A DNA stretch of 64,000 bases from assembly GCA_964430735.1 (NCBI GenBank), contig CAYSFB010000005.1, positions 46,390 to 110,389 of the forward strand, in the 5' to 3' direction. The DNA comes from an uncultured Planctomycetia bacterium (GTDB lineage: Bacteria > Omnitrophota > Gorgyraeia > 2-02-FULL-51-18 > JAGOUK01). The position numbers were made by a program, and so were the translations under genes. Shown piece by piece: positions 1 to 64,000 of the stretch. Each line of letters opens with the position of its first letter. Position 1 is the first letter of the stretch. The notes below the pieces were generated by a model. That model was not told where the DNA came from. It saw nothing but the letters and a program-made list of their open reading frames with translations, and did no database searches.

Positions 1-2
1 TG

Positions 3-3000
3 TTCCGTAACAAATGGTCGCGGTGGGTGAACGACGAAACCAAGGGCGCGCTGGATGGCCAGCGCGAGCGCTTCGCCCGGGCGCTGATCGAGGATCTCGA
101 CGCGGTTGAAGACGGCCGCCAAACCCGTTTGATCCGGGTGACGCGTGCCGGCGGCCTCGTGTTCATCGACGCCGCCGCGGCGCGGAAGGAGTATCCCGAC
201 GTCTACAAGAACCTCCAGCAGATCGCACAGAAGTCGCGGATTCCCAATTACCGGGAATCGGATCCCCAGTCCCGCGCCCGGCTCCTGAAGAGCCTTCGCC
301 GTGCCTTCGAGTTCGAGCTGGTGGAAGGGGAGGCCCGCCGTAACAATTTCCGCCACGACTTCAATTACAGCCAGGAGCGCAACCCGACGCCCGAGGAATT
401 CTCCGCCTATGTCAACACCTGGAACGACGCGCTCAAGGTCCACGAGTTGCACGGCCATGAAGTGGATCGTTTGCTGGGACACAGCATGCTGTGGCGGAGT
501 AATTACACGGGCGACGAACTCATCACGATCACCGAAATCACGGCCCATCTCATCTCGATGGCGCTGGGACGCAACCCCCACGGCGTCATTCTGCAGACGC
601 ACACCTACACGTCGCGCGGAACATCGGGCGTCGGATACCAGAACATCGGCGTCGAAGTCGCGTTCCGGCTGTTCGCCGCGCTGAGCGCCGCCGACCGGAA
701 CGCGCTGTGCCGGGCGTCAGGTGTCGCCGCCGAGGTCTTTCTTGACAAGTCCAAGCTCGAAAAACTCATGCTGCAGAATCCGGATTGGACTCTGCGGATC
801 GCCAACGGCTTCGCGGCGGTCAAGCCGGCTGCGCTTCAGGCCGCCGCGCTCAAGGCCTACCGCGATTATGTGGACGCCATCGAAGCGGACGCCGCCAAAC
901 ATGCCGGCAAGGAACGAGCGGGCAAGAACGGGGAAAACACCAAGCTGTTCGGCGCCACGCTGGACGCCTTCGCGCTCGAAATGCACGAGGGAAAAGACGG
1001 ACTGGATTCCAAAAATACCGGCAAGCTGCTCACGAAGAGCCTGCTGCGCGATCCGGGCTATCGGCAGGAAGTCGAAAAAACCGCCGCGGAGCTCGAAGCC
1101 AAGTTCCGCGACATCCTGCGGGAGAAACAAGGGGAGCCCGGTTTCAATCACGCCGTCCGCTACCTGATGGCGCGCCTGCGCCAGTTCGGCGATCCCGACG
1201 ATCCGGAGGTTTTCCGCCGCTTCATCAAAATCATGCCCAACGCGCACCGGATCGTGAAGGATGGCTGGACCCAGAGCCGCGTGGTCAAGCATTTTACCGG
1301 CGAACTCCAGACGCTGGACGGCATGCTCCGCGCCGGCCCGGGCACGGACCGTTTCGCCTCGAAGGAATCGGCGGCCAAGGGGCTTCCTGAGGATTTTGAA
1401 GGGATGGTCGATCGCGTCAACCGGAACAAACGAACCGCCGCCGCGCGGATCCGCCCGTTTGCGGAAGCGTCCGGTATCCCTGAGAGCGAGTATTCTCAGG
1501 AGCTGGACGACAATTCCTGCGTATACCTCTCCAAGAGCGGGTTCAGCAAAGTGGATTTTTATGTGGAAGGCAAGCTGCAGAAACGCGGCAGCACGCTGGC
1601 GTATTCCTTCGATTCGTTCCGGATGCTGGTCGTTTCCACGCAGGACAACCCGCTCACCATCAACGACGGGGAATACGAACACGTGCTCAACCACGAAATC
1701 CAGCACTTCAACATCGACATCACCAACGAGCAGATCCGCGAAGGCATCGTGGAAATCCTGTCGCTGCTGAACGCACGCGGGTTCGGCAAAGAACCGCAGA
1801 AGGGGTACCACGCCGTCCTGCAGCACCTTGGTTCATCGACGGATTACAGCTACCAGCGCTACATCACCAACTTGATCGAGGCGCTGCGCCAGTCCGGCAA
1901 CTGGAACCATGAGGTCCTGAGCTACGTCCAGTCCACCGGCGACACGAGCATCCTGAACATTCATTCGCTCGATTCAGCCCTGGCCGAGGTTCGGCTCCGA
2001 GGCGGCTCCGACGCCCAGGTCGTCTTGAAGCGGCGGAACGGAGGCAAGGACGATGCCAAGCCCTGGTCAGAGGTGAAGGCATTCGCGCGGCAGAACCGCA
2101 AGAGCTACGAACAGTTTCTCTATTCCGTCACCCGCCGCCGCAACGGGACGTTCGAGATTACCGAAACCGGCGGCAACATCATTCCTGACCGCGAGACTTC
2201 GCTGGACGAAGATGAAGATCCGCCTCCCGCGGATCCGGCTAAGAAAGACGCCGATGCGAAAGACGGTTCGGACCCCCCTCCCGGCGGCGATCCTGCCGCG
2301 GCCAAGCCTCCCAAACCGGATCCGCTGCAGACGGAAGTGCTTTTCAAGATGCCGTTCATGGTGCCCGGCACCGAAGACGACGAGGACGCAACCGAGCAGG
2401 ATATCGCCGCCTTCGCGCTCAAGCTCGGTTCAGACGTTCGCTGGGACCGGAGCTGGCGCGTCGGCAACGCCCGGCTGCTGCTGCTCGAGCCGGCCAAGGC
2501 GTCCGAGCTCAGCATCGCGCTTGGCGGAGCTTATCCCGCCGGCACCGAATGGGCGGTCGTAATGGATGCGTCTTTGCCGGATGAACAGGCGGTCGCCCTC
2601 GTCCGGTTTGACCCCTATGCCCTCGAAGGCGGATTCCCGGATACGGGCCGGCTCCGGATCGTATCGGTGCTGCATGCAGAACAGGCACATGATACGGCAC
2701 TACCGGACGAAGCGCTGGAGCCGAGCGAAGCGCTCAGAGCATTGTTTTCGCCCGTTGTCGAAGGCGGCCTGGAGAACTATCGAGCCACCCGCGAAGGCCA
2801 GATCGAGACGCTGCTGGATCAGACCTGGGCCGTGATGAATATCCGGGTGGCGAAGTGGATTTTGAACGGCCTCTACACTGCGGAAGAGATCAACCGGAAA
2901 TTTGAGAATGATGCGCAGATGACCATGCTTGCTCTTGCGGAGAAATATGGGTGGGAACCTCCCGAAAAAATCATCTTCCCTGCCAAGAATGCGAAGGTCG

Positions 3001-4493
3001 GTGCCGAAACGAATCCTGTCGCGATCAACCTTTCTGCGGCAACAGGAATGACTCACGGCATTCACCGAGGCAAGATCGGCCCCGGGTCCACTCCGGGCCC
3101 GGTGAAGTACGACGGCCCTATCGGGGCTGTCTTCCAGGCCGCGGACGGATCCTGGAAAATCACCGTCACCGACAATACCGGTTCCGTATTCGTAGGTCCC
3201 ATGACGGACAAAGACAAGCAGATGTCGATTCTCGTTTCCGGAATCGTAAAATCTCAAGCGGACGCGATATCGGTCCGCGGCCTTCTGTCTGACGGTGACC
3301 AGGAGCTTGACCGGCAGGTCAAAGCCAATGGTTTGACCTGGCTTGCGCGGGGATCTTTGTCGAACCACCGTGAATCGCGCGTCACGCTGGACATCACTTC
3401 GGCCAATGTTCCTGACGCAGAACTGGCTGAAAGAGCTCTTCAAGCGCTTCACGGGCTGGACGATGACATGGGTCAGGAATCCCGCACAACTCCCATCAGG
3501 GAAGGGGAATCGTTCTCCGTTGAGCCGTTCCTGGCGCGCGGTACGGGCGTCAAGTCCGTGCGCCGCACATCGTTTTGGAAACCTGCCGGCGGCGGATGGG
3601 AACCAGTGGCCCAGGCGCGCAGGAGTTCCGACACGCGAATGTGGACCGAGCATGTGACCGATGGAGCGCACGCCTGGACCGAAGAACGCACGCTGCGCGC
3701 GATCCGGACCGATGACGGCGTCCTGCGGTACATCGACCAGACAGCATTGGACGTTGAGGTTGTATTTGAAACGTCGTCCGGCGCGCGTCTTGCGGGACAG
3801 GCGGCCGTCGAGACCGCTGAGCGCGGCGCGGAAGACTGGAAAGCGGCGATGTCGCTCTTGATGGTGTTGCGCGAGAACCGAACCGTTTCGCGGCCGATCG
3901 CGATGCCCGCAAGCCTGTTCTACTCGGATGATCGTCTGGATGCTGATTTTATTCGAATGCTCGGAATCTTTAGAACCGCATTGAGCGGGCGGACTCAGGT
4001 TTACGGCAGCGAAGCGGATCTGATGCGGTTGCAATCTGATCTTGCCGCAGCTGCCGGCTCCGGACAGCTTGTCGCCGGGATGATCGATCCCGTGGCACTG
4101 CAGGATGATCTTGCCAAACCGGAACAGATTCGCCGCCATCTGGAGACGAAGGGCCTCGGAGTTGACCCAATCTTCGTGATAGCCGAGAATGATTTAGAAA
4201 AACTGCCCTCAGGAACCGGCTCCGAGCACTGGGTGGTTCTGCCGCAAAAACCGCAGGCCGAAGTTCGCGTGGGAGGAGTTGAAGCGCTGGCCGTCGCCGT
4301 CGCCGCCAACTGGCGGGACGAAATCCTGTCGCTGTTCAGCGGTGGGAGTGGCGAGCTCTACGCGCGCGAGGATCTTAAGACGCTGTTACGGCGACCGACG
4401 CCTTGGGTGCGTTTCCTGAATTTGCCGCAACGGCTGTCTGAACTGATCGGTCAGCTGGTGCAGGGCGCTCGAATGACATCCGCTTCAGCCTAG
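3..4493 (+). CDS. C-terminal portion of a giant multidomain protein. The 5' end lies outside the window: the frame is open from base 3 and the GTG at 27 is only the first start-like codon.
   Basis: The frame is uninterrupted from the window edge to the stop at 4493 and the antisense frames are broken. It contains HEIQH (HExxH) at about 1692-1706 and a P/D/K-rich linker at about 2211-2340. SGARLAG at 3777-3797 is the same pentapeptide that recurs in the downstream giant ORFs. Confidence 0.7.
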   Translation, partial: FRNKWSRWVNDETKGALDGQRERFARALIEDLDAVEDGRQTRLIRVTRAGGLVFIDAAAARKEYPDVYKNLQQIAQKSRIPNYRESDPQSRARLLKSLRRAFEFELVEGEARRNNFRHDFNYSQERNPTPEEFSAYVNTWNDALKVHELHGHEVDRLLGHSMLWRSNYTGDELITITEITAHLISMALGRNPHGVILQTHTYTSRGTSGVGYQNIGVEVAFRLFAALSAADRNALCRASGVAAEVFLDKSKLEKLMLQNPDWTLRIANGFAAVKPAALQAAALKAYRDYVDAIEADAAKHAGKERAGKNGENTKLFGATLDAFALEMHEGKDGLDSKNTGKLLTKSLLRDPGYRQEVEKTAAELEAKFRDILREKQGEPGFNHAVRYLMARLRQFGDPDDPEVFRRFIKIMPNAHRIVKDGWTQSRVVKHFTGELQTLDGMLRAGPGTDRFASKESAAKGLPEDFEGMVDRVNRNKRTAAARIRPFAEASGIPESEYSQELDDNSCVYLSKSGFSKVDFYVEGKLQKRGSTLAYSFDSFRMLVVSTQDNPLTINDGEYEHVLNHEIQHFNIDITNEQIREGIVEILSLLNARGFGKEPQKGYHAVLQHLGSSTDYSYQRYITNLIEALRQSGNWNHEVLSYVQSTGDTSILNIHSLDSALAEVRLRGGSDAQVVLKRRNGGKDDAKPWSEVKAFARQNRKSYEQFLYSVTRRRNGTFEITETGGNIIPDRETSLDEDEDPPPADPAKKDADAKDGSDPPPGGDPAAAKPPKPDPLQTEVLFKMPFMVPGTEDDEDATEQDIAAFALKLGSDVRWDRSWRVGNARLLLLEPAKASELSIALGGAYPAGTEWAVVMDASLPDEQAVALVRFDPYALEGGFPDTGRLRIVSVLHAEQAHDTALPDEALEPSEALRALFSPVVEGGLENYRATREGQIETLLDQTWAVMNIRVAKWILNGLYTAEEINRKFENDAQMTMLALAEKYGWEPPEKIIFPAKNAKVGAETNPVAINLSAATGMTHGIHRGKIGPGSTPGPVKYDGPIGAVFQAADGSWKITVTDNTGSVFVGPMTDKDKQMSILVSGIVKSQADAISVRGLLSDGDQELDRQVKANGLTWLARGSLSNHRESRVTLDITSANVPDAELAERALQALHGLDDDMGQESRTTPIREGESFSVEPFLARGTGVKSVRRTSFWKPAGGGWEPVAQARRSSDTRMWTEHVTDGAHAWTEERTLRAIRTDDGVLRYIDQTALDVEVVFETSSGARLAGQAAVETAERGAEDWKAAMSLLMVLRENRTVSRPIAMPASLFYSDDRLDADFIRMLGIFRTALSGRTQVYGSEADLMRLQSDLAAAAGSGQLVAGMIDPVALQDDLAKPEQIRRHLETKGLGVDPIFVIAENDLEKLPSGTGSEHWVVLPQKPQAEVRVGGVEALAVAVAANWRDEILSLFSGGSGELYAREDLKTLLRRPTPWVRFLNLPQRLSELIGQLVQGARMTSASA

Positions 4494-4515
4494 CGGGAAT
4501 CCATCTGAGGTTATC

Positions 4516-4544
4516 GTTGAACGCTTAAAATGCTGGCATAAACT
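4516..4544 (+). promoter_or_regulatory. Candidate sigma70-type promoter for the TPR lipoprotein operon (-35 TTGAAC, 17-nt spacer, -10 TAAACT).
   Basis: TTGAAC at 4516-4521 and TAAACT at 4539-4544 sit in the 84-nt gap between the giant ORF stop and the next start. Confidence 0.3.
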
Positions 4545-4577
4545 TACTTGCGGCCAGAGAGGCGAGACAAAGTGCGT

Positions 4578-5360
4578 ATGAACAGATTAAAAAAATTTGA
4601 AATAAATCATCTAGAGCAGTGCTGGCTGATGGTGGCGCTGATCTTGATGGGGTGGCTTCTTGCTTGTTCCGCGATCGCCGCAGAAAGCCAACCGCCCGCA
4701 ACCGCAGCCGAAAAGCAATCCCCGCCGCAGGAGGCTTCCCAAAAAACCTCTGAAAAGGCATCCGAACCCCGTCAATCCATCCAAGAACAGATACAAGCCA
4801 TGCATTCCCGTCTCCACCGGCTCGTTCTGGAGCAGAAATACGTCGAGGCGATCCAGGTCGGCCGCAAATTGGTCCGGATCAAGGACCGGCTTCCGTACGC
4901 TCACAATGACATCGGCCACTCCTATTACATGCTCGGCAATTTTCCTGCGGCGCTGGAGCATTTTAGAAAGGCCGCGATTTACGAATCAACCAAGCTCGAG
5001 TTCAAGACCAATGTCGGCATGGCGCTCGAGGCACTCGGCCGTAAAGACGAAGCGGAAAAAACCTACCGCGAGGCCGCGGAAGCCGGCCATCTTCTGGCGC
5101 GGGTGCGTCTGGGCCGGCTCAAGTACGCAGCGGGCGATTTGCAGGCTGCAGAAAAAGAACTCAGTCTGGTTTTGAAGCAGCAGCCCAAGCACCCCGGCGC
5201 GCTGCAGCAAATGTCCCGAATCCGGTTTTCGCAAAAAGATCGGACCGAGGCGGCCCGGTATGCCCGTGAAGCGATCGATGCCGGATACAGGGGCTTCAGC
5301 CGTAACTATCTCGTAATGATCGGCCTGGCTGATCCTCCCAAGCTTCCGTCTGCCAAGTGA
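4578..5360 (+). CDS. TPR-repeat lipoprotein. An alternative upstream TTG start at 4548 is given by the ORF track.
   Basis: Translation from the ATG at 4578 gives MNRLKKFEINHLEQCWLMVALILMGWLLAC, a signal peptide with the lipobox LLAC. It is followed by a Q/P/S-rich linker and TPR-like helical repeats (YAHNDIGHSYYMLGNFPAALEHFRKA; NVGMALEALGRKDEAEKTYREAAEAG). The stop overlaps the next start as ATGA. Confidence 0.55.
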   Translation: MNRLKKFEINHLEQCWLMVALILMGWLLACSAIAAESQPPATAAEKQSPPQEASQKTSEKASEPRQSIQEQIQAMHSRLHRLVLEQKYVEAIQVGRKLVRIKDRLPYAHNDIGHSYYMLGNFPAALEHFRKAAIYESTKLEFKTNVGMALEALGRKDEAEKTYREAAEAGHLLARVRLGRLKYAAGDLQAAEKELSLVLKQQPKHPGALQQMSRIRFSQKDRTEAARYAREAIDAGYRGFSRNYLVMIGLADPPKLPSAK

Positions 5361-7291
5361 TGATCCCGGCACTGGGATCGGATCTGCGCTCCAGAGCCTC
5401 GAATCCGGTTTGCTGGCTCCTCCTGGCGGCGATCGTCTTGCTCGGGACCTGGCTGCGCCTGCTGCCCGTCCTGTCGGTCCCCGAATCGGACTACCTGGGC
5501 GACGCGGAATTCAATTACCGGATGACGCGTGAGGTCGTCCAAAGCGGCCGCCTGCCGGAAGTGGACCGTTTGTCCACCCATCCCGTCGGCAAGCACGTTT
5601 CCCGGGAGCTCCCGGTGTTCCATTACCATCTTCAGGCGGCCTTCCATCACGCGGCCGCGCTCGCCGGCCGGGACGATCTCAAGCAAAACACCTTCCTCTA
5701 CAACGCGCTTCTGGGCGCCCTCATTGCCATCCCGGTCTACATCCTGACGCTCGCGTTGGTCGGGTCGCGCCAAGCCGCGCTCATCGCAGCGCTCATCGCC
5801 GTGATCCTGCCCATGGGAATGATCCGATCCTTCAGCGTCTACAACCGTCAGGAGGTTACGGGCGTGACGGCCGGACTGCTCGCCCTGGCCCTGTGGATCC
5901 GCGCCTGCTGCGAACCCGGGGATCGCCGGTCCCTGGCGTTTTCCGCGGCTGCCGGCGCCGCCTTCATCGCGGCGTTTGCGAGCTGGCGGATGAACCTGCT
6001 GCTTTTCCACGTGATATCGGTCATTTTTTTGCTCATGGCAACCGGGAACTTTGCGCACAAGCGCCAGATCGCCCGCGGAATGACGATCCTGTGCGCCGCC
6101 TATCTGCTCTCCTGCATCGGTCTTGAGTATCTGCGTCATTACCGCGTCATCTTGTCGGCGGAGTCGGCGTTGACGTTCGTGACCCTCGTCGCTTCCGCCT
6201 TTGTCTGGAAAAATTCCAAACTCACGATGACGTCCGCTCAAAAATGGATCTATCGGGCTGCGGTGGTCCTCGTTCTTGCGAGCCTGACATGGCTTTTTAT
6301 GCGGTTCGGCATGCAGACGCCCGGATCGGGCGTCGCGAGTCTCTTGGCCATTGCTTTGAGGCAGATGGGATATCCCGTCAGTCTCACGGACGAGCAGAAT
6401 CTTTATTTCACCAGCGTCGAGCTGGCGCCCATGCCGCTTGATTCGCTGTTCGGCCCGATGCGGCTCGGCTGGATGTCGCTTTGGCCGCTCGTGTTTTGGG
6501 TTCGGCCTTTCCGCATCCAGTCCGAACGACCGCAGTCGGGGTATGCGTGGGCGGTATCCGGACTTGTGACGGTGGTCGCGCTGGCGGGCACGCTGTTGGT
6601 CGCCTCCCGGAATCAGGTTTTTTTTAGCCCCATGTTCGCAGTGTGGGCAGGGATCGGGGGCTGGCAGACCGCGCAGGAACTGCGGCGGCAGATCTCCGGC
6701 AAATGGCTGACGGCCGCCGCCGTGGCGGTGATGACGGTCTTTATCGGCGTCGCCGGATATCACGCATATGACATTATGAAAAACTTGAATCCCAATCAGC
6801 TGAAACGAGACGATTCCTTCAACGATATCCTCAAATGGATCCGAAGCGAGACCGAGCCGAATGCCGTCATCTGGGCTCATTGGGCGCACGGCTATCCGAT
6901 CCAGACGCGCTCAGAGCGGGCGACCATCCTGGACGGCCTCTTTGAAGTTCCGGAAATGCGCCGCCGGGTCCTGGAGGAAAAAAGCGTGGTTCGGAGCGGG
7001 GACCCCCAAAAAATCTTCGATTTTTGCAAAAAGTACGGAGTCAGCTATGTCCTGGTCAGCATGAACCATCTCCCGTCCTATCGAGACCGCCGCATGGACC
7101 GTGACGACGTGCTGGACCGGATTGTGCTTCAGCACCCGGAAAAACTCCCGTTTTTTGAGACACTTTTCCGTAATGAGCGGTTCGTCTTTTATAAGTTTAA
7201 TCCGATCCGGGAGGCCGAGAGGGCCCAATCACAGGGGGGCAGGACTCGAAGGTCCACTTTTGAGTATTTACAGACTGCCGGTCCGCAATAA
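5357..7291 (+). CDS. Polytopic GT-C family membrane glycosyltransferase, STT3/AglB-like (oligosaccharyltransferase-like).
   Basis: The N-terminal half has about 11-13 hydrophobic helices. The first lumenal loop carries D-A-E-F-N-Y-R, which resembles the STT3/AglB DPYFNYR motif. The C-terminal soluble part carries IWAHWAHGYPIQ, a degenerate counterpart of the WWDYGYQI box. The start overlaps the upstream stop (ATGA at 5357-5360). Confidence 0.5.
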   Translation: MMIPALGSDLRSRASNPVCWLLLAAIVLLGTWLRLLPVLSVPESDYLGDAEFNYRMTREVVQSGRLPEVDRLSTHPVGKHVSRELPVFHYHLQAAFHHAAALAGRDDLKQNTFLYNALLGALIAIPVYILTLALVGSRQAALIAALIAVILPMGMIRSFSVYNRQEVTGVTAGLLALALWIRACCEPGDRRSLAFSAAAGAAFIAAFASWRMNLLLFHVISVIFLLMATGNFAHKRQIARGMTILCAAYLLSCIGLEYLRHYRVILSAESALTFVTLVASAFVWKNSKLTMTSAQKWIYRAAVVLVLASLTWLFMRFGMQTPGSGVASLLAIALRQMGYPVSLTDEQNLYFTSVELAPMPLDSLFGPMRLGWMSLWPLVFWVRPFRIQSERPQSGYAWAVSGLVTVVALAGTLLVASRNQVFFSPMFAVWAGIGGWQTAQELRRQISGKWLTAAAVAVMTVFIGVAGYHAYDIMKNLNPNQLKRDDSFNDILKWIRSETEPNAVIWAHWAHGYPIQTRSERATILDGLFEVPEMRRRVLEEKSVVRSGDPQKIFDFCKKYGVSYVLVSMNHLPSYRDRRMDRDDVLDRIVLQHPEKLPFFETLFRNERFVFYKFNPIREAERAQSQGGRTRRSTFEYLQTAGPQ

Positions 7292-7560
7292 AGGCCATGT
7301 AAGTAATTCAAAATATAGATATTGAGGCATTCGACCTATAATTTAGTAGACAAAAAATATAAATATCTCTTCCTTGAATTAAACAGCACGGACCTGTATA
7401 CTTCTCATAGTTACGGGGGTAACTGGGGGGATCCATGTCATCTTTTCAATTTGTCGTTCTATCATTTTTGTCTCGGTGATTTGTTTTTTTCCGATCATAT
7501 TTAAAAAATTTGATTAAGTAAAAGTACAAAGATAAAAAAGCGATTCAAAGAAAGATAAGA
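7292..7560. promoter_or_regulatory. AT-rich intergenic island upstream of the 10.3k-aa gene, a likely promoter/leader region.
   Basis: About 270 nt of strongly A/T-rich sequence sits in otherwise ~64% GC DNA, with poly-A/T tracts and several -10-like hexamers (TATAAT at 7337-7342, TATACT at 7397-7402). Confidence 0.5.
7375..7402 (+). promoter_or_regulatory. Near-consensus sigma70-like promoter (-35 TTGAAT, 16-nt spacer, -10 TATACT) about 160 nt upstream of the giant gene start.
   Basis: TTGAAT at 7375-7380 and TATACT at 7397-7402. Confidence 0.35.
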
Positions 7561-9100
7561 ATGACCCTTCAACGACCTGGATTCAAACTCCTCGTGAAGA
7601 TCGTCGCCTCGGTGACGGTGGTTACCTTTTTCTTTCAGGATGTTGTCATGGCTACCGGCGGCACACCGGTTTGGAAGACGACGCCCGTCGCGCTGTCTGC
7701 GGGTGAGCGCGGGGCCGGCAAGCAGGTCCCCGAGGTCTCGGCCTCGCTGGGGGTGAAGCGCAGCGAGCATCTTGACGGCGAGGCCGACGAACTCATCGTC
7801 AACATCCAGGACGCCCACTCCTCGATCGGCGCGCAGAAGGCCGCATCCAAAATTTTTGCCGAGCTCGTCAGCCAGTACGACCTCGACGTCATCGGCGTCG
7901 AAGGATCCTCGGGCGCGATCGACACGAGCCTCGTTTCCGCCTTCCCGGTCAAAAAAGTCCGCGAATCGGTCGCAGAGTCGCTGCTGCTCAACACCCGTAT
8001 CGGCGGGGCTGAATTTTTCCAAATGATCTCCCAGGACGACGTCGAGCTCGTCGGCGTCGAGGACCCGGAGCTCTATCAGAGCAACATCCGCGTCTACCAG
8101 CGCCTCATCGCCGATGAGCCGCGCATCCGCAAGGCGCTCTCCGCGCTCAAAGAAATCCTCACCGCTCTTGAGCAGTCGATTTATTCCCAGGAGCTGCGCG
8201 ACTTCCGCCGCCAGCGCCTTCTCCACGAGTCGGGCGACCTCAAATTCACCGAGTACTGGCATTTTCTCAAAGCGCTGGTCGTGCGTTCCGGTCTTTTGAC
8301 CTCCGGACGGCCCAACCTCGAGAAGCTGATCCGCACTGCGGAGCTCGAGGATGAGATCGACTTCAAGTCCGCCACCCGTCAGCGCGACCTGCTCGTGAAA
8401 GAGCTCAAAACCAAGCTCTCCGGAGACGATCTTGCCAGCCTCGTCAAAGAAGCGGTCCGGTTCAAGCTTGGCAAAATCACTCCCGGCCGTTTCCACGCCT
8501 CTCTCGTCGAGCGCGCCCGCGACGCCGGCGTCGACCCGGTCGCCTACAAGGACTTCATTCTGTATGCCGAGTACGCGGTTCTCTACGAATCCATCGACTT
8601 TCTCCGCGTCTTTGAAGAAATCGCCGAGCTCGAGACGCGCGTCGAGGGGTCGCTGCTTCGCAAGACCGACGAACGCCGCCTCGCCTCGCTCGGCCGCACC
8701 GTCGACATCCTCGCGAAGCTGCTCGAAGTCAAGCTCACGAGCTCGGACGAAGCCTTTTTTCTGAACAACCGCGCGATGTTCGAGCCGGCGGCCCTGCAAG
8801 CCGCCGTCGAGGAGCTCGCTGACGAGCGCGGCATCGATGCCTCCAGAATCCATTGGAGGCTCCTGGCATCCGAAATCCCCGCCGCCGAAAAGTTCTACCG
8901 CCTCGCCAAAGAGCGCAACGACGCGATGCTGACGAATCTGACGAAGCGCATGCGCGAAAAGGGCAAGACGGTCGCCGCGCTCGTGACCGGCGGTTTTCAC
9001 ACCGAGGGGCTCTCCCGCCTCATGCAGGAACGCCGCGTCTCCCACGTCGTTTACATGCCCAAGTTCGATCCCAAAGACGGCGAGCGTCCCTACATCACCG
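7561..9100 (+). other. Conserved N-terminal module shared by the three complete giant proteins (family unknown, possibly Tiki/TraB/GumN-like).
   Basis: It aligns block by block with the N-termini of the ORFs at 38719 and 47149: IQDAHSSIGAQ / IQDAHTNESGQ / IQDAHTNASGQ; VIGVEGSSG / HVFTEGADND / HVFLEAGSGDD; LVGVEDPELYQ / LIGVEDEELYD / LWGVEDPALYA; and LVTGGFHTEGLSRLMQERRVSHVVYMP / LVTGGYHTPSLKRMLKDKGISYVSIMP / LVAGGYHAPNLKRLLRESGVSYVSILP. Confidence 0.6.
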
Positions 9101-12100
9101 TGATCACGCAGAAGGGCTCCTTCATCGACGCCGAAGTGCGCGCCGAGGCGCAGCTCGAAGCGATGGCGATGGTGCTGGCTTCCGCAGTGAAGGGCGGGCT
9201 CAAGTTCGAAGACGCGCGCCGCATCTGGCTCGACAGCTTCGCCGCGGAACAGAAGGTCAAAGGCATCCAAATTCCCGAATGGAGCGACGCGGACCTCGCA
9301 AAGCTCGTGGACGGGGCGCCGTCTGCCGTCGAGTTCACCATCACGTTCGACAAGAACGGCATCCCGTCGGCGACCGCTTTGAAGATCGCCATCTCCGACT
9401 ACAAACGCCGCGCGGCGCTGGCCCGCCTGAGCAGCGCCGAAGCCCGTCAGGCCGAGACGCAAAAGATGCTCGAGTCGCTCAAGGAGTCCTTGGCGGCGGA
9501 CGACCGCGCGTCGACGAATGAGAACGCCGCGGCCATCGTGATCCGCGCCAAGGAACGCTTCCTCGTGCAAATGGATTTGACGCGCGACGCCGCCGTGCTT
9601 GAGCGGCGCTGGGAGGCCGAGTGGGCGGATGCGTACATGAGCGCCCTGCGTAAAAAGGGAGTCCTGACCGCGGACACGCTTCCTGTGGAAGAAAAGTCCG
9701 CCTTCGACGCCGAAGTTGCCCGCGCCAAAGACGAAATCCGCTCCAAGCTTCAAATCCGCGTCGCCGAAAAGCACCGTCTTGACGGCGACCGGCAGCTCGC
9801 GTCAGCGTCCCGCGGAACGGCCCAAAGCCCTGAAGCCGCGACCGCCGCCGCGGGCAGCTTTGTCGCCCGGGTCGACGCATCCCGCCTCGCCGCCGGAGCG
9901 CGGCTCGCCGTGATGGAACGAGTGGGGAGTGCGGTCAAATTTTTGTTCCCGTTCCAGGCGGGCTCTGCGCCTGCCGACGCCGTCAAGCCCGAACCCGTCA
10001 AACCTGCTGCCGTCGAACCCAAGATCCTGGACTCCAAGCCGCGCCGGGCTCCGAAGCAGGCGCCGAAGCAGGCGCCGGTGAAGAAAAAGGCGGCGGCTGA
10101 ACCGGAGTTGAGCGGGGCGGAGTTGCAGCGTCTGGCCGTTTACGAAGCCCGCTTGGTCGGCAAGGTGCCGGCGCAGACGCTCGAACGGCTTCGGTCGAAG
10201 CCCGTGCTGGTGCGTCAAATCCTGTCCCTGATGGACCTCAAGGCCGGCGTTAACGACGCCCGCGTGGCCGCGCTTCGCCGCAATTTCAAATCACAAGGAT
10301 TCGCCAAATACACCGGCCCTTTAACCCGGTCGCTCACGCTCCGTGCTCCTCCGGCTGCCGAGAAGCCGGGTTTGTTGACCCGCATCACAAAATCCCGCTG
10401 GATTCGGGCGGCTGTGTTCGTAATTTATATGCTTATGCTTCCGGTTACGGCCGGGGCTCAAGGTTACGGAAGTTGGAATTGGTCGAAAGCCAAGCCCCAC
10501 GGCGATTTTCCCAGTCTGTCGAGCCTCAGGGGGCTCGGATCCTTCAATAATGGCGGTAATACGGATATTGTCGTTCCGAACCCGGGTCCCGAGTCTGTCA
10601 GGGTCATGGCCAGTCAGATTGACGCTTTGGAAAACGCCGCCTGGCGGATGAGCCAAGAGACGACGCGCAGTGCGGTGCAGGATGCCGCCTTTGCGGGCAT
10701 GCAGGCCGAAATGGACAGGAGCATGGTGCACACCCGTGTCGCCGATCTTCTCTTTAATTCGGCCCGGTTCCCGATCGCCACGTTCGGCTACGGGGACGTG
10801 GTCCGGCTGACGACGACAGACGACAACGGCGTGATTCTCAAGCTTCGCGGCCGCGATCCGCTGGCGTTTAAAATCGCCGTTCTCAGCCGGGTGGGCAACA
10901 AGGTTACCGGGCGATTCGTGGTCACCGATCCCCAGGACGGCAGGATGCTGATGGCGCCGGATGATATCGTCATTGATCTCTCAGACCGCGTCATGAAGAT
11001 CGAGTCGGTCGGCGGCAAGCCCGTCCGCAATGTTTATCCGAACGCGCCGACTCCGGTCATCAATCAGATGCGGGCCTTGTGGGAAGGCCTGGCCCCCAAG
11101 GTGAGTGAGTTGGCAGGCGATGCCTGGAGTCCGGCGGAAAAAAAGGCCCTCGCGGGAGACCCTTACCGGGATATTTTTGCGGTCAACACGGTTCGCGACA
11201 TCATCGGGGTTTATGAGGGCTTGGATCGTACGATCCGGTCCGCTGTCGAAAAAATGGACAAAGTTGGTATCGGCGGAACGGGCGCCGGAAGCGATGAGTT
11301 TACGGCGCAATTCGTTCAGAGCGTGCTGGAAAACCGCATGGAGCTCGCCGCCGCGACCCATCTGCGGCTTCAGGCTGATCTCGCGCGCGTCCAGCTCCGC
11401 ATCCGTGAGTTGGAACAGATCCAAAAGACCTCCGGTCTCAATCCGGACCAGGCTGCCGAGCTCGAGGCCCTCAAGGGGCCGGGTTATCTGACGCCTGAAG
11501 CGGGGGCGGCGATCCGTCCATTCGATGACAAGTCCGCGCCACTCGTGACACTGGGCTCGCTGACCCTTCAAGAAAAAATCGCAGCCCTCTCACAGATCAA
11601 TCCCGTGATCGGCGACTACGTGGATGCGGGCGGCACTGCCGATCGGTTCGCCGGCGTGACGGACCAGGCCCGCGCAAGAATCATCGCCTCCCATCCGTAC
11701 TTCCAGACGATGCGGGTGCTGCGGGACACGGATGCCTCCGGAAATGACCGTTACCAGCTCTTCACCATGGGGCAAAAAAACTTGGCCGCACTCGTCAAAG
11801 GAATGGAGGGTCTTCTCAAGCAGGAGGCGAACTGGCTCCGCTCCCTGAACCAAATTATTGCCGCTAAAGTCATCGACCCTTCGACGCTCGAAGGTCAGAT
11901 TCGCGCCGCCAGCCAGGATGAGCTGATCCGTCTTCTGCAAGACAAGCGGACCGGTCCCATGGCCATTCTGCTTTTCAGCAGGATGATCTCGCGCGGGGAT
12001 GTGCCGGTTGCGGCGCTCGAAGCGCTTGCGGAGAAGATGCAGAATTCCACCGACGAGCGTTGGAGGCTGTACTTCATGTTTATGGGATTGTCGATGCTGG

Positions 12101-15100
12101 AGAGCGTCCAGGAATCCGGAAGCGAACTCACAGGCTCCCAAAAAGCGATGATGGAAGCTGCTGAGCGGATGCTGACCCGAGCACGCGAGCAGCGCTCCCG
12201 CGAAGAGGCCAAAAGGAGCTCGGAACAGCAGGCGGCCCAGAGCGGCAGCCGCGAGCGGCAGCCCGTTTTTACTCCCTACGGTCACCGGTTTGCGAACGAC
12301 CCTGCCCGCGAAATCGTTTCGGCGCTGGCTCAAAAGCCCGAAGCCGCCAAAAAAATCGCCGATGCCGTTTGGAACGTGAATCTTAAAGAGGCCTCGCAAA
12401 TCGCTCTGGAATCGTTTCCCGAGCATCCCAAGCTTGCCGAGTGGATCGAAAACCTGAAGGGGATCTCCGGCGCCGGTGACGAGGTGTTTGTGGAGAATGT
12501 GTTCAAGTCGGCCAGATACATCAACGGACTTTTTGCACCGTACATGCCTGGAAGCATCACGGCCGAAGTGCTGCATATGAGCAAAGTCCGCATCGTCCCC
12601 ACCCAAGCAGTCGCCAAGTACGAGCTGCCTTTGGGGATCGGTCGCTCGGCGCACGTCGCCGAAACCCGTTACCAGGAGGGAGCCGCCGCTCCGATTCCTT
12701 CGAGCCCCTTTGTCGCCGTGCTCACGGGCAACGAAATCACGGGCGGCGTTTATGCGGGCGATACGAATCTGGACGCAGCGAACTTTTTGGCCCATGTCAT
12801 CTGGAATACCGCGATCAACCCCGATCCGGCCGCACGCGCGGCATGGGAGAAGGCCGAGAGGGGGATCCTGTATAACGCCGATGAAGAAGAAGCGGAACTC
12901 CAGAAAAAGCTCCTCCAGAGGAACTTCGCCGGCATGTCCCTCGAAGATGTTCAGGACCTTGTCCTGGCCACTCTTAACCGGCGGCAGGAGATCTTTTCGA
13001 TACGCAGCGAGATTGGTATGAGCTACGTGGATGAGGCGACCGGGCTCCAGGATCTGACCTCGCTGAACCTCATCGGTGTCGTCGAGGGCGTCACTCGGGA
13101 CGGACGAACCGTGCCGACCTCGGACCTGGCGGTGGTGCTTGCCATGCGCGATCTATCGGATGGCAAGGTCGGGAATTTGGGCGATCGCAGGATTCGAGTT
13201 TATGCGGGTCCCGACTCCTATCGGATCGTTCCGGTCAACGAGCAAATTCTTGTGCCGCTCGATCTTTTGGCCATTCCGGAAGGGAATATGCCGGCATGGA
13301 CGCAGGAATACGAGCCGCTGTTCGGCGCATCCCCGAGGGAGCTGTCGCGACGGACGGTTGCCACGCTCGCGAAGACCCTGTACCTCGACGGACAAAAGAC
13401 AACCGAAGAGGCGTGGAGGTCGACCCAGGCAAATGCGATTTATGCCTTTGAAGAGGGGCTCAAAGCGGGCGGTGCGTACGACAGAGTGATGCGCGGCAAG
13501 TTCGGGGCGGATATTCCCCAAATCCCGAACCGCGAACTTTACTCGGCGTCGGCAACGATGTTTTTGGTTCATTCGGCCGTGGCGCATATCGCTTCCTCCA
13601 AGCCATCTCCATCGGATGTCTATGACGCATATTATTGGCAGAAGGTTTTTTCACAGCAGCCGGACCGGCCCTTTACGGCCAGCCCTAACCAGCTCAACGA
13701 CCTGGTCCGCTATCTGGCGCGGGTCACGCAGATTAATTTGCAAAAGAACAATTTGGATCCTGGTCAAGACTTGCGCGGGATGAGTCCCGGCGTATGGGCG
13801 CTCGTGCTTCCCGAATTGATCGATTTGCCCGGAATAGAAGCTTACGGGCCGTCGTCCGGTTCCAAGATCTACTTCGACAGGTCGAGCGGTTTGGCCAGGG
13901 AGGTTCATGCTTGGAAGTACCAGCCGGGCACGGGGATCCGGCTGATCGTACCCAATCGCGTCTGGCGTGCCCTGGAGCCCAACCCCCGCGAGCTGGAGTG
14001 GGGCCAAAAAACATCCGAACGGACATCCGATCAAAAGGAATCAGCACAGGCTTCCGAGGGCGGCGAAAAGCAGCAAGGCGGGACGGGCCGCAGCGGCGCC
14101 TCCGATCAGAGTTCGGGTACAAAACAGTCCACCGGACAGTCGGAGTCCACAGAGAAGTCGGGTCAGGACGATCGATTGCCCGTGATCTGGGAATCGACTG
14201 GCAATGAAGCCGGTAACTCGACAGCGGGCCCGGATCAGGCCGCAAGGACCCAGGCCCGCCCGGCCTTGGCCGGAACTTACGAGCCGGGGACGCCGCTCGG
14301 TGATTTTGTGCTGACCCCCAGCGTCGCTCAAGCGCTGGAGGTTCTTGAGGCGGTCGAGCTCCATAAACTAAAGGACAGCCCCACCGGTCTAAATCTGCCT
14401 CCGGACGGCAAGTTGACCGAGGAAGACGAGAAAAGGTATAGGCTCATTTTTTCCGGAACGACACCGGACGCGGTAGTCACAGCGGTTCAGAACGGCGACC
14501 TCACGCTGGCACACATCGAAGCGCTCGCGCAGGCGCTGGGTCTTCGCGAGGGCGAGGATGCTTCTCGGGATCCGTTGCGTGTGGGAGGGAGCTTCACGGA
14601 TGTGGATGTGGCACGGATGAATGCGGTGGCGAGAGAGCTGCGCAAAGCCGTTGCTCCCCTGGACGCCAAGCACAAGGTCATGGACGGCCGTTTCACCGAC
14701 TTCAAGCAGAATCTCGAGAAGGCCGCTCGAGACCGCGCCGAGGCGTTAGCCGGCACGGACGAAGATTTGTCGGCTGGCTTTTCTGACGCGGCGGATCAGA
14801 TTCGCTTCGCCGCCATGGACGCGAAGGAAAAAGCGGGATTGGACGCTACGACGATTCAGATCCTGCAGGGCAACACCTCCGTCGAGACCATGGCTTACCA
14901 GCTCACCGCGCAGGGCTGGACCTACGGATTGGGAATCCGTTTCAATCCGATTTCAAATAAATGGGAGCCCATCGCCGGAGCTGAGCTCCGGTCGGCCGAT
15001 CAGCTCGAAGGCCAGGACACCGGCCGCCGGTCCGATGTATACAATCTGTTCGCGGGTAACAAAATCATTACGCTCACCGGGTTAAGAGAGCTGTATCAGG

Positions 15101-18100
15101 CTGATAAGATCGCCCAGGTCAATCTCGATTTTATCAACAGCATGCTGCCCGGTTGGATGGATTTGGGACGGCAGGACTTCGACGGCCTCTCACCGGATCA
15201 AATCTTTTTTGTGATCGCTGAAAAATTCGAGGTGCAGCATCGGGTGATCCTCACCGCTCCGGCACTCGAAGAACTTGCGCGGCTGGTCCGGGAGCGGAAG
15301 AATCTCGAAGAGCGCGTGAATACCGGCGGTCCGATCAATAGAGGCATGGTGTTCAGTGCTTCCGCGGGAGATCCATATACCTTCTTGATGGGCGAAGCCG
15401 AGCGTGTTCGAGGCAAGGTTCGGGAAGCGGGCGATGCGTTGAGGCGCCAGTACCAGATGCCTTTTACCGCCGGCAGCGAAGAGTCGGACCGGAAGCACCG
15501 GCAAACACAGGAAGCGTGGACGAATCCGTCTCCGGCGGAAGCACGCTTAAAGGAGCTGCAGGCTCAGAACGCTCTCTATACCGGTGCTTATTTTGCACAG
15601 GTGCAGGATGATGCGACCGTCTTTGTCCGGCCGGCGGATATCAAGGATACCTATGCCAATCTGGAAGGTTCGCCGGCGTCCTGGACCATTCTGCTTCGGC
15701 AGATCGTGCCGGCTGCCGCTCTTGACCCAAATGCGGGCAAGCCTTGGGCACCCATGTACCGCGAGCTTCGGGTGGAGCGCGACCGGTTCGGTGTGCCGAC
15801 GGGCCGGGCGGCCGAAATCATCCGCGAAGTCCCGCGCACGAATCCGGATCAAATCGACTCCTTCGTAAAAAATATTGCCGTGCCGTCCGCGGAAGAAATC
15901 GCCCTGCAGCGGCAGTGGGCCGATGCGGCCGCCAAAGTGGCTCTGGCAAGCTTCAAGCGGGACCGTGTGACGACACCAAAGTATGAGCCGACGCCCCAGA
16001 CCATCGATCCCGCGATTTGGTACTTCTCCAATCCCAATTTGCGCCCTCACATCCAACCCGCGTCCGCGTCAGACTCCCAATCTGTGAAGCAGGCGGACGC
16101 GGACCTTGCGCTCGCGACGGAGGCATACAACGCAGTCTCCCGTTCGCTCGGAACCTTTGCAAATCGCAAGTCTGTGGCGGAAGTGATCGGGGCTCAAGGC
16201 GTCGAATCCTGGCACGCCTCGGCCCGGCGCAGCCGCGAGGAGCTTGAGAGTCAGATCCGGGCCGCCGAAGAACCGGTCCAGCGTCCAGCTTCGGCAACCA
16301 AGCGCATTCCGACCGATGTCGCTGCCAAGTCCGTCCAAACAGCAGTCGCAAAGCTCAAGACTTCGGAACTCAATAAGGCACACGACCAGGCCGTTGCGGC
16401 TCTGGAGAAATATCAGAAGTTCGTTGCCTCCATGGCTGTTTCGGATCCGCGCCAGGGCGCGTATCTGCTGGGCGAAGATGTGCCCGGGTATTGGGTCCTG
16501 GACAACCAATCGAACATTGGCGAATGGATGACCGAAGAGCAGCTCAAATCCAGGTTCCCCGATTCGGACCCCGCTCACCGCCAATACCGGAATCAGATCG
16601 AGGGCCGCCCCTCCCAGACTGTGATCGGCGGAACCACCATCATGTATTTTGGCAATTACCGTCCACCGCAAGACGAGGTGAAGCTTAACCACTTCGTTCT
16701 CGCCGACCCTATCACCGGCGAACGGGAAGCGTTTTATACCCGCAGTCAGCTGGCGGCGCTGGCGGATGAGGACGCGGCGAAGCCCGAAGCGGAGCGTGCC
16801 GGATGGCACGATGCCCGGAAGGCGCTGGACGCGGGAGAGAATGCGGTCCTGCTCCCGGGCAACAAGCTGCTTGTGACCTTGGCGTCCAAAGCGACGCTTT
16901 TTACGGATGCCGAAGGCCTGCCGCAGCTTCGCATCCAACCGGTGGATGCGGGTCCGCTCAAGGTCGCCGATCAGAAGATGCTCACGTCCATATCATCCAT
17001 GGAGTATGCGCACGAATCGAGTACCGCGCATTTGGAGGAATTGGCCGGCAAGCTTGCCGCAGTTTACAGCACCGAGTTGTCGATCGGTCACCCGGGATCC
17101 TCTGTCGTGATCGGCGGACTCAAGACCGAGGTCCGTGAATTCGGGACGTTCGCCGGTTACGTCAGCACCGACTATATGAGTTATATCCCGATTTATCTTC
17201 AGACCGGTCCGAATCTTGAACTGATCGACGTTGTCGGCACCGTCGAACGCGTTCCGGGTAAGCGCGGCGAGCCCAAAGGGTCCGCCCAGCACTTCAAGAT
17301 CGCCGGTCCGCTGGAACCGAATTACCGATTCGTCACTCCGAACACGGCAGAGGCCACTCATTTTTCCATTACTCCGGTGGCCAATCAGCCCATCAGCCTG
17401 CAGTCTCTGACCGATGGTTTGAGCATCGGACGGGACGTTTTGAATCCCATCGAGACGGCACGGTTGCGGTTGGCAGGACTTTCTCACGGACCGAGAACGG
17501 GCGCATTCGTCATTCAAGGTGTGGCCAGCGTCCACAACCCCGGTCAGCAGATGGAGACGGGGACCAACGGACCCAACGCGGTATGGCAACCTCCTGCGGC
17601 GGCAGACGCAGCGGGAGGCCAACAGGCCATTTTCCCCGGGGCTTCCTACTCCTACTCCATCGAACGGATGCGCGAGCATCTGATTCCGTTTACGACCACG
17701 GCTGAACAACTTGAAGTGAACAACAGGGGCAGGGTGGATCTCTTCGGCGGTGTGTACATCGCGAGCAGCGGCAATTATGGGGCAGCGCCCGTCGGCTATT
17801 CGGGACATCCCGCCGCTGAACGCGCCTTGAATGCGAAGGAACTCCACTATCGTCAACTGATGCAGCTTGCAGCGCAGTCGCGGGATGCCGATGTCAGCCG
17901 GCATCTCCGCGGGTTTGCGTACAGTCCGCATGTCATCCTGCCCGAATCCGTTTATGGCGGTATTCCCAGTTTTGTGACGGTCGAGCTCGGCCTGCACCAG
18001 ATCGCGGAACAAATGCGCGAGTGGCTCAGCGCGAATGGCGGACTTCGGTCTACGCATCAGGAATTTGTGTTGTCGACCCCCGACGTTGCGCTTCAGGTAA

Positions 18101-21100
18101 TCGCCCAAATCCGTAACCGGCAGGGCAAGGCTATACCTTCTGCTGCCAAGCCCGCCGCCCAGCCTTCCGTCCAACCGGCCGCCAAACCCGGCGTGAAGGA
18201 CCAGTCGTACTTTAAGGCATTGGAAGAAAGGGCTTGGGGCTCTCTGACGATCCAGCAGAGGGACGATCTCGAGAATTATAGACTGCGCAACAAAATCAAG
18301 GCTCCCTTCACGGCCGTTTCAAATTGGATCAGAGGCTTCGCTCGGGATGTGCGCAACAACCCGACCGCTATGTCCTGGAGGGAAGACGACGGTGCGGTAA
18401 GTCCGGACGAATCATCCGCGGCCACCGGCGCGCGGCTCGCCGCAACCGAAGCGACGGCGGACCAGGCCGCGCCGGAAGCGACTCAGTCGTCCGGGGTTTT
18501 CGGCGTTCCCCAGTGGGTGGTGCGGAGAATAGCCGACTCATATATGCGGGTATGGAAGCAGCAGCAGCGATACGCCCAAATGCTGCAGGACCGCTCGGGA
18601 GAGACGGCACTGCGCGAGGCGTGGGACCGCGATGCGCTCCGGGGAAATGCGGTGGATCCGCTGCTTCGGATGGCTTTGGATCAGAACGACGATCCCTTTG
18701 AAGTCCGCAAGCCGATCCGCTTCTTCGGCGTGATCGTCCGGACGGACAAGGACGGCAAGACCGCCTACGAAACACTGAGGGCCGGGGATTTGGCGCGCAT
18801 CGAAGCCGATGCGGAAACGGGCAAGTTCTATATCCGCAAGCGGCAGGGCAAGACTTGGTTGAACCAGGGTTACGGCACCGTTTACTTCAACGATTCGGCC
18901 CGGATGCTCTATGACCGGATCGGATTCCGGAAGGTGACGGAAGCGGATTGGAATCGGTTCGTCAGCGCCGGCAGCTTCGGGGCCGTGGCATCGCAGCAAA
19001 AAACGTCGACGGAATCGGATGCTGCCGCACCTACGGCCGCAGCCGCCGGAACGAGCGACCAGCACAAGACTCTTCTTGAGATCGATGCCGAAACCAACGC
19101 CCGGCAGCTCGCTGCGGTGAAGAGCTTCTTCCGCAAGGCGGTCCAACAGGTGTTCGGCAACCGCCTCCTCAGGGCCGTTTTGACCACGGGCCTGATGGGC
19201 TTGGGCCTCATCCACCTTTCTTCCGCGTTCCTTCAGGCAGCCGCTCCGGATAGGGACAAGGCCGTCGCCGCCTACACGGCTGAATCGGTCAAAAACCCGA
19301 CCAAGCTCACAGCCAGCCACTACACAGACCCGCGCTACAGCCATATTGCGTTTAATTATGACCAGATGATGATCGCCAACACCTTCCTCGGGTCCGGTTA
19401 CACGGCGGAAGGTCTCCAGATCCTCGACTATTATCTTCCGGGATTCGAAGGCACCGCCCCGCGCGGCGCCGTCCGCGACTACAAGGGCAGCAAGATGCTG
19501 GTGAATGCGGTCAACGTCCGGACAGGCCGCGAAGACCTCGAGTGGCACATCACGCCCGGACCCAACGCGTTTGCGGTCATGTCCTACCTCAAGAGTCATA
19601 ACGCGGCGCTCAAAGCCGGCGATCCCGTCAAGGCCGAGCGCTATCTGAAGGCCGCGATCCAGATCGCTGAAGGACTCATGAAGATGCAGGCCCCGGACGG
19701 CGGATACCGTCACGGAACGGCGAATCCGAAGAAGACGGCTGCCGAGCCGCATTCCGACGTCATCGCGGCTTTGCAATGGCTGGAGAAGACTCTCAAGTCC
19801 CGTCCCCAGGATGCCGCAAAGAAAGATCTGATCGCCCGCATTCACGAGTCCGTCGAAGGATCGGCCGACGGAGCGAAGCCGGGCGCCAAGCGCTTCTTCC
19901 TCAAGCATCTGTATGACCGCGAAAAGGGCATCGTTTATCAAGGGTACGAGGAAGGCAAGGGCACCAATTTTGACGAATCGCTCGACACGCTGTCCTGGTT
20001 CCTGATGACACCGTTCGGCCAGTCGCTTCCCGACGCAGACATCAAAAAAATCACCGATACGATGCTTCGGAAATACGTCACGAAGGTCCGGTACAACGGC
20101 CAGGAGATCCTGGGCGGTGACTTTGCCGACTCCAGCAGCCCGGTCGTAATCGACCGCCGCGACGGCAAAAAACCCATGATCTCGGTTGAATGGACTGCCG
20201 GCATGATCGGTGCGTTGCAGGTCGATGCGGTCCGCTTCAAGGATTCGGATCCCGTGCTGGCGGCTGAGTACAAGGCCAAGGCCTTGGTGCTTCTCGACGA
20301 GCTTGGAAAAACCTTCAGCCAGTACACCGACCGGCAGCTGGATGCGGTGATGGGACCCTATGCGACTGCGGGAAATGTTCTGGTCGCGGTCGATGGACCC
20401 GGATGGCTCACGCCGCGAGGCAACGGGAGCGCGATCGCAATCTCAATCCTGAATGCGATGGTTGGACATAACTTCTTCACCGGTCAGTTGATCGAGGGAT
20501 TTGATGGCATCCCGGTGACGCCCGACCAGATGACAGCCGCCCGCGCCAAGCTGGACGAGTTGGCCGCCCCGAGAACCGAAGCGGCGCCGGGCCAGGCTCC
20601 TGTCAGGGCTCCGGCTCCAGCCCAACCGGTCCAGGTCCAGCCCGCCCAGGCGCAACCGGTCCAGGCTCCCGTCAAGGCTCCGGCTCCGGCACAGCCCGCT
20701 CCCGCCGCCGGGGGCCGTCAAGAGGAAATCAAGCTTCCCAGGGTGCAAAATGCCCCGGGCCCGAACAACGAACGCGCCGAGTACTACGATTTGGATCAGC
20801 CGATCGAACTTCAGGCGAACGATCAAATCATCATTGAATACACGAGCCACACTCCCGGCCGGCAAGTGGGTTTGCAGCTCGTTCCGAGCAAAGCCCGCGC
20901 GGACGCCCATAAGGACGTCATAATTTACGACATCACGCCAAACAACGATCCGCTCATTTTTACGGCACCGGGACGCGTTCGATTGGAGCGCTTGGCCTTC
21001 CAGTACGGCGATCTGCCGTTCGGATTGAAGAAAAACGAGATGCCCAAGAACCGTCCGGATGGAGAAAACCGTCCGAATGGATCCGATATCAATGTAACCC

Positions 21101-24100
21101 GCGTGCGGATCCTGCGGGCTCCTCAGGCTGCCCAGCCCGCCGCCGTCCCGCAGCCCGCCGCCGCTCCGCAGGGCCCCGCCGCACAGATCGACATGAACAA
21201 GCTCAATGCGGCTGCGACGCCGGCAGAAGCGGCAGAAACGGTATTTCAACGCGAGACCGATCACCGCGACGTTATGGTCGAGCCCGATCGGAGCGGTGTC
21301 GGGATCCCGGCCTCCGTTAACTGGCCGACGGCGGGGGCGGTCCGCTCTTTGGCATTTTTTGGAGGCGATGAGGTCTACGAAGCAGATGAAGCTGCAACGA
21401 AAAAGTGGATCGCGGAGAACCCCGGCAAACCGATCGATCAAATGCCGCGGTTGAACGTGCCATCTCCCTCCGATAGCGGAACTTGGCTGATGACGACCGA
21501 CCGCCGCGGCCGTTTCTTGTCGATCGATGTATTGCAGGGTAATCAAATCGAGAAGTCCTTCACCGGTAATGTTCAAGTGTGGGTTCCCAAAGTTCCAGGC
21601 GAAAAGCCTGCGACAGGCAATGGCGTGTGGATGCCGATCCAGCAATACATTCAGTTTGATGCGATCGGCGGCGTCATCAACCGGATCAATTCCGATACCT
21701 GGGTGCGTTTTGATCTGTTGAACTTGGCCGAGTACAGAGATGGCGAGGCGGATCCGGTGGGACATTCCACCTATGCCGTCGATCCCGGATCCCATGGATT
21801 CATGCTGGGCGATCTTGGATATGAAATCGGATCCGGATCAGATTTTTTCAAAAAAAATGTGAAGGCACTGGTCAAATACACCGTGCATCGCGGCACGGTC
21901 CGCGATTACGCCGATCCGGGACGGGATTCGTCCCGTCTTTATGCAATTGAACATTTTGTCGCCAAGAAGAACGGAAGCGGCGGTATTTTGCATGACGCAA
22001 AAGGTCAGCCGCAATTCCATCGCTTCGTCGAGTTTAGAGATTCCAGGGGGTTTGTGCGATATACCGTTTACGGCGGCATTCTTACCAACTTTATCTACAA
22101 CAACGACAACCAGCTCATGCTGACCCGAAAGTTCGCCGTTCAGCCCGAACTCTTCTCAAATCCTGTGAACAACGAGGTTCTGAATCCGGACGATGCGCAA
22201 CAGGTTCCGGTCACGGACTACATCGGACAATCCTTTTACACGGGTCAAACCCGGCCGCTGACCGACGTTGAAGAGCGGCTGGGACGCCGAATTCTGGAAG
22301 GGCGCCAACGGCTGCTTGACCCTCGGCAGAAGGGCGACTTTGCGCGTATCCGGACCGAACTGGATGCGCTGACGGCCGCCAAAGAAAAAATCGATGCGCT
22401 GTTGTCGGATGTTCATGCTCGGGACAGCGCCGCCCTGGCGCGTATGGCGGCGGCGTCTGATGATGAATCGATCTCGGTTGCTCCGATCCAAACACTGAAA
22501 AACGGAACGCAGGAGATCGCCGACAGGCGGAGGGCGGCCGCGGAGCAGGTGTTTGCGCTGGTCCGGGGCTTCGATGGTTTTGGGGATTTGGATGTTTCTA
22601 CGGTTCTGCTTGACCAGAGAGAATCGCTGGTCGTTACAGAATCCGTTGAGTTCATCCGCGGATCTGAAGGCGAGTATGCCCAAGGATTTAATCGCGACGG
22701 ATCAGAAAAGCAGATCAGAAAAGGCGATGCCGCATATGAGGAATTCGTAAGGCTGCTCGATTGGCAGCGCCAATTGAGCGCCGAGTTGCACCGGGCCGGC
22801 CTCAAGTCCGAAGACAGCATGGGAGAGGGCGACAAGATCGGCGGATACCGCGCCTTGATCGGAAGGTCAAAAAATGCGGGAGCCATTGACGCGCAGACGG
22901 AACAGCGGCTTCTCGGACTGTTGGAAAAAATCGACCGGGCGATTGTATTTGGATCCGGACTGCTGACGCATGGGGAGCTCAAATTCCGAGGCGACGCGGG
23001 TCTCGACTACGCGACGGCAGTTCTGATGTCGCGCGATCACACGCTGCGAATACTTGACGATCAGATCGCCAAGCAATCGGCCGAGTTGGCAGCGCTGCCT
23101 CCCGGAGGAGTCCAGGCCAAGCAGGCGGCTGCCGACCTGGCGGCTCTCAAGCGCAAGCGCGATGATTTGGACCGAATCACTCCGGACTTGGCTTTTATAA
23201 CCCTCTATGACCGGTCATCGAATATGTCCGATCCGGCGGGGCTCAATCGGGAGCATCTGAGGTCTCAATCCAAGTATGGCGTGCCGACCCCTCCGATCGC
23301 CTACGATGCCAAGGGAAGGTTGGGTTTTGCCGGAGGCTTGGCGTTGGATCCCTGGCAGATAGTCGCAGCATCCGCCGATGCGCTGCTGCATGAAGTGACG
23401 ACCGTTGAGTCGCACAATCCATCCGGAGAACAGCTCCTGCGGGTTCGTAAACTGCAATACGCCAACGGGACGTATCAGGCCGAGACCCTTTTCGGGGATA
23501 CACGCGACTATGCGGAAGGCCGGTTGATGCAGATCGAAATACCCGGACTTTTGAAGGTCGTGATCCTGCGTGATGCGCAGGGCAGGGAGCTCGGACAGTT
23601 TGCGTTCGGACTCAACCGCGAACGCTCTGAAGAGCTGTCCCGGATCGCGGGATATCCCGTTCGAATTTACGATGTCCCTACCGCCTACGGTGCCGCAAAG
23701 CCGGGAGCTTGGGGCTTGAGCGACAACTATTCTCTCAATTCGACCGTACTTCGGGACGATCAAGATCGTCCGGTGATCGCGGATAGAGAGCGGATGATCC
23801 CTGCCAGCGTCTATCTTCATGAGGATGGAACGCCGTATACAGCGGACGAGATGGCCTTGGTCCGCAACCAGTCGCTGCTGGCTCAGACGACGCGCCCGGC
23901 AGACGACCGCAAAACGCAATTTGGGGCACTCCAAGATCAGCTCGGAAAGGCGATGCGCACCCATTCGGTCGAGCGTCACGATGATTTTGGAGTGCTCGCT
24001 GAGCAGCGGATCGGCAACAGCATTCTGATCCGGGTGCTGTTCGACCGCCAGGGCATCGAATACGGACGCATCGAGCTGGCTCGCGACACAAACGGTGAAT

Positions 24101-27100
24101 TCACGGTGCCGTTGAGCATCGGGCGTGTCGCCGGGTACCTTCCGGACGGACAGGCGATCATAGAAAAATTCTCGTTTGGATGGGTTGCCGTCGAACGGAA
24201 TGGAATCACCGAGCGGCTTCTGCAGGCGCTCCAAAACGGTCCGGACGGGAAGGCCGTCTATATTGACCCGAAGGGTATGACGGATACGCAGTTGCACGAC
24301 TTGGTGCAAAAGGTCCGGACGCTCAAGACAGTTGAGGTCATGCGCCATGGACTTCTGATGTCGCAGACCGCTGCCGACACCCGTGTGATCGTCGACCGGG
24401 ACGCTGCCGGTTTTGAAGTCGGCCGTCACACGCTCGGCGAAAACCCCGCGCAGCCGGGCGTGTTCAACGTCCCTGTCGGCGACGGTATGCTGAGAGGGGT
24501 GAATCTCCTCAAGGGCGCCGAAGACCTGAACCATATTTTTGCGCGTTACGAGAAGGTTTTTGACGTGGCCCGCCGGGAATACTTTTTCCTCAACGGCCGG
24601 GTGCTGGTCGAAACGGGCGACGGCACGCAGTTCGCTTTCATCAGCCCGACCGACGGCGAGGGGCGGCCGCTGCGTTTGGATCTTCTGGCCACATACGGAA
24701 TTCTGGCCTACGAAGGCGGAAACGGCGAGTTGGTCCGCGTCGAATCGATTCCCGGCGTCGACGCGTCGGGCGCGCCGGTCGCGCTCAAGGCCTCCGATAT
24801 CAAGCGCGTGCCCGCCAAGGATGTCCAGCAGGGCTATGATGGCGAAGGCCGCATCCTTTACAAGATCGTCCGCAACACGTTCACAGAAATTCTTTACGAC
24901 GCCGAACACCGAGAAATCGGCCGCAAGGCGTACTCATGGGATGCGGTCAATCGGAAGTTCCACCGCGACATCGCCGGCAATCCGATTGTGCTGAGCGAAG
25001 GCCAGGTCGTCGGCGTTTCGGACGACGGCAACCTCATCACGGCGATCCAAAGGTATCTGTACCTTTATGATAAGGCCACCGGCAAATGGAAGCCTAAGAC
25101 GCGCGTCGTCGACGGCCAAGACATTCATCAAACGATCAGTTACGAAGAACAGTACAAGTCCAACGGCAACCTTCATAACCAGACGCTCGGCAATATGCGG
25201 ATGGAAGTCATTTATCGCGACGGCGGCGAAATCGGCCGACGCAGCTACCTGATCAATCCTGAGACAGGCGCCATTATCCGTCTGCACGGCGAAGGCGACG
25301 TCACCGGCTACGTGCGCTACCAGGCTGATGGGATGGAAACACCCGAATATCATGTAAAAGTCGCCCAAAAGGTCTATCTTTACGACGAAAGCGGTGCCAT
25401 GGTCACGACCGACGGTCTTCCTGCGGCCGCAGACCGTTCCAACGTGGACAGGCTGGACGTGCTCGAGGCCTACAACGAGGTCGGCTGGATCCGCAGTCAG
25501 CTGATGGACGAAAAGCTGACCCGCGTCAACTTCGACCCTGTGACGGGTCTCGAAATCTCCCGCGCCCGGCTTAAAAAATGGCAGTCGTCAGACCTGGATT
25601 ACACGATGCCCGTCAGCTATGGTGAACTTTTTGATTACACCGACGAAGGCAACGCCCTGCTGCGGATGCGTCTGGCCCATTACACGCGCGACGCCGACGG
25701 CAAGAGCGTTCCGCTGACGACGGACGGCGCGGCCGTTTTCACGCCGGACCTCTCCAACGCTCAAACGGTGGTTCAGACGGCACAGGAAAATCCGCTGGGT
25801 TATGTCTTCCTCCAATCCAACCGCGAAATCACCGCCAGCTATATTCCGGGCAATGATCCCAGGGCGTTCGGGTTCAGCGTCCCGCAATCGGCTTCTAGCA
25901 TTTACGCACCCAACGGGTTCGAAACTTATAGCTTGAGCCTCGCTTACGACCAGGCTGCCGGCAAGTCCTATTTGTATTCCATCGCCCGTGATCCTAAATA
26001 CCAAATTCAGCGTTACACCGAAAAACGCGACAAATACGGCCGATTCCAAGTCAAGCAGCTCGGCAAGCGCGCCTACACTTATCGACAGGACACTCCAGAG
26101 CCGTGGCTGGACCTCGTCGATACGAGCACCGATGGGTACGGAAACAATTGGATGCATACCTACACCTTCGACGGACCTTTAGTTATGGAGACCATTGTGG
26201 ATGCCGGAACAAACATCACAATTTACAAGGTCACCAAGAACATCGTCACCGGAGACGTGGTGCGTCAGGCAGAAACCGTTTTGGCACCTTATCTGGACAA
26301 ACAGCGCAAACCGGTCGTGGCCGATATCCGCACGACTGAACGGTCCTATTATCAGGGGAGCCTGATCGTTTCCAAGGACGTCATCACGAGCCTTGACGGA
26401 AAGAGCATCACGCGCACGCTCAGGCTGGCGCCGGACGGAACTCCGGACTTCAGGCCCGAAACGGTGCCGGCTCAGGTGCCCTACGCCGACCGTAAATACT
26501 CTCAGTACGATTCGAAGGACGCGGACGGCAGGGAATGGATCTCGGGCTTCGACATTCACAGCCCGCTTGGCGTCCCTCAATGGGAAGACAAGGCCGACAA
26601 ACGTTACGTCAGCCATCCCGGCCGCGGCGTGATCAGTCTGGTCAACGAGGGCGTGCGCACGTATCACATCAAGGCGGGCACCCGCGGCGAGCCCAAGGAT
26701 AAGAAGGTTCACGGCTGGGCCAAACTCCGGATCGATCTGGGCATTCCGCACGGCATCGCGCTGCCGGACGAATTTATTCCGAACAAGTACGACGGCTTGG
26801 ACGTGTCGAATTACCAATATTTCCGTTTTTGGATCAAAGGGGTGACCGGCACCGAAAAATATCACGTTCAGTTCAATGACGTGAACAGCCAGAACACCCG
26901 TGAGCAGTTGGATTGGGCTCCGGCGGATCAGAGTTGGGGAAACGGCGGATGGCGTGAAGTCCGGATTCCGGTTTCGATGATCGGCCAAAACGGCGTCGAC
27001 GTGAAACGTCTGTCCAACCTGTTTTTCTCGTTCGGAGCCGATGTGGGCAATCCCGTCGGCGGCACGCTCCAGATCTCTGCGATGGAATTCGTCGCGTTCG

Positions 27101-30100
27101 ACGACCAGGGCGATCCCGCAAAGGTTCTGCCGCTCAGCCAGGTCATCGGATCGATGGAAACGGGCGGCGACACCAAGTTCTCCAAGTACAAGGGGCCCAA
27201 GTTTGCGACCAAATTCGGCAACGCCGATTTCTTCAGCCATGAGACATTCGCGTCGCCCAACATGACCGTGGACGTGCAGAGCGTGTTCGTAGTCGACACC
27301 CGGGCGGAGAAGCCCGGCAGCGGCGAATGGGGTCCGACCTGCGGCATCACCGACTACGTCGGCGTCACGCCGGAAGGGCAGTCCGTGATCCGGACCTGGC
27401 AGCTCTGGCCCGGTACTACGTGGGTCGAAATTCAGTCCGTCATCGGTCTTCCGACGGCACGCATTTATCCCAGCGGATTTATCGAAGACAACATGATCGA
27501 TTCATGGTCGGAGCGCGTCTACATGGACCACCGCGGCAACAGCATCGTCTCCGTCATCGAGCAGGGCGGCATGGACCGCAAAGGACGCAAGCTGGCGACG
27601 GGCGACGTACGGTTTGTCTATCAAAGTGTCAACAACAAGGCTGGCGACCAGGTTTGGCGCCGTGACATCGTATTCGGAGAAGATTACTTTAATCACAACG
27701 ACACCAACGATCAGATCCGCTGGGAGAAAAAGCCGGATCCGGACGACAACCGCCTGCGTCGCGACCGTATCTACGCGTATGACGAGGACGGTTACGAAAC
27801 CGGCACGCAGCCGTTCATGCCGGATTATTGGACCAAGAATTCCGACCCTTTTGCGCCAGAGAGAATTGACGCGCCGGAACCTTGGAGCACGATACAAGAG
27901 TCCATGACCCGGGACGTCACGTTCGACCACAAGTTTCCGCTCACCATCGCCAAGACCGCGACGCCCGATTCCACGATGAAGCCGCAGGAATTCACTCAGG
28001 GCAATTTTAACAACCGCGGAACCCCGAACCTCATTTCCGGAATCCGGGAGTCCTGGGAATACAGTCTGCTTCTTTGGAGTCTGATCGCAGCCGCCGGTCT
28101 CACGGCCGTCCGCCGGATCAAGAAATTGCTAGAGCCCCGCAAGGACGGTTATCTGCCCGACGCGCCGATCCAGCCCGCTGCTCCGGCCCAGCCCGCCCAA
28201 CAACAGCAACCGCCGACCACGGCGCCCGACGCCAATTCCGGCTCGACCGCCGGAGCCCGGCTGGCCACCGCCGCGGACGTGAGCCAGCTCTTCGCTGAAG
28301 TGGGCGCCCAGTCCGACGCGGAACTCGAAGCGCGGCTCTTGCGATATTCTCAGCAACTCGAAGCGCGGGTGCAGTATCAGGGCATTAATCCCGCCCAGCT
28401 TCCGATTGAAGGCCCGGAGGATCCCAAAGGTCTCTATATCTATCTGCCGCGTCCGAACGATTTTGGATTCGCCAAGATCTCTTTTAGCGGCTACGTGTAC
28501 AAGGCCGTTCTCACCAAGGAAATTCTGCACGAAATTTCTTCCGATCCGATTCTCGGCTTCATCGTCGAAGAAGTCGTATTTCCGGCTCTTCGGGCAGGTA
28601 AGTCGGCCGCTCAAATCCGCGAACTGGTGCAGGCCTATAAAAAAGTGTGGTTCTCCCTCATCGACGAAGGGTACCGTCAGCACAAGAAAGAAGGCGTGAG
28701 CCGCGCGCTCGGCAAGGCCTTCATGTTCGAGGATATGAGTGATCTTCACCGCGACGGCCGGATTCTGGGCATGCGGCCCAACTTCATGCGGTCCTCCGTG
28801 TACCGGAATTATCTGGCGCCGGACCGTATCGCTGCGACCGCAGCCGCGCTGACGTACAACTCGAGCACGGATCCGGCCAATGTGCAGAAAGCTGCCAAGA
28901 CGTTCCGCCAGAAGTTGACCAACACGCTATTGGACTTTTTGGACAACAACCGTGTGAACCTCCAACTTAGCCTTGCGCATCCCGTCCGCTCGATCAAAAA
29001 AGTGGCGCTCGTGGTCACGAACACGCTCTTTTCGATTCTGGCCCCCGGCCGGACTTCGGTCAAAGGACTGACCTTCTGGTCGGCCGTGACGGCGTCCTGG
29101 GCGGTCTGGAACGCCTGGTTCCTCAGCGTGGTTTGGTCGAACGGCGTGCTGCCGTACTGGGACTTCGCGGTGCATGGCAATCCGCGGGCGCTCGTCGCGC
29201 TGGCGGTCACCGTGGCGACCAACTCGCTGTTTGTGATCCTGAGTTATTACACCTTCACGTATTTTGGCCAGGCCGCCGTGGCATGGCTCACCGGGAAGGC
29301 CACCGGCAACACCAAGATTCAGGCGGACACGCAGATCCGGCCGCTCATGACGCTCACCGGCGCTGTGCTGGGAGCCGGCGTCGGTTGGGCCGCCGCGGCC
29401 TTTATGGGTCTCGCGCTTCCCTTGATACCGGCCGTTGTCGTCGGCGGACTCATTGGCACCTATCTTTTTAGTGACCGCAGCCTGAAGGGCGTCGGTTCGA
29501 TGCTGAGGGACGGGGCGCGGGGCGGTTCCACCTCGCTTGTCGGCGTCAATCTGCAAGCGCAGTTGACCCAGGAATACCGCGACCTCGTGACGGACCTTAG
29601 ACAGTCCAGTCAGATTTCTCCCGCCGAGGAAGCCCAAATCCAGCTTCAACCCGGACAAACGATCGACGCGCTGGACGCTAAAAACATCGGGTCCGTGCAG
29701 GATGAGGTCGCCCGGATCCGTCTGCGGAACTGGGCTAACGCTTATTTGCGCCGCACAGCCGGACTCATGAACGACGTGAACGATCCCCAGGAGATCCGCT
29801 CCCGCTGGGTGCGGTTCGTGACCAAGGCCAGCGACCCGTATTACTACTATTACAAGACCGATCCTACTGACCCTAAGGGTAAACTGACGCTCGCATCCAA
29901 GAAACACGACAACGGTCACACGATCATCACTTTTTTGGTTCAGAACCATCGGACTCAATGGAACAATTTGGCCGACGATCTCCAGAGCCGCGGCCTGATC
30001 AACGCGGCCATGGCCGACGGGATGAAGAGGATTCAGAAGGGCCAAAGCCTCGACACGATTTTTGGAGCTAACCCTTCAGCCGCTCTTGAGGCTGAAATAG

Positions 30101-33100
30101 AACGTTTTGCCAATTCCCGACTGCAGACCGTCTGGTGGACGATTCAAGGCGTGCTGAACCTTCGCCGGGCCTATGAAGAGAAGCTCCGAGAGGTTCACGG
30201 CAACACGATGCCGGCAGCGGACCTTCAGCGCGAAGTGGATCACTATTTCAGGTTCGTCGTTATGATCAATGACACGGAAGCAGGCTTTGCTAAAAAGCGC
30301 CCCGACGCCCTTCAGGCGTACCGAGACGCTGGCGCCGTGCTTTTCTTCAAGCCCGGCCCAAGCTTATGCGACCGCGGGGTCGGCAGTTACAAGGCGATTT
30401 TGATCAACGCGGTGCGGCATCTGACGGCCGGATACGACCTCGGTTTCTTTGTCGACGCCGACACGGAGATCCGGATGGAGGACGCGCGCAAGCTGATCCA
30501 CGCGGGATCCGCGTTTGATAAGAACCCGCGGCTCGGCATCGTCCAATACCGCACCTACATCTTCAACGCGCTCTATTCACTGACGACCCGGATGGTCCGT
30601 TGGCCCATCGGTACGTTCTGGGGTCCGGTGCTGCGCGTCCGCAACCAGATCGGTTCACCCTCGTTCCACGGCCATAACGCCGACCTGAGAACGGATTACA
30701 TTTACGACATGGAAGGCGCCGCGCCGGACGACGTGTCGGAAGACTTCCTGGTCGCCATGAGCTTCGAACAGCAAGAGACCCGTGGGAGTTGGATTCAGCG
30801 GATCATCCGTAGACTGTTTGGATTTAAGACCGCCGAAATCGACCGCCGCGCCGTCGAATCCGGCTACGACGATTCGATCCACATTGGCGAAGGTCAGGAG
30901 ACGGACGCCCAGGCCTATCTCGGCACGACGACCCGCAAGTGGTCCTCGGGCACCGCTGCCGGCAGCATGAGCAAAACGCTCAAGCGCCTCATCACGTCTT
31001 GGCGTGTCCCGATTGCGGTCAAGATCGACTTCATGTTCAACATCGGGTTCTACACCATCCTGAATCGTATGGCGCCGTACGCGTCGATCCTTTACGCGAC
31101 CGAACTTTTCGGATTCGGCATTGATTCTTTCAGCCTGCTTCCCAAGACACTGCTCCTGGTGACCTACCTTTTTTCGAACGCGATCAACACCAGTACGCTG
31201 TTGGTCTACATCGAAATGGCCGGCGGCAAGGTGGCCGGAACCCTCAAGTTCATTCGGGACTTTCCGAGCATCATGGGGCTGTGGGTGCCCGGCGTGACGA
31301 GTCAGGGCAAGTCCGCCGAACTCGGTAAAGGAGAAAAGTCCGAATATACTACCAGCGCCAAGGGTGTGGGCCTGACCTATGAAAACATCTGGAACGTTTA
31401 TCTGCGCGCGTCCCGCGGCATGAAGGTGGGCTGGATCATTCTCGTCGCGTCTCTGGCTCCGGTGCTTCCGTTCGTTTCCTCGCCGTATTCGGACACCACC
31501 ACCTATATCGCCGCGATGCTGGTGGTGCTTTTCGGCTGGATGAACCTGACGCACCCGCTGTTGTACCGCGTCGATCCGCTTCGGATGGAAGGAAGATCCG
31601 GCATCACGCGTTTGGTCGTCGGAATCTGGCATGCCGCCAAACTGCTGGTCTTCGCGACGATCGCGCCTCCGGTCGGGCTTACCATCAGCGTTGCGCACCG
31701 TGTCGCGAACCTGCTTTTCCTCAGCAGACAATGGGACGCGGTCGAAGCCACATTGATCGTGAAAGGCGAAAAAGACCAACCTCCGACCTTCCGCGACAAG
31801 ATGGAAGCGTCCGTCGAGAAGATTTTTGGAGCCCGTCTGGCCTCCGAAGAGCGCGTCGACTTGCTGGACGAGAACGGCAACCCCACCGGCGTCACGAAGC
31901 TTCGGTCGAAGATCCGGCCGACGGAACTGACGCGCACGATCAACGTGTTTTTATTCAGGAAAAATCCCGACGGCACGGTCCAGGTCCTGATGCAGATCCG
32001 CTCCGGCAAGAAAAAGACCTTCCCGTCCCGCCGCGACACGGCCGCCGCCGGCATGGCCGCCGCCGGAGAATCTCCTCTGTGGACGGCCAGCCGTGAACTT
32101 GCCGAAGAAGTCGGCGTTCAGGTGGATCCTAAGGACCTCGTCCGGATCGGCCCCGAAAACGGATACCGGATCCAAGAAACCTCGATCGGTGTTTTTCCGT
32201 CCGAACCAAGCCGCAAGCGCCACAAGGGCAAGCTGCTCACCAACCAGTTCCGGTCGGTTTTTGTGGCGCTGCTCCCTCCGGGTCAGGAAGTCAAATTGCA
32301 GGATAGCGAAGTCGCCGGGTCGGAGTGGTCGGATCTGGACACCGAGCTGAACGCCGTCCAGACCAACCCCGAGGCGTACGCCAGCATGCAGTTCGAGCTG
32401 GTTTATCCGGAAGTGGCCAAGCAGCTCCGCGCCGCCAAGAAACTGCTCGAACAGGCTCCCGCCGATGTGTCCTATAGCGATGTGATCGACCGCTGGGTCC
32501 GCGCCGGCGTCGGTGTCGCGACGGCAGACGCAGAGCTGCTGACGACAGACGCGCTTGTGGCGTACCTCGAGTCGGGTCAGCTGACCCCCGAAATGATCCG
32601 GGCGATATCGATCGATCAAAAGGCGGAGCTCCTGCGCCGCATCGACCTTTCGCAATACGACCTTCAGGAAAAAATGGTGATTCTGTCCGGCGCTCCCGGC
32701 TCCGGCAAGGATCTGGCCCGTCACGCGTTCGGCAAACAGGGCCGTTATGTGGACCTCGTCGCGCAGCTGCTCCTTTATCACAGCCGCGAACCGCGTGCCG
32801 GAGAGATCAACGGCATCAAGTATCACTTCGGCCAGTTCAATGTCGGCGAGAACACGAACCGCCTCGTGGTCCTCAAGAACGACGGACGCATTCTGACTGC
32901 GTACATCAACAAGCAGCTTCAAGGCGTCGCACTCGAACGCTTCGTGGAGCAGGTGGTGCTGCGGTCGGATGTTGCCGCCGACCAGCTGCTGGAAACGGAC
33001 GCGGTCGTCCGCCAGGACACGATCAACGGCATGAAGGTCACGGTTGTCAACCGTTCGATCTCGGGTTTGGCCGAAGCGTTCAAGGGCTCCAAGTTCACGT

Positions 33101-36100
33101 TCCTCGAAGGAGGATATGACTGGTTCCGCCAGGTCACGAAGAAGTTTCCGAACGTGTTCACGCTGTTTCTGGCGTCGTTTACACCGGAAGAATTGACCCT
33201 GCGGGCCTCGAATCAGCAGATCATCGAAAAAGTGTGGCAGGATCCGCTGCAGCGCGCCGTCGCCTTCAACCTGGTCAACATGATGCGCCGTAATCAAAAG
33301 ACAGAGATGATCGACCTTCGGCGCGAGGAGACTCTAAAAGAACTCAGTCAGGCCGTCTCGGGATGGGAAGGCCATCCCACCCGAGCGTCCGACCCCGCCG
33401 GCGCCATGCGTAAACTCGGCCGCAAGGTATATTCAGCCGAGGCGGTCGCCAAGAATCCGGATCTCGCCGAAACGGAAGCCACGCTTCGCGCCACGGCCGG
33501 CATCATCGAGAGCCCCGAGTTCATCGAGGCCGTGAACCGTCTCCTCGGCCCCGACTATCTCAACCACACCTTCCGCATCGATGAGTCGAACGCCCCTCTG
33601 GCCCGCTCACTCGCTTATTACTTCCATATGCGGCTGGCCGGGGCCGGGCGTTCGGACACTTCCGTCAGAATCGCCATCCCGTCGGCCGAGCGCGACAGAA
33701 CCGCCAATTATTCCAAGGACGAGGACATGTTCAACCGGATGATCGAAGGCGTCATTCAGACGCTCCTCATGCAGGAGTACGTCGAAGGCGATCGCGCCGG
33801 CCGCGGGACGATCGTTCACAACGCCTTCGTTTACGGTGACGGCGGCGAGGACCATATGAAACTCATCGAAGCCACCGAGAAGCGCCACGCGAACACCATC
33901 GCCGACCAATACTTCGGGTACCTGCTTTCCGCGATGAACGCGGCCAACGGCGCGCGTCTGGCACAGGTCGAGATGGTCGACGTGCTCGACGAAGCGGGTA
34001 GTTCCAAAGGAATGGTGCGCAGTCTCGACAAGGTGCGCGCGCAAGGGGACTGGCACGCGACCGTTTATGTCTTCGTGTTTGATCCGGCGACGGGCAAGGT
34101 TTATGTGCAAACCCGCTCCAAGGCGAAGGATCTGAACCCCGGCAAGGAGGACGCGTCCGCGTCCGGGCACGTCGAAGCGGGTGAGCGCGACCGCCGGACG
34201 GCCGCGCACCGTGTGGCGCTCAACGAACTGGGCGTTCATATCTCCATTGAGAATTTCATCGCCGTCGGCAAGGAATCCGGATACCCGGTCGTCGAAGACC
34301 GTCCGAACGGTCCGGCCCTGCGCCAGTACCGCACCGTTTATGTGGCCGTTTTGCCGGAAGGCGAACAGGTCAGTCCGAACGCGTTGGAAGTCGACAGTCT
34401 CAAGCAGTCCGACGTCATAGATCAGCTCCGTCTGGCGGATTCAGGTTCCGCGGAAATCAGCGAAGGCCTCCGGCAGATTTACAAACTCCGCCGCGTCCGC
34501 AGAGCGTTGGTCCGCGTGCAGAACCTCCTTGAAAAGATCCGTCTGCGCAACCAGGACCATGCTCTGTCGCGGCAGGATCTCCTCTTCGCGATCCGGAACC
34601 GCATTTCGACCCGTCCGATCAGGAACGTGGTGCTGGTGAGTCCCGAAGCCGTGCCCGTGGTCAAGACGGGCGGTCTGGGCGACGTGGTGGGTGAGTATGC
34701 CCAGTCGCTTTCGCGCCTGGGAATCGATGTCGCCGTGATCCTGCCCAAATACAACCGCGGACCCGTCACGGACGCCCTGGACACCGGGATGTCCTTCCAG
34801 TTACAGCTTATGGGCCGCACGGTCACGATCAAGATTCTGAAGAAAAAAATCGGGTCGGCCACCTACTATCTGCTCGAAGACACAGACACTTCCGAAAATT
34901 CGTTCCTGAACGAAATTTATCCGAAGGACACGGACGCGGACCACACCCGCTCCTTCGCGCAGTCCCGGATCGTCTCCGAGGGCTCATTGATCGCGATCAA
35001 AAAACTGGTCGAAGCGAAGATGATGGCCCGTCCGAACATCATCCACGGCCACGATTGGGAGACCGGCTGGATGCACGCGTACCTCCAAACGAAGTACGCG
35101 CAGGACCCGATCCTCGGCAGCGCGGTTCACGTCGGCACGGACCATAACCCGCGTCAACAGGGCCCCGATTTTCCTGCCAGGCTATATGCCGAACTCGAGA
35201 TTTATAACGCCAACGGCGAAATCGACTGGACGCACGTGTTCGGGATGCAGCGTCCCGGAAACACGAACGTGATCAACGCCAAGCGCGCCCAGCTGCTTCA
35301 CGCCGGCGCGGTCAACGTCGTCTCGGCCGGCAACCGCAGGGAAGTGCTCGCGGGAACGCAGGCCCACGGCAATCTGGACCTTTACGCGGCCAAAGGAAAC
35401 CTGTTCCGGGGTATCCCGAACGGCATTTCCGCGGACCGTTGGCCGGTGCTTTCGCCGGCCGTCAAGATCCAGGCGGAGGACCGGTTGTTGAGCGAGTTGA
35501 ATCTGGCCCCTCGCGGACCCGACACGGTGATCATCGGTTCAGTCTCCCGGATTGACGACCAGAAAAACACGCAGGCCGTCGTCCGCTCGATCCGCCGTAT
35601 TCTCGAAGAGACGGATGGCGACATCCGGTTCATCTTTGCAGGCGACGGACATCCCTCCAATCAGTACGCGCAGGAAGCCAAGGCGATGATGGCCCAGCTT
35701 CAAGCCGATTACCCGCGGCAGGTGCGGATTATTCACAAGGCGGACCACGACCTTCAGAACAGGATTTTTGACGGTCTTCAGATCTTCTTGTACCCGTCCA
35801 ACCCCGCGATCGGCGAGCCGTTCGGCACGAAGGCCGCCGTCGCTCTCAGCAAGGGCGTGCCCGCGGTGCTCACGCGCGTCGGCGGCCTCGCAGACATCGG
35901 CACCGAACTGAATCCCGTGAACGGAACGGGCAACACGGTGTTCCTCAAGTCGACTTCGCCGGTCGAAGTTGAAGTCGAACTGCACGACGGGATCTGGACG
36001 CTGATGAATCTTTATCGCAACGAGTCCGACCAGCTGACGTCGATCCTCGACAATGCCAGAAACGTCCAGGTGGATTGGGCCGACTCGACCCGGCAGTATC

Positions 36101-38484
36101 TCGGCCTGTATCAGGACGCGATGCGCACCCGGGCCAAGGCCCAGGCTGCTCGGTTGGCCGCGGAGCCGCTCTTGTCGGAGGGGCTGGTAATGGAGCGCAA
36201 CATGTCACGCCGCGAGATGCTGGACCGGATGGGCGCGCTGAACACGATCGAAGGGCAGGGGTTGTTCCAGCCGGAAGACATCGACCGGATCGGCGAAAAC
36301 GAGTTTATCGCGAGAGCGCTCAGGTTTTTGGATCCGGAGACCGCCAAACTTTTCCACCATGATTCGGAACTGCCCAACATCGATTCGATGACCAGCGTCG
36401 AGCTCAAGCATCTCCTCAAGAGCGTCGGCTTCGACGACGTCAAGGGAACCGACCGGTTCTTCATCATCTCGGGTCCGTCCGGCGTCGGCAAGGGAACCCT
36501 GATCCTGGACGCGATGATGAAACAGCACGGAGATATCTTCAACCGCGTAATTCTCTACAACACGCGCAACCGCCGGCCCGGCGAAGTGGACGGCCGCGAA
36601 TACCGGTTTGTGACGCCCGAAAAAATGACCGAACTTGAGAAGAGCCGCGGACTGATCGTGGTGAAGGAGCCCCTCGGCGGCGACATTCACGGTATCGACC
36701 CGGCGGATCTGGAAGCCAGTTTTTCGAGGTCCGGACTCTCGGTGATCGAAGTCGCGAACAACGCGGCTCAGGCGATCCGCGAGCGCTGGCCGGTGCGGTC
36801 CGTCTTCATCACCCCGCTTTCCGAAGAAGAAGTGCGCAACCAGATGCGGTCGTCACAACTCACCTACGAGGAAGTGATCAAGCAGGAAATCCGCAAACGG
36901 ATCGCGGCGCGCAACGCCAAGACGGGCGCGACGATCGGCGAAAAGCAGCTTGAGGCCCGGTTGGATTACGCGGTCGAGCAGATCCGCCGCAAGGACGAGT
37001 ACGACTTCACCGTCAACAACCCGTGGGAATCGGTGGACATCACCTTCGAGAAGATGATGCGCCTGATCTTTGGAACCGCGATTCAATCCGTGCTGAAAAA
37101 GCAGGACCCCGACGGTCCCTACAGCTCCAACGCGTTCCTTCAGGTCGACGCTTCCTCCGCCACGCGGAGTCAGACGAAACAGCTTCTGGAAGTTCTCGGA
37201 CAGTACTACACCATTCACGAAGGCCTTCGCACCGTCAATGCGAACGTGCTGATCTACCGGCTCAGAAACACACTGAACATGGTCGGCGCCATGAACCAGG
37301 CCCAGCGGATCGCCTATCTCAAGCGGCAGAACCGCAAAGAGGGGATCCTGAGTTTGGCCCGGCAGTGGCTTAACCTCAACATCAAGGGCGACCCCAACTA
37401 CGGCCAGGTCAAGAGCCTCGTCGAAGAAATCGAAAAGTCCCGCACCGCCGGCGCGAGATTGGCGGGTGCAAATGGATCCTCGCCCATCAGTCTCCCCCGT
37501 GTATTGACAGTGAACGTGCCTGAAGGTTTGTCAGACAACACGCTGGCCGGCATCCGTAGCGTATTTGAGAGGTCGCTGCTCATTCCCTATGAACGTATCC
37601 GCTTCGAGACCGGAGCTGCGGCGGAGTCATCTGGAGTAAACGGTAATTCTTCGAGCTCAGCCGTGATTCGGTTGAAACAGCCGTTCAAGGACGCGAACAC
37701 GTCGGCTTGGAAGTCTGCCGCGCTGGCGGAAGCGCAGGGCCTCAACGAAGTCCTCGCTGCCGAACTGGCCGATAATTACGCCGGCATGAGCGCTCAAGAA
37801 CTGGCTGACTCCGTGCTTGGCAACCTGGGCGATCTCGCCGAGTCGGATCTTCAGCTCGTCCGTCTGTGGCTTATCATGCAGGAAGCGGACCGCGCCGATG
37901 AAGTGACCCTCACCCCAGGCGCTCAGCAGATGGTCATGGGCGAGAAGCCGGGCCGGATTATTCTGACTCCCGAGACGATCCTTGCCCAAAATGAAGCGGC
38001 CCAGGCTCTCGAAAGCGCGCGTTTGGCCGCCGGACACTTCGGCAACGTCGAGGTGGTCATCTATAAGCCCGCAACCTTCTCCAGCGAAGATCAACGGAAT
38101 GAATTCGAGCGAAGAATCAAATCGATGCATGAGATTGCCGGACAAAGAATCACGGTCGAGGCCCTGAAGCCCGCCCCTCCCGCCTTATCAGCGGACCTCA
38201 TGCGCGGGTTGATCAGCATTCGCAACGAACGCGATCCCAGAAAGACGATCGTCGTGGATCCCGCAGCGGCCGGGCGCATGGAAGCGCTGATCAGCAATCT
38301 TGATGAAACCGGCGGCATGACGACCCCTGCTAAGGACGCCGGGTTTGTGCTCCACGCGGCCAGCAATGCGCTGCCTGGAGTCACGAAGTCCAACATTACG
38401 GTTTTTGACAAAACAATCGGCGCATTGAATGCAATTCTGACCCGGTTGGTGATGAGTCAGGAGACGACCGAGGTCGCTGCATAA
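7561..38484 (+). CDS. Giant (10,307 aa) signal-anchored multidomain protein. It carries a conserved N-terminal module plus glycan-metabolism enzyme domains (GT2-like, GT5-like, Nudix x2, guanylate-kinase-like x2, putative glycosidase, CBM- and YD-like regions).
   Basis: A single uninterrupted 30.9-kb frame. The N-terminus MTLQRPGFKLLVKIVASVTVVTFFFQDVVMA is a signal anchor. Recognisable enzyme motifs remain in frame throughout (sub-features follow). A purine-rich stretch precedes the ATG. Antisense frames contain only short ORFs. Confidence 0.85.
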   Translation: MTLQRPGFKLLVKIVASVTVVTFFFQDVVMATGGTPVWKTTPVALSAGERGAGKQVPEVSASLGVKRSEHLDGEADELIVNIQDAHSSIGAQKAASKIFAELVSQYDLDVIGVEGSSGAIDTSLVSAFPVKKVRESVAESLLLNTRIGGAEFFQMISQDDVELVGVEDPELYQSNIRVYQRLIADEPRIRKALSALKEILTALEQSIYSQELRDFRRQRLLHESGDLKFTEYWHFLKALVVRSGLLTSGRPNLEKLIRTAELEDEIDFKSATRQRDLLVKELKTKLSGDDLASLVKEAVRFKLGKITPGRFHASLVERARDAGVDPVAYKDFILYAEYAVLYESIDFLRVFEEIAELETRVEGSLLRKTDERRLASLGRTVDILAKLLEVKLTSSDEAFFLNNRAMFEPAALQAAVEELADERGIDASRIHWRLLASEIPAAEKFYRLAKERNDAMLTNLTKRMREKGKTVAALVTGGFHTEGLSRLMQERRVSHVVYMPKFDPKDGERPYITVITQKGSFIDAEVRAEAQLEAMAMVLASAVKGGLKFEDARRIWLDSFAAEQKVKGIQIPEWSDADLAKLVDGAPSAVEFTITFDKNGIPSATALKIAISDYKRRAALARLSSAEARQAETQKMLESLKESLAADDRASTNENAAAIVIRAKERFLVQMDLTRDAAVLERRWEAEWADAYMSALRKKGVLTADTLPVEEKSAFDAEVARAKDEIRSKLQIRVAEKHRLDGDRQLASASRGTAQSPEAATAAAGSFVARVDASRLAAGARLAVMERVGSAVKFLFPFQAGSAPADAVKPEPVKPAAVEPKILDSKPRRAPKQAPKQAPVKKKAAAEPELSGAELQRLAVYEARLVGKVPAQTLERLRSKPVLVRQILSLMDLKAGVNDARVAALRRNFKSQGFAKYTGPLTRSLTLRAPPAAEKPGLLTRITKSRWIRAAVFVIYMLMLPVTAGAQGYGSWNWSKAKPHGDFPSLSSLRGLGSFNNGGNTDIVVPNPGPESVRVMASQIDALENAAWRMSQETTRSAVQDAAFAGMQAEMDRSMVHTRVADLLFNSARFPIATFGYGDVVRLTTTDDNGVILKLRGRDPLAFKIAVLSRVGNKVTGRFVVTDPQDGRMLMAPDDIVIDLSDRVMKIESVGGKPVRNVYPNAPTPVINQMRALWEGLAPKVSELAGDAWSPAEKKALAGDPYRDIFAVNTVRDIIGVYEGLDRTIRSAVEKMDKVGIGGTGAGSDEFTAQFVQSVLENRMELAAATHLRLQADLARVQLRIRELEQIQKTSGLNPDQAAELEALKGPGYLTPEAGAAIRPFDDKSAPLVTLGSLTLQEKIAALSQINPVIGDYVDAGGTADRFAGVTDQARARIIASHPYFQTMRVLRDTDASGNDRYQLFTMGQKNLAALVKGMEGLLKQEANWLRSLNQIIAAKVIDPSTLEGQIRAASQDELIRLLQDKRTGPMAILLFSRMISRGDVPVAALEALAEKMQNSTDERWRLYFMFMGLSMLESVQESGSELTGSQKAMMEAAERMLTRAREQRSREEAKRSSEQQAAQSGSRERQPVFTPYGHRFANDPAREIVSALAQKPEAAKKIADAVWNVNLKEASQIALESFPEHPKLAEWIENLKGISGAGDEVFVENVFKSARYINGLFAPYMPGSITAEVLHMSKVRIVPTQAVAKYELPLGIGRSAHVAETRYQEGAAAPIPSSPFVAVLTGNEITGGVYAGDTNLDAANFLAHVIWNTAINPDPAARAAWEKAERGILYNADEEEAELQKKLLQRNFAGMSLEDVQDLVLATLNRRQEIFSIRSEIGMSYVDEATGLQDLTSLNLIGVVEGVTRDGRTVPTSDLAVVLAMRDLSDGKVGNLGDRRIRVYAGPDSYRIVPVNEQILVPLDLLAIPEGNMPAWTQEYEPLFGASPRELSRRTVATLAKTLYLDGQKTTEEAWRSTQANAIYAFEEGLKAGGAYDRVMRGKFGADIPQIPNRELYSASATMFLVHSAVAHIASSKPSPSDVYDAYYWQKVFSQQPDRPFTASPNQLNDLVRYLARVTQINLQKNNLDPGQDLRGMSPGVWALVLPELIDLPGIEAYGPSSGSKIYFDRSSGLAREVHAWKYQPGTGIRLIVPNRVWRALEPNPRELEWGQKTSERTSDQKESAQASEGGEKQQGGTGRSGASDQSSGTKQSTGQSESTEKSGQDDRLPVIWESTGNEAGNSTAGPDQAARTQARPALAGTYEPGTPLGDFVLTPSVAQALEVLEAVELHKLKDSPTGLNLPPDGKLTEEDEKRYRLIFSGTTPDAVVTAVQNGDLTLAHIEALAQALGLREGEDASRDPLRVGGSFTDVDVARMNAVARELRKAVAPLDAKHKVMDGRFTDFKQNLEKAARDRAEALAGTDEDLSAGFSDAADQIRFAAMDAKEKAGLDATTIQILQGNTSVETMAYQLTAQGWTYGLGIRFNPISNKWEPIAGAELRSADQLEGQDTGRRSDVYNLFAGNKIITLTGLRELYQADKIAQVNLDFINSMLPGWMDLGRQDFDGLSPDQIFFVIAEKFEVQHRVILTAPALEELARLVRERKNLEERVNTGGPINRGMVFSASAGDPYTFLMGEAERVRGKVREAGDALRRQYQMPFTAGSEESDRKHRQTQEAWTNPSPAEARLKELQAQNALYTGAYFAQVQDDATVFVRPADIKDTYANLEGSPASWTILLRQIVPAAALDPNAGKPWAPMYRELRVERDRFGVPTGRAAEIIREVPRTNPDQIDSFVKNIAVPSAEEIALQRQWADAAAKVALASFKRDRVTTPKYEPTPQTIDPAIWYFSNPNLRPHIQPASASDSQSVKQADADLALATEAYNAVSRSLGTFANRKSVAEVIGAQGVESWHASARRSREELESQIRAAEEPVQRPASATKRIPTDVAAKSVQTAVAKLKTSELNKAHDQAVAALEKYQKFVASMAVSDPRQGAYLLGEDVPGYWVLDNQSNIGEWMTEEQLKSRFPDSDPAHRQYRNQIEGRPSQTVIGGTTIMYFGNYRPPQDEVKLNHFVLADPITGEREAFYTRSQLAALADEDAAKPEAERAGWHDARKALDAGENAVLLPGNKLLVTLASKATLFTDAEGLPQLRIQPVDAGPLKVADQKMLTSISSMEYAHESSTAHLEELAGKLAAVYSTELSIGHPGSSVVIGGLKTEVREFGTFAGYVSTDYMSYIPIYLQTGPNLELIDVVGTVERVPGKRGEPKGSAQHFKIAGPLEPNYRFVTPNTAEATHFSITPVANQPISLQSLTDGLSIGRDVLNPIETARLRLAGLSHGPRTGAFVIQGVASVHNPGQQMETGTNGPNAVWQPPAAADAAGGQQAIFPGASYSYSIERMREHLIPFTTTAEQLEVNNRGRVDLFGGVYIASSGNYGAAPVGYSGHPAAERALNAKELHYRQLMQLAAQSRDADVSRHLRGFAYSPHVILPESVYGGIPSFVTVELGLHQIAEQMREWLSANGGLRSTHQEFVLSTPDVALQVIAQIRNRQGKAIPSAAKPAAQPSVQPAAKPGVKDQSYFKALEERAWGSLTIQQRDDLENYRLRNKIKAPFTAVSNWIRGFARDVRNNPTAMSWREDDGAVSPDESSAATGARLAATEATADQAAPEATQSSGVFGVPQWVVRRIADSYMRVWKQQQRYAQMLQDRSGETALREAWDRDALRGNAVDPLLRMALDQNDDPFEVRKPIRFFGVIVRTDKDGKTAYETLRAGDLARIEADAETGKFYIRKRQGKTWLNQGYGTVYFNDSARMLYDRIGFRKVTEADWNRFVSAGSFGAVASQQKTSTESDAAAPTAAAAGTSDQHKTLLEIDAETNARQLAAVKSFFRKAVQQVFGNRLLRAVLTTGLMGLGLIHLSSAFLQAAAPDRDKAVAAYTAESVKNPTKLTASHYTDPRYSHIAFNYDQMMIANTFLGSGYTAEGLQILDYYLPGFEGTAPRGAVRDYKGSKMLVNAVNVRTGREDLEWHITPGPNAFAVMSYLKSHNAALKAGDPVKAERYLKAAIQIAEGLMKMQAPDGGYRHGTANPKKTAAEPHSDVIAALQWLEKTLKSRPQDAAKKDLIARIHESVEGSADGAKPGAKRFFLKHLYDREKGIVYQGYEEGKGTNFDESLDTLSWFLMTPFGQSLPDADIKKITDTMLRKYVTKVRYNGQEILGGDFADSSSPVVIDRRDGKKPMISVEWTAGMIGALQVDAVRFKDSDPVLAAEYKAKALVLLDELGKTFSQYTDRQLDAVMGPYATAGNVLVAVDGPGWLTPRGNGSAIAISILNAMVGHNFFTGQLIEGFDGIPVTPDQMTAARAKLDELAAPRTEAAPGQAPVRAPAPAQPVQVQPAQAQPVQAPVKAPAPAQPAPAAGGRQEEIKLPRVQNAPGPNNERAEYYDLDQPIELQANDQIIIEYTSHTPGRQVGLQLVPSKARADAHKDVIIYDITPNNDPLIFTAPGRVRLERLAFQYGDLPFGLKKNEMPKNRPDGENRPNGSDINVTRVRILRAPQAAQPAAVPQPAAAPQGPAAQIDMNKLNAAATPAEAAETVFQRETDHRDVMVEPDRSGVGIPASVNWPTAGAVRSLAFFGGDEVYEADEAATKKWIAENPGKPIDQMPRLNVPSPSDSGTWLMTTDRRGRFLSIDVLQGNQIEKSFTGNVQVWVPKVPGEKPATGNGVWMPIQQYIQFDAIGGVINRINSDTWVRFDLLNLAEYRDGEADPVGHSTYAVDPGSHGFMLGDLGYEIGSGSDFFKKNVKALVKYTVHRGTVRDYADPGRDSSRLYAIEHFVAKKNGSGGILHDAKGQPQFHRFVEFRDSRGFVRYTVYGGILTNFIYNNDNQLMLTRKFAVQPELFSNPVNNEVLNPDDAQQVPVTDYIGQSFYTGQTRPLTDVEERLGRRILEGRQRLLDPRQKGDFARIRTELDALTAAKEKIDALLSDVHARDSAALARMAAASDDESISVAPIQTLKNGTQEIADRRRAAAEQVFALVRGFDGFGDLDVSTVLLDQRESLVVTESVEFIRGSEGEYAQGFNRDGSEKQIRKGDAAYEEFVRLLDWQRQLSAELHRAGLKSEDSMGEGDKIGGYRALIGRSKNAGAIDAQTEQRLLGLLEKIDRAIVFGSGLLTHGELKFRGDAGLDYATAVLMSRDHTLRILDDQIAKQSAELAALPPGGVQAKQAAADLAALKRKRDDLDRITPDLAFITLYDRSSNMSDPAGLNREHLRSQSKYGVPTPPIAYDAKGRLGFAGGLALDPWQIVAASADALLHEVTTVESHNPSGEQLLRVRKLQYANGTYQAETLFGDTRDYAEGRLMQIEIPGLLKVVILRDAQGRELGQFAFGLNRERSEELSRIAGYPVRIYDVPTAYGAAKPGAWGLSDNYSLNSTVLRDDQDRPVIADRERMIPASVYLHEDGTPYTADEMALVRNQSLLAQTTRPADDRKTQFGALQDQLGKAMRTHSVERHDDFGVLAEQRIGNSILIRVLFDRQGIEYGRIELARDTNGEFTVPLSIGRVAGYLPDGQAIIEKFSFGWVAVERNGITERLLQALQNGPDGKAVYIDPKGMTDTQLHDLVQKVRTLKTVEVMRHGLLMSQTAADTRVIVDRDAAGFEVGRHTLGENPAQPGVFNVPVGDGMLRGVNLLKGAEDLNHIFARYEKVFDVARREYFFLNGRVLVETGDGTQFAFISPTDGEGRPLRLDLLATYGILAYEGGNGELVRVESIPGVDASGAPVALKASDIKRVPAKDVQQGYDGEGRILYKIVRNTFTEILYDAEHREIGRKAYSWDAVNRKFHRDIAGNPIVLSEGQVVGVSDDGNLITAIQRYLYLYDKATGKWKPKTRVVDGQDIHQTISYEEQYKSNGNLHNQTLGNMRMEVIYRDGGEIGRRSYLINPETGAIIRLHGEGDVTGYVRYQADGMETPEYHVKVAQKVYLYDESGAMVTTDGLPAAADRSNVDRLDVLEAYNEVGWIRSQLMDEKLTRVNFDPVTGLEISRARLKKWQSSDLDYTMPVSYGELFDYTDEGNALLRMRLAHYTRDADGKSVPLTTDGAAVFTPDLSNAQTVVQTAQENPLGYVFLQSNREITASYIPGNDPRAFGFSVPQSASSIYAPNGFETYSLSLAYDQAAGKSYLYSIARDPKYQIQRYTEKRDKYGRFQVKQLGKRAYTYRQDTPEPWLDLVDTSTDGYGNNWMHTYTFDGPLVMETIVDAGTNITIYKVTKNIVTGDVVRQAETVLAPYLDKQRKPVVADIRTTERSYYQGSLIVSKDVITSLDGKSITRTLRLAPDGTPDFRPETVPAQVPYADRKYSQYDSKDADGREWISGFDIHSPLGVPQWEDKADKRYVSHPGRGVISLVNEGVRTYHIKAGTRGEPKDKKVHGWAKLRIDLGIPHGIALPDEFIPNKYDGLDVSNYQYFRFWIKGVTGTEKYHVQFNDVNSQNTREQLDWAPADQSWGNGGWREVRIPVSMIGQNGVDVKRLSNLFFSFGADVGNPVGGTLQISAMEFVAFDDQGDPAKVLPLSQVIGSMETGGDTKFSKYKGPKFATKFGNADFFSHETFASPNMTVDVQSVFVVDTRAEKPGSGEWGPTCGITDYVGVTPEGQSVIRTWQLWPGTTWVEIQSVIGLPTARIYPSGFIEDNMIDSWSERVYMDHRGNSIVSVIEQGGMDRKGRKLATGDVRFVYQSVNNKAGDQVWRRDIVFGEDYFNHNDTNDQIRWEKKPDPDDNRLRRDRIYAYDEDGYETGTQPFMPDYWTKNSDPFAPERIDAPEPWSTIQESMTRDVTFDHKFPLTIAKTATPDSTMKPQEFTQGNFNNRGTPNLISGIRESWEYSLLLWSLIAAAGLTAVRRIKKLLEPRKDGYLPDAPIQPAAPAQPAQQQQPPTTAPDANSGSTAGARLATAADVSQLFAEVGAQSDAELEARLLRYSQQLEARVQYQGINPAQLPIEGPEDPKGLYIYLPRPNDFGFAKISFSGYVYKAVLTKEILHEISSDPILGFIVEEVVFPALRAGKSAAQIRELVQAYKKVWFSLIDEGYRQHKKEGVSRALGKAFMFEDMSDLHRDGRILGMRPNFMRSSVYRNYLAPDRIAATAAALTYNSSTDPANVQKAAKTFRQKLTNTLLDFLDNNRVNLQLSLAHPVRSIKKVALVVTNTLFSILAPGRTSVKGLTFWSAVTASWAVWNAWFLSVVWSNGVLPYWDFAVHGNPRALVALAVTVATNSLFVILSYYTFTYFGQAAVAWLTGKATGNTKIQADTQIRPLMTLTGAVLGAGVGWAAAAFMGLALPLIPAVVVGGLIGTYLFSDRSLKGVGSMLRDGARGGSTSLVGVNLQAQLTQEYRDLVTDLRQSSQISPAEEAQIQLQPGQTIDALDAKNIGSVQDEVARIRLRNWANAYLRRTAGLMNDVNDPQEIRSRWVRFVTKASDPYYYYYKTDPTDPKGKLTLASKKHDNGHTIITFLVQNHRTQWNNLADDLQSRGLINAAMADGMKRIQKGQSLDTIFGANPSAALEAEIERFANSRLQTVWWTIQGVLNLRRAYEEKLREVHGNTMPAADLQREVDHYFRFVVMINDTEAGFAKKRPDALQAYRDAGAVLFFKPGPSLCDRGVGSYKAILINAVRHLTAGYDLGFFVDADTEIRMEDARKLIHAGSAFDKNPRLGIVQYRTYIFNALYSLTTRMVRWPIGTFWGPVLRVRNQIGSPSFHGHNADLRTDYIYDMEGAAPDDVSEDFLVAMSFEQQETRGSWIQRIIRRLFGFKTAEIDRRAVESGYDDSIHIGEGQETDAQAYLGTTTRKWSSGTAAGSMSKTLKRLITSWRVPIAVKIDFMFNIGFYTILNRMAPYASILYATELFGFGIDSFSLLPKTLLLVTYLFSNAINTSTLLVYIEMAGGKVAGTLKFIRDFPSIMGLWVPGVTSQGKSAELGKGEKSEYTTSAKGVGLTYENIWNVYLRASRGMKVGWIILVASLAPVLPFVSSPYSDTTTYIAAMLVVLFGWMNLTHPLLYRVDPLRMEGRSGITRLVVGIWHAAKLLVFATIAPPVGLTISVAHRVANLLFLSRQWDAVEATLIVKGEKDQPPTFRDKMEASVEKIFGARLASEERVDLLDENGNPTGVTKLRSKIRPTELTRTINVFLFRKNPDGTVQVLMQIRSGKKKTFPSRRDTAAAGMAAAGESPLWTASRELAEEVGVQVDPKDLVRIGPENGYRIQETSIGVFPSEPSRKRHKGKLLTNQFRSVFVALLPPGQEVKLQDSEVAGSEWSDLDTELNAVQTNPEAYASMQFELVYPEVAKQLRAAKKLLEQAPADVSYSDVIDRWVRAGVGVATADAELLTTDALVAYLESGQLTPEMIRAISIDQKAELLRRIDLSQYDLQEKMVILSGAPGSGKDLARHAFGKQGRYVDLVAQLLLYHSREPRAGEINGIKYHFGQFNVGENTNRLVVLKNDGRILTAYINKQLQGVALERFVEQVVLRSDVAADQLLETDAVVRQDTINGMKVTVVNRSISGLAEAFKGSKFTFLEGGYDWFRQVTKKFPNVFTLFLASFTPEELTLRASNQQIIEKVWQDPLQRAVAFNLVNMMRRNQKTEMIDLRREETLKELSQAVSGWEGHPTRASDPAGAMRKLGRKVYSAEAVAKNPDLAETEATLRATAGIIESPEFIEAVNRLLGPDYLNHTFRIDESNAPLARSLAYYFHMRLAGAGRSDTSVRIAIPSAERDRTANYSKDEDMFNRMIEGVIQTLLMQEYVEGDRAGRGTIVHNAFVYGDGGEDHMKLIEATEKRHANTIADQYFGYLLSAMNAANGARLAQVEMVDVLDEAGSSKGMVRSLDKVRAQGDWHATVYVFVFDPATGKVYVQTRSKAKDLNPGKEDASASGHVEAGERDRRTAAHRVALNELGVHISIENFIAVGKESGYPVVEDRPNGPALRQYRTVYVAVLPEGEQVSPNALEVDSLKQSDVIDQLRLADSGSAEISEGLRQIYKLRRVRRALVRVQNLLEKIRLRNQDHALSRQDLLFAIRNRISTRPIRNVVLVSPEAVPVVKTGGLGDVVGEYAQSLSRLGIDVAVILPKYNRGPVTDALDTGMSFQLQLMGRTVTIKILKKKIGSATYYLLEDTDTSENSFLNEIYPKDTDADHTRSFAQSRIVSEGSLIAIKKLVEAKMMARPNIIHGHDWETGWMHAYLQTKYAQDPILGSAVHVGTDHNPRQQGPDFPARLYAELEIYNANGEIDWTHVFGMQRPGNTNVINAKRAQLLHAGAVNVVSAGNRREVLAGTQAHGNLDLYAAKGNLFRGIPNGISADRWPVLSPAVKIQAEDRLLSELNLAPRGPDTVIIGSVSRIDDQKNTQAVVRSIRRILEETDGDIRFIFAGDGHPSNQYAQEAKAMMAQLQADYPRQVRIIHKADHDLQNRIFDGLQIFLYPSNPAIGEPFGTKAAVALSKGVPAVLTRVGGLADIGTELNPVNGTGNTVFLKSTSPVEVEVELHDGIWTLMNLYRNESDQLTSILDNARNVQVDWADSTRQYLGLYQDAMRTRAKAQAARLAAEPLLSEGLVMERNMSRREMLDRMGALNTIEGQGLFQPEDIDRIGENEFIARALRFLDPETAKLFHHDSELPNIDSMTSVELKHLLKSVGFDDVKGTDRFFIISGPSGVGKGTLILDAMMKQHGDIFNRVILYNTRNRRPGEVDGREYRFVTPEKMTELEKSRGLIVVKEPLGGDIHGIDPADLEASFSRSGLSVIEVANNAAQAIRERWPVRSVFITPLSEEEVRNQMRSSQLTYEEVIKQEIRKRIAARNAKTGATIGEKQLEARLDYAVEQIRRKDEYDFTVNNPWESVDITFEKMMRLIFGTAIQSVLKKQDPDGPYSSNAFLQVDASSATRSQTKQLLEVLGQYYTIHEGLRTVNANVLIYRLRNTLNMVGAMNQAQRIAYLKRQNRKEGILSLARQWLNLNIKGDPNYGQVKSLVEEIEKSRTAGARLAGANGSSPISLPRVLTVNVPEGLSDNTLAGIRSVFERSLLIPYERIRFETGAAAESSGVNGNSSSSAVIRLKQPFKDANTSAWKSAALAEAQGLNEVLAAELADNYAGMSAQELADSVLGNLGDLAESDLQLVRLWLIMQEADRADEVTLTPGAQQMVMGEKPGRIILTPETILAQNEAAQALESARLAAGHFGNVEVVIYKPATFSSEDQRNEFERRIKSMHEIAGQRITVEALKPAPPALSADLMRGLISIRNERDPRKTIVVDPAAAGRMEALISNLDETGGMTTPAKDAGFVLHAASNALPGVTKSNITVFDKTIGALNAILTRLVMSQETTEVAA
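10390..10470 (+). other. Internal signal-peptide-like hydrophobic segment about 950 aa into the protein.
   Basis: KSRWIRAAVFVIYMLMLPVTAGAQG has a basic n-region, a hydrophobic core and an AxA-like site. Confidence 0.35.
19160..19250 (+). other. Internal signal-peptide-like or TM segment preceding the putative glycosidase domain.
   Basis: NRLLRAVLTTGLMGLGLIHLSSAFLQAAAPD. It is preceded by NARQLAA, which resembles the recurring GARLA motif. Confidence 0.3.
19300..20420 (+). other. Possible (alpha/alpha)6-barrel, six-hairpin glycosidase-like domain.
   Basis: The region from FNYDQMMIANTFLGSGYTAEGLQILDYY through EWTAGMIGALQVDAV has aromatic/Gly/Asp-rich helical-hairpin character typical of GH8/GH15/GH94-type folds. 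No catalytic motif was securely identified. Confidence 0.25.
20580..20710 (+). repeat. Low-complexity Pro/Ala/Gln-rich linker built from a short degenerate tandem repeat.
   Basis: APGQAPVRAPAPAQPVQVQPAQAQPVQAPVKAPAPAQPAPAAGG, with the nucleotide unit gctccggctcc..cc repeated. Similar linkers occur at about 21115-21190, 28160-28250 and 9975-10105. Confidence 0.5.
24800..26300 (+). other. Degenerate YD-repeat (Rhs-like beta-hairpin repeat) region.
   Basis: Recurrent Y-D-x-x-G and G-x-x-x-R-Y spacing: ILYDAEHREIGRKAY, YLYDKATGKW, VYLYDESGAMVTT, YTFDGPLVMET, YTEKRDKYGRF. Confidence 0.3.
26690..27110 (+). other. Beta-sandwich carbohydrate-binding-module-like region.
   Basis: WAKLRIDLGIPHGIALPDEFIPNKYDGLDVSNYQYFRFWIKGVTGTEKYHVQFNDVNSQ...WREVRIPVSMIG...TLQISAMEFV. 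The aromatic-rich pattern and the phrase 'YQYFRFWIKG' are typical of CBM/discoidin-like sandwiches. Confidence 0.3.
29000..29480 (+). other. Transmembrane helix bundle (about 5-6 TM helices), N-terminal flank of the GT2-like domain.
   Basis: Consecutive hydrophobic segments: LVVTNTLFSILAP, LTFWSAVTASWAVWNAWFLSVVW, ALVALAVTVATNSLFVILSYYTFTYF, LMTLTGAVLGAGVGWAAAAFMGLALPLIPAVVVGGLIGTYLF. Confidence 0.55.
30230..30850 (+). other. GT2-family (processive synthase-like) glycosyltransferase catalytic domain.
   Basis: FRFVVMINDTEAG is a degenerate nucleotide-binding motif. LGFFVDADTEI is a DxD box. SEDFLVAMSFEQQETRGSWIQR is ED plus a Q..R..W-like box, comparable to the TED / QxxRW of cellulose and hyaluronan synthases. 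The domain is flanked on both sides by TM bundles. Confidence 0.45.
31010..31735 (+). other. Second transmembrane bundle (about 6-7 TM helices), C-terminal flank of the GT2-like domain.
   Basis: IDFMFNIGFYTILNRMAPYASILYATELFGFGI, LLLVTYLFSNAINTSTLLVYIEMAG, VGWIILVASLAPVLPFV, YIAAMLVVLFGWMNL, LVVGIWHAAKLLVFATIAPPVGLTISV. Confidence 0.55.
31900..32330 (+). other. Nudix hydrolase domain (copy 1).
   Basis: Nudix box GESPLWTASRELAEEVGVQV (G-x5-E-x7-RE-x2-EE-x-G) at about 32065-32125. It is preceded by FGARLASEERVDLLDENGNPTG. Confidence 0.55.
32670..33300 (+). other. Guanylate-kinase-like P-loop domain (copy A).
   Basis: MVILSGAPGSGKDL is a Walker A box. YHSREPRAGEINGIKYHF matches the guanylate kinase TTR-P-R-x-GE-x-DG-x-Y-H-F box. 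Confidence 0.45.
34030..34440 (+). other. Nudix-like domain (copy 2, variant box).
   Basis: GHVEAGERDRRTAAHRVALNELGV. It is preceded by NGARLAQVEMVDVLDEAGSSKG, which parallels the pre-Nudix segment of copy 1 and indicates an internal duplication. Confidence 0.4.
34600..36110 (+). other. GT5-family glycogen/starch-synthase-like glycosyltransferase domain.
   Basis: VVLVSPEAVPVVKTGGLGDVVGE is the K-T-G-G-L-G-D-V signature. Also present are IIHGHDWETGW (HxHDW), GIPNGISADRWPV, VSRIDDQKN and the C-terminal YPSNPAIGEPFGTKAAVALSKGVPAVLTRVGGLADI (E-P-x-G ... T-G-G-L-x-D). Confidence 0.7.
36440..37080 (+). other. Guanylate-kinase-like domain (copy B).
   Basis: FFIISGPSGVGKGTL and NTRNRRPGEVDGREYRFVTPEKM closely match the GMP kinase G-P-S-G-x-G-K-[GS]-T and T-T-R-x-x-R-x-G-E-x-D-G-x-x-Y-x-F-V boxes. 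Confidence 0.6.
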
Positions 38485-38494
38485 AGATCAACTT

Positions 38495-38586
38495 GGCCCG
38501 CGTGCCGGGAGAGCTCTTCCCCCAAGAGCTCTTCTCCACCCCCAGCCGATCCCCAAGACGGCACGCGGGCCACCCCTTTTTGGCAG
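38495..38586 (+). terminator. Long-loop rho-independent-terminator-like hairpin after the 10.3k-aa gene.
   Basis: A perfect 13-bp inverted repeat, GGCCCGCGTGCCG (38495-38507) and CGGCACGCGGGCC (38559-38571), is followed by ACCCCTTTTTGG. The roughly 50-nt loop carries nested GAGCTC palindromes (GAGAGCTCTTCC ... CAAGAGCTCTTCTCC). Confidence 0.4.
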
Positions 38587-38605
38587 TTTTGCAGAAAGTT
38601 AGTAA

Positions 38606-38618
38606 TACAAACTTTGTG
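38606..38618. promoter_or_regulatory. 13-bp near-palindrome TACAAAcTTTGTG, a possible regulator binding site.
   Basis: A self-complementary pair of half-sites with a 1-nt spacer lies in the AT-rich gap, upstream of the candidate promoter of the 2.8k-aa gene. Confidence 0.2.
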
Positions 38619-38661
38619 TTCTAAGAACCTTGAATGCTCGGCTGTTGTCGGGCAGGCTTTG

Positions 38662-38690
38662 TTTGTAGTTTAACGACCCGTACATATAAG
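38662..38690 (+). promoter_or_regulatory. Candidate sigma70-like promoter (-35 TTTGTA, 17-nt spacer, -10 TATAAG) for the 2.8k-aa gene. The SD AGGAG at 38703-38707 lies 11 nt before the ATG.
   Basis: The hexamers and spacing were read directly from the AT-rich 234-nt intergenic gap. Confidence 0.3.
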
Positions 38691-38718
38691 TAATGAATAA
38701 GCAGGAGACTAATTCGCA

Positions 38719-41700
38719 ATGAACCGGAAGCTGAAGTGGATGGCATTGATGGTCGCGGTTGCCTTTATGGGCCAGGAGCTGGCTGTGGCTGCTCCGGTTC
38801 TGGCACCTTCCATGCCGGTCGCTGCTTCCAAGCCGGAGGTGGGTTTTGTTCTGCCGGAGTCGGTCGCGCTGATCGACGACGGATTCAAGGCGCCTGCGGC
38901 GGATGCGAAGACAATCTTTCTTATTCAAGACGCACACACCAATGAATCCGGTCAGATGAACGAGGCCAAGGCCCTCGCCGAGATCCTCCCATCAGAGAAT
39001 ATCAGGCACGTATTTACCGAAGGCGCCGACAACGACGCGTCCCTTTCGTTCCTCAAAGAATTTTTCCCCAAAGACGTGCTTCGGAAGACCTCGATCTCCT
39101 TTGTCCGCAAGGGGATCATGAAGGGCAGCGAATTCGCCAGCGTGAACGGGGATCATGAGTTCGCCCTGATCGGCGTCGAAGACGAAGAGCTCTACGATCA
39201 GGCGCTCGAGTCATTCGTCGATATTCTTAAACGCCGGGATAAAGCCGTGCAGTATCTCGACCGCGTCGGGCGCGCCGCTTCCACGCTCAAGGAATCGATT
39301 TACAGCGAGGAACTCAAGGCTCTGGATGCTCAGGAATCGGCGTACCGCGCCGGTGAATTGCCGCTCACGGATTATTTTGCTGCGCTGCATGCCCAAGCCA
39401 GGAAGACCGGCGTGTATCTTCCGCAGTATCCGCACCTTTCATTCTTGAACGAACTCAAAAAATCCGAGTCCAAGGTCGACTTCAATCAGGTTTCCAAAGA
39501 GCAGGAAGCGGCGCTGAAGTCGCTTCCCGAAGAAGACCAAAAAACGCTAGCCGCCGCTTCCAAAGAAAAGCATTCGCCCTTCCGTATGGGCGGCGGTGAA
39601 AAATCCACCGAGAAGGCCTTCTACGCGCTTCTCGAAGAAAAGCTGGCCGGCCGGTCCGCCGCATACCCGGCCCTGTCCCGATATTTCGGCTACCTCAAAC
39701 AAACCAAAAAACTCGACGCTCAATCCATCCTCAACGAACTCAAGGCTTTTGAGATGGACGTCTTCGGCCGCCTTGCCGTCACTCAGGACGAACAATTCCT
39801 GGTGGTGCTGTCGAAGAACCTCGTCTCGCTCGAGAATCTGCTCGAGATCAAGCTTTCTCCCGAAGAATTCAGCGCGTTCCGCCGCGATTCCGCCGTGTTC
39901 GACATCAAGGTGATCGGTGGATTTTTCAACAAAAAGATCATGGGCCTCGGCAAACATCACGACCAAGCTGTCCTGCTCGAAAAAGATTATGACGAAGCGG
40001 TGAAGACCGCCTCCGAGTTTTATGAGCTGACCTATCGGCGCGATGAGGCGTTCGTCCGGAACATGCTCACCCGCATGGATGCCGACCAGGCCGCCAAAGC
40101 CGTTCTCGTCACCGGCGGTTACCACACTCCGAGCCTGAAGCGCATGCTGAAGGATAAAGGCATTTCCTACGTTTCGATTATGCCGCAGATTCTGCACGAG
40201 ACCGACATGGCCCGTTACCAGAAGATCGTGACGAGCCAGTTGTTCGACGCCCAAAAAGAGACGCGTCTGGCCCAAGCGCGCTCCAAGGCCAACGCTTTTA
40301 TGCCCAAGGATCTTCGCAGCCGCGGCGTGGCTGATTTCATCACTGTTGCCGCCTCCAACCTCCCGAAGGACCAGCAGGAATCCGTCGTCACCGAAGCTCT
40401 CGCGGCCGCTCGACTGGCTGTGAGCAGTCCGGATCCGCTTCAGGGGACTTTGATGCGCATCGAACAGGGGATGCTGTCCAGTTCGTTCGGAGATGCCGCG
40501 CTCAATTTAAGAGCCAAAGACCGCGCGGGGCTGCGTGGAGTCTGGGATTTGCGTTGGCGCCGCCCTTATTCGAGCGTGGGAGCGGAACAGCATTTGAGTC
40601 AGCATCTTTTTCCGTCAATTCTGCGCGAGGCCGCTATGCCGCGTTTGACCACTCCGAAGACCGATGCGGAAGCCGACGATGAAAGGATCAAGTCCCTTGT
40701 CGCGCAGGCAAAGGCAGGGGATTCAAAGGCTTTGGATGATTTGTACCTGCTCCTCTATCCTTCGATCAAAAAAGCAATCGATATCAAGATTCAGGAAAGG
40801 ACCAGAGACGGAAAATTCTCATGGCTAAAAAACGAGCGGGGCGACATTTTGTCCATCGTTTATCTTCAAACATTGCCCGACGTCGTGCGGGCATTCAATC
40901 CGGCCACCCTCCGCAATTCTGGTCGTGGCGCGGAAAACTTCAAGCGCTATCTGATCCGATCGGTTTACAATCTGATCGTCAAGCTGGTAATACAGCGTCG
41001 AAACGTTTTTTTGAATGCGAATTTTGACGAACATCCGAGCCCGATTGCGGCTCCTCCGGCGATTCTGGAAGAGCTTGAACAAGCGTCTTTAGAAACCCGC
41101 GTTGTCAGTGATCTGGTCGACGACATTTTGCAGAGCGCAAACAGCGAACAGGCAAAAGAGGAGCTGATGGGGGTGCTGTCCGGAATTTTAAATTACGGTG
41201 ACAACGATTCTGTGATCTCTCACGAAACCGGCATCGCAGAGCCCAGAGTCGCCTTGATCAGACAGGAGATCGTCAGCCAGTATTCTGAATTTAATTTTAA
41301 AGCGAAAGGCAATATCCGGTGGCGGGTGTGTCTGGTGAATATTTATGATTTTCTTGCGATCAGAAAGATTTTAAAAAATAGTGACCCGCGGAAAATAAAA
41401 AATATCCTGTCCAAAAATCCCGCCCGGGCAGACATCGTTTATCGGGCATTGAGACTTCGGTACGGCGCTGACGGCACTCCCAAACGCCTTGAAGAAATAG
41501 TCAAGGAGACCCATGCCTCAAACGCGAGCGTTGTCTGGAGCCGCATCCAGGCGGGCGTCGCGGCGATCAAAGCCAATGATCCGGTGTTTTCCGGCGTGTA
41601 CTCTGACTTCGAATCTTCGGCAGAAAACGGTCCTTCGGCCGCCCGTTTGGCGGATATGAGCATAAGTGGAGAAGGTTGGTCCGAATTCGGTCACCTTGCC

Positions 41701-44700
41701 AAAGAAAGCAACCCGCAACCCGCAACTCCTGTCCAATATTCACCCGAAACTGGTCCCGTGATCGAAGGTGCCGTCGTCGGAAAAACCGCGTCCGAAGAAG
41801 GCGCCATTGCGCCCCAGGTGGCTCTGCCCAATCAAACCAATGCCGCGCGGTTGGCCACAAACATCAACCGCAGACAGTTTTTAATCGACGCGACCAAAGC
41901 GGCGGCAACCACCGTCGTGGCATCCCAGATCCTGCGGACGACTCCAGTTCAGGCAGAGGAGCCGAGCGAACTAGTACCCGGAAGCACGCTCAATCTCTTT
42001 GACGAATACGGGACCAAGGCCGGTGAGACGTGGGCGAGCAAGTTCGCCTTCACCGGCGGAGCGCTGGACGCATCGCAGACTCTGAAGTTCGTCGTTACGC
42101 CTGAAGACAGCCTCGAAGGATTCATGATCCGACTGACCAAACAGAAAGACGACGAGGATCCCTGGATCCTCACGTTCAAAAAAGTGAACGGGAAGTGGGG
42201 CGTGAGCACCAGCCCCAAACTCTCGGCGCCCAAGGCTGCCGAGCAGTTTGCCGACAAGGTCGCGGTTGATGCCGACGGAAACATTGTCGTCACGGTTCCG
42301 GTTGCGCTGATTCCCGCATCCGCCCGCTCGCCCAAAGAAATCCACATTCACGCCGGCAAGGTCATCAGCACCGGTCCCCAGGGCCGCGGCATTCAGATCA
42401 ACCTGAATAAGACCAACGGTCCCAATCTTCAATCTGCAGCGGTAGAAATATCCGAAAAATCCGGCGCCCGGCTCGCGACGCTCAAGGAGCTCGAAGCGCG
42501 TCCTTTGGACAAGTGGAATGCCGTGAATTTGACCGATTTTGTTCTAAGCGCCGCTTCCGTGAAGCGGGTTCAGGAAGGTGCCGATCTCAGCCGATACGAA
42601 ATCCGAGGCGCAGGCCGTACGTTGTCGGCGGAAGTCATGAACCGGTATCAGTCCGGGACCGTGTTTCAAATCGCCGTTTCCTGGCAGGATGACGCATCGA
42701 CGTCCAAAACTTTGTATGCGAACCCTTCGGATAATTACTCGCTGGACAGCCTCGCGGAGATTCTGATGGGCCGCGTCGAGGCCGAGCAGACCGCCCCGAA
42801 GTCGGCGGAGCAGACGACCCGAGCGATGCGGCTGGACGAACTCGATTCTGAACAGCTCGCGGATATTCTCAGGGAACTCGTTCGTACGGACAAGCTTGCC
42901 GAGTATCCCGTGCAGTCCAAATTCCTGCTCTATTCCGCGGCGCCTGGCACCGGCAAAGGAGCTCTCTGGGAGACCGCGTTTGATCCGGACAAGGGCGGAA
43001 GCTTCAGCGATATCACCGAAAAGGTCGTGTTGTTCCACACCCGGAAGATGCGTGCAGGAGAAGTTGACGGCGTGCATTACCATTTCCGCACCGTCGATCA
43101 GCTGCGCGACCTTGAGCAAAGAGGACTGATTCTCACGACGCTCATCAACGGACAGGTGCAGGGCCTTGCCATCAAGAGCTTTGAAGACGTTCGTCAGGAC
43201 GGAACTCCGGCTCAAGTACGCGGACTCGAAGGCATCTTCAGCGGCGACAAGCTGGCTATCCTTGAAGGCGGCATGGGCTGGTTCGACTTTTTGCGCAGCC
43301 GCCCTGAATACAACGGCGTTCCCGCATTCTTTTTAACACCGCTTCCGGAAAACGTGATTCAAATTCGCGAGAAAAATCTCCAGGTTATCAAACGCACATT
43401 CCCCACGGACCGGGAGCAGGCGCTCGCGCTCGAAATCATGATGCGTCTCTTCAGCCGGGACGGCGAATCAGACCTTTCGAATCCCGCCTACGTCGGTCAG
43501 CTGAACCGGATCAAGGAAGGGGTGACGCAGATCATCAAGGGCGGAGACTATGACGAAAGGTTCGAAAACATATTCGGATTTTCTGACGAAGATAAGGATA
43601 AGAATCTGAAGTCTTTGGTGGAACGGTTTTCGCGCGCCTACTTTTTGCGGGTCTTGAACGAAATACAGAATGATCCGCGCGGAGCCGCTGACGTCGAGGC
43701 TGCAATGGCGAGTGTGCTTGGATCCCGGTTGGCAACCGGTCCAAAGGGGCCGAGCTGGATCCGTCAGTATGCGCCGCATGTCGCGGACAGCCAAATCGTC
43801 GAAGTCACGATGGAGATGGCGTTGAGCGAGCCCATCATGAGCGCGCTTGAGACGCGCCTGCGCCAATCGGGTCTTGAGGAGGAAGCGATCGAGCATGAGC
43901 TGCGCAAGGCCGCCATGTCCACGTCCGTCGGAGGTATCGGTCCGCTGCTGGGTGAACGCGTGCCGGAACTTTCGAACCTCGGAGCAAATGTAACGGCAGT
44001 TTCGCTTCTTTATAATCAGGTCTGGGTTCAGAAACGCCGGCCCGACGGAACACTTTCGTCCGAAAAGGAGCAGGTTCATCCGGAACTTCGTAACGTCATG
44101 GAACCCGCCGGCGAAGTGACGATCGAGATGTACGACGGCACCAAAATCAGCGCGCGTGTGCTCAAGGCCCCCCGCGGAGCCTACCAGCAGGCCGACGTCT
44201 ACTTTATTGACGTGCCGTTCCTCGCTGACACGATCTGGGCGCGTTCGAATGTCGTTTATCCTGGGGCCAAAGACGTCAGCCGCGCGAATGCCGAGCTGGC
44301 GCGCTTCAATCAGAGCTGGATCCTGGGCCGCGGTACGCTCGCTCTCATGAAAATCCTGAAACGCCGTCCGGATCTCGTGATCATGAGCGAGGCGTCCTCG
44401 ATGTTCGCGCATCACCGTGTTTTTAGAGACAGCCATAGCGACGATCCGTTTTTTGACAACACCCGCTATGTTTTTAACGATCACACGCCGCTGGATTATG
44501 CGCATCCCAAATGGAGTTCCCAGGTGCTCCGGCTCCTGCGCGTCGACGAGCGTTTTTGGGGCGAGAATCTCCCGGTGTGGGACGCGGACGGCCGCGTGGA
44601 CGCGACGGCGCTCATGATCAACGCCTCGGACATCGTGTATGGCGTGGCCAAGAAGCACGCGGAGGTGATGCGCGGAATGGTCGGGTTGAGACGTTTGGCC

Positions 44701-47136
44701 GAAAAAATCCGTCATGTAACCAACGGTGTGAGCGTGGAATGGGCTGACCGCGAGTTTCGGGATCTGGAGCGGGTTCGCGCGATTCCTGACGAGGAGCTCA
44801 TCCAGATGAAGCGTGTCCGGAAAGCCGCCATGCTGCATTGGCTGGCCCGCAGGCAGGGAATGGATCCGGGCTGGGCCGGCCGTATGCTGGCCGAGAACCG
44901 CCCGGTCGGTCTTTGGACGCGCCGCATCGTCGAGTACAAGCGGCTCGGAGTGTTTGCGGATCTTCTGGAAAACACCGAATTGCGCGAGGAATTCATCCGC
45001 TCCGGGATCATTTTTATCTTCGGCGGAAGGACTCATCAGGACGACGATTACGGGATCCGGCAGTACAACCGCATCCAGGAATCGGTCAAGCGCGACCCGC
45101 GCCTCAAGGACCAGGTGATTTTTTTCGAAAATTACAACCGTTGGGAGGCCGTGAAGCTTTTCAGGGGTGTCGATTTTTCCGTGATGCTGGCGGATGACGG
45201 CCGCGAAGCGTCGGCGACCGGATTCCAAAAGGCTCAATTGTCCGGATCGCTCATCATCGCGAGCAACGACGGGGCGATTCCCGAGTCCGTCAAGTTCCTG
45301 GATCCGGCTCCGGGCCTTCCGATCCGGGGTGCCAACGGCTTCAACGTCCCTTACGTGAACGACCAGCCGACAGCCGGGGGTCTTATGGACGCCTTCGGAC
45401 GGTTCCGGCGGATTTACGATCAGCCGGACAAACTCGCCGCAATGATCCGCAACGCTTTGCGTCAGGCGGAATTCGTGAGCGTGCGCCGCACGGCAGAGGA
45501 CATGCTGCGGCTTTTTGACCAGGAAGTCCGCGTGCTCGATCACTACCGGATCGATACGAAGGAGGCGGATGCCCAGTCGGATGCGTTGTTCTCGGAGTCC
45601 GGTATCGATGCCGGGACGGCCCGGGCGCTTCTCAAGGAGCTGGAAGCCGACAAGTCGCGGTTCGTCTGGAAGTTCAAAGAAGATTATGTGAGCGAAAAGA
45701 CATTGGTCACCAGCGAGCCGGGTATTGCCGGATTCCTGCGGGGCTTGGACCGGATCCGGTCCATGGGGTCGGTCGGGGAGTGGAGTCTCAAATTCCATGC
45801 CGGGGCCGAAAACTACCGCGGCGACATTCTGAATTATCTGGACTACCACATCAGCAAAATGAGCGACATGGGAGTCCTCAAGGCCTACGTCCATGCGAAG
45901 CACGCTGAAGCCGAGGATGCGTCCGTCAACGACAAGATCCGCATCAGTCTCGAAGTCGCCGAAGTCATCGAGCACTGGATCCGGCGCCTGGAGCGGACGG
46001 CGGCGCAAGGCTCGAGGTTGGCGGCGGAGCGGCAGCCTTCAGCTTCCGTTCTGGACCAGGTGTCCGCAGACTTGGCCCGCCTGGCCGGTCTTGAGGGCTC
46101 GATCGACCGCGCGACGCTTGAAGCATTCATCGTGCGGCTCATGACGGCCAATGAGAGCCAAGAAGCCTCTTTCCCGCTGCTCATGGGCGATGGTCTTGTG
46201 CTGGTCGACGTCATTCGCTCGGAAGCTGGATATCGGATCCGGGTGAATGACCGGGAAGAAGATGTTCTGACCAACGAGGAATTTGCATCAGTCCGTGAGC
46301 GCAATGCGGCAAATGACCGTGAGCGTTCGGAATCGACCTCGCAGGGGCTGCTCGAAGTGGTTACGGCGACCCGCGCGGACATCGATGAGCTCAAGCAGCT
46401 CATGTCGGCATCCAAGGAGCGTATCCGGGTCCGCGTTCCGGTCCATCGGATTTTTGGAGCGATCCAAAATCCGAAGCAGGCCGACCGCGCCCTGTATCAG
46501 GCGCAATCGCTTCTGGCGATGATCGGCTGGGCATCGGAGCATGCGCAAAAGAACGGCCTTCAGGGACTCGACTTCCACTTCCCGCAGGAATGGCTGGAAC
46601 AGCTTCCGAAGGCCGCTTCAGAAATCCGCTCGCTGGTCGAGTCGGCGGAGTCCTCCGGCAAATACGGCAACCGCATCCACCTGGATCAGCCGAACCCAAA
46701 GGACTTCATCATCAACTGGATGGTGGGCGAATCGCCGGATGACATTGCGGAGTTCATTAACTTGTCCGGCAAGAAGGAATTCAACCTGGTCATTGCTGAG
46801 AACGGCCGGTCGGTCCATAGAGGTCTTCTGCCGTGGTTCCGCGGCGTGAACGTGCCGATGAAGGCGTTGTCGGATTACTCGGAGCGAGCGACCGCTCCCG
46901 ACGGCAACCTGGAGACAGTTCTGACGCAGGCCGACTCTGTCCGCGGACCGGAAGTCTTCGAATACATCCGGCGCGCCTTGAGCGGCACATTCGATCAGAC
47001 CTCCATCACCGAAGCATTCAAGGGCAACAACTGGCTCATCCTGGTGAATGCGCGCCTGGAACTCTTCGTCATCCCGATCGATCAGCTCGTGAATGCCGCA
47101 AGAATGATGGCCGATACGACGGATACGGCCGCATAA
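38719..47136 (+). CDS. Giant (2,805 aa) signal-anchored multidomain protein: conserved N-terminal module, ECF-sigma-like segment, internal Tat-like signal, guanylate-kinase-like domain and GT35 alpha-glucan-phosphorylase-like domain.
   Basis: An uninterrupted 8.4-kb frame with a good SD. The N-terminal MNRKLKWMALMVAVAFMGQELAVAAP is a signal anchor, and the homologous N-terminal module follows. Confidence 0.85.
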   Translation: MNRKLKWMALMVAVAFMGQELAVAAPVLAPSMPVAASKPEVGFVLPESVALIDDGFKAPAADAKTIFLIQDAHTNESGQMNEAKALAEILPSENIRHVFTEGADNDASLSFLKEFFPKDVLRKTSISFVRKGIMKGSEFASVNGDHEFALIGVEDEELYDQALESFVDILKRRDKAVQYLDRVGRAASTLKESIYSEELKALDAQESAYRAGELPLTDYFAALHAQARKTGVYLPQYPHLSFLNELKKSESKVDFNQVSKEQEAALKSLPEEDQKTLAAASKEKHSPFRMGGGEKSTEKAFYALLEEKLAGRSAAYPALSRYFGYLKQTKKLDAQSILNELKAFEMDVFGRLAVTQDEQFLVVLSKNLVSLENLLEIKLSPEEFSAFRRDSAVFDIKVIGGFFNKKIMGLGKHHDQAVLLEKDYDEAVKTASEFYELTYRRDEAFVRNMLTRMDADQAAKAVLVTGGYHTPSLKRMLKDKGISYVSIMPQILHETDMARYQKIVTSQLFDAQKETRLAQARSKANAFMPKDLRSRGVADFITVAASNLPKDQQESVVTEALAAARLAVSSPDPLQGTLMRIEQGMLSSSFGDAALNLRAKDRAGLRGVWDLRWRRPYSSVGAEQHLSQHLFPSILREAAMPRLTTPKTDAEADDERIKSLVAQAKAGDSKALDDLYLLLYPSIKKAIDIKIQERTRDGKFSWLKNERGDILSIVYLQTLPDVVRAFNPATLRNSGRGAENFKRYLIRSVYNLIVKLVIQRRNVFLNANFDEHPSPIAAPPAILEELEQASLETRVVSDLVDDILQSANSEQAKEELMGVLSGILNYGDNDSVISHETGIAEPRVALIRQEIVSQYSEFNFKAKGNIRWRVCLVNIYDFLAIRKILKNSDPRKIKNILSKNPARADIVYRALRLRYGADGTPKRLEEIVKETHASNASVVWSRIQAGVAAIKANDPVFSGVYSDFESSAENGPSAARLADMSISGEGWSEFGHLAKESNPQPATPVQYSPETGPVIEGAVVGKTASEEGAIAPQVALPNQTNAARLATNINRRQFLIDATKAAATTVVASQILRTTPVQAEEPSELVPGSTLNLFDEYGTKAGETWASKFAFTGGALDASQTLKFVVTPEDSLEGFMIRLTKQKDDEDPWILTFKKVNGKWGVSTSPKLSAPKAAEQFADKVAVDADGNIVVTVPVALIPASARSPKEIHIHAGKVISTGPQGRGIQINLNKTNGPNLQSAAVEISEKSGARLATLKELEARPLDKWNAVNLTDFVLSAASVKRVQEGADLSRYEIRGAGRTLSAEVMNRYQSGTVFQIAVSWQDDASTSKTLYANPSDNYSLDSLAEILMGRVEAEQTAPKSAEQTTRAMRLDELDSEQLADILRELVRTDKLAEYPVQSKFLLYSAAPGTGKGALWETAFDPDKGGSFSDITEKVVLFHTRKMRAGEVDGVHYHFRTVDQLRDLEQRGLILTTLINGQVQGLAIKSFEDVRQDGTPAQVRGLEGIFSGDKLAILEGGMGWFDFLRSRPEYNGVPAFFLTPLPENVIQIREKNLQVIKRTFPTDREQALALEIMMRLFSRDGESDLSNPAYVGQLNRIKEGVTQIIKGGDYDERFENIFGFSDEDKDKNLKSLVERFSRAYFLRVLNEIQNDPRGAADVEAAMASVLGSRLATGPKGPSWIRQYAPHVADSQIVEVTMEMALSEPIMSALETRLRQSGLEEEAIEHELRKAAMSTSVGGIGPLLGERVPELSNLGANVTAVSLLYNQVWVQKRRPDGTLSSEKEQVHPELRNVMEPAGEVTIEMYDGTKISARVLKAPRGAYQQADVYFIDVPFLADTIWARSNVVYPGAKDVSRANAELARFNQSWILGRGTLALMKILKRRPDLVIMSEASSMFAHHRVFRDSHSDDPFFDNTRYVFNDHTPLDYAHPKWSSQVLRLLRVDERFWGENLPVWDADGRVDATALMINASDIVYGVAKKHAEVMRGMVGLRRLAEKIRHVTNGVSVEWADREFRDLERVRAIPDEELIQMKRVRKAAMLHWLARRQGMDPGWAGRMLAENRPVGLWTRRIVEYKRLGVFADLLENTELREEFIRSGIIFIFGGRTHQDDDYGIRQYNRIQESVKRDPRLKDQVIFFENYNRWEAVKLFRGVDFSVMLADDGREASATGFQKAQLSGSLIIASNDGAIPESVKFLDPAPGLPIRGANGFNVPYVNDQPTAGGLMDAFGRFRRIYDQPDKLAAMIRNALRQAEFVSVRRTAEDMLRLFDQEVRVLDHYRIDTKEADAQSDALFSESGIDAGTARALLKELEADKSRFVWKFKEDYVSEKTLVTSEPGIAGFLRGLDRIRSMGSVGEWSLKFHAGAENYRGDILNYLDYHISKMSDMGVLKAYVHAKHAEAEDASVNDKIRISLEVAEVIEHWIRRLERTAAQGSRLAAERQPSASVLDQVSADLARLAGLEGSIDRATLEAFIVRLMTANESQEASFPLLMGDGLVLVDVIRSEAGYRIRVNDREEDVLTNEEFASVRERNAANDRERSESTSQGLLEVVTATRADIDELKQLMSASKERIRVRVPVHRIFGAIQNPKQADRALYQAQSLLAMIGWASEHAQKNGLQGLDFHFPQEWLEQLPKAASEIRSLVESAESSGKYGNRIHLDQPNPKDFIINWMVGESPDDIAEFINLSGKKEFNLVIAENGRSVHRGLLPWFRGVNVPMKALSDYSERATAPDGNLETVLTQADSVRGPEVFEYIRRALSGTFDQTSITEAFKGNNWLILVNARLELFVIPIDQLVNAARMMADTTDTAA
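40680..41580 (+). other. ECF-type sigma-70-like segment (region 2 and region 4 signatures) embedded inside the giant ORF.
   Basis: The region-2-like part is LVAQAKAGDSKALDDLYLLLYPSIKKAI...FKRYLIRSVYNLIVKLVIQRR, comparable to ..GD..AF..LY..Y......FS.WL..IARN...D..RRR. The region-4-like part is ARADIVYRALRLRYGADGTPKRLEEIVKETHASNASVVWSRIQAGVAAIK, comparable to R.V..LRY.EGLS..EIA..LG.S.GTVKSRL.RA...L. An AT-rich patch (about 41280-41420) lies between them. Confidence 0.35.
41840..41965 (+). other. Internal twin-arginine (Tat)-type signal-peptide-like element about 1,040 aa into the protein.
   Basis: NAARLATNINRRQFLIDATKAAATTVVASQILRTTPVQAEEP has RRQFL as the S/T-R-R-x-F-L core, a hydrophobic h-region and a VQA-E AxA site. 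The TTG codon of the ARLA leucine would start a canonical signal at M-A-T-N-I-N-R-R-Q-F-L. Confidence 0.4.
42920..43560 (+). other. Guanylate-kinase-like domain (copy C).
   Basis: FLLYSAAPGTGKGALWE is a P-loop. HTRKMRAGEVDGVHYHFRTVDQLRDLEQRGLIL is the GMP kinase T-x-R-x-x-R-x-G-E-V-D-G-x-x-Y-H-F box. Confidence 0.5.
43800..45550 (+). other. GT35-family alpha-glucan (glycogen) phosphorylase-like domain.
   Basis: STSVGGIGPLLGERVPELSNLGANVTAVSLLYNQ is comparable to phosphorylase YSGGLGVLAGD...LG.P.VGVGLLY..GYF. EASATGFQKAQLSGSLIIASNDGAIPE is comparable to the PLP-lysine signature E-A-S-G-T-[SG]-x-M-K-x-x-L-N-G-A-L-x-x-x-T-x-D-G, and the Lys is retained. Confidence 0.55.
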
Positions 47137-47148
47137 AAAGAACCCGGC

Positions 47149-50100
47149 ATGAGCGTCCTCAGGACCCGAACCCCCATCCGGATTCGCGCGATTGCGGCTT
47201 TGGCTGCGGCGGCCTTCCTGCTGCAGGACGTCGCGTTCGCCATGCCCGAGCTGGCGGCGCGCGCGGGAGTGCCGCACGTGCCCGCTTCGGCGGCGATGAT
47301 CGAAGACCGTTTTGACGCCGGACATTCCGGCGGCAAGACGGTTTTTTTGATCCAGGACGCTCACACCAACGCTTCAGGCCAGCGGCATATCGCCCGCACG
47401 CTCGAAGCGCTTCACAATCAGACCGGATTCACGCACGTTTTTCTCGAGGCGGGGTCGGGGGATGATTCCATCGGCTTTCTGCGTCCGCTGGCCGGATCGG
47501 CAGATCGCCGGAACGTGGCTGAGCCCTACCTTAACAAGGGCCTTTTGCAGGGGGCCGAGTACTTTGAGCTGGTCACCGACCGGCCCGTCAAGCTCTGGGG
47601 CGTCGAAGATCCGGCGTTGTACGCCCAAGCGCTCGCCGCCTATAGGACAGTTGCCCTCGGGCGTTCGGTGCACGAGGCGCGTATCGGCCGCCTGGATACG
47701 GCGGTGGAAGTGCTCAAACATAAGATTTACAATCCCGCGCTGCTCGAACTGGACCGGATCCTTTTGTCCGACGTGCGGGAGTCCAAGCCCTTCACCGAGC
47801 TTCTCGCGGAGCTGGATCCCTTCCTGAAGCGCGCCTCGCTCGGGTGGGGCGAATTTCCTGAGCTTGCGGCGGTGCACCGGGCGCTGGCGATGGAGCGGAA
47901 GATCGACTTTGACCTTGTCCGCCTCGAGGAAGCGGAGGCGATTCACCGTTTGCCGGAAGCCGACCGCGCCGCAATCGAAGCCGTGCGGTCATCGGCCGGA
48001 CGCATCGCCGGATCCAACCTTGCCGTCCAAGCCTCGCACGCGGCGCTTCTCAAGGAAGCGCTCGCCGCCGCGCCCGGCCCGGCCCGTTCCGTCCCCGCCG
48101 AGCTCCGGAAGTATTTTGAGTACATCGAAGCGACGCAGGCCATTCGGACCGAGCGTGCGGTTCGGGAGCAGGAGCGGCTTACGCAGGCGCTCATCAGCCG
48201 GCTGACGCGTACCCGTGAAGAAGCCGGTCTGGTGCGCGCGGCGTCCGCGCTGGAGGCGTTCCGCGGACTCGGGGCGCTCGAGCTCACTCCGGACCGTTAC
48301 AAGTCGGAATCTGCGAATCCTTATTTTGCGGACGTCGCACGGTTCGAGGGATTTTTAAACGGTCAATGGATGCGGCTGGGGACGGGGTATGAAAAAGTCG
48401 TTTTTTTGGATCCCGCCTTTGAAGACTGGATCGCCGAAGCGAAGCGCTTCTATGATCTGACGCTCGCCCGGGACCGGCAAATGATCCGTGAGGCGTTGTT
48501 GCGCATGGACGAAGCCGGCGAACGGAAGGCCGTCCTTGTGGCCGGCGGATACCACGCGCCCAACCTCAAGCGCCTCCTCCGTGAATCGGGCGTATCCTAC
48601 GTCTCCATCCTTCCTCAGATCACGCATCCGACCGACAAGGCGCGTTATGAGCGCCTGCTCCTGGCCCAAACGCCCGGCCGGCCTGCTGGCTCAGCCCGCG
48701 CCATGAGTCTCAAGCCCTCGCGCGAAGCGAATCCCGCTCTGCTGGAGCAAATCGCGCGCGACCTGGCCTCGCGGCCCGGCGCCAGTCCCGAAGCCCTGCG
48801 GGCCGTGTTGTCCGAGCTTTCCGGCGGCGCGCGGCTGGCCGCATCATCGCAAAGCGTCCGGACGGGAGTAGAGGCGTTTGCCGACTCGATCGTCGACAAG
48901 CTTCGGCGCGACCCGTTGTTTGATTTTGCGGACTTTAGCAGCGAGGCGCAGACGCTTTTCGGCAGCCGCACCGACAGGATTCCCGCGCTCGAGATACTCG
49001 CCCAAAGAATCAACCGCACACTGATGGAAGACCGTTCTCTCATGCCGTTCGAAAAAGCCCGGTTGTATCAGTTCCTTGCCGATCTCTCATTAAATGACCG
49101 GGAGCAGTCAGAGTCAGTGTTCGGCACGGACATTTTTTACGGCGCCTACAAGCGCATGATGGGAACGCGCCGCTATCTGATCGAGCGCAACCGGCAGCTC
49201 CTCGCCGCTTTTCGTTCAGTCATGCTCCCTGTTTTGGAAAAAGTGAAGCGTCCGTCCGGTCCCGTCTACTCGGGCAACAAAGTGACGGCGGAGGTTTCTG
49301 CCCGTTTCGACGCGCTGCACCATGGCGTCGGCAAGGATCTTTTTGTCTACGCGTCGGTTCCCGACGAAAAGTCGGTGCTTAACTTCACCGTCGATCCCGA
49401 CGCCGGCCCGGCCTTCAGGATCGTGGTCCGCCCCTCCGAACGGCGCGGGGTATCGGTCGCGAATTTTCGCTATCAGCATCCGGACCAAAAAGACGCCGCG
49501 CCTGATGTGACGCGTCTCGAGGCTGATGACGCAGATGGAATCAGGGAACTCAAGTCCGATCCTCAGTTCAATCACGTGATGGCCGCCCTGAGCGCTGCCG
49601 GCCTGACCTCCCATCGCGCCGGCGAAGAACAGGTTCTCAGCAGCATCAAGTCGATTTACGGCATGAGTCCCTGGGAAGGCATCGAGATCGAGATTCACAG
49701 CCGGCTCCCCGTGTCGAGCGCACTGGGCGGCGGCACAGGCATGACGTCGGCTCTGATCGCCGCGTTGCTCGAGTACACGGGACGCGGGAAAGCGGTCTCC
49801 AAGGCGGAACTTGCGCTTCTGGGTTCGTATGCGGAGATGCTGTTGGCGGTGGATGATCCTTCGAGCCCGATGGGAGGATGGCAGGATGCCTTGGGGGCGC
49901 TGCTAACATACCTCAATTGGATCACGATCGGTTCGGATCGGCCGTTTACCGAACTTCATGAACAAGCGATCTTCGAAGGAGAAGTCCAAATCCGCCGCGA
50001 GCAGCAACTGATGTCCAGCCTTCTTGCCCGCTCCGTGCCGATCCTTCTGCCTTCGGCCGAAGGGACTGGATCCCAGGATGTTTTGGAAGAACTTGTGAGC

Positions 50101-53100
50101 CTCCATTTGCGCGGCTCCCGACGGTCCCGGGAAGCTGCGGCCGCGGGCCGGGTCCGTATGGAACAAGCCTGGGATTTGATCAGCCGATATCGGTCGGGCG
50201 ACCTAACACTGGAATCTGCCACGGACGGACTGATCCGCCTCATGACCGAAGAGGCCGAAGCCTTCGGGTCGCTCGTCCTTGGTGTGAGACATGAAGGGTT
50301 TGACCGGCTTCTTTCTGAGCTGACTTCCGCACGCGACTTGAAGAATCCGGACGGTACCCCTCTTGTTTCCGGAGGCAAGATCGGAGGAGCCGGAAGCCGC
50401 GGTGTTGCGCTCGTGTTTTTGGCGGCGGGAAATGACCGGGAGTTGAGCGTGCGCCGCCGGCGTGTCCTTGATGCGGCGGAACGCGCCGGAATGAGCAGCT
50501 TCCCGCTGCGGGCCGGCGACGGTCTGCGGCTGAAGTCAGCGCCGGTCCGACGGACCCAAGGCGCCAGACTCACATCGGCCGTCTCGCTGCGCGGCCTTGC
50601 TCCGGAAGTGGAGCTGGAGGTGTTGAAGCACCATCGCGACGAACTCAAAAAGGAGCGCTTCGCTCCGGGAACCGGCAACTTCACCCGCGTGTACCTGTTC
50701 TCCGATATTCACGGGTCGATCGGGAAGATGGATGATTTTATTCTCAAGGCCTTGAAGGACGCGTTTCCGGAAGCGTTTGGAAGTATCGCGCGTTTGGATC
50801 CTTCCATATCGCTTCAGGAGCAGCTGGCGGAACCGGTGCGCCAGGTGGGCGGTTGGAATGTCATTCGGGAAAAAGTCGCCTTCTTAAACGGCGGCGATCT
50901 CATGGACCGCCAGGATATCAATAAGGGCGAGTCGGGGCTGGCCGTTTATGAGCGTACGATCCAGCTGCAGGAGCTCGGGCTTCAGGAATTCACGACCGGC
51001 AATCATGATCACCTGGTCATCATGCCCCTCATGGGACTTCATCTGCCGACATACGAGGGTTATCGCTTTTATTTGGACATGACCGAAGCCGGCAAGGCGG
51101 CCCAGCGGGCACTCGAGCACGAGATTTATCGTGACCCCGCCCGGCCTGATTCCAAGCTGAAGCTGAGGCCCGTCGAAGACGTGGTGCGTGAGCGGAATCG
51201 CGGGTTTGCGAGCGACCGCGACCGCACCGAATTCTGGAGCCAAAAATTCTCGGACTATTACACTGAACGGATCGACCCCGCGTCTCCGCTCGTACGGGAA
51301 TGGAAGCAGATCGGTTCAGAGGTGTTGGGCGATCCGGCCTCCGGCAGCGCGCCGCTCATGTCCAAAGACCAGATCAAGGGGTTGAGCGGCCTTCAGAAGG
51401 TTTTTTGGAACAAGTTCACAGGCAAGAACATGGAAGACGTCGACATCTACACCGGCATCCGGACGATCAAGGTCGGCGACCAGGAAGTCTGTTCCACGGG
51501 CCTTATGTCCGCGATGTGGTGGCGCGAGCTCCGGACCAACTTCCAGCAGCAGCTGGACAAGCCGCTGGATGCAAAAGACGCGATCCGCGATCTCTCGATC
51601 CGGGCTTCGTGGGAAAAGGCCATCCGCTACATGGACCGGATCCTGGAGGGTCTCGAAGCCGACCTCCGCAAGCGCCGCAGCGAGGGGCAATGGTGGGTCC
51701 GGGCGATCGAAGCGTTGTATAACCAAAATTATTACACGGCCGAGCAGGCCGCCTGGGACTGGGTCGTCCACCTCGGCTGGGGCCCGGCGTTGTTCGAAGA
51801 AATCAACCGCCTGATCCGCGCGGGAAAAATCCCCGGACCCGAGATCGACCGGTCCAACTTCCTGCTCAATTCCAAAATCCAGGAAATGAGCCGCAGGATG
51901 CAGGAAATGTTCGCGCTGTATTCGCGCAACCGGTATATGACGTTCCTCCACGCGACCCTCCCCATGGACCGGGCGACTGACAGCGCTCCCGGCGATTCCG
52001 CGCCCATCCTTCCGGGCCAGTTCCGGTTCAGGTACGACGGCGTGACCTATGTCGGCGCCGGGCACGAAGCGAGCGGCAGTCCGTCGGTGTGGGAGGGGAT
52101 GGACCGGCTCGAACGGGCGGTCCGCGAAGCCGACCCGGTTCATATGTCCGATGCGGCAACGGCCTTCAACGCGATTTATGACTGGTATTCGGACTTTAAG
52201 ACCCGCGCCAAGCCGCGGGATGTGCTGGAATTGGTTAACGATGACATCGCTTTCACGAACTTTTTCAACCTCAACGGAATTTACGGGTTTTTGGGGACGG
52301 GCCACAACCCGTTGCCGACCGGTTTTGCCAAATATGTGCGCGAAATGCTCCGACGCTTCGCCGGCGTTCTGACTCAGGCGTTCGGTCCGCGCTTCCGGGA
52401 CTACTGGCTCCAACTTGACGCCGGAGTATCCCTCAAGTTCGGCAACCAGGGGCTCATGATCGCGATTCATCCCGCTGACATTGCCGGCGGCCTGCGCATC
52501 TTCGGTTACACCAAGCCGGACGCGAAAGAATTGACCGAGAACCCCGCCATTTATTACGAAAAAACCTACAAGAACTACAAAGAGCAAAAAAAATCAGATG
52601 CCGAAACACCCGAGCCGAACCCCGCCTTTACGACCGAGCCGGTCGGACACGAGGACTTCCTGCTCGGCCACCTCGGCATCGTCGAGGATCGGATCCGCGT
52701 ACTCGAGAGCCGTCTCAGGTCCCAAGTCGAAGCCGACGGCCCCGGCGGCGCCCGTTTGGCAGAGAACCTCCCGGAATACAAGCGGACGATTTCCCGTCAG
52801 CTCACGGGTGCGATGGGCCAATTGTCCAAACTTGCGCAAGAGCTCGAGAACGTCAAAGCCGAGATCGCCCGCATGAGAGGGTACGAGCCGGATCCGGACG
52901 GACCTGAAGCTCCGGAGGAACCCGGGATGAACAGGGCGATCATCGATTACTTCCTGGGCGGCGATCTCGCGTCCCGGACCGACCGGTTGCAGGATTTTGC
53001 GGATCGGATCGAGTATGTGCGTGAACAGATCTCGGCCGCGAGTATGCCGCTTTTGCTGGACCATCCGAGCCGTGAGGACCTGCTCGGTGCTCTTGCCGAC

Positions 53101-56100
53101 CTTTCGAGCGCATGGAAGACGCTGGCGGACCTTCAGAACTCGCTTGCGGACCGGCAGGCTAGTCTCATGCCCGTTCATCATCCGATTAAATACGCCAGTT
53201 CGAACCTCCGCGTTTCGATCCTCGCAATCATCAGGCATTATTCCGAGCTCGAGCCGGCCGTCGAAGACTTTGTTTATTACCGCGATGTCATGCGGCTGAT
53301 CCGGAAGGGGTCCGGGAATGTCGTCCGGTCCATGAACCTCGCCGAGCGCGCGGGGGATTGGCCCTGGAGCCGGTTCGAATCGGACGAGGAGTTTGAAGCG
53401 TTTTGCGAACAATTCGAAATCCGGTGGGTCACCCTCACAGGCTCTCCCCATCCGTTCGATGCTGTGATTCAGCCGGCGCCGTCCGGCAACGGCATGACCG
53501 ACGCGGTCGATGAATTGTTCTCGATGCAGGGTGAATTCGAGATCGCGATGCGCGAAATGCCGGAATTCAAGGATCAGCCGGTTGCTTCGGATATAGAGTC
53601 CGATCTCCGGCAGATGAGAGAGTGGATCGAGCTCAAGGAGGCCGTCCGGCCCCTTCAGCACCAGCTGAACGCGAAGATGGCCGCCTACTACATCGAGAAG
53701 TCGATGGACTTGATCGATTCCAAGGGTGCCGTCCGCGCTGGAATTTTTAATGTGCTGACGTCGGATCCGCGGTTCGCTGCGGGCGATCGGGACTTCATCC
53801 ATGATGAGCTGCTGTTCGCGCCGGACTCGATCGACGGCAGGAACCTGACGGATTCTGATCTGACGCGCCGTGTTTTGTCCCATCCCGCCCTGGCGTCGGT
53901 AGACCCCCTCCGGGCCAAGGTCGTCTGGCACCTGTTCAAGGCGTGGACTGCCTGGGTTGGCGTCCGCGGTCCCCGGGGAGAGCTGGTCGCGCAGGGCTTC
54001 TGGGACGAGATCGTGGCCCTGGACCGTGTGGATACGATCGCTTCAGTTCCGTGGCTGGCGGTTTACGAAGAACGGATCGCTTGGGCCATCCGGGAGGTGT
54101 CCGGGAACCCCGCCCTGTTTTTGGGGCCTTTGACGGATTCGGAGTACCCATCCGTTGAGGGGCGGGCGGCCGCTGCGATGGATTTGGCGGATCTTCTGAC
54201 GGCGGAGCCGACGTCCGAATCCGAGGGCGAGGGCATGCTCGTGCGCGCGAAGCGGGCGGTCCGGATGCTCCACAGCGCTTTTGGCGCCCGCCTGGCGGCG
54301 GACCGTGTGCGGCCCGGGCAAAGTGAACAGCGTCTGAATCCCGCTCCCAGAGAGTTCCGGATGGCACGCAAGCTTCTCAAGCTCGTCCAAAATTCCGATT
54401 TGGAGGGCATGGATAAATATGTCAAAACCCAGGCGCTCCTGGCGGCGCTTTATGGCGGAGAGGCGATCATCTGGCACAGGAACAAGCAAACAGGGAAATG
54501 GCAGCGCAATATTTTCCGTTTTTCCAACGGACTGTTGTACACGCTTCCGTTTTCGGCCATGGAGACGGTCCGGTCCATGCGTGCCGGTGAAGATGTCCGG
54601 GGCAGCCTCCTGGAGCTTTTAGCGCCCCGCGACCGCGACCGGAACATCTACAACCACTGGAAAGGTTTGGCGGAGCCTGTTCCTGCGGAGGCAGGAGGAT
54701 GGACCGGCAAAGCGACAGAGCAGAATTTGACCGAGTTGATCCTCGAGATTTCGGAGGAGGCGGCAAAATACGGGATCCGTCCGGAGCATTTTGCGACATT
54801 GGCGGTTGATCCGGACTTTCAGAATCCGTTTTTGCACACCTTTATCGGGATTCCCGCTGAATCGCATGTGTTCGAGCAGGGCGCGAGCCGCCTTGAGATG
54901 GCTGCAACAGTCATGCGCCTGTCGCCCGAAGATCGAAGCAAGTTCGTGCGTCTCGAGAACCATTTTGAGCCCGAAATCCTGATTGAGGTGGCTGACGTTC
55001 CGAAGAATGTGACGGTGATCCGCGACCGTCATCAGGTGGGCGATCCCAAGCCCGGCAAAGGCGGCATCCGGTTTATTTCGGCGGGACAGCTCAGTCGGGA
55101 CCGGGACTTCATGGAGCGCTTCGAGAAGCTCAAAGCCTCCGGGTTTAATCTGGATGAACTGCGGTTTTTCCTGCGCAAATGGGTCCGGGAAGAAGTGCGC
55201 GCGCTCGCGATCGGCATGTCGGTCAAAAATGCCGTTGCGGATCTGCCGTTTTCCGGCGCCAAGGGCACGGTTCTGTTTGCGGATGTCGAGCAGTCGCCCA
55301 AGAAGGGTCCCGTGATCCAGGACCTCTTCGCCGGCATGAACGCCTCGGAAGACGGCGGAGTGAGCCCTGCTCAGCGCTACAAGGCCAGCGTGTTGCGCCG
55401 ATTTGTAGACGCCATGTATGACGCGGGGGTTTTGGGTCCTGATGACGATGTGCCGGCTCCCGACCTGGGATCGACTTCCGCCGACATGGATATCATGACC
55501 GATGCGCTTCTGCGCAGATACCTGGGCTTGGGTATCCGCCAGCCTTATGCAGAGACCGTCCATGTTTTGGCCGGGTTGCGTTCCTCCGGCCACTATCCCG
55601 CCGAGCTGCTCGACCGCATCGAAGAAATGGTCCGGAGTCACCGCTCGAATATGGACGCGCTGATGGTTCGTCCGGTTCTGCTCGAAATTGTTGCCGGATA
55701 CCTTAAAGAGGCGATGGCGGCAGGAGTCAAAATCAAGCCGGGAACTCCATTCGGGAACCTGGCGCGCCTGCCGGCGACTTTTACCGCCAAGTCCGAAGCC
55801 AACCTGGGTTCCGGTTATCGCAGCCGTGCCACGGGCGAGGGTGTTCAGGAGATCGCCAAGACGTTTTATATCGAAGATCATCCGGAGAAGTCCGATTCCG
55901 CATCCCCGATGGACGGTGTGACCGTCAAGATCGAAGGAGCCGGAGCAGTCGGGCTTGAGGCCGCGATCGCGGCGGTCCGGGATGGCGCCAAAGTCATCTC
56001 CATGAAGGAAGCCACCGGCACGGCCTTCAAGTCCCGGGGTTTTACCATAGAAGATTTGGAAAAAATGCGGCGAGTACTCCAGCGCAATCAGGACGGCTCT

Positions 56101-59100
56101 GCGGTCCATCCCGAAGGTTTTGCCCTGCTCGACGCCAAGACGGCAGCCGCATCGGAGTTTACGATCGACGGCGCATTCGTCCTTGCGGGGAGCGACGCGC
56201 AGGACGCGTTTTTGACCGAGCCGGCCGTTTTCTTCTACGCCTGCGCGATGGAAAATTCCATCAACGGAACCAATGTCCATGCCCTGAACGCCGACTATAT
56301 TGTCGAGGGGGCGAATGGCGCCATTACGAATGAGGCTTATTGGCACTTGATTGAGCAGGGGCGCACGGTATTGCCGGATTCCCTGGCGAATGCCGGCGGC
56401 GTGACCGGCTCCACGTGGGAGTGGCAGGCCAATCGTGACTTGGTGAGGCATACTGCCGCCAGCGAACGGAAGATGACGCTCGGCCAACTTACTGCCGCGG
56501 CGCTTCGGCTTCGGAAGATCCAAAACCGCTGGATCAACTCGGCCGGAGATCCGCTGGATCTGCGCACGGCGACCATGATCGTGCTGTTGGAGCGCGGATT
56601 CAAAGGAGGTCCGGCCGCAGCCCGTCTCGCGTCCCAGTCCATCCGGACATTCGAACGCGAGGTCGCGTTGGTTAGGGACGGGGTCAAGGCGAATTTGGTG
56701 ATGCAGTTCGCGGTTCCCGACCGCAAAGACCTCGTTCGGCGCGCATCGTTGTCCATCGAGGTCGTACAGGATCCTGGCAGCACCCCGGCGCCGGCGATGC
56801 TTCAGCTGCCGATAGCGGAGCGGCCGGCGATTCTTTTGAGCCGCATCGAAGACTATATTCACGAGTTGTCGCAGTCCCGGGAGCTCTTGGATGATATCGG
56901 CGGCCTGCAGCGTGAAGTGGCCCTCAAGTTCAGCCGGATCGTCACGGCGGATACGATGCGGGATGAGATGCAATTGCTGAATTCCGCCGAGGCAAAAGCG
57001 GCCCGGGCAACGGATGATGAGGATATCAGGTCGGTGATCCGGATCCTTCAAAGCGCCAAGCGCCGGTTCAACGACCCTGAGGACGAAAAATTCCACGGCA
57101 ATTATACGGGGTACATCAACGAAGTCCGCAGGGCCCTGGATCTTCTGGAGCCGATGGGATTCAATCCGCACGGGCCCTTCGGGTCGGATCTGGGAACAGC
57201 CGACGACCCGCTTGAGACGCTCGGCCGCGCCGTTGTGCAGTTTTTGCAAATTGCCGAAGGCGGGGATGCATCCGATGGAGCGCGCCTGGCGATTTGGGAT
57301 CGTTGGTTCGGCGGCGAACGCAATTCCGGCAACCGTCCTTCCAGTCAGAGCGTGATCGAACACAATCTGCAGGCGATCGAGCGTCTCGTCCAGACTGCGG
57401 TCATACCCTCGTTTGACCGGCAGATGAAGCGGCTTTATTGGCGCGGCGAGACTCATCTGATCCCTCTTTCCGCCCCGGCCTTTGAAGGGATCGTCGACGG
57501 TCCGGAAGCCTCCTTCCAGATCCACGCGGTTCATGTCGATGCGGACGGGCGGATTTTGCCTTCCGGTGAAGTCGAAGGATCCGTGCGCACCATCCTCGAT
57601 TTGACCGATCACATGCGTTTACGGGCGCGGTCCAAGAGTCCAAACTTCCTCGCGACGATCCATCAATTCAACCGGTCCGGCTCCAAACCCCTCTACGAGC
57701 GCCTGCGGGTGATGCGTCAGGATTTCCTGCAATCCCGGCGGGGCCGGGAGGTCCGTGATTTGGAAATGACGCGGGGTTCCGGGTGGCTCTTGGGCGAACG
57801 CGCGGCGGTGATCCTCGAAAAGCTGCAGGATGGAGCCGTCCGTATCGGAGTTTATACGGACTCCCGGATGCCCGTTCGGCCGGCCGGATCTGTCGACGAA
57901 GACTCGGATGCGCCGGCCGTCGAATGGGATGCGCACATCCCATTTAACCAAGTCCGCAAAACGGATTTGCGCTCGTACGAATTTGTATGGAAGCGGGCTA
58001 ACGGTTCGGTTCAGTCGGATCCCGAGGCGATCTACCTGAACGACGGGGATGTGCGGTTATGGATCAAGTCCGTCGATCCCGGTCTTGGCGGAATCACTCT
58101 TTCCTATCAGGCGCCGGTGCGATTACGCCAGCGCCGCATTTCTCAGACCGACATCCCGTCCAAGTCCGGCTCGCGGCTGGCCAAGGCCGGGCAATACCGT
58201 GCCCGATATCTGTTTGAGCCGGCGGCTGTCAAACAAGTCCAATCGCCGGTCACAGAACAGAGTCTTTCCCCGACCCGTCCATCCGGCCGATATGAGCGCC
58301 ATCGGTTGCGATCAGCACAGATTCCGAGCGCCCTTCGGACGGTGATCGAAAACGGAGATTTGGAGCGCTTTGGCTCCGGGGTGTTCGCCGCGCAGCCGGC
58401 GGCGTTTGAATCGGATACCGACTTTGCGATGTTGTTGGACGAAAAGGATCCGGTGATCATCCGGGCGTCCTATGATTCTTCGGCGGACATCCTGAGTCTA
58501 TGGGCCTTGACCTCCGATGAAAACCCGATCCTGCTGCACCAAATCCGGAATCCGCGCAGGGCTTTTGTGGAGGATGCCCGCCGATCTGCCGCCGTCAGTC
58601 TGTCGATGTCGGATGTTCAAATGACCATCGAGGCGTTGCATGCGAGCCTTGACGCCCTGATGCCCGTCAGCCGGTCCGAAGATGCGGCCGCGCCCGCCAA
58701 GGTTCGCAACCGCATTCTAGAATACACGCTCGATTCGTGGTTCGACCCCGAGCATCCGGAAGACTTCGATGTCGTGGTGCCGCTGCTGGTGCAGGAAGCG
58801 TTGAGCGCCCGCCGGGCGCTCGAGAATCAGGTCGCCTTCACTCTCAAGGGCCGGGAAGATCTGGCAGTCCGTGTCCTGGCCGCGGCGTCCGCCGCAGGGG
58901 CCGGGGATCTCTTTTATTCCTCCGAGGAGGATCTCAAGCGCCGTCTGCCCGGATTCGATTCGGATGATGTCGTCACGGTCCGGGTCCAAAGTTCGGATGA
59001 TCCCAGGCCGGCCGCTCCTGTAAACGGGGAAGCGGCGGATGTGCGCACCATTGCGGTCCAGCCCTTGCGTCGGTCCCAAGACAACCGGATCGGTGTGCCG

Positions 59101-59361
59101 GCCATCAAGCTGGTGACGCGATTGGCGATTTTTCTCGCGGATGCCGAGAAGACGCCGGAATTCAGAGACCGGCTGCGGCGCATTATCCGCCTTTCGACCG
59201 GTCAGGATGCCTCTGACGCCGAAATCGACGCGCTCATCGACGGCACGGCTTCCGCCGAGCTTCTCAAAAAACTCTCGGTCCGCCCGATTCTGACGGTCCC
59301 GATTTCCGCCTACCTTCGCGTCATGCAAATGACTGCCCGCATGGCCGAAGCCTCCGCCTGA
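47149..59361 (+). CDS. Giant (4,070 aa) signal-anchored multidomain protein: conserved N-terminal module, GHMP-kinase-like domain, metallophosphoesterase, and large NAD-glutamate-dehydrogenase-like region.
   Basis: An uninterrupted 12.2-kb frame starts 12 nt after the upstream stop. The N-terminus MSVLRTRTPIRIRAIAALAAAAFLLQDVAFAMP is a signal anchor. The homologous N-terminal module runs to about 48700. Confidence 0.85.
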   Translation: MSVLRTRTPIRIRAIAALAAAAFLLQDVAFAMPELAARAGVPHVPASAAMIEDRFDAGHSGGKTVFLIQDAHTNASGQRHIARTLEALHNQTGFTHVFLEAGSGDDSIGFLRPLAGSADRRNVAEPYLNKGLLQGAEYFELVTDRPVKLWGVEDPALYAQALAAYRTVALGRSVHEARIGRLDTAVEVLKHKIYNPALLELDRILLSDVRESKPFTELLAELDPFLKRASLGWGEFPELAAVHRALAMERKIDFDLVRLEEAEAIHRLPEADRAAIEAVRSSAGRIAGSNLAVQASHAALLKEALAAAPGPARSVPAELRKYFEYIEATQAIRTERAVREQERLTQALISRLTRTREEAGLVRAASALEAFRGLGALELTPDRYKSESANPYFADVARFEGFLNGQWMRLGTGYEKVVFLDPAFEDWIAEAKRFYDLTLARDRQMIREALLRMDEAGERKAVLVAGGYHAPNLKRLLRESGVSYVSILPQITHPTDKARYERLLLAQTPGRPAGSARAMSLKPSREANPALLEQIARDLASRPGASPEALRAVLSELSGGARLAASSQSVRTGVEAFADSIVDKLRRDPLFDFADFSSEAQTLFGSRTDRIPALEILAQRINRTLMEDRSLMPFEKARLYQFLADLSLNDREQSESVFGTDIFYGAYKRMMGTRRYLIERNRQLLAAFRSVMLPVLEKVKRPSGPVYSGNKVTAEVSARFDALHHGVGKDLFVYASVPDEKSVLNFTVDPDAGPAFRIVVRPSERRGVSVANFRYQHPDQKDAAPDVTRLEADDADGIRELKSDPQFNHVMAALSAAGLTSHRAGEEQVLSSIKSIYGMSPWEGIEIEIHSRLPVSSALGGGTGMTSALIAALLEYTGRGKAVSKAELALLGSYAEMLLAVDDPSSPMGGWQDALGALLTYLNWITIGSDRPFTELHEQAIFEGEVQIRREQQLMSSLLARSVPILLPSAEGTGSQDVLEELVSLHLRGSRRSREAAAAGRVRMEQAWDLISRYRSGDLTLESATDGLIRLMTEEAEAFGSLVLGVRHEGFDRLLSELTSARDLKNPDGTPLVSGGKIGGAGSRGVALVFLAAGNDRELSVRRRRVLDAAERAGMSSFPLRAGDGLRLKSAPVRRTQGARLTSAVSLRGLAPEVELEVLKHHRDELKKERFAPGTGNFTRVYLFSDIHGSIGKMDDFILKALKDAFPEAFGSIARLDPSISLQEQLAEPVRQVGGWNVIREKVAFLNGGDLMDRQDINKGESGLAVYERTIQLQELGLQEFTTGNHDHLVIMPLMGLHLPTYEGYRFYLDMTEAGKAAQRALEHEIYRDPARPDSKLKLRPVEDVVRERNRGFASDRDRTEFWSQKFSDYYTERIDPASPLVREWKQIGSEVLGDPASGSAPLMSKDQIKGLSGLQKVFWNKFTGKNMEDVDIYTGIRTIKVGDQEVCSTGLMSAMWWRELRTNFQQQLDKPLDAKDAIRDLSIRASWEKAIRYMDRILEGLEADLRKRRSEGQWWVRAIEALYNQNYYTAEQAAWDWVVHLGWGPALFEEINRLIRAGKIPGPEIDRSNFLLNSKIQEMSRRMQEMFALYSRNRYMTFLHATLPMDRATDSAPGDSAPILPGQFRFRYDGVTYVGAGHEASGSPSVWEGMDRLERAVREADPVHMSDAATAFNAIYDWYSDFKTRAKPRDVLELVNDDIAFTNFFNLNGIYGFLGTGHNPLPTGFAKYVREMLRRFAGVLTQAFGPRFRDYWLQLDAGVSLKFGNQGLMIAIHPADIAGGLRIFGYTKPDAKELTENPAIYYEKTYKNYKEQKKSDAETPEPNPAFTTEPVGHEDFLLGHLGIVEDRIRVLESRLRSQVEADGPGGARLAENLPEYKRTISRQLTGAMGQLSKLAQELENVKAEIARMRGYEPDPDGPEAPEEPGMNRAIIDYFLGGDLASRTDRLQDFADRIEYVREQISAASMPLLLDHPSREDLLGALADLSSAWKTLADLQNSLADRQASLMPVHHPIKYASSNLRVSILAIIRHYSELEPAVEDFVYYRDVMRLIRKGSGNVVRSMNLAERAGDWPWSRFESDEEFEAFCEQFEIRWVTLTGSPHPFDAVIQPAPSGNGMTDAVDELFSMQGEFEIAMREMPEFKDQPVASDIESDLRQMREWIELKEAVRPLQHQLNAKMAAYYIEKSMDLIDSKGAVRAGIFNVLTSDPRFAAGDRDFIHDELLFAPDSIDGRNLTDSDLTRRVLSHPALASVDPLRAKVVWHLFKAWTAWVGVRGPRGELVAQGFWDEIVALDRVDTIASVPWLAVYEERIAWAIREVSGNPALFLGPLTDSEYPSVEGRAAAAMDLADLLTAEPTSESEGEGMLVRAKRAVRMLHSAFGARLAADRVRPGQSEQRLNPAPREFRMARKLLKLVQNSDLEGMDKYVKTQALLAALYGGEAIIWHRNKQTGKWQRNIFRFSNGLLYTLPFSAMETVRSMRAGEDVRGSLLELLAPRDRDRNIYNHWKGLAEPVPAEAGGWTGKATEQNLTELILEISEEAAKYGIRPEHFATLAVDPDFQNPFLHTFIGIPAESHVFEQGASRLEMAATVMRLSPEDRSKFVRLENHFEPEILIEVADVPKNVTVIRDRHQVGDPKPGKGGIRFISAGQLSRDRDFMERFEKLKASGFNLDELRFFLRKWVREEVRALAIGMSVKNAVADLPFSGAKGTVLFADVEQSPKKGPVIQDLFAGMNASEDGGVSPAQRYKASVLRRFVDAMYDAGVLGPDDDVPAPDLGSTSADMDIMTDALLRRYLGLGIRQPYAETVHVLAGLRSSGHYPAELLDRIEEMVRSHRSNMDALMVRPVLLEIVAGYLKEAMAAGVKIKPGTPFGNLARLPATFTAKSEANLGSGYRSRATGEGVQEIAKTFYIEDHPEKSDSASPMDGVTVKIEGAGAVGLEAAIAAVRDGAKVISMKEATGTAFKSRGFTIEDLEKMRRVLQRNQDGSAVHPEGFALLDAKTAAASEFTIDGAFVLAGSDAQDAFLTEPAVFFYACAMENSINGTNVHALNADYIVEGANGAITNEAYWHLIEQGRTVLPDSLANAGGVTGSTWEWQANRDLVRHTAASERKMTLGQLTAAALRLRKIQNRWINSAGDPLDLRTATMIVLLERGFKGGPAAARLASQSIRTFEREVALVRDGVKANLVMQFAVPDRKDLVRRASLSIEVVQDPGSTPAPAMLQLPIAERPAILLSRIEDYIHELSQSRELLDDIGGLQREVALKFSRIVTADTMRDEMQLLNSAEAKAARATDDEDIRSVIRILQSAKRRFNDPEDEKFHGNYTGYINEVRRALDLLEPMGFNPHGPFGSDLGTADDPLETLGRAVVQFLQIAEGGDASDGARLAIWDRWFGGERNSGNRPSSQSVIEHNLQAIERLVQTAVIPSFDRQMKRLYWRGETHLIPLSAPAFEGIVDGPEASFQIHAVHVDADGRILPSGEVEGSVRTILDLTDHMRLRARSKSPNFLATIHQFNRSGSKPLYERLRVMRQDFLQSRRGREVRDLEMTRGSGWLLGERAAVILEKLQDGAVRIGVYTDSRMPVRPAGSVDEDSDAPAVEWDAHIPFNQVRKTDLRSYEFVWKRANGSVQSDPEAIYLNDGDVRLWIKSVDPGLGGITLSYQAPVRLRQRRISQTDIPSKSGSRLAKAGQYRARYLFEPAAVKQVQSPVTEQSLSPTRPSGRYERHRLRSAQIPSALRTVIENGDLERFGSGVFAAQPAAFESDTDFAMLLDEKDPVIIRASYDSSADILSLWALTSDENPILLHQIRNPRRAFVEDARRSAAVSLSMSDVQMTIEALHASLDALMPVSRSEDAAAPAKVRNRILEYTLDSWFDPEHPEDFDVVVPLLVQEALSARRALENQVAFTLKGREDLAVRVLAAASAAGAGDLFYSSEEDLKRRLPGFDSDDVVTVRVQSSDDPRPAAPVNGEAADVRTIAVQPLRRSQDNRIGVPAIKLVTRLAIFLADAEKTPEFRDRLRRIIRLSTGQDASDAEIDALIDGTASAELLKKLSVRPILTVPISAYLRVMQMTARMAEASA
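49380..50540 (+). other. GHMP-family (sugar/small-molecule) kinase-like domain.
   Basis: IEIEIHSRLPVSSALGGGTGMTSALIAALL is comparable to GHMP motif II, P-x-[GSA]-x-G-L-G-S-S-A-A. The C-terminal PLVSGGKIGGAGSRGVALVFL is comparable to GHMP motif III, G-A-K-x-x-G-A-G-G-G-G. Confidence 0.45.
50680..51500 (+). other. Calcineurin-like metallophosphoesterase domain.
   Basis: RVYLFSDIHGS (D-x-H), NGGDLMDRQ (G-D-x-x-D-R) and TTGNHDHLV (G-N-H-[DE]) appear in the canonical order. Confidence 0.5.
53000..59361 (+). other. Large NAD-specific glutamate-dehydrogenase-like (Bac_GDH / L_180-class) region. The catalytic core lies at about 55000-56460.
   Basis: KPGKGGIRFISAGQLSRDRDFMERFE...MSVKNAVADLPFSGAKGTVLF is comparable to large-GDH [42 protein letters not shown]. 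The Rossmann motif IEGAGAVGLEAAIAA is present. IVEGANGAITNEAYWHL...LANAGGVTGSTWEWQAN is comparable to GDH EGAN.PTT.EA......PD...NAGGV..SYFEW.QN. Confidence 0.55.
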
Positions 59362-59482
59362 CCCGGTTCGCCCATTCCTGATCCGGCCCTTCCCGACCGG
59401 TGTAAAAACCGGTGCTTGCCCGTGTTTGTTCCATGTGATAGACTTCTCGAATCACTTTTCTCACGTCCTGTTAAAAGTTGAT

Positions 59483-60781
59483 ATGAATAAATACTTTTTA
59501 CTTCCCATTCTCACTCTTTCCTTAATAGCAGGCGGATGCGCTTCCAAGTCATCCACCGGCGCGAACGCTTCACAGACAGTGACCGTTTGGCACTGGATGA
59601 GCGACCGCGAAGACGCCTTCCTCGAACTCGCCAAGCGTTACGAAACCCAGACCGGCGTTAAAGTGAAGTTCGACCTCTACGCTCCTTCCGAATCCTACTC
59701 GCAAAAAGTCAAAGCCGCAGCCCAGACCAACACGCTTCCCGATGTCTTCGGTGTGCTCGGCGAATCGCGCGATCTGGCCAGCTTCATCAAATCGGGCTTC
59801 GTCGCCGATCTTTCGGATTCGCTGAGTGTCGACGGCGGTTGGCGTAACCGCCTGTTCGAGAAGGCCTTTGAGGTCAACCAGTTCAAGGCCGGCAACGCGT
59901 ACGGCGTGACTCCCGGCGTGTACGGCATCCCGCTCGACATGACCACCATCCAATTTGTGTACAACAAGGATCTCTTTGCCAAGGCCGGGCTCGACCCCGA
60001 GCAGGCGCCGCGCACCTGGCAGGAATTCATGACCGCAGCCCGCGCGCTCCAGGAAGCCGGTATCCCGCCGCTCGTCGGCGGCTTCGGCGAGATCTGGATG
60101 CTCGACGCGCTCTCGTCCAACTGGGCGATGAACATCATGGGCGAGGAAAAGTTCTTCGACACCTACCGCGGCAAGGTCAAATACACCGACTCCGACTGGG
60201 TTCAAGTCCTCTCGCTCTTCAAGGAAATGGTCGACGAAGGGGCCATCGTCCCCGGCGCCGTCACCATGGTCAACAAGACCGCCGAGCAGACCTTCGCCAA
60301 CGGCCGCGCCGCGATGGCCTTCAACGGCTCCTGGTGCGTCAACGTCTATAAAGGAATGAACCCGACGCTCAATTACGGCGCGTTCCTGCCCCCGCAGGTC
60401 AGCGCCAGCCGTTCGATCAAGATCTGGGGCGGGGCGGGGTCGAGCTTCATGATCAACGCCCGCTCAACGCGCAAGGATCAGGCCGTCGCCTTCGTGAAGT
60501 GGCTTGCAGAAGCCGACCAACAGGCCTTCCTCTCCAACGCCACGAACAACCTGCCGGCCAACCGTCAGAGCCTCAAGGACCTTTCGCCGATCCTGGCCCA
60601 ATTTGCCGACGATATCGACAACACCACTCATCCCAACGTTTATCCGGTGCATGAAGATCACCGGGTTCTGGAGGCCTGGTCCAAGGGCATTCAGTCCATC
60701 TTGATCGGGGAAAAGACCCCCGAGCAAGTCGCCCAGGAGGTTCAAACGGCGAAGGAACGCGAGATGAGCCGGAAGCAATGA
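59483..60781 (+). CDS. ABC transporter extracellular solute-binding lipoprotein (family 1, CUT1, sugar-type). The ORF-track start at 59426 is probably too far upstream.
   Basis: MNKYFLLPILTLSLIAGGCASKSS is a lipoprotein signal with a LIAGGC lipobox. The binding-protein-like sequence follows. The stop overlaps the permease start (ATGA at 60778-60781). Confidence 0.65.
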   Translation: MNKYFLLPILTLSLIAGGCASKSSTGANASQTVTVWHWMSDREDAFLELAKRYETQTGVKVKFDLYAPSESYSQKVKAAAQTNTLPDVFGVLGESRDLASFIKSGFVADLSDSLSVDGGWRNRLFEKAFEVNQFKAGNAYGVTPGVYGIPLDMTTIQFVYNKDLFAKAGLDPEQAPRTWQEFMTAARALQEAGIPPLVGGFGEIWMLDALSSNWAMNIMGEEKFFDTYRGKVKYTDSDWVQVLSLFKEMVDEGAIVPGAVTMVNKTAEQTFANGRAAMAFNGSWCVNVYKGMNPTLNYGAFLPPQVSASRSIKIWGGAGSSFMINARSTRKDQAVAFVKWLAEADQQAFLSNATNNLPANRQSLKDLSPILAQFADDIDNTTHPNVYPVHEDHRVLEAWSKGIQSILIGEKTPEQVAQEVQTAKEREMSRKQ

Positions 60782-61665
60782 ACCATTACAAAGTCCGCGA
60801 AATTCTCGGCAATTACGCGTTCGTCGTTCCCGCCCTCCTCCTGTTCGCCGTTTTCAGCGCCTACCCGTTCATCAAAGTCTTCCAGTTAGCCGCCTTCGAG
60901 TTCGACGGCATCTCGCCCGAAAAGATCTTCGTCGGCTGGGACAACATCACCGACATCCTCTTCAACAACCCCGTGTTCTGGGGATCGATGAAGAACGCCC
61001 TCATCGTCACGGTCCTGGCGCTGGTCGTCCAGAACCTCCTCGCGCTCATGCTCGCATTGGCCTGCGACCGCGACATCCGGTTCGGCAACGTGTACCGCGT
61101 GATCTTCTACATCCCTCCGGTGCTGTCGGGCATCGTCGTCGGTCTCATCTGGCAGTGGATTTACGACGGCAATTACGGTCTTTTCAACCATCTTCTCGAA
61201 TTCCTGCGCCTGGGCCACTTGAAGCGCGCGTGGCTGGCCGACGGCAACACCGCGCTCGTCGCCGTAGCCGTGATCCACATGTGGAAGGGCTTCGGCTGGG
61301 GCTTCATCGTTCTTTTGGCCGGTCTCCAGAGCATCCCGCGCGAACTGTACGAAGCGGCCAAGGTCGACGGCGCCAACGCCTGGCACACTTTTATGAACGT
61401 GACCGCGCCCCTCATGATCCCGGTTTTTGTCCTCGTGTCCGTGCTCACCATCCTGGGCACGATGCAGATTTACGACATCATCGTCTCGACCACCGGCGGC
61501 GGTCCCGGTTACCACACCGAAGTTCCGATTTCGCGCATGATCGCGGAAATGACCGGCGCGTCGCGCTTCGGTTACGCCTGCGCGATGGGCGTCGTGTTCG
61601 GCACCGTCCTCCTGGCCGTGTCGCTGGTCCAGATCCGCGTGTCCAAGGCGATGCGCCAGGTCTAA
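60778..61665 (+). CDS. ABC transporter permease, MalF/UgpA-like (CUT1).
   Basis: Six TM segments and the EAA loop YEAAKVDGANAWHTFMNVTAPL. Confidence 0.75.
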   Translation: MNHYKVREILGNYAFVVPALLLFAVFSAYPFIKVFQLAAFEFDGISPEKIFVGWDNITDILFNNPVFWGSMKNALIVTVLALVVQNLLALMLALACDRDIRFGNVYRVIFYIPPVLSGIVVGLIWQWIYDGNYGLFNHLLEFLRLGHLKRAWLADGNTALVAVAVIHMWKGFGWGFIVLLAGLQSIPRELYEAAKVDGANAWHTFMNVTAPLMIPVFVLVSVLTILGTMQIYDIIVSTTGGGPGYHTEVPISRMIAEMTGASRFGYACAMGVVFGTVLLAVSLVQIRVSKAMRQV

Positions 61666-61669
61666 CGCC

Positions 61670-62515
61670 ATGAACGTCACCCTCGAAAAAGCCAAGAATC
61701 TCTCGATCAGCGCCCTGATTCACACGCTGCTGGCCGGCGTGAGCCTTCTGTGCGTGTTTCCGCTGGTGTGGGCCTTTTCGTCGAGCCTCAAGACCCAGGC
61801 GACGGTCTTTTCGGACATGTCGCTCATCCCCAAGGACCCGCAGTGGGGCAACTACATCGACGCGTGGACCAAGGGCGACTTCGGCCTTTACTTCATGAAC
61901 AGCGTGTTCTACACGACCATCGTCGTGATCGGCGTGATCCTGATCTCGTCGCTGGCGGCGTACGCGTTTTCGCGCTTCGAGTTCCCGGGCAAGAACTTCC
62001 TGTTTTATCTGCTCATCGCGACGATGATGATCCCGATCCCCGGCACGATCATCCCGCTGTACGTCCTCCTCGTGAAGCTGGGCCTCGCGAACACCGCGAT
62101 CGGCTACATCCTGCCGCAGATCAACGGCGGCCTCGCGCTCGGCATCTTCCTCATGAAGACCTTTTTTGACGACCTCCCCAAGGAACTCGAAGAGTCCGCC
62201 CGCATCGACGGCTGCGGACGCCTGCGCGTGTACGCTTACATCGCGATTCCGCTGGCCAAGCCCGCCATCGCGGTGCTGGCGATCTTCAACGTGTTGAACG
62301 TCTGGAACGAGTACCTGCTGGCGATGCTGGTGCTCTCGGACAAGGGCCTCATGCCGCTGCAGCGCGGCCTCATGGTGTTCCAGGGCGCGCACATCACGCA
62401 GTATCCGCTCCTCATGGCGGGCATCTGCATCACGATCGCGCCGGTCATTCTTCTGTACCTCGCGCTTCAGAAGTACATCATCAAGGGAATTACGGCCGGA
62501 GCCGTGAAGGGGTAG
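61670..62515 (+). CDS. ABC transporter permease, MalG/UgpE-like (CUT1).
   Basis: Six TM segments and the EAA-like loop LEESARIDGCGRLRVYAYIAIPLAKP. It starts 4 nt after the upstream stop. Confidence 0.75.
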   Translation: MNVTLEKAKNLSISALIHTLLAGVSLLCVFPLVWAFSSSLKTQATVFSDMSLIPKDPQWGNYIDAWTKGDFGLYFMNSVFYTTIVVIGVILISSLAAYAFSRFEFPGKNFLFYLLIATMMIPIPGTIIPLYVLLVKLGLANTAIGYILPQINGGLALGIFLMKTFFDDLPKELEESARIDGCGRLRVYAYIAIPLAKPAIAVLAIFNVLNVWNEYLLAMLVLSDKGLMPLQRGLMVFQGAHITQYPLLMAGICITIAPVILLYLALQKYIIKGITAGAVKG

Positions 62516-62519
62516 TCGG

Positions 62520-64000
62520 ATGAAAAAACTTCTTTCTCTCGCGTTGTTCGCCTGCCTGCTCCCGTCCGTCCCCGCGTTTGCGGATCCCGCGGCGGTCCAG
62601 GCCGATCCCGCTGCGCAGGGGACGCTCGTCAAAAACATCCACGGCGACGAGATGGAACTGAAGTTCGAGCTTTTTGACCCCGGCACCGAAGACATCGTGA
62701 AGTACAAAAAGTACGGTCAGTTCATCGGCCGCGGAACCGGCGATTACCAGTACAAGATCACCGACCGCAAAGGCCTGGCCGCCGCCGTCGGCGTCGGCGT
62801 GTATCCCTCGACCAGCGTCTATAAGGACCCCGCGTTCCAGAAGCTCAACGCCGCCGGCAAGCTCCGCGGCATTCACTGGGACTTTACGAACGTCAACGAC
62901 GTGCAGCTTTCTTTTTATAAATGGGCCACCGCCGCCGAAACGCCGGGCGTCAAACAGTACTTCACCGCGATGGCGCTGGAGCGGGCCGGGTTCACGCTGC
63001 AGGCGATCAAGGCGTATCACGCGGTCATCGTGCACTTTCCGAAGCAGGTGGGTTGGACCGTCTGGCACACCCCGATTTATTACGCCCAGCGCGCGACGGA
63101 CAAGATCGAATACCTGACCCGCACGCATCCGGAGCTGGGCATCAAGTACGTCAATTACAAGTTCGTCGTCCGCAACGGCGACGACCTCGACATTTCCAAC
63201 GACGTGTACCTGCAGATCGACCCGGGCGGCTTCCAGCGCGTGACCGACCCCGCGCAGCTCAATCCGCCGGCTCAGGACGTGAGCGGCCTGCCGGTCAAGA
63301 AAAGCATCGGAGGCGACCACGTCAAACTCGTCCAGCTCTCCAATGGTCATTGGCAGATGCGCGTGGACGGCAAGCCGTTTATGATCCGCGCGATCGCGTA
63401 CGAACCCACGCCGGTCGGCCAATCGCCCCATAACAACACGCGCGAGGACTGGATGAAGGCCGACAGCAACGGCAACGGCCTCCTCGACGGACCCTACGAG
63501 TCCTGGGTTGACGCCAATGAGAACAATCAGCAGGACGCGGACGAACCGGTGATCGGGGACTTCGAGCTCATGCGCCAGATGGGCGTCAACGCGCTACGGC
63601 ACTATCACGGCGCTTCCAACAAGCAGCTTTTGCGCGAACTCTACGACAAATACGGCATCATGGCCGTCATCGGCGACTTCATGGGCATGTACGCGGTCGG
63701 TTCCGGCGCCGAATGGTACAAGGGCACCGACTTCACCGACCCCGCGCAGCTGGAAAACATGCGCCAAAGTATCCGCAAAACCGTGATGGAACACAAAGAC
63801 GAGCCGTACGTTCTGATGTGGGTGCTGTCGAACGAAGGAAATTACGGCATCGCCGGCGACGAAACGCGCGCGACGATGCTCGAGCGGCTGGGCCTGGGCT
63901 CGCGCGGCAAGGAGCAGAACGAACAGATGTACGCGTTTGCCAACGAGATGGCCAAGATGATCAAGGAGCTCGATCCGAATCACCCTGTCGCATTCTCGAA
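62520..64000 (+). CDS. Secreted TIM-barrel glycoside hydrolase (GH2/GH5-like), 3' end outside the window. It is not listed in the ORF track because no stop lies within the window.
   Basis: The ATG at 62520 gives MKKLLSLALFACLLPSVPAFADPAA, a signal peptide. MGVNALRHYHGASNKQ is comparable to the GH2 N-A-[IV]-R-T-S-H-Y-P box. MWVLSNEGNYG carries an N-E acid/base-like site. The frame is open to the window end. Confidence 0.5.
   Translation, partial: MKKLLSLALFACLLPSVPAFADPAAVQADPAAQGTLVKNIHGDEMELKFELFDPGTEDIVKYKKYGQFIGRGTGDYQYKITDRKGLAAAVGVGVYPSTSVYKDPAFQKLNAAGKLRGIHWDFTNVNDVQLSFYKWATAAETPGVKQYFTAMALERAGFTLQAIKAYHAVIVHFPKQVGWTVWHTPIYYAQRATDKIEYLTRTHPELGIKYVNYKFVVRNGDDLDISNDVYLQIDPGGFQRVTDPAQLNPPAQDVSGLPVKKSIGGDHVKLVQLSNGHWQMRVDGKPFMIRAIAYEPTPVGQSPHNNTREDWMKADSNGNGLLDGPYESWVDANENNQQDADEPVIGDFELMRQMGVNALRHYHGASNKQLLRELYDKYGIMAVIGDFMGMYAVGSGAEWYKGTDFTDPAQLENMRQSIRKTVMEHKDEPYVLMWVLSNEGNYGIAGDETRATMLERLGLGSRGKEQNEQMYAFANEMAKMIKELDPNHPVAFS

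Follow-up and report, generated by a model that had tools for sequence, protein, structure and literature searches.

The window analyzed here, a 64,000-nucleotide stretch of DNA, contains a 2,805-residue ORF, G2, next to a giant ORF of 10,307 aa (G1), and a third giant ORF of 4,070 aa (G3). A signal-like N-terminus followed by a leader of ~540 aa is common to G1, G2 and G3, as determined by blastp among the three proteins. Domain assignments were GT35 and a Gmk-like domain for G2, two Nudix domains, GlgA and Gmk for G1, and a GHMP kinase and GDH for G3, while profile searches of G1-G3 detected no C39, S8 or SecA-like domains. In terms of the published length thresholds for giant proteins (≥10,000 aa in a 2026 preprint, >30,000 aa in 2023), G1 passes the lower one, whereas G2 (2.8 kaa) and G3 (4.1 kaa) fall well short of both. 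Judged from its sequence, G2 is composed of a signal-like helix, the leader, a series of five or six cargo cassettes with the junction motif G[AS]R[LM][AS] between them, and a C-terminal tail (Table 1). The closest homologue of the GT35 domain comes from an Omnitrophota-type MAG, and leader homologues were found only in such MAGs. By these homologues, G2 is placed as a modular leader-cargo protein of Omnitrophota.

Table 1. Features of G2 and of the neighboring ORF G1 (nucleotide positions in the window; aa numbering of the respective ORF).
Feature	Position (nt)	Residues (aa)	Strand	Basis or remark
G1 cassette: Nudix/IPP-isomerase-like domain and GlgA-like GT5/GT1 glycogen synthase	33964-36144	8802-9528	+	
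G1 GlgA-like synthase core	34624-36117		+	
G2, modular ORF of 2,805 aa	38719-47136		+	Leader, cargo cassettes, C-terminal tail
Signal-like N-terminus (MNRKLKWMALMVAVAFMGQELAVA, followed by AP) and ~540-aa leader	38719-40404		+	blastp G1/G2/G3
Junction AARLA, with Tat-like signal (NRRQFLIDATKAAATTVVASQILRTTPVQA) four residues later	41842-41955		+	
Junction GSRLA, 16 residues upstream of GT35 core	43720-43734	1668-1672	+	
GT35 cassette (core and C-terminal extension)	43735-46008	1673-2430	+	Equals the whole stand-alone protein P0001 (769 aa)
GT35 catalytic core	43783-45534	1689-2272	+	Family-profile hmmsearch, Pfam, NCBIfam, PDB profile search, Foldseek
Gly-rich loop VGGIGPLLGE (GGLGRL in classical GP)	43927-43956	1737-1746	+	Alignment to 9l6i (GGLGML)
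FNDHTPLDYAHP, equivalent to the NHT sugar-binding motif	44473-44508		+	Aligned to HTP of 9l6i
VTNGVSVEW, equivalent to TNGITPRRW (Asn484, Trp491)	44716-44742		+	Alignment to rabbit GP
TRRIVEYKR, equivalent to the VKRIHEYKR phosphate site (Lys568 to Arg, Arg569, Tyr573, Lys574)	44917-44943		+	Alignment
EASATGFQK with predicted PLP Schiff-base lysine K2171 (nt 45229-45231)	45205-45231	2163-2171	+	Alignment
C-terminal extension, ~155 aa, mostly helical, with F.WKY...G.VGEWSL motif	45535-46008		+	Modelled, pLDDT ~73-95
Junction GSRLA closing the GT35 cassette, directly after the C-terminal extension	46009-46023	2431-2435	+	
Conserved C-terminal tail (FVIPIDQLVNAARMMADTTDTAA-stop)	47065-47133		+	

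Note that the sequence derives from a metagenome assembly and that stand-alone genes elsewhere correspond to these cassettes, as would be expected if the giant ORF were a mis-assembly or a series of separate genes fused by sequencing errors. We consider such an artefact hardly credible. The identical G2 product is recorded on three contigs, including the 85.8-kb Logan contig SRR14271373, and the same leader-junction-cargo-tail layout is repeated at 78 loci in many independent MAGs. Moreover, the junctions are in frame, with conservation of the peptide and not of the DNA.

An earlier note on this DNA had proposed a GT35 α-glucan phosphorylase domain with a retained pyridoxal phosphate (PLP) lysine at 43800-45550, naming the Phosphorylase and DUF3417 profiles as a check. 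This interval corresponds to aa 1694-2278 of G2 and covers the GT35 core, and both motifs cited in the note were located there (Table 1). The identity as GT35 was confirmed with the PF00343 profile, where a score of 45.8 bits (E = 3.5e-12) exceeds the gathering threshold of 27. DUF3417, however, gave no Pfam match at E ≤ 1. The NCBIfam model TIGR02094 aligned to the domain from position 17 to position 516 of its 600 (E = 6e-29), but its curated cut-off of 191.7 bits was reached neither by the G2 domain (101.2 bits) nor by its stand-alone relatives (96-132 bits). By sequence comparison, the short GT35 clade is thus related to the TIGR02094 subfamily and lies outside it. Stand-alone homologues, which bear the name glycogen/starch/alpha-glucan phosphorylase, were 40-51% identical across 96% of the domain, with E-values down to 6e-182. 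A search of the PDB with the family profile identified 9l6i (E = 1.1e-27) and, in all, 48 solved GT35 sequences at E ≤ 1e-3. An AlphaFold model of the domain (pLDDT 90.3, pTM 0.87) used as a Foldseek query returned GT35 phosphorylases for all of the best 50 PDB matches (best E = 1.1e-23, TM 0.60). As modelled, the domain has the two-Rossmann GT-B fold of glycogen phosphorylase (GP).

These comparisons assign the domain to a short (~570 aa), uncharacterized GT35 clade of Elusimicrobiota and Omnitrophota. Short proteins of ~550-600 aa from MAGs of these phyla, such as P0013, P0030 and P0058, share the invariant motifs, including EASATGF[MQ]K. Note that the N-terminal half of the clade also exceeds the Pfam threshold for GT5 (PF08323, 29.4 bits). 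Domain surveys should be read with this in mind, as some of the 'starch synthase' domains that Pfam counts in giant proteins may be phosphorylases.

We next consider whether the domain retains the residues required for catalysis. Alignment placed K2171 of EASATGFQK at the position of the lysine in EASGTGNMK of classical phosphorylases, in line with the PLP lysine proposed in the earlier note; it corresponds to K680 of rabbit GP and K609 of Segatella copri GP. All 66 family members share this lysine. Also retained were the Gly-rich loop (GGIGPL versus GGLGML), the counterpart of G134-G135-L136 in the phosphate site, and the basic residues of the phosphate site (TRRIVEYKR versus VKRIHEYKR). In family alignment A2, loop residues G65, G66 and G68 and phosphate-site residues R395, R396, Y400, K401 and R402 were invariant, as were N, D, H, T and P of the FNDHTPLDYAHP motif, which we take to be the equivalent of the sugar-binding site at His377 of rabbit GP. 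More generally, the Gly loop, NDHT, TNG..W, RR..YKR, ENY and EASATGFQK were invariant in the 66 relatives and aligned to catalytic residues. Two family-wide departures from the classical enzymes count against this reading: Gly675 is Ala and Lys568 is Arg, the latter a conservative change. In the solved structure of S. copri GP, Lys609 bears the PLP (PMC12912991). The region is thus predicted to encode a complete, probably active PLP-dependent α-1,4-glucan phosphorylase.

The best solved match, both by profile and by fold, was the S. copri clade-2 'alpha-glucan family' GP (PDB 9l6i/20yr). Although its identity to the G2 domain is only ~17%, it shares the GG.G loop, HTP, TNGV, RR..YKR and EAS.T..K. 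The G2 core starts at residue ~128 of the S. copri enzyme, thus missing the N-terminal region of the latter, and lacks ~55 residues of internal insertions as well as the C-terminal β-sheet domain. Instead, G2 carries a helical C-terminal extension that is different from the S. copri protein. With rabbit GP and E. coli MalP/GlgP, the G2 domain has in common the GT-B fold and K680, K574, R569, N484, W491, E672, S674 and T676. In contrast to these classical GT35 enzymes, the G2 core is ~250 residues shorter, lacks both a regulatory N-terminus and the AMP/Ser14 site, and has Arg at K568, Ala at G675 and Val at H571.

The divergence of the clade from solved GPs, with about 17% identity, together with the scores under the NCBIfam cut-off, might suggest a pseudoenzyme, in which the GT35 fold is retained only for carbohydrate binding or as a scaffold in prey adhesion; giant Omnitrophota proteins have indeed been proposed as adhesins or cell-wall-targeting proteins. 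In that case, however, loss of the lysine or of phosphate-site residues would be expected. All residue classes for catalysis and PLP binding are invariant in the 66 relatives, cassettes of giant proteins included, and we consider a pseudoenzyme improbable for this reason.

The GT35 unit of G2 extends beyond the catalytic core. Its closest short relative, the stand-alone protein P0001 (GCA_043823025.1), covers the same stretch, such that the cassette borders match the ends of stand-alone homologues. P0001 and P0002 share the C-terminal extension, which is specific to an Omnitrophota subclade that further comprises the upstream ORF of locus L033 and P0130-P0136. While the short relatives are stand-alone genes, the unit in G2 is embedded between two junction motifs. 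The same exact placement between two motifs was observed in two other proteins. The upstream ORF of L033 contains a 768-aa GT35 cassette, 47% identical to that of the window, with GARLA on either side, and P0131 likewise has the motif on both sides. In P0130, GARLA is found 17 aa upstream of the core, without a close downstream motif. Overall, at least 13 further large proteins contain the GT35 cassette, and 10 of them have the leader. Taken together, the GT35 unit appears as one autonomous, discrete cassette and not as a loose domain. Considered apart from the steps of cleavage and location, we regard the GT35 identity of this self-contained cassette as likely.

The GT5 synthase that the earlier note placed in the adjacent giant protein was supported as a glycogen-synthase-like module: the G1 domain matched TIGR02095 over positions 2-476 of 477 with 184 bits and contains an intact KTGGL as well as HGHDW and GEPFG. 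The Nudix-GlgA cassette of G1 is bracketed by GARLA and AARLA. In L033, a GlgA cassette precedes the GT35 cassette and a PRPP synthetase cassette is also present, with the junction motif separating all three. Leader-GT35 and GlgA-GT35 architectures both recur in other genomes. Synthase and phosphorylase cassettes thus co-occur, in neighboring ORFs in the window and side by side in L033. The GT35 cassette would phosphorolyze α-1,4-glucan to glucose-1-phosphate, or elongate the glucan in the reverse reaction. We predict with good confidence that it acts in this manner jointly with the GlgA-like cassette of the neighboring ORF.

The junction motif was strongly enriched. It occurred at 21 sites in the window, compared to 0.41 expected. 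In 78 leader ORFs of other genomes, 236 sites were counted for G-A-R-[LM]-[AS] where 1.55 would be expected, an enrichment of ~150-fold. The first motif was located at a median position of aa 575, just after the leader, and cassettes had a median length of 247 aa. Besides this position, the motif was placed at the ends of GT35 cassettes (with the three both-sided cases) and right before the N-termini of Idi-like domains. The codons differed at every position of the motif, excluding a DNA-level repeat or recombination scar. Selection therefore acts on the peptide. More distant leader-GT35 proteins were without the motif, and no alternative junction motif was found in leader-GT35 proteins lacking GARLA. 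A literature search returned no paper linking 'GARLA' with Omnitrophota. From its position at cassette borders, GARLA may mark where giant proteins are cut.

Most complete ORFs of the leader type also end in a conserved C-terminal tail. A tail of the same kind as in G2 was present in ORF A, G3 and ~17 related complete ORFs, while G1 retains only the -AA end. The idea that internal junctions are relics of such tails was unsupported, as the flanks of internal sites were unconserved. We also rejected the possibility that a signal peptide follows every junction: strongly hydrophobic segments made up 5% of post-junction segments, compared to 7% of random segments. Only a small Tat-like subset stood out. 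In addition to the AARLA junction of G2 (Table 1), the arrangement of a junction followed by a Tat-like signal was found in L043, L051 and L034. Counting G2, 4 of ~12 Tat-like sites were located 2-21 aa after a junction, although such positions represent 5.7% of the sequence.

The leader contains the invariant elements QDAHTN.S.Q, E101, GVE and GGYH. In a structural model (pLDDT 79.6), QDAH and GGYH each follow a β-strand. The commonest family match was to PF04187 (ChaN), obtained for 9 of 62 leaders and in all cases sub-threshold (best E = 0.009); TraB and DUF5682 each gave a single sub-threshold Pfam match. With Foldseek, the ChaN structure 2g5g ranked 19th (E = 1), and a sequence-profile search of the PDB with the leader yielded coiled-coil noise only. 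As judged from these searches, the link of the leader to a protease-type fold is weak. Known members of the Tiki/ChaN superfamily are extracytoplasmic.

Site-specific proteolysis at the junction motifs, possibly by the leader, would release an independent GT35 cassette. That the cassette is freed as an independent unit in this way is a proposal we make tentatively. As to where the enzyme would act, the indications point two ways. The N-terminal signal and P0002, a homologue with a signal of its own, stand on one side, and the ATP dependence of partner cassettes and the internal Tat-like signals on the other. In agreement with the signal anchoring assumed in the earlier note, G1-G3 each start in a signal-peptide-like manner, with a positive n-region, an h-region of 12-14 residues and an AxA-like site. 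This segment is the only strongly hydrophobic stretch in G2 and G3. G1 contains about seven more hydrophobic segments upstream of its enzyme cassettes, and the membrane side of these cassettes therefore depends on the helix count.

The N-terminal signal would target the precursor to or across the membrane. It is possible, although short of an even chance, that the precursor is membrane-targeted and the enzyme then acts outside the cytoplasm of the producer, at the cell surface or within host or prey cells. We give the same qualified weight to the more specific scheme in which the whole chain is exported via this signal and converts foreign glycogen to glucose-1-phosphate for uptake. The absence of further transmembrane segments in G2 and the signal peptide of stand-alone P0002 are consistent with export, and a sugar or glycerol-3-phosphate-type ABC importer is encoded directly downstream. 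Phosphorolysis, moreover, requires only phosphate and glucan. A host-dependent or predatory lifestyle has been inferred for Omnitrophota (PMC10066038), and predictions place their giant proteins largely outside the cell (West-Roberts 2023). A precedent for secreted glycogen enzymes exists in Chlamydia (PMC4829429). GlgA, GlgP, GlgX and MalQ of C. trachomatis were shown experimentally to be secreted, as separate proteins with type 3 signals (PMC4829429, PMC3722199). The likeness is that of a host-dependent bacterium in which normally cytoplasmic glycogen synthase and phosphorylase have been given export signals; the G1 and G2 enzymes, in contrast, are cassettes of megaproteins with Sec-like signals, and their export is putative. 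Several observations argue against export. PLP loading would have to follow Sec export, ATP-dependent neighbor cassettes would be workable only inside another cell, and internal Tat-like signals would be functionless. The window encodes no delivery apparatus. Finally, the importer and the other neighbors are not conserved beside leader genes elsewhere: at 80 other loci, the 10 kb around the leader gene contained no homologue of the TPR, STT3-like or ABC importer proteins or of ORF A.

The partner cassettes depend on ATP, ADP-glucose or NAD(P)H. This requirement for cytoplasmic substrates (GlgA-like, guanylate kinase, mevalonate-kinase-like and GDH cassettes; PRPP synthetase in L033) would be satisfied by a polyprotein that is cut at G[AS]R[LM][AS] inside the producer, with GT35 and GlgA performing ordinary glycogen turnover and only the leader and cassettes with their own Tat or Sec signal leaving the cytoplasm. 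The Tat-like signals directly after junctions in G2, L043, L051 and L034 hint at such cytoplasmic processing, P0001 and the Elusimicrobiota homologues are without a signal peptide, and the count of hydrophobic segments puts the enzyme-rich C-terminal end of G1 on the cytoplasmic side. Yet G2 and G3 have a signal-like N-terminus with no later transmembrane segment, P0002 has its own signal peptide right before the GT35 module, and the leader weakly resembles the Tiki/ChaN superfamily with its extracytoplasmic members. No candidate cytoplasmic protease was identified. We view cytoplasmic cutting with ordinary glycogen turnover as conceivable but rather doubtful, and accord no more than the same guarded standing to release of the enzyme in the producer's own cytoplasm in general.

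Long precursors that contain several complete enzymes with short conserved sites between them are known from MARTX toxins, which have a cysteine protease domain, and from viral polyproteins. G2 presumably resembles these in plan, as far as its sequence allows comparison, with a motif and leader that are unrelated to theirs. The leader-type large proteins could be true bacterial polyproteins, with the leader as a possibly Tiki/ChaN-like processing domain, cleavage at G-A-R-[LM]-[AS] and Tat export of some products; we advance this with considerable reserve. The complete enzymes delimited in such a polyprotein may include GT35, GlgA, PRPP synthetase, guanylate kinase, Idi-like Nudix and GDH.

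In published work on Omnitrophota giant proteins, GT5 and glycolytic enzymes were predicted to be extracellular (West-Roberts 2023, bioRxiv 10.1101/2023.11.21.568195; 10.64898/2026.06.07.730766). Because cytoplasmic-type sugar enzymes in these proteins have already been described, the concept is not new. The published proteins ('Archaeovorins'; 'multi-enzyme metabolic clusters') resemble G1-G3 in having a signal peptide or TM helices and GT5, GT1, NUDIX, kinase and sugar domains, and in both cases a carbohydrate importer is found nearby. Cleavage has been suspected and topology predictions have been called doubtful, while the cleavage points were stated to be unknown (West-Roberts 2023, bioRxiv 10.1101/2023.11.21.568195). 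GT35 or glycogen phosphorylase, the leader module, the GARLA junction and the C-terminal tail are absent from the main texts of both preprints, and PF00343 has no entry in at least one of their supplements. GT35 as cargo of Omnitrophota giant proteins thus appears to be unreported.

In conclusion, the phosphorylase assignment is solid and incremental, adding GT35 to the list of cargo of Omnitrophota megaproteins. The larger value lies in the architecture around it, where a strict motif with ~150-fold enrichment coincides with the ends of whole enzymes. This motif makes the question of whether and where giant proteins are cut answerable with existing or new metaproteomic data. If the leader-type proteins are indeed polyproteins, the junctions would be the first specific sites proposed for cleavage of giant Omnitrophota proteins, and cleavage there would account for the presence of 'cytoplasmic' enzymes behind a signal peptide.

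The GT35 alpha-glucan phosphorylase domain under study lies in G2, the second of three very long co-directional open reading frames (G1, G2 and G3) separated by only 235 bp (G1-G2) and 12 bp (G2-G3). An identical G2 product was found on three contigs, including an 85.8 kb Logan assembly of SRR14271373, so an isolated assembly fault does not account for the ORF. Both motifs on which the earlier note had based its GT35 assignment are present (aa 1737-1746 and 2163-2171), and the assignment held: Pfam PF00343 matched aa 2025-2186 with 45.8 bits (E=3.5e-12; gathering score 27). The NCBIfam profile TIGR02094 aligned significantly to aa 1736-2190 (positions 17-516 of 600, 101 bits), a score under its curated cut-off of 191.7. 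PF08323, a related GT-B family, matched the N-terminal half (aa 1736-1988, window 43924-44682; 29.4 bits). DUF3417, the other profile proposed in the note, had no match in G2. Note that Pfam-based censuses of GT5 in Omnitrophota giant proteins may include phosphorylases as synthases, since the N-terminal half of this clade (G2 and relatives P0004-P0119) passes the threshold of PF08323, the 'starch synthase catalytic domain'.

The motifs G-G-I-G-P-L, N-D-H-T-P, T-N-G...W, R-R...Y-K-R, G-G-R and E-A-.-T-G-F-.-K are invariant in alignments of 20 and 66 family members; the first of these is the glycine-rich site that the note had named for checking. A family profile found rabbit muscle glycogen phosphorylase (GP) and the solved GP of Segatella copri (9l6i, residues 128-623, E=1.1e-27). 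TRRIVEYKR aligned with VKRIHEYKR (Lys568 replaced by Arg; Arg569, Lys574) and VTNGVSVEW with TNGITPRRW (Asn484, Trp491). EASATGFQK aligned with EASGTGNMK, and its lysine, the proposed PLP lysine, pairs with Lys680 of the rabbit and Lys609 of the S. copri enzyme, the latter bearing PLP in the solved structure (PMC12912991). An AlphaFold model of aa 1674-2431 had a mean pLDDT of 90.3, and its 50 best PDB matches were all glycogen, maltodextrin or starch phosphorylases (best E=1.1e-23, TM 0.60). Because the residues of the PLP and phosphate sites are all intact, the domain should catalyze the reversible phosphorolysis of alpha-1,4-glucan to glucose-1-phosphate. This predicted chemistry is the secure part of the mechanism.

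A search of 5.8 billion proteins returned 267 relatives. Of the best 120, almost all stand alone, measure 550-600 aa and come from MAGs of Elusimicrobiota and Omnitrophota, with 40-44% identity over 96% of the query; where named by their sources, they are called glycogen, starch or alpha-glucan phosphorylases. The two closest among these 120 are P0001 (769 aa, Omnitrophota MAG, 51% identity) and P0002 (828 aa, with its own N-terminal signal peptide), which share with the G2 domain an additional C-terminal extension of ~155 aa. Since the whole clade scores under the TIGR02094 cut-off, it is, as judged from sequence, a distinct GT35 branch. We know of no characterized member of this short GT35 clade.

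The domain and its extension are framed by a pentapeptide. GSRLA occurs 16 residues upstream of the GT35 core (aa 1668-1672) and again directly after the extension (aa 2431-2435); the 758 residues in between correspond to the whole of stand-alone P0001. The upstream ORF of L033, a locus in another genome, likewise encodes GARLA, a 768-aa GT35 cassette (47% identical to that of G2) and GARLA, with the remaining cassettes mostly unrelated to those of G2. The motif is present at both sides of the cassette in P0131; in P0130 it precedes the core by 17 aa, with none close downstream. Searched exhaustively, a set of 1.84 billion cluster representatives yielded at least 13 further proteins (1,690-7,625 aa) with the GT35-plus-extension cassette. 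The leader described below is present in ten of them, and several have the cassette as their first cargo behind the leader. GARLA is absent from the more distant GT35-cassette proteins, and no substitute junction motif was found in them.

GARLA is the commonest pentapeptide of the giant ORFs in the window (12 copies, 0.11 expected from shuffles), and [GA][AS]RLA occurs 21 times in G1-G3 and the smaller upstream ORF A (0.41 expected). A set of 78 leader-bearing ORFs of other genomes (167,597 aa) again has GARLA as its top pentamer (147 copies), and GAR[LM][AS] occurs in this set 236 times against 1.55 expected. The arginine is never lysine, and the flanks are unconserved. The codons vary, so selection is at the level of the peptide. 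The first motif immediately follows the leader (median position, residue 575), and successive motifs are spaced by a median of 247 residues. Motifs coincide with the borders of recognizable enzyme units: in G1, the Idi-like Nudix domains start within a few residues of a preceding GARLA, and the GlgA, GT35 and PRPP synthetase domains of the L033 upstream ORF occupy one inter-motif segment each. The motif reads most simply as a candidate inter-cassette processing or recognition site. As a processing site, it would imply that the giant proteins are precursors from which the cassettes are released. Cleavage had already been suspected by West-Roberts et al., who stated that the cleavage points are unknown.

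The first ~510-570 residues are common to G1, G2 and G3 and consist of a signal-peptide-like start (basic n-region, h-region of 12-14 residues, then Q-[DE]-x-x-x-A preceded by F-x-x) and a conserved leader of ~540 aa with invariant QDAHTN.S.Q, Glu101, GVE and GGYH. GTDB species genomes contain 195 relatives of the leader, with several to a genome; nearly all are from Omnitrophota MAGs, which makes an Omnitrophota origin of the window almost certain. Many of the records bear the title 'uncultured Planctomycetia bacterium', and a few others 'Eisenbacteria' or 'Auribacterota' (such loci include L004, L011, L013, L014 and L016-L020); these titles probably reflect imprecise labeling by submitters, not a real spread across taxa. 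PF04187 (ChaN, Tiki superfamily) was the commonest sub-threshold Pfam match (9 of 62 leaders), and a leader model gave one weak Foldseek match to ChaN; no match to Pfam models or in Foldseek reached significance. The leader is a candidate for the processing domain. Of 26 complete ORFs of this kind, about 20 close with a conserved tail, ...P...[GA]AR[LM]A-x(4-8)-[AS]A-stop. The final two residues are nearly always -AA or -SA, and the last junction-like motif precedes the C-terminus by 6-10 residues. The tail is present in ORF A, G2 and G3, with only the -AA end retained in G1, and further conserved tails occur among loci L008-L080. It could be a signal for secretion, processing or degradation.

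Features of the window and of related loci (window nucleotide positions unless stated)
Feature	Position	Strand	Remarks
ORF A			1,488 aa; upstream of giant ORFs
TPR protein	4548-5360		one transmembrane segment; just upstream of G1
STT3/Dpy19-like GT-C membrane protein	5357-7291		~10 TM; just upstream of G1
G1	7561-38484		10,307 aa
G2	38719-47136		2,805 aa; carries GT35 domain
G3	47149-59361		4,070 aa
CUT1-type ABC importer	59426-62515		sugar-type; directly after G3
Leader, G1	7561-~9880
Leader, G2	38719-40404
Leader, G3	47149-48825
Junction motif, ORF A	3780-3794
Junction motifs, G1	9877-9909, 18427-18441, 28252-28266, 31828-31842, 33949-33963, 36145-36159, 37450-37464
Junction motifs, G2	40405-40419, 41638-41652, 41842-41856, 42463-42477, 43720-43734, 46009-46023
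Junction motifs, G3	48826-48840, 52747-52761, 54283-54297, 56617-56631, 57277-57291, 58168-58182
Cargo, G1	31861-32346, 33961-34476, 36454-36894		two Nudix/IPP-isomerase-like domains and guanylate kinase
Cargo, G2	42922-43203		degenerate guanylate-kinase-like domain
Cargo, G3	49633-49911, 55180-56595		mevalonate-kinase-like GHMP domain and Glu/Leu/Phe/Val dehydrogenase
Internal Tat-like signal, G2	aa 1050-1079		with junction: 41842-41955, aa 1042-1079
Internal Tat-like signals, leader ORFs	L043 aa ~1684; L051 aa ~2485; L034 aa ~1647
C-terminal tails	A 4446-4490; G2 47065-47133; G3 59293-59358		G1, -AA end ~38440-38481
L033 giant ORF	L033:1-9441, contig CAZVNB010000011.1	+	GlgA-like, GT35 and PRPP synthetase cassettes in a row

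The synthase that the earlier note had placed in the adjacent giant ORF is also there, as a synthase-like module. Residues 9022-9519 of G1 aligned end to end with the glgA model TIGR02095 (positions 2-476 of 477, 184 bits), matched GT5 (108 bits) and GT1 in Pfam, and contain KTGGL, HGHDW and GEPFG. The row of cassettes in L033 shows synthase and phosphorylase cassettes combined within a single chain in another genome; PRPP synthetase is a further cargo type from this locus. Other cargo likewise consists of complete or near-complete housekeeping-type enzymes. Residues ~640-730 of G2 (window ~40630-40900; '...LVAQAKAGDSKALDDLYLLLYPSIKKAI...') may resemble region 2 of an ECF sigma factor; no match was found there at E<=1 in Pfam or NCBIfam.

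Where the GT35 cassette would act depends on how two sets of clues are weighed. The cassette may be exported, consistent with the signal-like N-terminus, the absence from G2 and G3 of any transmembrane segment past it, the signal peptide of P0002 and the published opinion placing most giant-protein domains outside the cell. The adjacent sugar importer (a MalE/UgpB-like binding protein and two permeases) points the same way and agrees with published observations of carbohydrate importers near giant genes; conservation elsewhere is lacking, as the regions within 10 kb of the leader genes at 80 other loci contain no equivalent. The TPR and STT3/Dpy19-like genes, the latter product weakly matching an archaeosortase-associated oligosaccharyltransferase model, are also not conserved beside leader genes elsewhere. 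Alternatively, the cassette may work in the cytoplasm, as suggested by neighboring cassettes that require ATP, ADP-glucose or NAD(P)H, by homologs without signal peptide and by the transmembrane parity of G1. Textbook Tat-like signals (RR-x-F-L, then a mildly hydrophobic stretch, in G2 also an A-x-A site) 2-21 residues past a junction motif, deep in the G2, L043, L051 and L034 proteins, also favor a cytoplasmic site. The internal position of a Tat signal is understandable only for cassettes that are set free ahead of export. A role as an effector directed at a host or prey may reconcile the clues for export and for a cytoplasmic site, by analogy with the secreted glycogen enzymes of Chlamydia (PMC4829429).

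Cytoplasmic-type sugar enzymes in Omnitrophota giant proteins, with frequent GT5 domains, and doubt over their predicted extracellular location have already been reported (West-Roberts et al. 2023, 10.1101/2023.11.21.568195; 2026 bioRxiv, 10.64898/2026.06.07.730766). The main texts of both preprints make no mention of GT35, the leader, the junction motif or the tail, and we found no literature linking GARLA with Omnitrophota. The GT35 domain itself adds to a known class of Omnitrophota giant-protein cargo, and the junction architecture, with its candidate processing site, is the part that could matter.

What the first reader, a model, noticed from the sequence alone, without database searches (positions are those of the whole stretch)
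49380..59361. Cytoplasmic-type metabolic enzymes (GHMP kinase, metallophosphatase, large NAD-GDH) appended to a signal-anchored giant protein
The 4.1k protein carries GHMP kinase motifs II and III, a complete D-x-H / G-D-x-x-D-R / G-N-H-D metallophosphoesterase set, and then roughly 2,000 residues matching the large bacterial NAD-glutamate dehydrogenase family. The GDH match includes the K-G-G-I-R-F / S-V-K-N-A-V / G-A-K-G box, a G-A-G-A-V-G Rossmann motif and E-G-A-N...N-A-G-G-V. Large GDHs are about 1,600-aa cytoplasmic enzymes. A copy fused behind a secretion/anchor head and behind kinase and phosphatase modules is unusual. It may have been co-opted as a scaffold or for an extracytoplasmic or compartmental role.
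Basis: partly seen in the sequence, partly recalled or inferred. Interest (0 to 1): 0.65.

Follow-up and report, generated by a model that had tools for sequence, protein, structure and literature searches.

The report
Exported multi-enzyme giant protein, Omnitrophota
This 4,070-residue bacterial protein has an export signal followed by a string of separate enzymes (a GHMP-type kinase, a metallophosphatase, an ordinary-sized glutamate dehydrogenase and others), joined by a repeated five-residue 'separator' that looks like a cutting site and could show how the giant proteins of Omnitrophota bacteria are processed.

Summary
The ORF (47149-59361, 4,070 aa) is real and the three enzyme modules are real. 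The glutamate dehydrogenase, however, is the small hexameric ELFV type, about 580 aa of core plus a 190-aa extension. It is not a ~2,000-residue large NAD-GDH. All of its catalytic and substrate residues are conserved.

The window comes from an Omnitrophota genome and holds four giant genes in tandem. Preprints from 2023 and 2026 already describe cytoplasmic-type enzymes in exported Omnitrophota giants, so the fusion itself is a new member of a known kind.

What looks unreported is the organisation:
- a cleavable-looking Sec signal peptide;
- a conserved ~530-aa head, weakly similar to the Tiki/ChaN/erythromycin-esterase superfamily;
- autonomous modules separated by a strict pentapeptide, G-A-R-L-A (7 in G3 against about 0.3 expected by chance);
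- a conserved tail.

Orthologous GDH and phosphatase modules in other lineages sit between different pentapeptides (R-S-E-x-R, A-S-S-L-G) at the same distances from module landmarks. That points to a reader that evolves with each lineage.

Best reading (about 0.5): an exported polyprotein cut at the separators. Cleavage, location and enzyme activity are all inferred, not shown.

The parts
47149..59361 (+). G3: giant ORF of 4,070 aa (stop codon included)
   Evidence: The identical protein is on record on two Logan contigs of SRR14271373.
47149..47241 (+). Predicted Sec signal peptide, aa 1-31: four Arg in the n-region, h-region A14-L25, then A-F-A|M
   Evidence: Hydropathy scan. Read directly from the sequence. 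The [AS]-x-A pattern recurs in relatives. No signal-peptide predictor was available.
47242..48825 (+). Conserved head, aa 32-559; invariant Q69, H72, E100, G151, E153, Y158, F434, Y435, R441, G466, G467, H469, P489
   Evidence: Shared with G1 and G2, with 78 loci that are mostly Omnitrophota MAGs, and with the giants found through the GDH module. AlphaFold pLDDT 83.7. Only sub-threshold Pfam and Foldseek hits to the Tiki/ChaN/Ere superfamily.
48826..48840 (+). Separator 1: GARLA (aa 560-564)
48841..50559 (+). Module S2, aa 565-1137: GHMP-kinase-like
   Evidence: Pfam GHMP_kinases_N, 32.6 bits. Motifs II and III read directly. A homologue follows a head in L015.
50560..50574 (+). Separator 2: GARLT (aa 1138-1142)
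50575..52746 (+). Module S3, aa 1143-1866: calcineurin-like metallophosphoesterase, about 720 aa, with a weak class-III FBPase likeness
   Evidence: DxH, GDxxDR and GNHD are invariant in A6. Metallophos is hit by 13 of 14 family members and FBPase_2 by 7 of 14. PDB 4j6o at 4e-4.
52747..52761 (+). Separator 3: GARLA (aa 1867-1871)
52762..54282 (+). Module S4, aa 1872-2378: unknown function
   Evidence: No Pfam hit. No relatives among the fetched sequences.
54283..54297 (+). Separator 4: GARLA (aa 2379-2383)
54298..56616 (+). Module S5, aa 2384-3156: glutamate dehydrogenase module. It has an N-extension (aa 2384-~2570, with the LYGG and NPFLHTF motifs), then an ELFV core (aa ~2570-3150) with a helical insert. 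Catalytic Lys K2705 lies at nt 55261.
   Evidence: Pfam ELFV_dehydrog_N and ELFV_dehydrog. Catalytic residues conserved. AlphaFold pLDDT 86.6. Foldseek match to 1v9l at E 7.7e-24.
56617..56631 (+). Separator 5: AARLA (aa 3157-3161)
56632..57276 (+). Module S6, aa 3162-3376: unknown function
   Evidence: No Pfam hit
57277..57291 (+). Separator 6: GARLA (aa 3377-3381)
57292..58167 (+). Module S7, aa 3382-3673: unknown function
   Evidence: No Pfam hit
58168..58182 (+). Separator 7: GSRLA (aa 3674-3678)
58183..59358 (+). Tail module S8, aa 3679-4070. It ends ...TARMA-EASA, a degenerate separator-like element followed by a short stub.
   Evidence: Tail homologues in L012 and L015. Tail alignment; every giant ends in -SA or -AA.
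38719..47136 (+). G2: sister giant of 2,805 aa with the same head, 6 separators and the same kind of tail. It carries guanylate-kinase-like and GT5/phosphorylase-like modules.
7561..38484 (+). G1: sister giant of 10,307 aa with the same head and 8-9 separators. It carries NUDIX, glycogen-synthase-like (GT5+GT1) and guanylate kinase modules, each lying between consecutive separators, plus internal hydrophobic clusters.
3..4493 (+). C-terminal end of a fourth giant. The frame is open to the window start. It has GARLA at aa 1252 of the listed ORF and ends ...GARMT-SASA.

Best explanation
G3 is one of four tandem giant proteins of an Omnitrophota bacterium, all built on one plan.

Shown:
- A Sec-type signal peptide comes first.
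- It is followed by a conserved ~530-aa head, an alpha/beta core with a large helical insert.
- Then comes a string of self-contained modules. Each is bounded by the strict pentapeptide G-A-R-L-[A/T/S].
- A conserved tail closes the protein.
- In G3 the modules are: a GHMP-kinase-like unit; a ~720-aa calcineurin-type metallophosphoesterase; an unknown unit; a glutamate dehydrogenase of the ordinary hexameric ELFV type with an intact active site; and three further unknown units.

Inferred:
- The chain is exported unfolded through Sec.
- The pentapeptides are recognition sites for a protease that co-evolves with each lineage. This may be the head itself or a trans-acting enzyme.
- The giant would therefore act as a polyprotein. 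It would release individual enzymes, or leave them nicked but associated, in the periplasm, on the cell surface, or at the contact zone with a host or prey cell.
- Cofactors (ATP, NAD(P)) and substrates would come from host-derived material. The products would be taken up, for example by the sugar ABC transporter encoded directly downstream.
For: Architecture:
- G1, G2 and G3 share the head. So do 78 loci, mostly Omnitrophota MAGs, and the giants that hold the closest GDH modules.

The separators are not chance:
- [GA][AS]RL[ATS] occurs 8, 6 and 7 times in G1, G2 and G3. Shuffle means are 0.46, 0.12 and 0.30, and the maxima over 2,000 shuffles are 4, 2 and 3.
- The motif is absent from the ordinary neighbouring proteins.
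- An unbiased 4-mer enrichment picks the separators as the top k-mers in most giants.

Selection acts on the protein:
- Codons at the motif vary synonymously and the flanks are unconserved.

The separators mark module boundaries:
- All seven in G3 lie outside the Pfam envelopes.
- The one at the start of module S5 adjoins a low-pLDDT stretch of the AlphaFold model, and the segments just before separators 1 and 5 also score low.
- In G1 the NUDIX, GT5/GT1 and guanylate kinase modules each lie between consecutive separators.

Lineage-specific readers:
- The orthologous GDH module is flanked by GARLA, RSExR or ASSLG in different lineages. The separator-to-LYGG distance stays at 40-55 aa and the NAGGV-to-separator distance at 69-95 aa.
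- The orthologous phosphatase module is flanked by GARLT, RSEVR, RSELR or ASLG.
- Every giant in this window uses GARLA.

The modules are autonomous:
- The same modules appear in different orders and in different hosts.
- A stand-alone phosphatase homologue with its own signal peptide exists (L083).

Export:
- The n-region carries four Arg, the h-region is 12 residues, and A-x-A is conserved in relatives.
- G3 has no other hydrophobic segment.

The enzymes look active:
- GDH catalytic residues are conserved in G3 and its homologues.
- The metallophosphatase motifs are invariant.

Context in the literature:
- West-Roberts et al. suspected proteolytic processing of Omnitrophota giants but state that the cleavage points are unknown.
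Against: - No cleavage has been observed. No protease domain was identified in G3 or in the window.
- The head's link to the Tiki/ChaN/Ere hydrolases rests only on sub-threshold hits. Two profile searches against PDB sequences found nothing.
- Some separator-bearing, signal-peptide proteins (GLEE type: P0030, P0137) lack the head motifs in the N-terminal region. A cis-acting head protease therefore cannot be general.
- ATP- and NAD(P)-dependent enzymes have no obvious cofactor supply outside the cytoplasm.
- G1 has separator-free stretches of about 2,800 and 3,300 aa, so not everything is cut into enzyme-sized pieces.
- No signal-peptide or topology predictor could be run.
Confidence: 0.5

Rival explanations
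1. Uncleaved 'beads on a string'. The giant is exported and stays in one piece as a surface or periplasmic multi-enzyme coat. The pentapeptides would be docking or hinge motifs bound by a common partner (a chaperone, a scaffold, or a cell-envelope attachment or modification enzyme), not cut sites.
For: [quoted passage not shown]
- No protease was found in cis.
- G1 has long separator-free stretches and internal hydrophobic clusters that would anchor an intact chain.
- A GT-C (Dpy19-like) glycosyltransferase, typically periplasm-facing, is encoded between the giants.
- Lineage-specific motifs fit any co-evolving binding partner equally well.
Against: - A strict five-residue motif in otherwise unconserved linkers, recurring at every module boundary and again a few residues from the C-terminus, is the classic layout of polyprotein sites. 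Hinges do not look like this.
- The motif holds no Ser/Thr/Asn/Trp acceptor for GT-C enzymes in the GARLA lineage.
- The Dpy19-like and TPR genes are not conserved neighbours.
Confidence: 0.3
2. Cytoplasmic multi-enzyme protein. The N-terminal hydrophobic segment is not a functional export signal, or it is a reverse anchor. The enzymes then work in the bacterium's own cytoplasm, where ATP and NAD(P) are available, as a covalently linked metabolic assembly.
For: - Every identified module is a nucleotide- or cofactor-dependent, cytoplasmic-type enzyme.
- West-Roberts et al. themselves caution that the extracellular calls for glycolytic domains may be wrong.
Against: - Four Arg precede the segment and a net acidic flank follows it, which predicts N-in/C-out.
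- The hydrophobic core is 12 residues, too short for a membrane anchor, and ends in a conserved A-x-A.
- A stand-alone phosphatase homologue has its own signal peptide.
- GDH modules also occur in other signal-peptide proteins that have a different N-terminal domain.
- 94% of catalogued Omnitrophota long proteins carry a signal peptide or TM helices.
Confidence: 0.12
3. One reading: a large (~1,600 aa) bacterial NAD-specific GDH, about 2,000 residues in all, has been fused behind kinase and phosphatase modules.
For: The K-G-G-x-R, K-N-A, G-A-K-G, G-x-G-x-x-G and N-A-G-G-V boxes are shared by every member of the ELFV superfamily, large GDHs included.
Against: - No Bac_GDH-type Pfam model hits any segment at E<=10, while ELFV_dehydrog scores 107 bits.
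- The PDB sequence search returns only 400-560-aa GDHs.
- The fold search gives small hexameric GDHs for all of the top 50 matches.
- The stretch is split by three separators into unrelated modules.
Confidence: 0.02
4. Artefact: adjacent ordinary genes were merged into one ORF by assembly or sequencing errors.
For: None specific. The source is a short-read metagenome assembly.
Against: - The reading frame stays open for 12.2 kb.
- The same protein is on record on two contigs.
- The same head-module-tail plan with in-frame separators recurs in dozens of independent assemblies.
- Start codons do not generally follow the separators.
Confidence: 0.02

Closest known systems
Omnitrophota giant proteins: 'Archaeovorins' (West-Roberts et al. 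2023, bioRxiv 10.1101/2023.11.21.568195) and 'multi-enzyme metabolic clusters' (Nielsen & Lui 2026, bioRxiv 10.64898/2026.06.07.730766)
   Same: - Same phylum.
- A signal peptide.
- Many distinct cytoplasmic-type enzyme domains tiled along one polypeptide. GT5, GT1, NUDIX, kinases and FBPase are reported there; GT5, GT1, NUDIX, guanylate kinase and an FBPase-like phosphatase are found here.
- The same open puzzle about location and cleavage.
   Different: - G3 (4,070 aa) and G2 (2,805 aa) are below the size cut-offs of those catalogues (>=10,000 or >=30,000 aa).
- In term searches of those papers, GDH and GHMP kinase did not appear.
- Nor did a shared head, a shared tail or inter-module pentapeptides.
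[quoted passage not shown]
Small hexameric glutamate dehydrogenases (ELFV family; e.g. Pyrobaculum islandicum GDH, PDB 1v9l)
   Same: - Both Pfam domains are present.
- The fold matches, with TM-score (normalised to the target) 0.84-0.86.
- Catalytic Lys and Asp, the Lys/Lys/Ser that bind glutamate, and GxGxxG are all present.
   Different: - It is embedded in a 4,070-aa exported protein.
- It has a ~190-aa N-extension and a ~100-aa helical insert that are shared only with other embedded copies.
- It scores far below the NCBIfam equivalog cut-offs: 91.6 bits against 620.
- Its closest relatives (E<1e-30) are almost all inside proteins of 1,000-5,800 aa.
Large bacterial NAD-GDH (GDH180 / Pfam Bac_GDH)
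   Same: Only the ELFV-superfamily catalytic boxes are shared.
   Different: No match to its catalytic-domain model or to its N- and C-terminal domains. The size and domain order also differ.
MARTX toxins and viral polyproteins (from my own knowledge, not tested here)
   Same: - One very long secreted or translated chain carries several independent enzymatic modules.
- Short recurrent linker sites are cut by a dedicated protease to release the modules. The MARTX cysteine protease domain cuts after Leu in the inter-effector linkers.
   Different: - There are no RTX/glycine-rich repeats, no C80 cysteine protease domain and no type I secretion signature.
- A Sec signal peptide is present instead.
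- The cargo is central-metabolism enzymes, not toxins.
- Cleavage has not been demonstrated.
Tiki / TraB-PrgY / ChaN / erythromycin-esterase superfamily (compared with the head)
   Same: - An alpha/beta core with a helical insert.
- A conserved H...E...E...R...GGxH pattern.
- Repeated weak Pfam hits to Cofac_haem_bdg, DUF5682, DUF5694, TraB_PrgY_gumN and Erythro_esteras, and weak Foldseek hits to EreC and BcR135/136.
   Different: - All hits are below the family thresholds, and two PDB profile searches were empty.
- The helical insert of about 300 aa is far larger.
- Catalytic geometry could not be checked.
Calcineurin-like metallophosphoesterases; Firmicute class III fructose-1,6-bisphosphatase (Pfam FBPase_2)
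   Same: - The DxH, GDxxDR and GNHD motifs plus later conserved His residues.
- A ~650-720-aa size like FBPase_2.
- 13 of 14 family members hit Metallophos and 7 of 14 hit FBPase_2 weakly.
   Different: - The window's own copy falls below detection; it has a 5-residue insertion right after GDxxDR.
- The FBPase_2 hits are weak, best 0.0077.
- The substrate is unknown.

Membership tests
ELFV (Glu/Leu/Phe/Val) dehydrogenase, small hexameric GDH type | Both Pfam domains (ELFV_dehydrog_N, ELFV_dehydrog) score above their gathering cut-offs | tested here: met
   53.6 bits against 25.3, and 107.4 bits against 23.4, on aa 2382-3159
ELFV (Glu/Leu/Phe/Val) dehydrogenase, small hexameric GDH type | Catalytic Lys (K125 equivalent) and Asp (D165 equivalent); glutamate-binding K89, K113 and S380 equivalents; GxGxxG dinucleotide fold | tested here: met
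   K2705, D2772, K2637, K2693, S3088 and G2930/G2932/G2935 are present. They are conserved in nearly all of 17 embedded and 7 stand-alone GDH sequences. The residue equivalences rest on the well-known C. symbiosum motif numbering, taken from my own knowledge.
ELFV (Glu/Leu/Phe/Val) dehydrogenase, small hexameric GDH type | Two-domain GDH fold | tested here: met
   AlphaFold pLDDT 86.6 and pTM 0.88. Foldseek match to 1v9l at E 7.7e-24 with TM-score (target-normalised) 0.84; 6yei at 0.86.
ELFV (Glu/Leu/Phe/Val) dehydrogenase, small hexameric GDH type | Equivalog-level identity with characterised GdhA/GdhB (NCBIfam cut-offs) | tested here: not met
   The best score is 91.6 bits against a cut-off of 620. 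This is a divergent subfamily.
ELFV (Glu/Leu/Phe/Val) dehydrogenase, small hexameric GDH type | Hexamer assembly and NAD(P)-dependent glutamate deamination activity | not testable with these tools
   Needs the expressed module, size-exclusion chromatography and an enzyme assay.
Large bacterial NAD-GDH (Bac_GDH / GDH180) | Match to the Bac_GDH catalytic-domain model and to the flanking ACT-like and helical domains over about 1,600 aa | tested here: not met
   No such Pfam hit on any of the 8 segments at E<=10. No large GDH among the PDB sequence hits at E<=1. The top 50 fold matches are all small GDHs.
GHMP kinase superfamily | GHMP_kinases_N domain with the motif II phosphate-binding loop | tested here: met
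   32.6 bits against 22.3, aa 835-899. PVSSALGGGTGMTSA read directly.
GHMP kinase superfamily | C-terminal domain (GHMP_kinases_C) and motif III | tested here: inconclusive
   A motif III-like GGKIGGAGSRG is present at aa ~1075-1085, but there is no GHMP_kinases_C hit even at E<=10.
GHMP kinase superfamily | Assignment to a substrate-specific subfamily | tested here: not met
   Only weak NCBIfam hits to mevalonate kinase, fucokinase and archaeal shikimate kinase, all far below their cut-offs.
Calcineurin-like metallophosphoesterase | Metal-binding motifs DxH, GDxxDR and GNH[DE], plus downstream His residues | tested here: met
   DIHG at 1186, GDLMDR at 1249, GNHD at 1284. GDxxDR, GNHD, H158 and H401 are invariant or nearly so in 14 homologues, H461 and H579 are nearly invariant, and the DxH motif is kept in all sequences that cover it.
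Calcineurin-like metallophosphoesterase | Profile match (Pfam Metallophos) | tested here: inconclusive
   The window's copy gets no hit. 13 of the 14 A6 sequences (all except the window's own) hit, best E 1.2e-9. The family profile hits PDB 4j6o at 4e-4.
Class III fructose-1,6-bisphosphatase (FBPase_2) | Profile match over the whole ~640-aa enzyme | tested here: inconclusive
   7 of 14 homologues hit weakly, best E 0.0077. The window's copy gets no hit.
Omnitrophota giant multi-enzyme proteins | Omnitrophota origin | tested here: met
   The head's relatives are nearly all in Omnitrophota MAGs. The window's own taxonomy is inferred from this.
Omnitrophota giant multi-enzyme proteins | Signal peptide or TM helices together with many distinct enzyme domains on one chain | tested here: met
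Omnitrophota giant multi-enzyme proteins | Length of at least 10,000 aa (Nielsen & Lui catalogue) or at least 30,000 aa (West-Roberts) | tested here: not met
   G3 is 4,070 aa and G2 is 2,805 aa. Only G1 (10,307 aa) passes 10,000.
Tiki/TraB/ChaN/erythromycin-esterase superfamily (head) | Significant profile or fold match with the conserved His/Glu/Arg/GxxH residues | tested here: inconclusive
   Sub-threshold Pfam hits: Cofac_haem_bdg in 8 of 19 members (best 9.6e-5), plus DUF5682, DUF5694, TraB_PrgY_gumN and Erythro_esteras. Foldseek match to EreC with probability 0.54 at E 0.24. PDB profile searches were empty.
Proteolytically processed polyprotein | A recurrent short site at every module boundary | tested here: met
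Proteolytically processed polyprotein | An identified processing protease and observed cleavage products | not testable with these tools
   No protease domain was found. Proteomics is needed.

The most novel reading that the evidence does not exclude
Omnitrophota giants of this family are Sec-exported bacterial polyproteins. A pentapeptide that co-evolves with each lineage (GARLA, RSExR, ASSLG, GLEE) would be the cleavage site at every module boundary and just before the C-terminus. A dedicated protease, possibly the conserved Tiki-like head, would read it and release dozens of metabolic enzymes outside the cell. The separators would then give a ready-made cleavage map for proteins whose processing is an acknowledged open question.
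Probability: 0.3. Interest if true: 0.85.

Novelty: new variant of a known kind. Interest (0 to 1): 0.6.

Why it matters
Omnitrophota giant proteins, up to 147,000 aa, are among the largest proteins known, and how they work is unknown. The authors who described them state that missing cleavage points stopped them from dissecting the proteins.

A strict, lineage-specific pentapeptide at the module boundaries turns 'are they cleaved, and where?' into a direct test. Existing or new proteomes can be searched for neo-termini at GARLA, RSExR or ASSLG. The same motif gives a principled way to cut any such giant into units for structure prediction and expression.

The analysis also corrects the enzymology. 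The GDH is an ordinary-sized enzyme with an intact active site. It belongs to a distinct clade found almost only inside exported multi-module proteins, which raises the question of what NAD(P)- and ATP-dependent enzymes do outside the cytoplasm of a host-dependent nanobacterium.

Tried and rejected
1. The search for homologous proteins was run with the head, with module S3, and with an S3 alignment. All three returned nothing, although relatives exist. The word-index step is evidently saturated by these sequences, so these results are not evidence of absence.
2. Large-GDH reading: rejected.
3. Sequence-profile searches of the head against PDB, both whole and with the helical insert removed, gave only coiled-coil and EF-hand noise.
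S3 could not be modelled with a useful alignment, so its fold rests on motifs and family-level profile hits.
6. The separator as a DNA-level signal (recombination or RNA processing): rejected, because its codons vary synonymously.
7. The separator as a signal-peptidase-I A-x-A site: considered and dropped. The -3 position is small in only about 40% of GARLA sites.
8. The neighbouring TPR and Dpy19-like GT-C genes as conserved partners: they were not found next to giants in 91 other loci.
9. A blastp search for G3's tail and for modules S2, S4, S6 and S7 among 150 GDH-containing proteins found nothing. The tail is only loosely alignable.
10. Whether the genome also has a stand-alone GDH could not be checked. 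Only an 85.8-kb contig is on record, and none is present in the window.

Full report
**What is at the coordinates.** The finding lies inside one uninterrupted ORF, 47149..59361 (+), of 4,070 aa. Upstream on the same strand lie a 2,805-aa ORF (G2, 38719..47136) and a 10,307-aa ORF (G1, 7561..38484). The reading frame at the window start (3..4493) is the C-terminal end of a fourth giant. The exact G3 protein is on record on two Logan contigs of run SRR14271373, the longer being 85.8 kb.

**The enzyme modules.** Pfam on the whole protein and on eight segments gives three families:
- GHMP_kinases_N at aa 835-899, 32.6 bits against a cut-off of 22.3;
- ELFV_dehydrog_N, 53.6 bits;
- ELFV_dehydrog, 107.4 bits.

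GHMP motifs II and III can be read directly.

This copy gets no Pfam or PDB sequence hit on its own. I therefore collected homologues from an Omnitrophota MAG and from 13 metagenome contigs.
- In the 14-sequence alignment, GDxxDR, GNHD and several downstream His residues are invariant or nearly so, and DxH is kept in every sequence that covers it.
- 13 of the 14 sequences (all except the window's own) hit Pfam Metallophos, best E 1.2e-9. Seven hit the class III FBPase model weakly.
- The family profile finds the metallophosphoesterase 4j6o at 4e-4.

**The GDH is not a large GDH.**
- No Bac_GDH-type model matches any segment even at E<=10.
- A phmmer search of all PDB sequences returns only GDHs of 400-560 aa, led by 1v9l at 7e-19.
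- NCBIfam hits are to GdhA/GdhB-type models, far below the equivalog cut-offs.
- An AlphaFold model of aa 2382-3159 (pLDDT 86.6, pTM 0.88) superposes on small hexameric GDHs. The match to 1v9l has E 7.7e-24 and target-normalised TM-score 0.84, and 6yei reaches 0.86. All of the top 50 matches are of this type.
- The residues equivalent to K89, G90, G91, K113, K125, D165, S380 and GxGxxG are all present: K2637, G2638, G2639, K2693, K2705, D2772, S3088 and G2930xG2932xxG2935. They are conserved in nearly all embedded homologues.

The module is therefore an ordinary-sized GDH with an intact active site, plus a ~190-aa N-extension and a helical insert. Residues 3162-4070 have no GDH similarity. The '2,000 residues of large NAD-GDH' claim is refuted, and a mere scaffold role is unlikely.

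**Where the GDH module's relatives live.** An exhaustive phmmer search of 1.84 billion representative proteins found G3 itself and 15 hits below 1e-30. Of the top 30 hits, 25 are longer than 900 aa, up to 5,841 aa. Ordinary ~420-aa GDHs appear only around 1e-20 and mainly through the NAD domain. This is a distinct GDH clade found almost only inside very large proteins.

**The family plan: head, modules, tail.**
- G1, G2 and G3 share their first ~510-560 residues.
- A scan of one genome per species found 78 loci that encode this head. Nearly all are Omnitrophota MAGs; a few are labelled Planctomycetia or Elusimicrobia.
- The giants recovered through the GDH module have the same head.
- The head starts with a segment that looks like a signal peptide: four Arg, a 12-residue hydrophobic core, then A-F-A|M. 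The [AS]-x-A pattern is conserved in relatives.
- G3 has no other hydrophobic segment.
- The head model (pLDDT 83.7) is an alpha/beta core with a ~300-aa helical insert.
- Its invariant residues are Q69, H72, E100, E153, R441 and G466-G467-x-H469.
- Repeated sub-threshold Pfam hits go to Cofac_haem_bdg/ChaN, DUF5682, DUF5694, TraB_PrgY_gumN and Erythro_esteras. Weak Foldseek hits go to EreC and BcR135/136. Together these point to the Tiki/ChaN/erythromycin-esterase hydrolase superfamily.
- Nothing reaches significance, and the PDB profile searches were empty.
- All giants end in a loosely conserved tail that finishes in -SA or -AA.

**The separators.** While reading G3 I noticed G-A-R-L-A recurring.
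- The pattern [GA][AS]RL[ATS] occurs 7 times in G3, 6 in G2 and 8 in G1. Shuffle means are 0.30, 0.12 and 0.46, and no shuffle out of 2,000 exceeds 3, 2 or 4.
- It occurs once in the fragment of the fourth giant and not at all in the ordinary neighbouring proteins.
- Across 99 sites in the window and its close relatives, the five residues are almost fixed, the flanks are unconserved and the codons vary synonymously. Selection therefore acts on the peptide.
- In G3 the sites fall at aa 560, 1138, 1867, 2379, 3157, 3377 and 3674. All lie outside the Pfam envelopes. The stretch just after the site at aa 2379 and the segments just before those at aa 560 and 3157 are modelled with low pLDDT.
- In G1 the NUDIX, GT5+GT1 and guanylate kinase modules each lie between consecutive sites.
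- An unbiased 4-mer enrichment recovers the same kind of element as the top k-mer in most other giants, but with lineage-specific sequences: RSESR, RSEVR, RAEVR, RSEMR, ASSLG and GLEE. Observed counts are 5-13 against shuffle means below 0.3.

The key result concerns orthologous modules.
- The orthologous GDH module is bounded by whichever separator its lineage uses, at conserved distances. The separator lies 40-55 aa before the LYGG landmark, and the next one lies 69-95 aa after NAGGV.
- The orthologous phosphatase module is likewise bounded by GARLT, RSEVR, RSELR or ASLG.
- A degenerate copy of the separator also sits 4-10 residues from the C-terminus: GARMT-SASA, TARMA-EASA, GARLS-YQTVQISA and RSELR-IKTSA.

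**How it most likely works.**
- Shown: the modular plan; the non-random, protein-level, boundary-marking, lineage-specific separators; the intact active-site residues.
- Inferred: dozens of sites in several genes of one genome have changed in concert while the modules stayed orthologous. That calls for a trans-acting reader that co-evolves with the motif.
- The simplest reader is a protease. That makes these giants Sec-exported polyproteins that release enzyme-sized units (confidence about 0.5).

Several observations fit this.
- Modules are shuffled between proteins.
- One phosphatase homologue is a stand-alone protein with its own signal peptide.
- GDH modules also occur in other signal-peptide proteins that have a different N-terminal domain.

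The head may be the protease. However, GLEE-type proteins lack its motifs in the N-terminal region, so a trans-acting enzyme is at least as likely.

The main rival is an uncut surface coat in which the motif is a docking site (0.3). A cytoplasmic location (0.12) would solve the cofactor problem but goes against the topology signals.

**Comparison with what is known.**
- Giant ORFs are common in Omnitrophota and poorly understood (PMC10066038).
- West-Roberts et al. list GT5, GT1, NUDIX, FBPase and glycolytic domains in predicted extracellular parts of 'Archaeovorins'. They suspect proteolytic processing and state that the cleavage points are unknown.
- Nielsen & Lui define 'multi-enzyme metabolic clusters' that carry a signal peptide and TM helices.

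Term searches inside those papers and in the library found no mention of GDH modules, the shared head or tail, or inter-module motifs. On that basis I rate the finding a new variant of a known kind.

MARTX toxins and viral polyproteins are the nearest mechanistic analogues. That comparison comes from my own knowledge, and none of their defining domains are present here.

**Limits.**
- No cleavage, export or enzyme activity was observed.
- S3 could not be modelled.
- The rest of the genome is not available, so the presence of a stand-alone GDH is unknown.

Noticed in passing
window 3-4493 (+): The ORF listed as 27..4493 (1,488 aa, no Pfam hit) is open to the window start. It carries one GARLA and ends ...GARMTSASA, so it is the C-terminal end of a fourth giant protein that begins upstream of the window.
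   Followed up: partly
window 4548-7291 (+): A TPR protein (270 aa) and a 644-aa protein with a Dpy19-like hit (GT-C glycosyltransferase, E 1.2e-8) lie between two giants. They could modify exported proteins. However, no homologues were found beside giants in 91 other loci.
   Followed up: partly
window 7561-38484 (+), G1 aa 780-6900 and aa 7210-8040: G1 has two separator-free stretches of about 2,800 and 3,300 aa. There are no Pfam hits in its first ~7,500 aa. Clusters of hydrophobic segments lie at aa ~948, 3873, 7210-7300 and 7956-8040, so parts of it may be membrane-embedded, unlike G3.
   Followed up: no
window 59426-62515 (+); L026 20095-21336; L033 20577-21257: A sugar-type ABC transporter (solute-binding protein plus two permeases) follows G3 directly. 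Homologues of its binding protein (52-54% identity) also lie downstream of head-bearing giants in two other loci. This hints at uptake of products made by the giants.
   Followed up: partly
L083 about 2470-4790 (+): A stand-alone homologue (~770 aa) of the S3 metallophosphatase module has its own N-terminal signal peptide (MHKFRPLLILAALSTLAAPLAPLAAE...). So this enzyme type also exists as an independent exported protein.
   Followed up: no
P0019, P0020, P0021, P0025, P0029, P0037, P0044, P0095 (one search hits): A second architecture was seen: a signal peptide, then a different conserved N-terminal domain (LPAPGT...P.L.GL.VH..NP..FDFI.D), then a GDH-like module, in proteins of 1,000-3,700 aa.
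   Followed up: no
P0014 aa ~680-1215 and ~1330-1870: This 5,292-aa giant carries two GDH modules in tandem, each bounded by ASSLG-type separators. By eye the second copy has PSTEKG where the catalytic-Asp motif PAPDxG should be.
   Followed up: no
P0030, P0137 (one search hits): These signal-peptide proteins use another enriched element, (A/S)GLEE (7 observed against 0.13 expected in P0137). Neither has the head's first motif, and P0137's only GGYH lies at aa 1144, far from the N-terminus. The punctuation principle may therefore extend beyond the head-bearing family.
   Followed up: no
P0005 aa 1-1000: In another GARLA-lineage giant the S3-like phosphatase module is followed directly by GARLA and then the GDH module, without G3's intervening S4. 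The phosphatase and GDH modules therefore recur as neighbours.
   Followed up: no
window 47137-47148: G3's ATG lies only 12 nt after G2's stop codon (TAAAAAGAACCCGGCATG), with no obvious Shine-Dalgarno sequence. G1 and G2 are 234 nt apart. The giants are probably co-transcribed.
   Followed up: no
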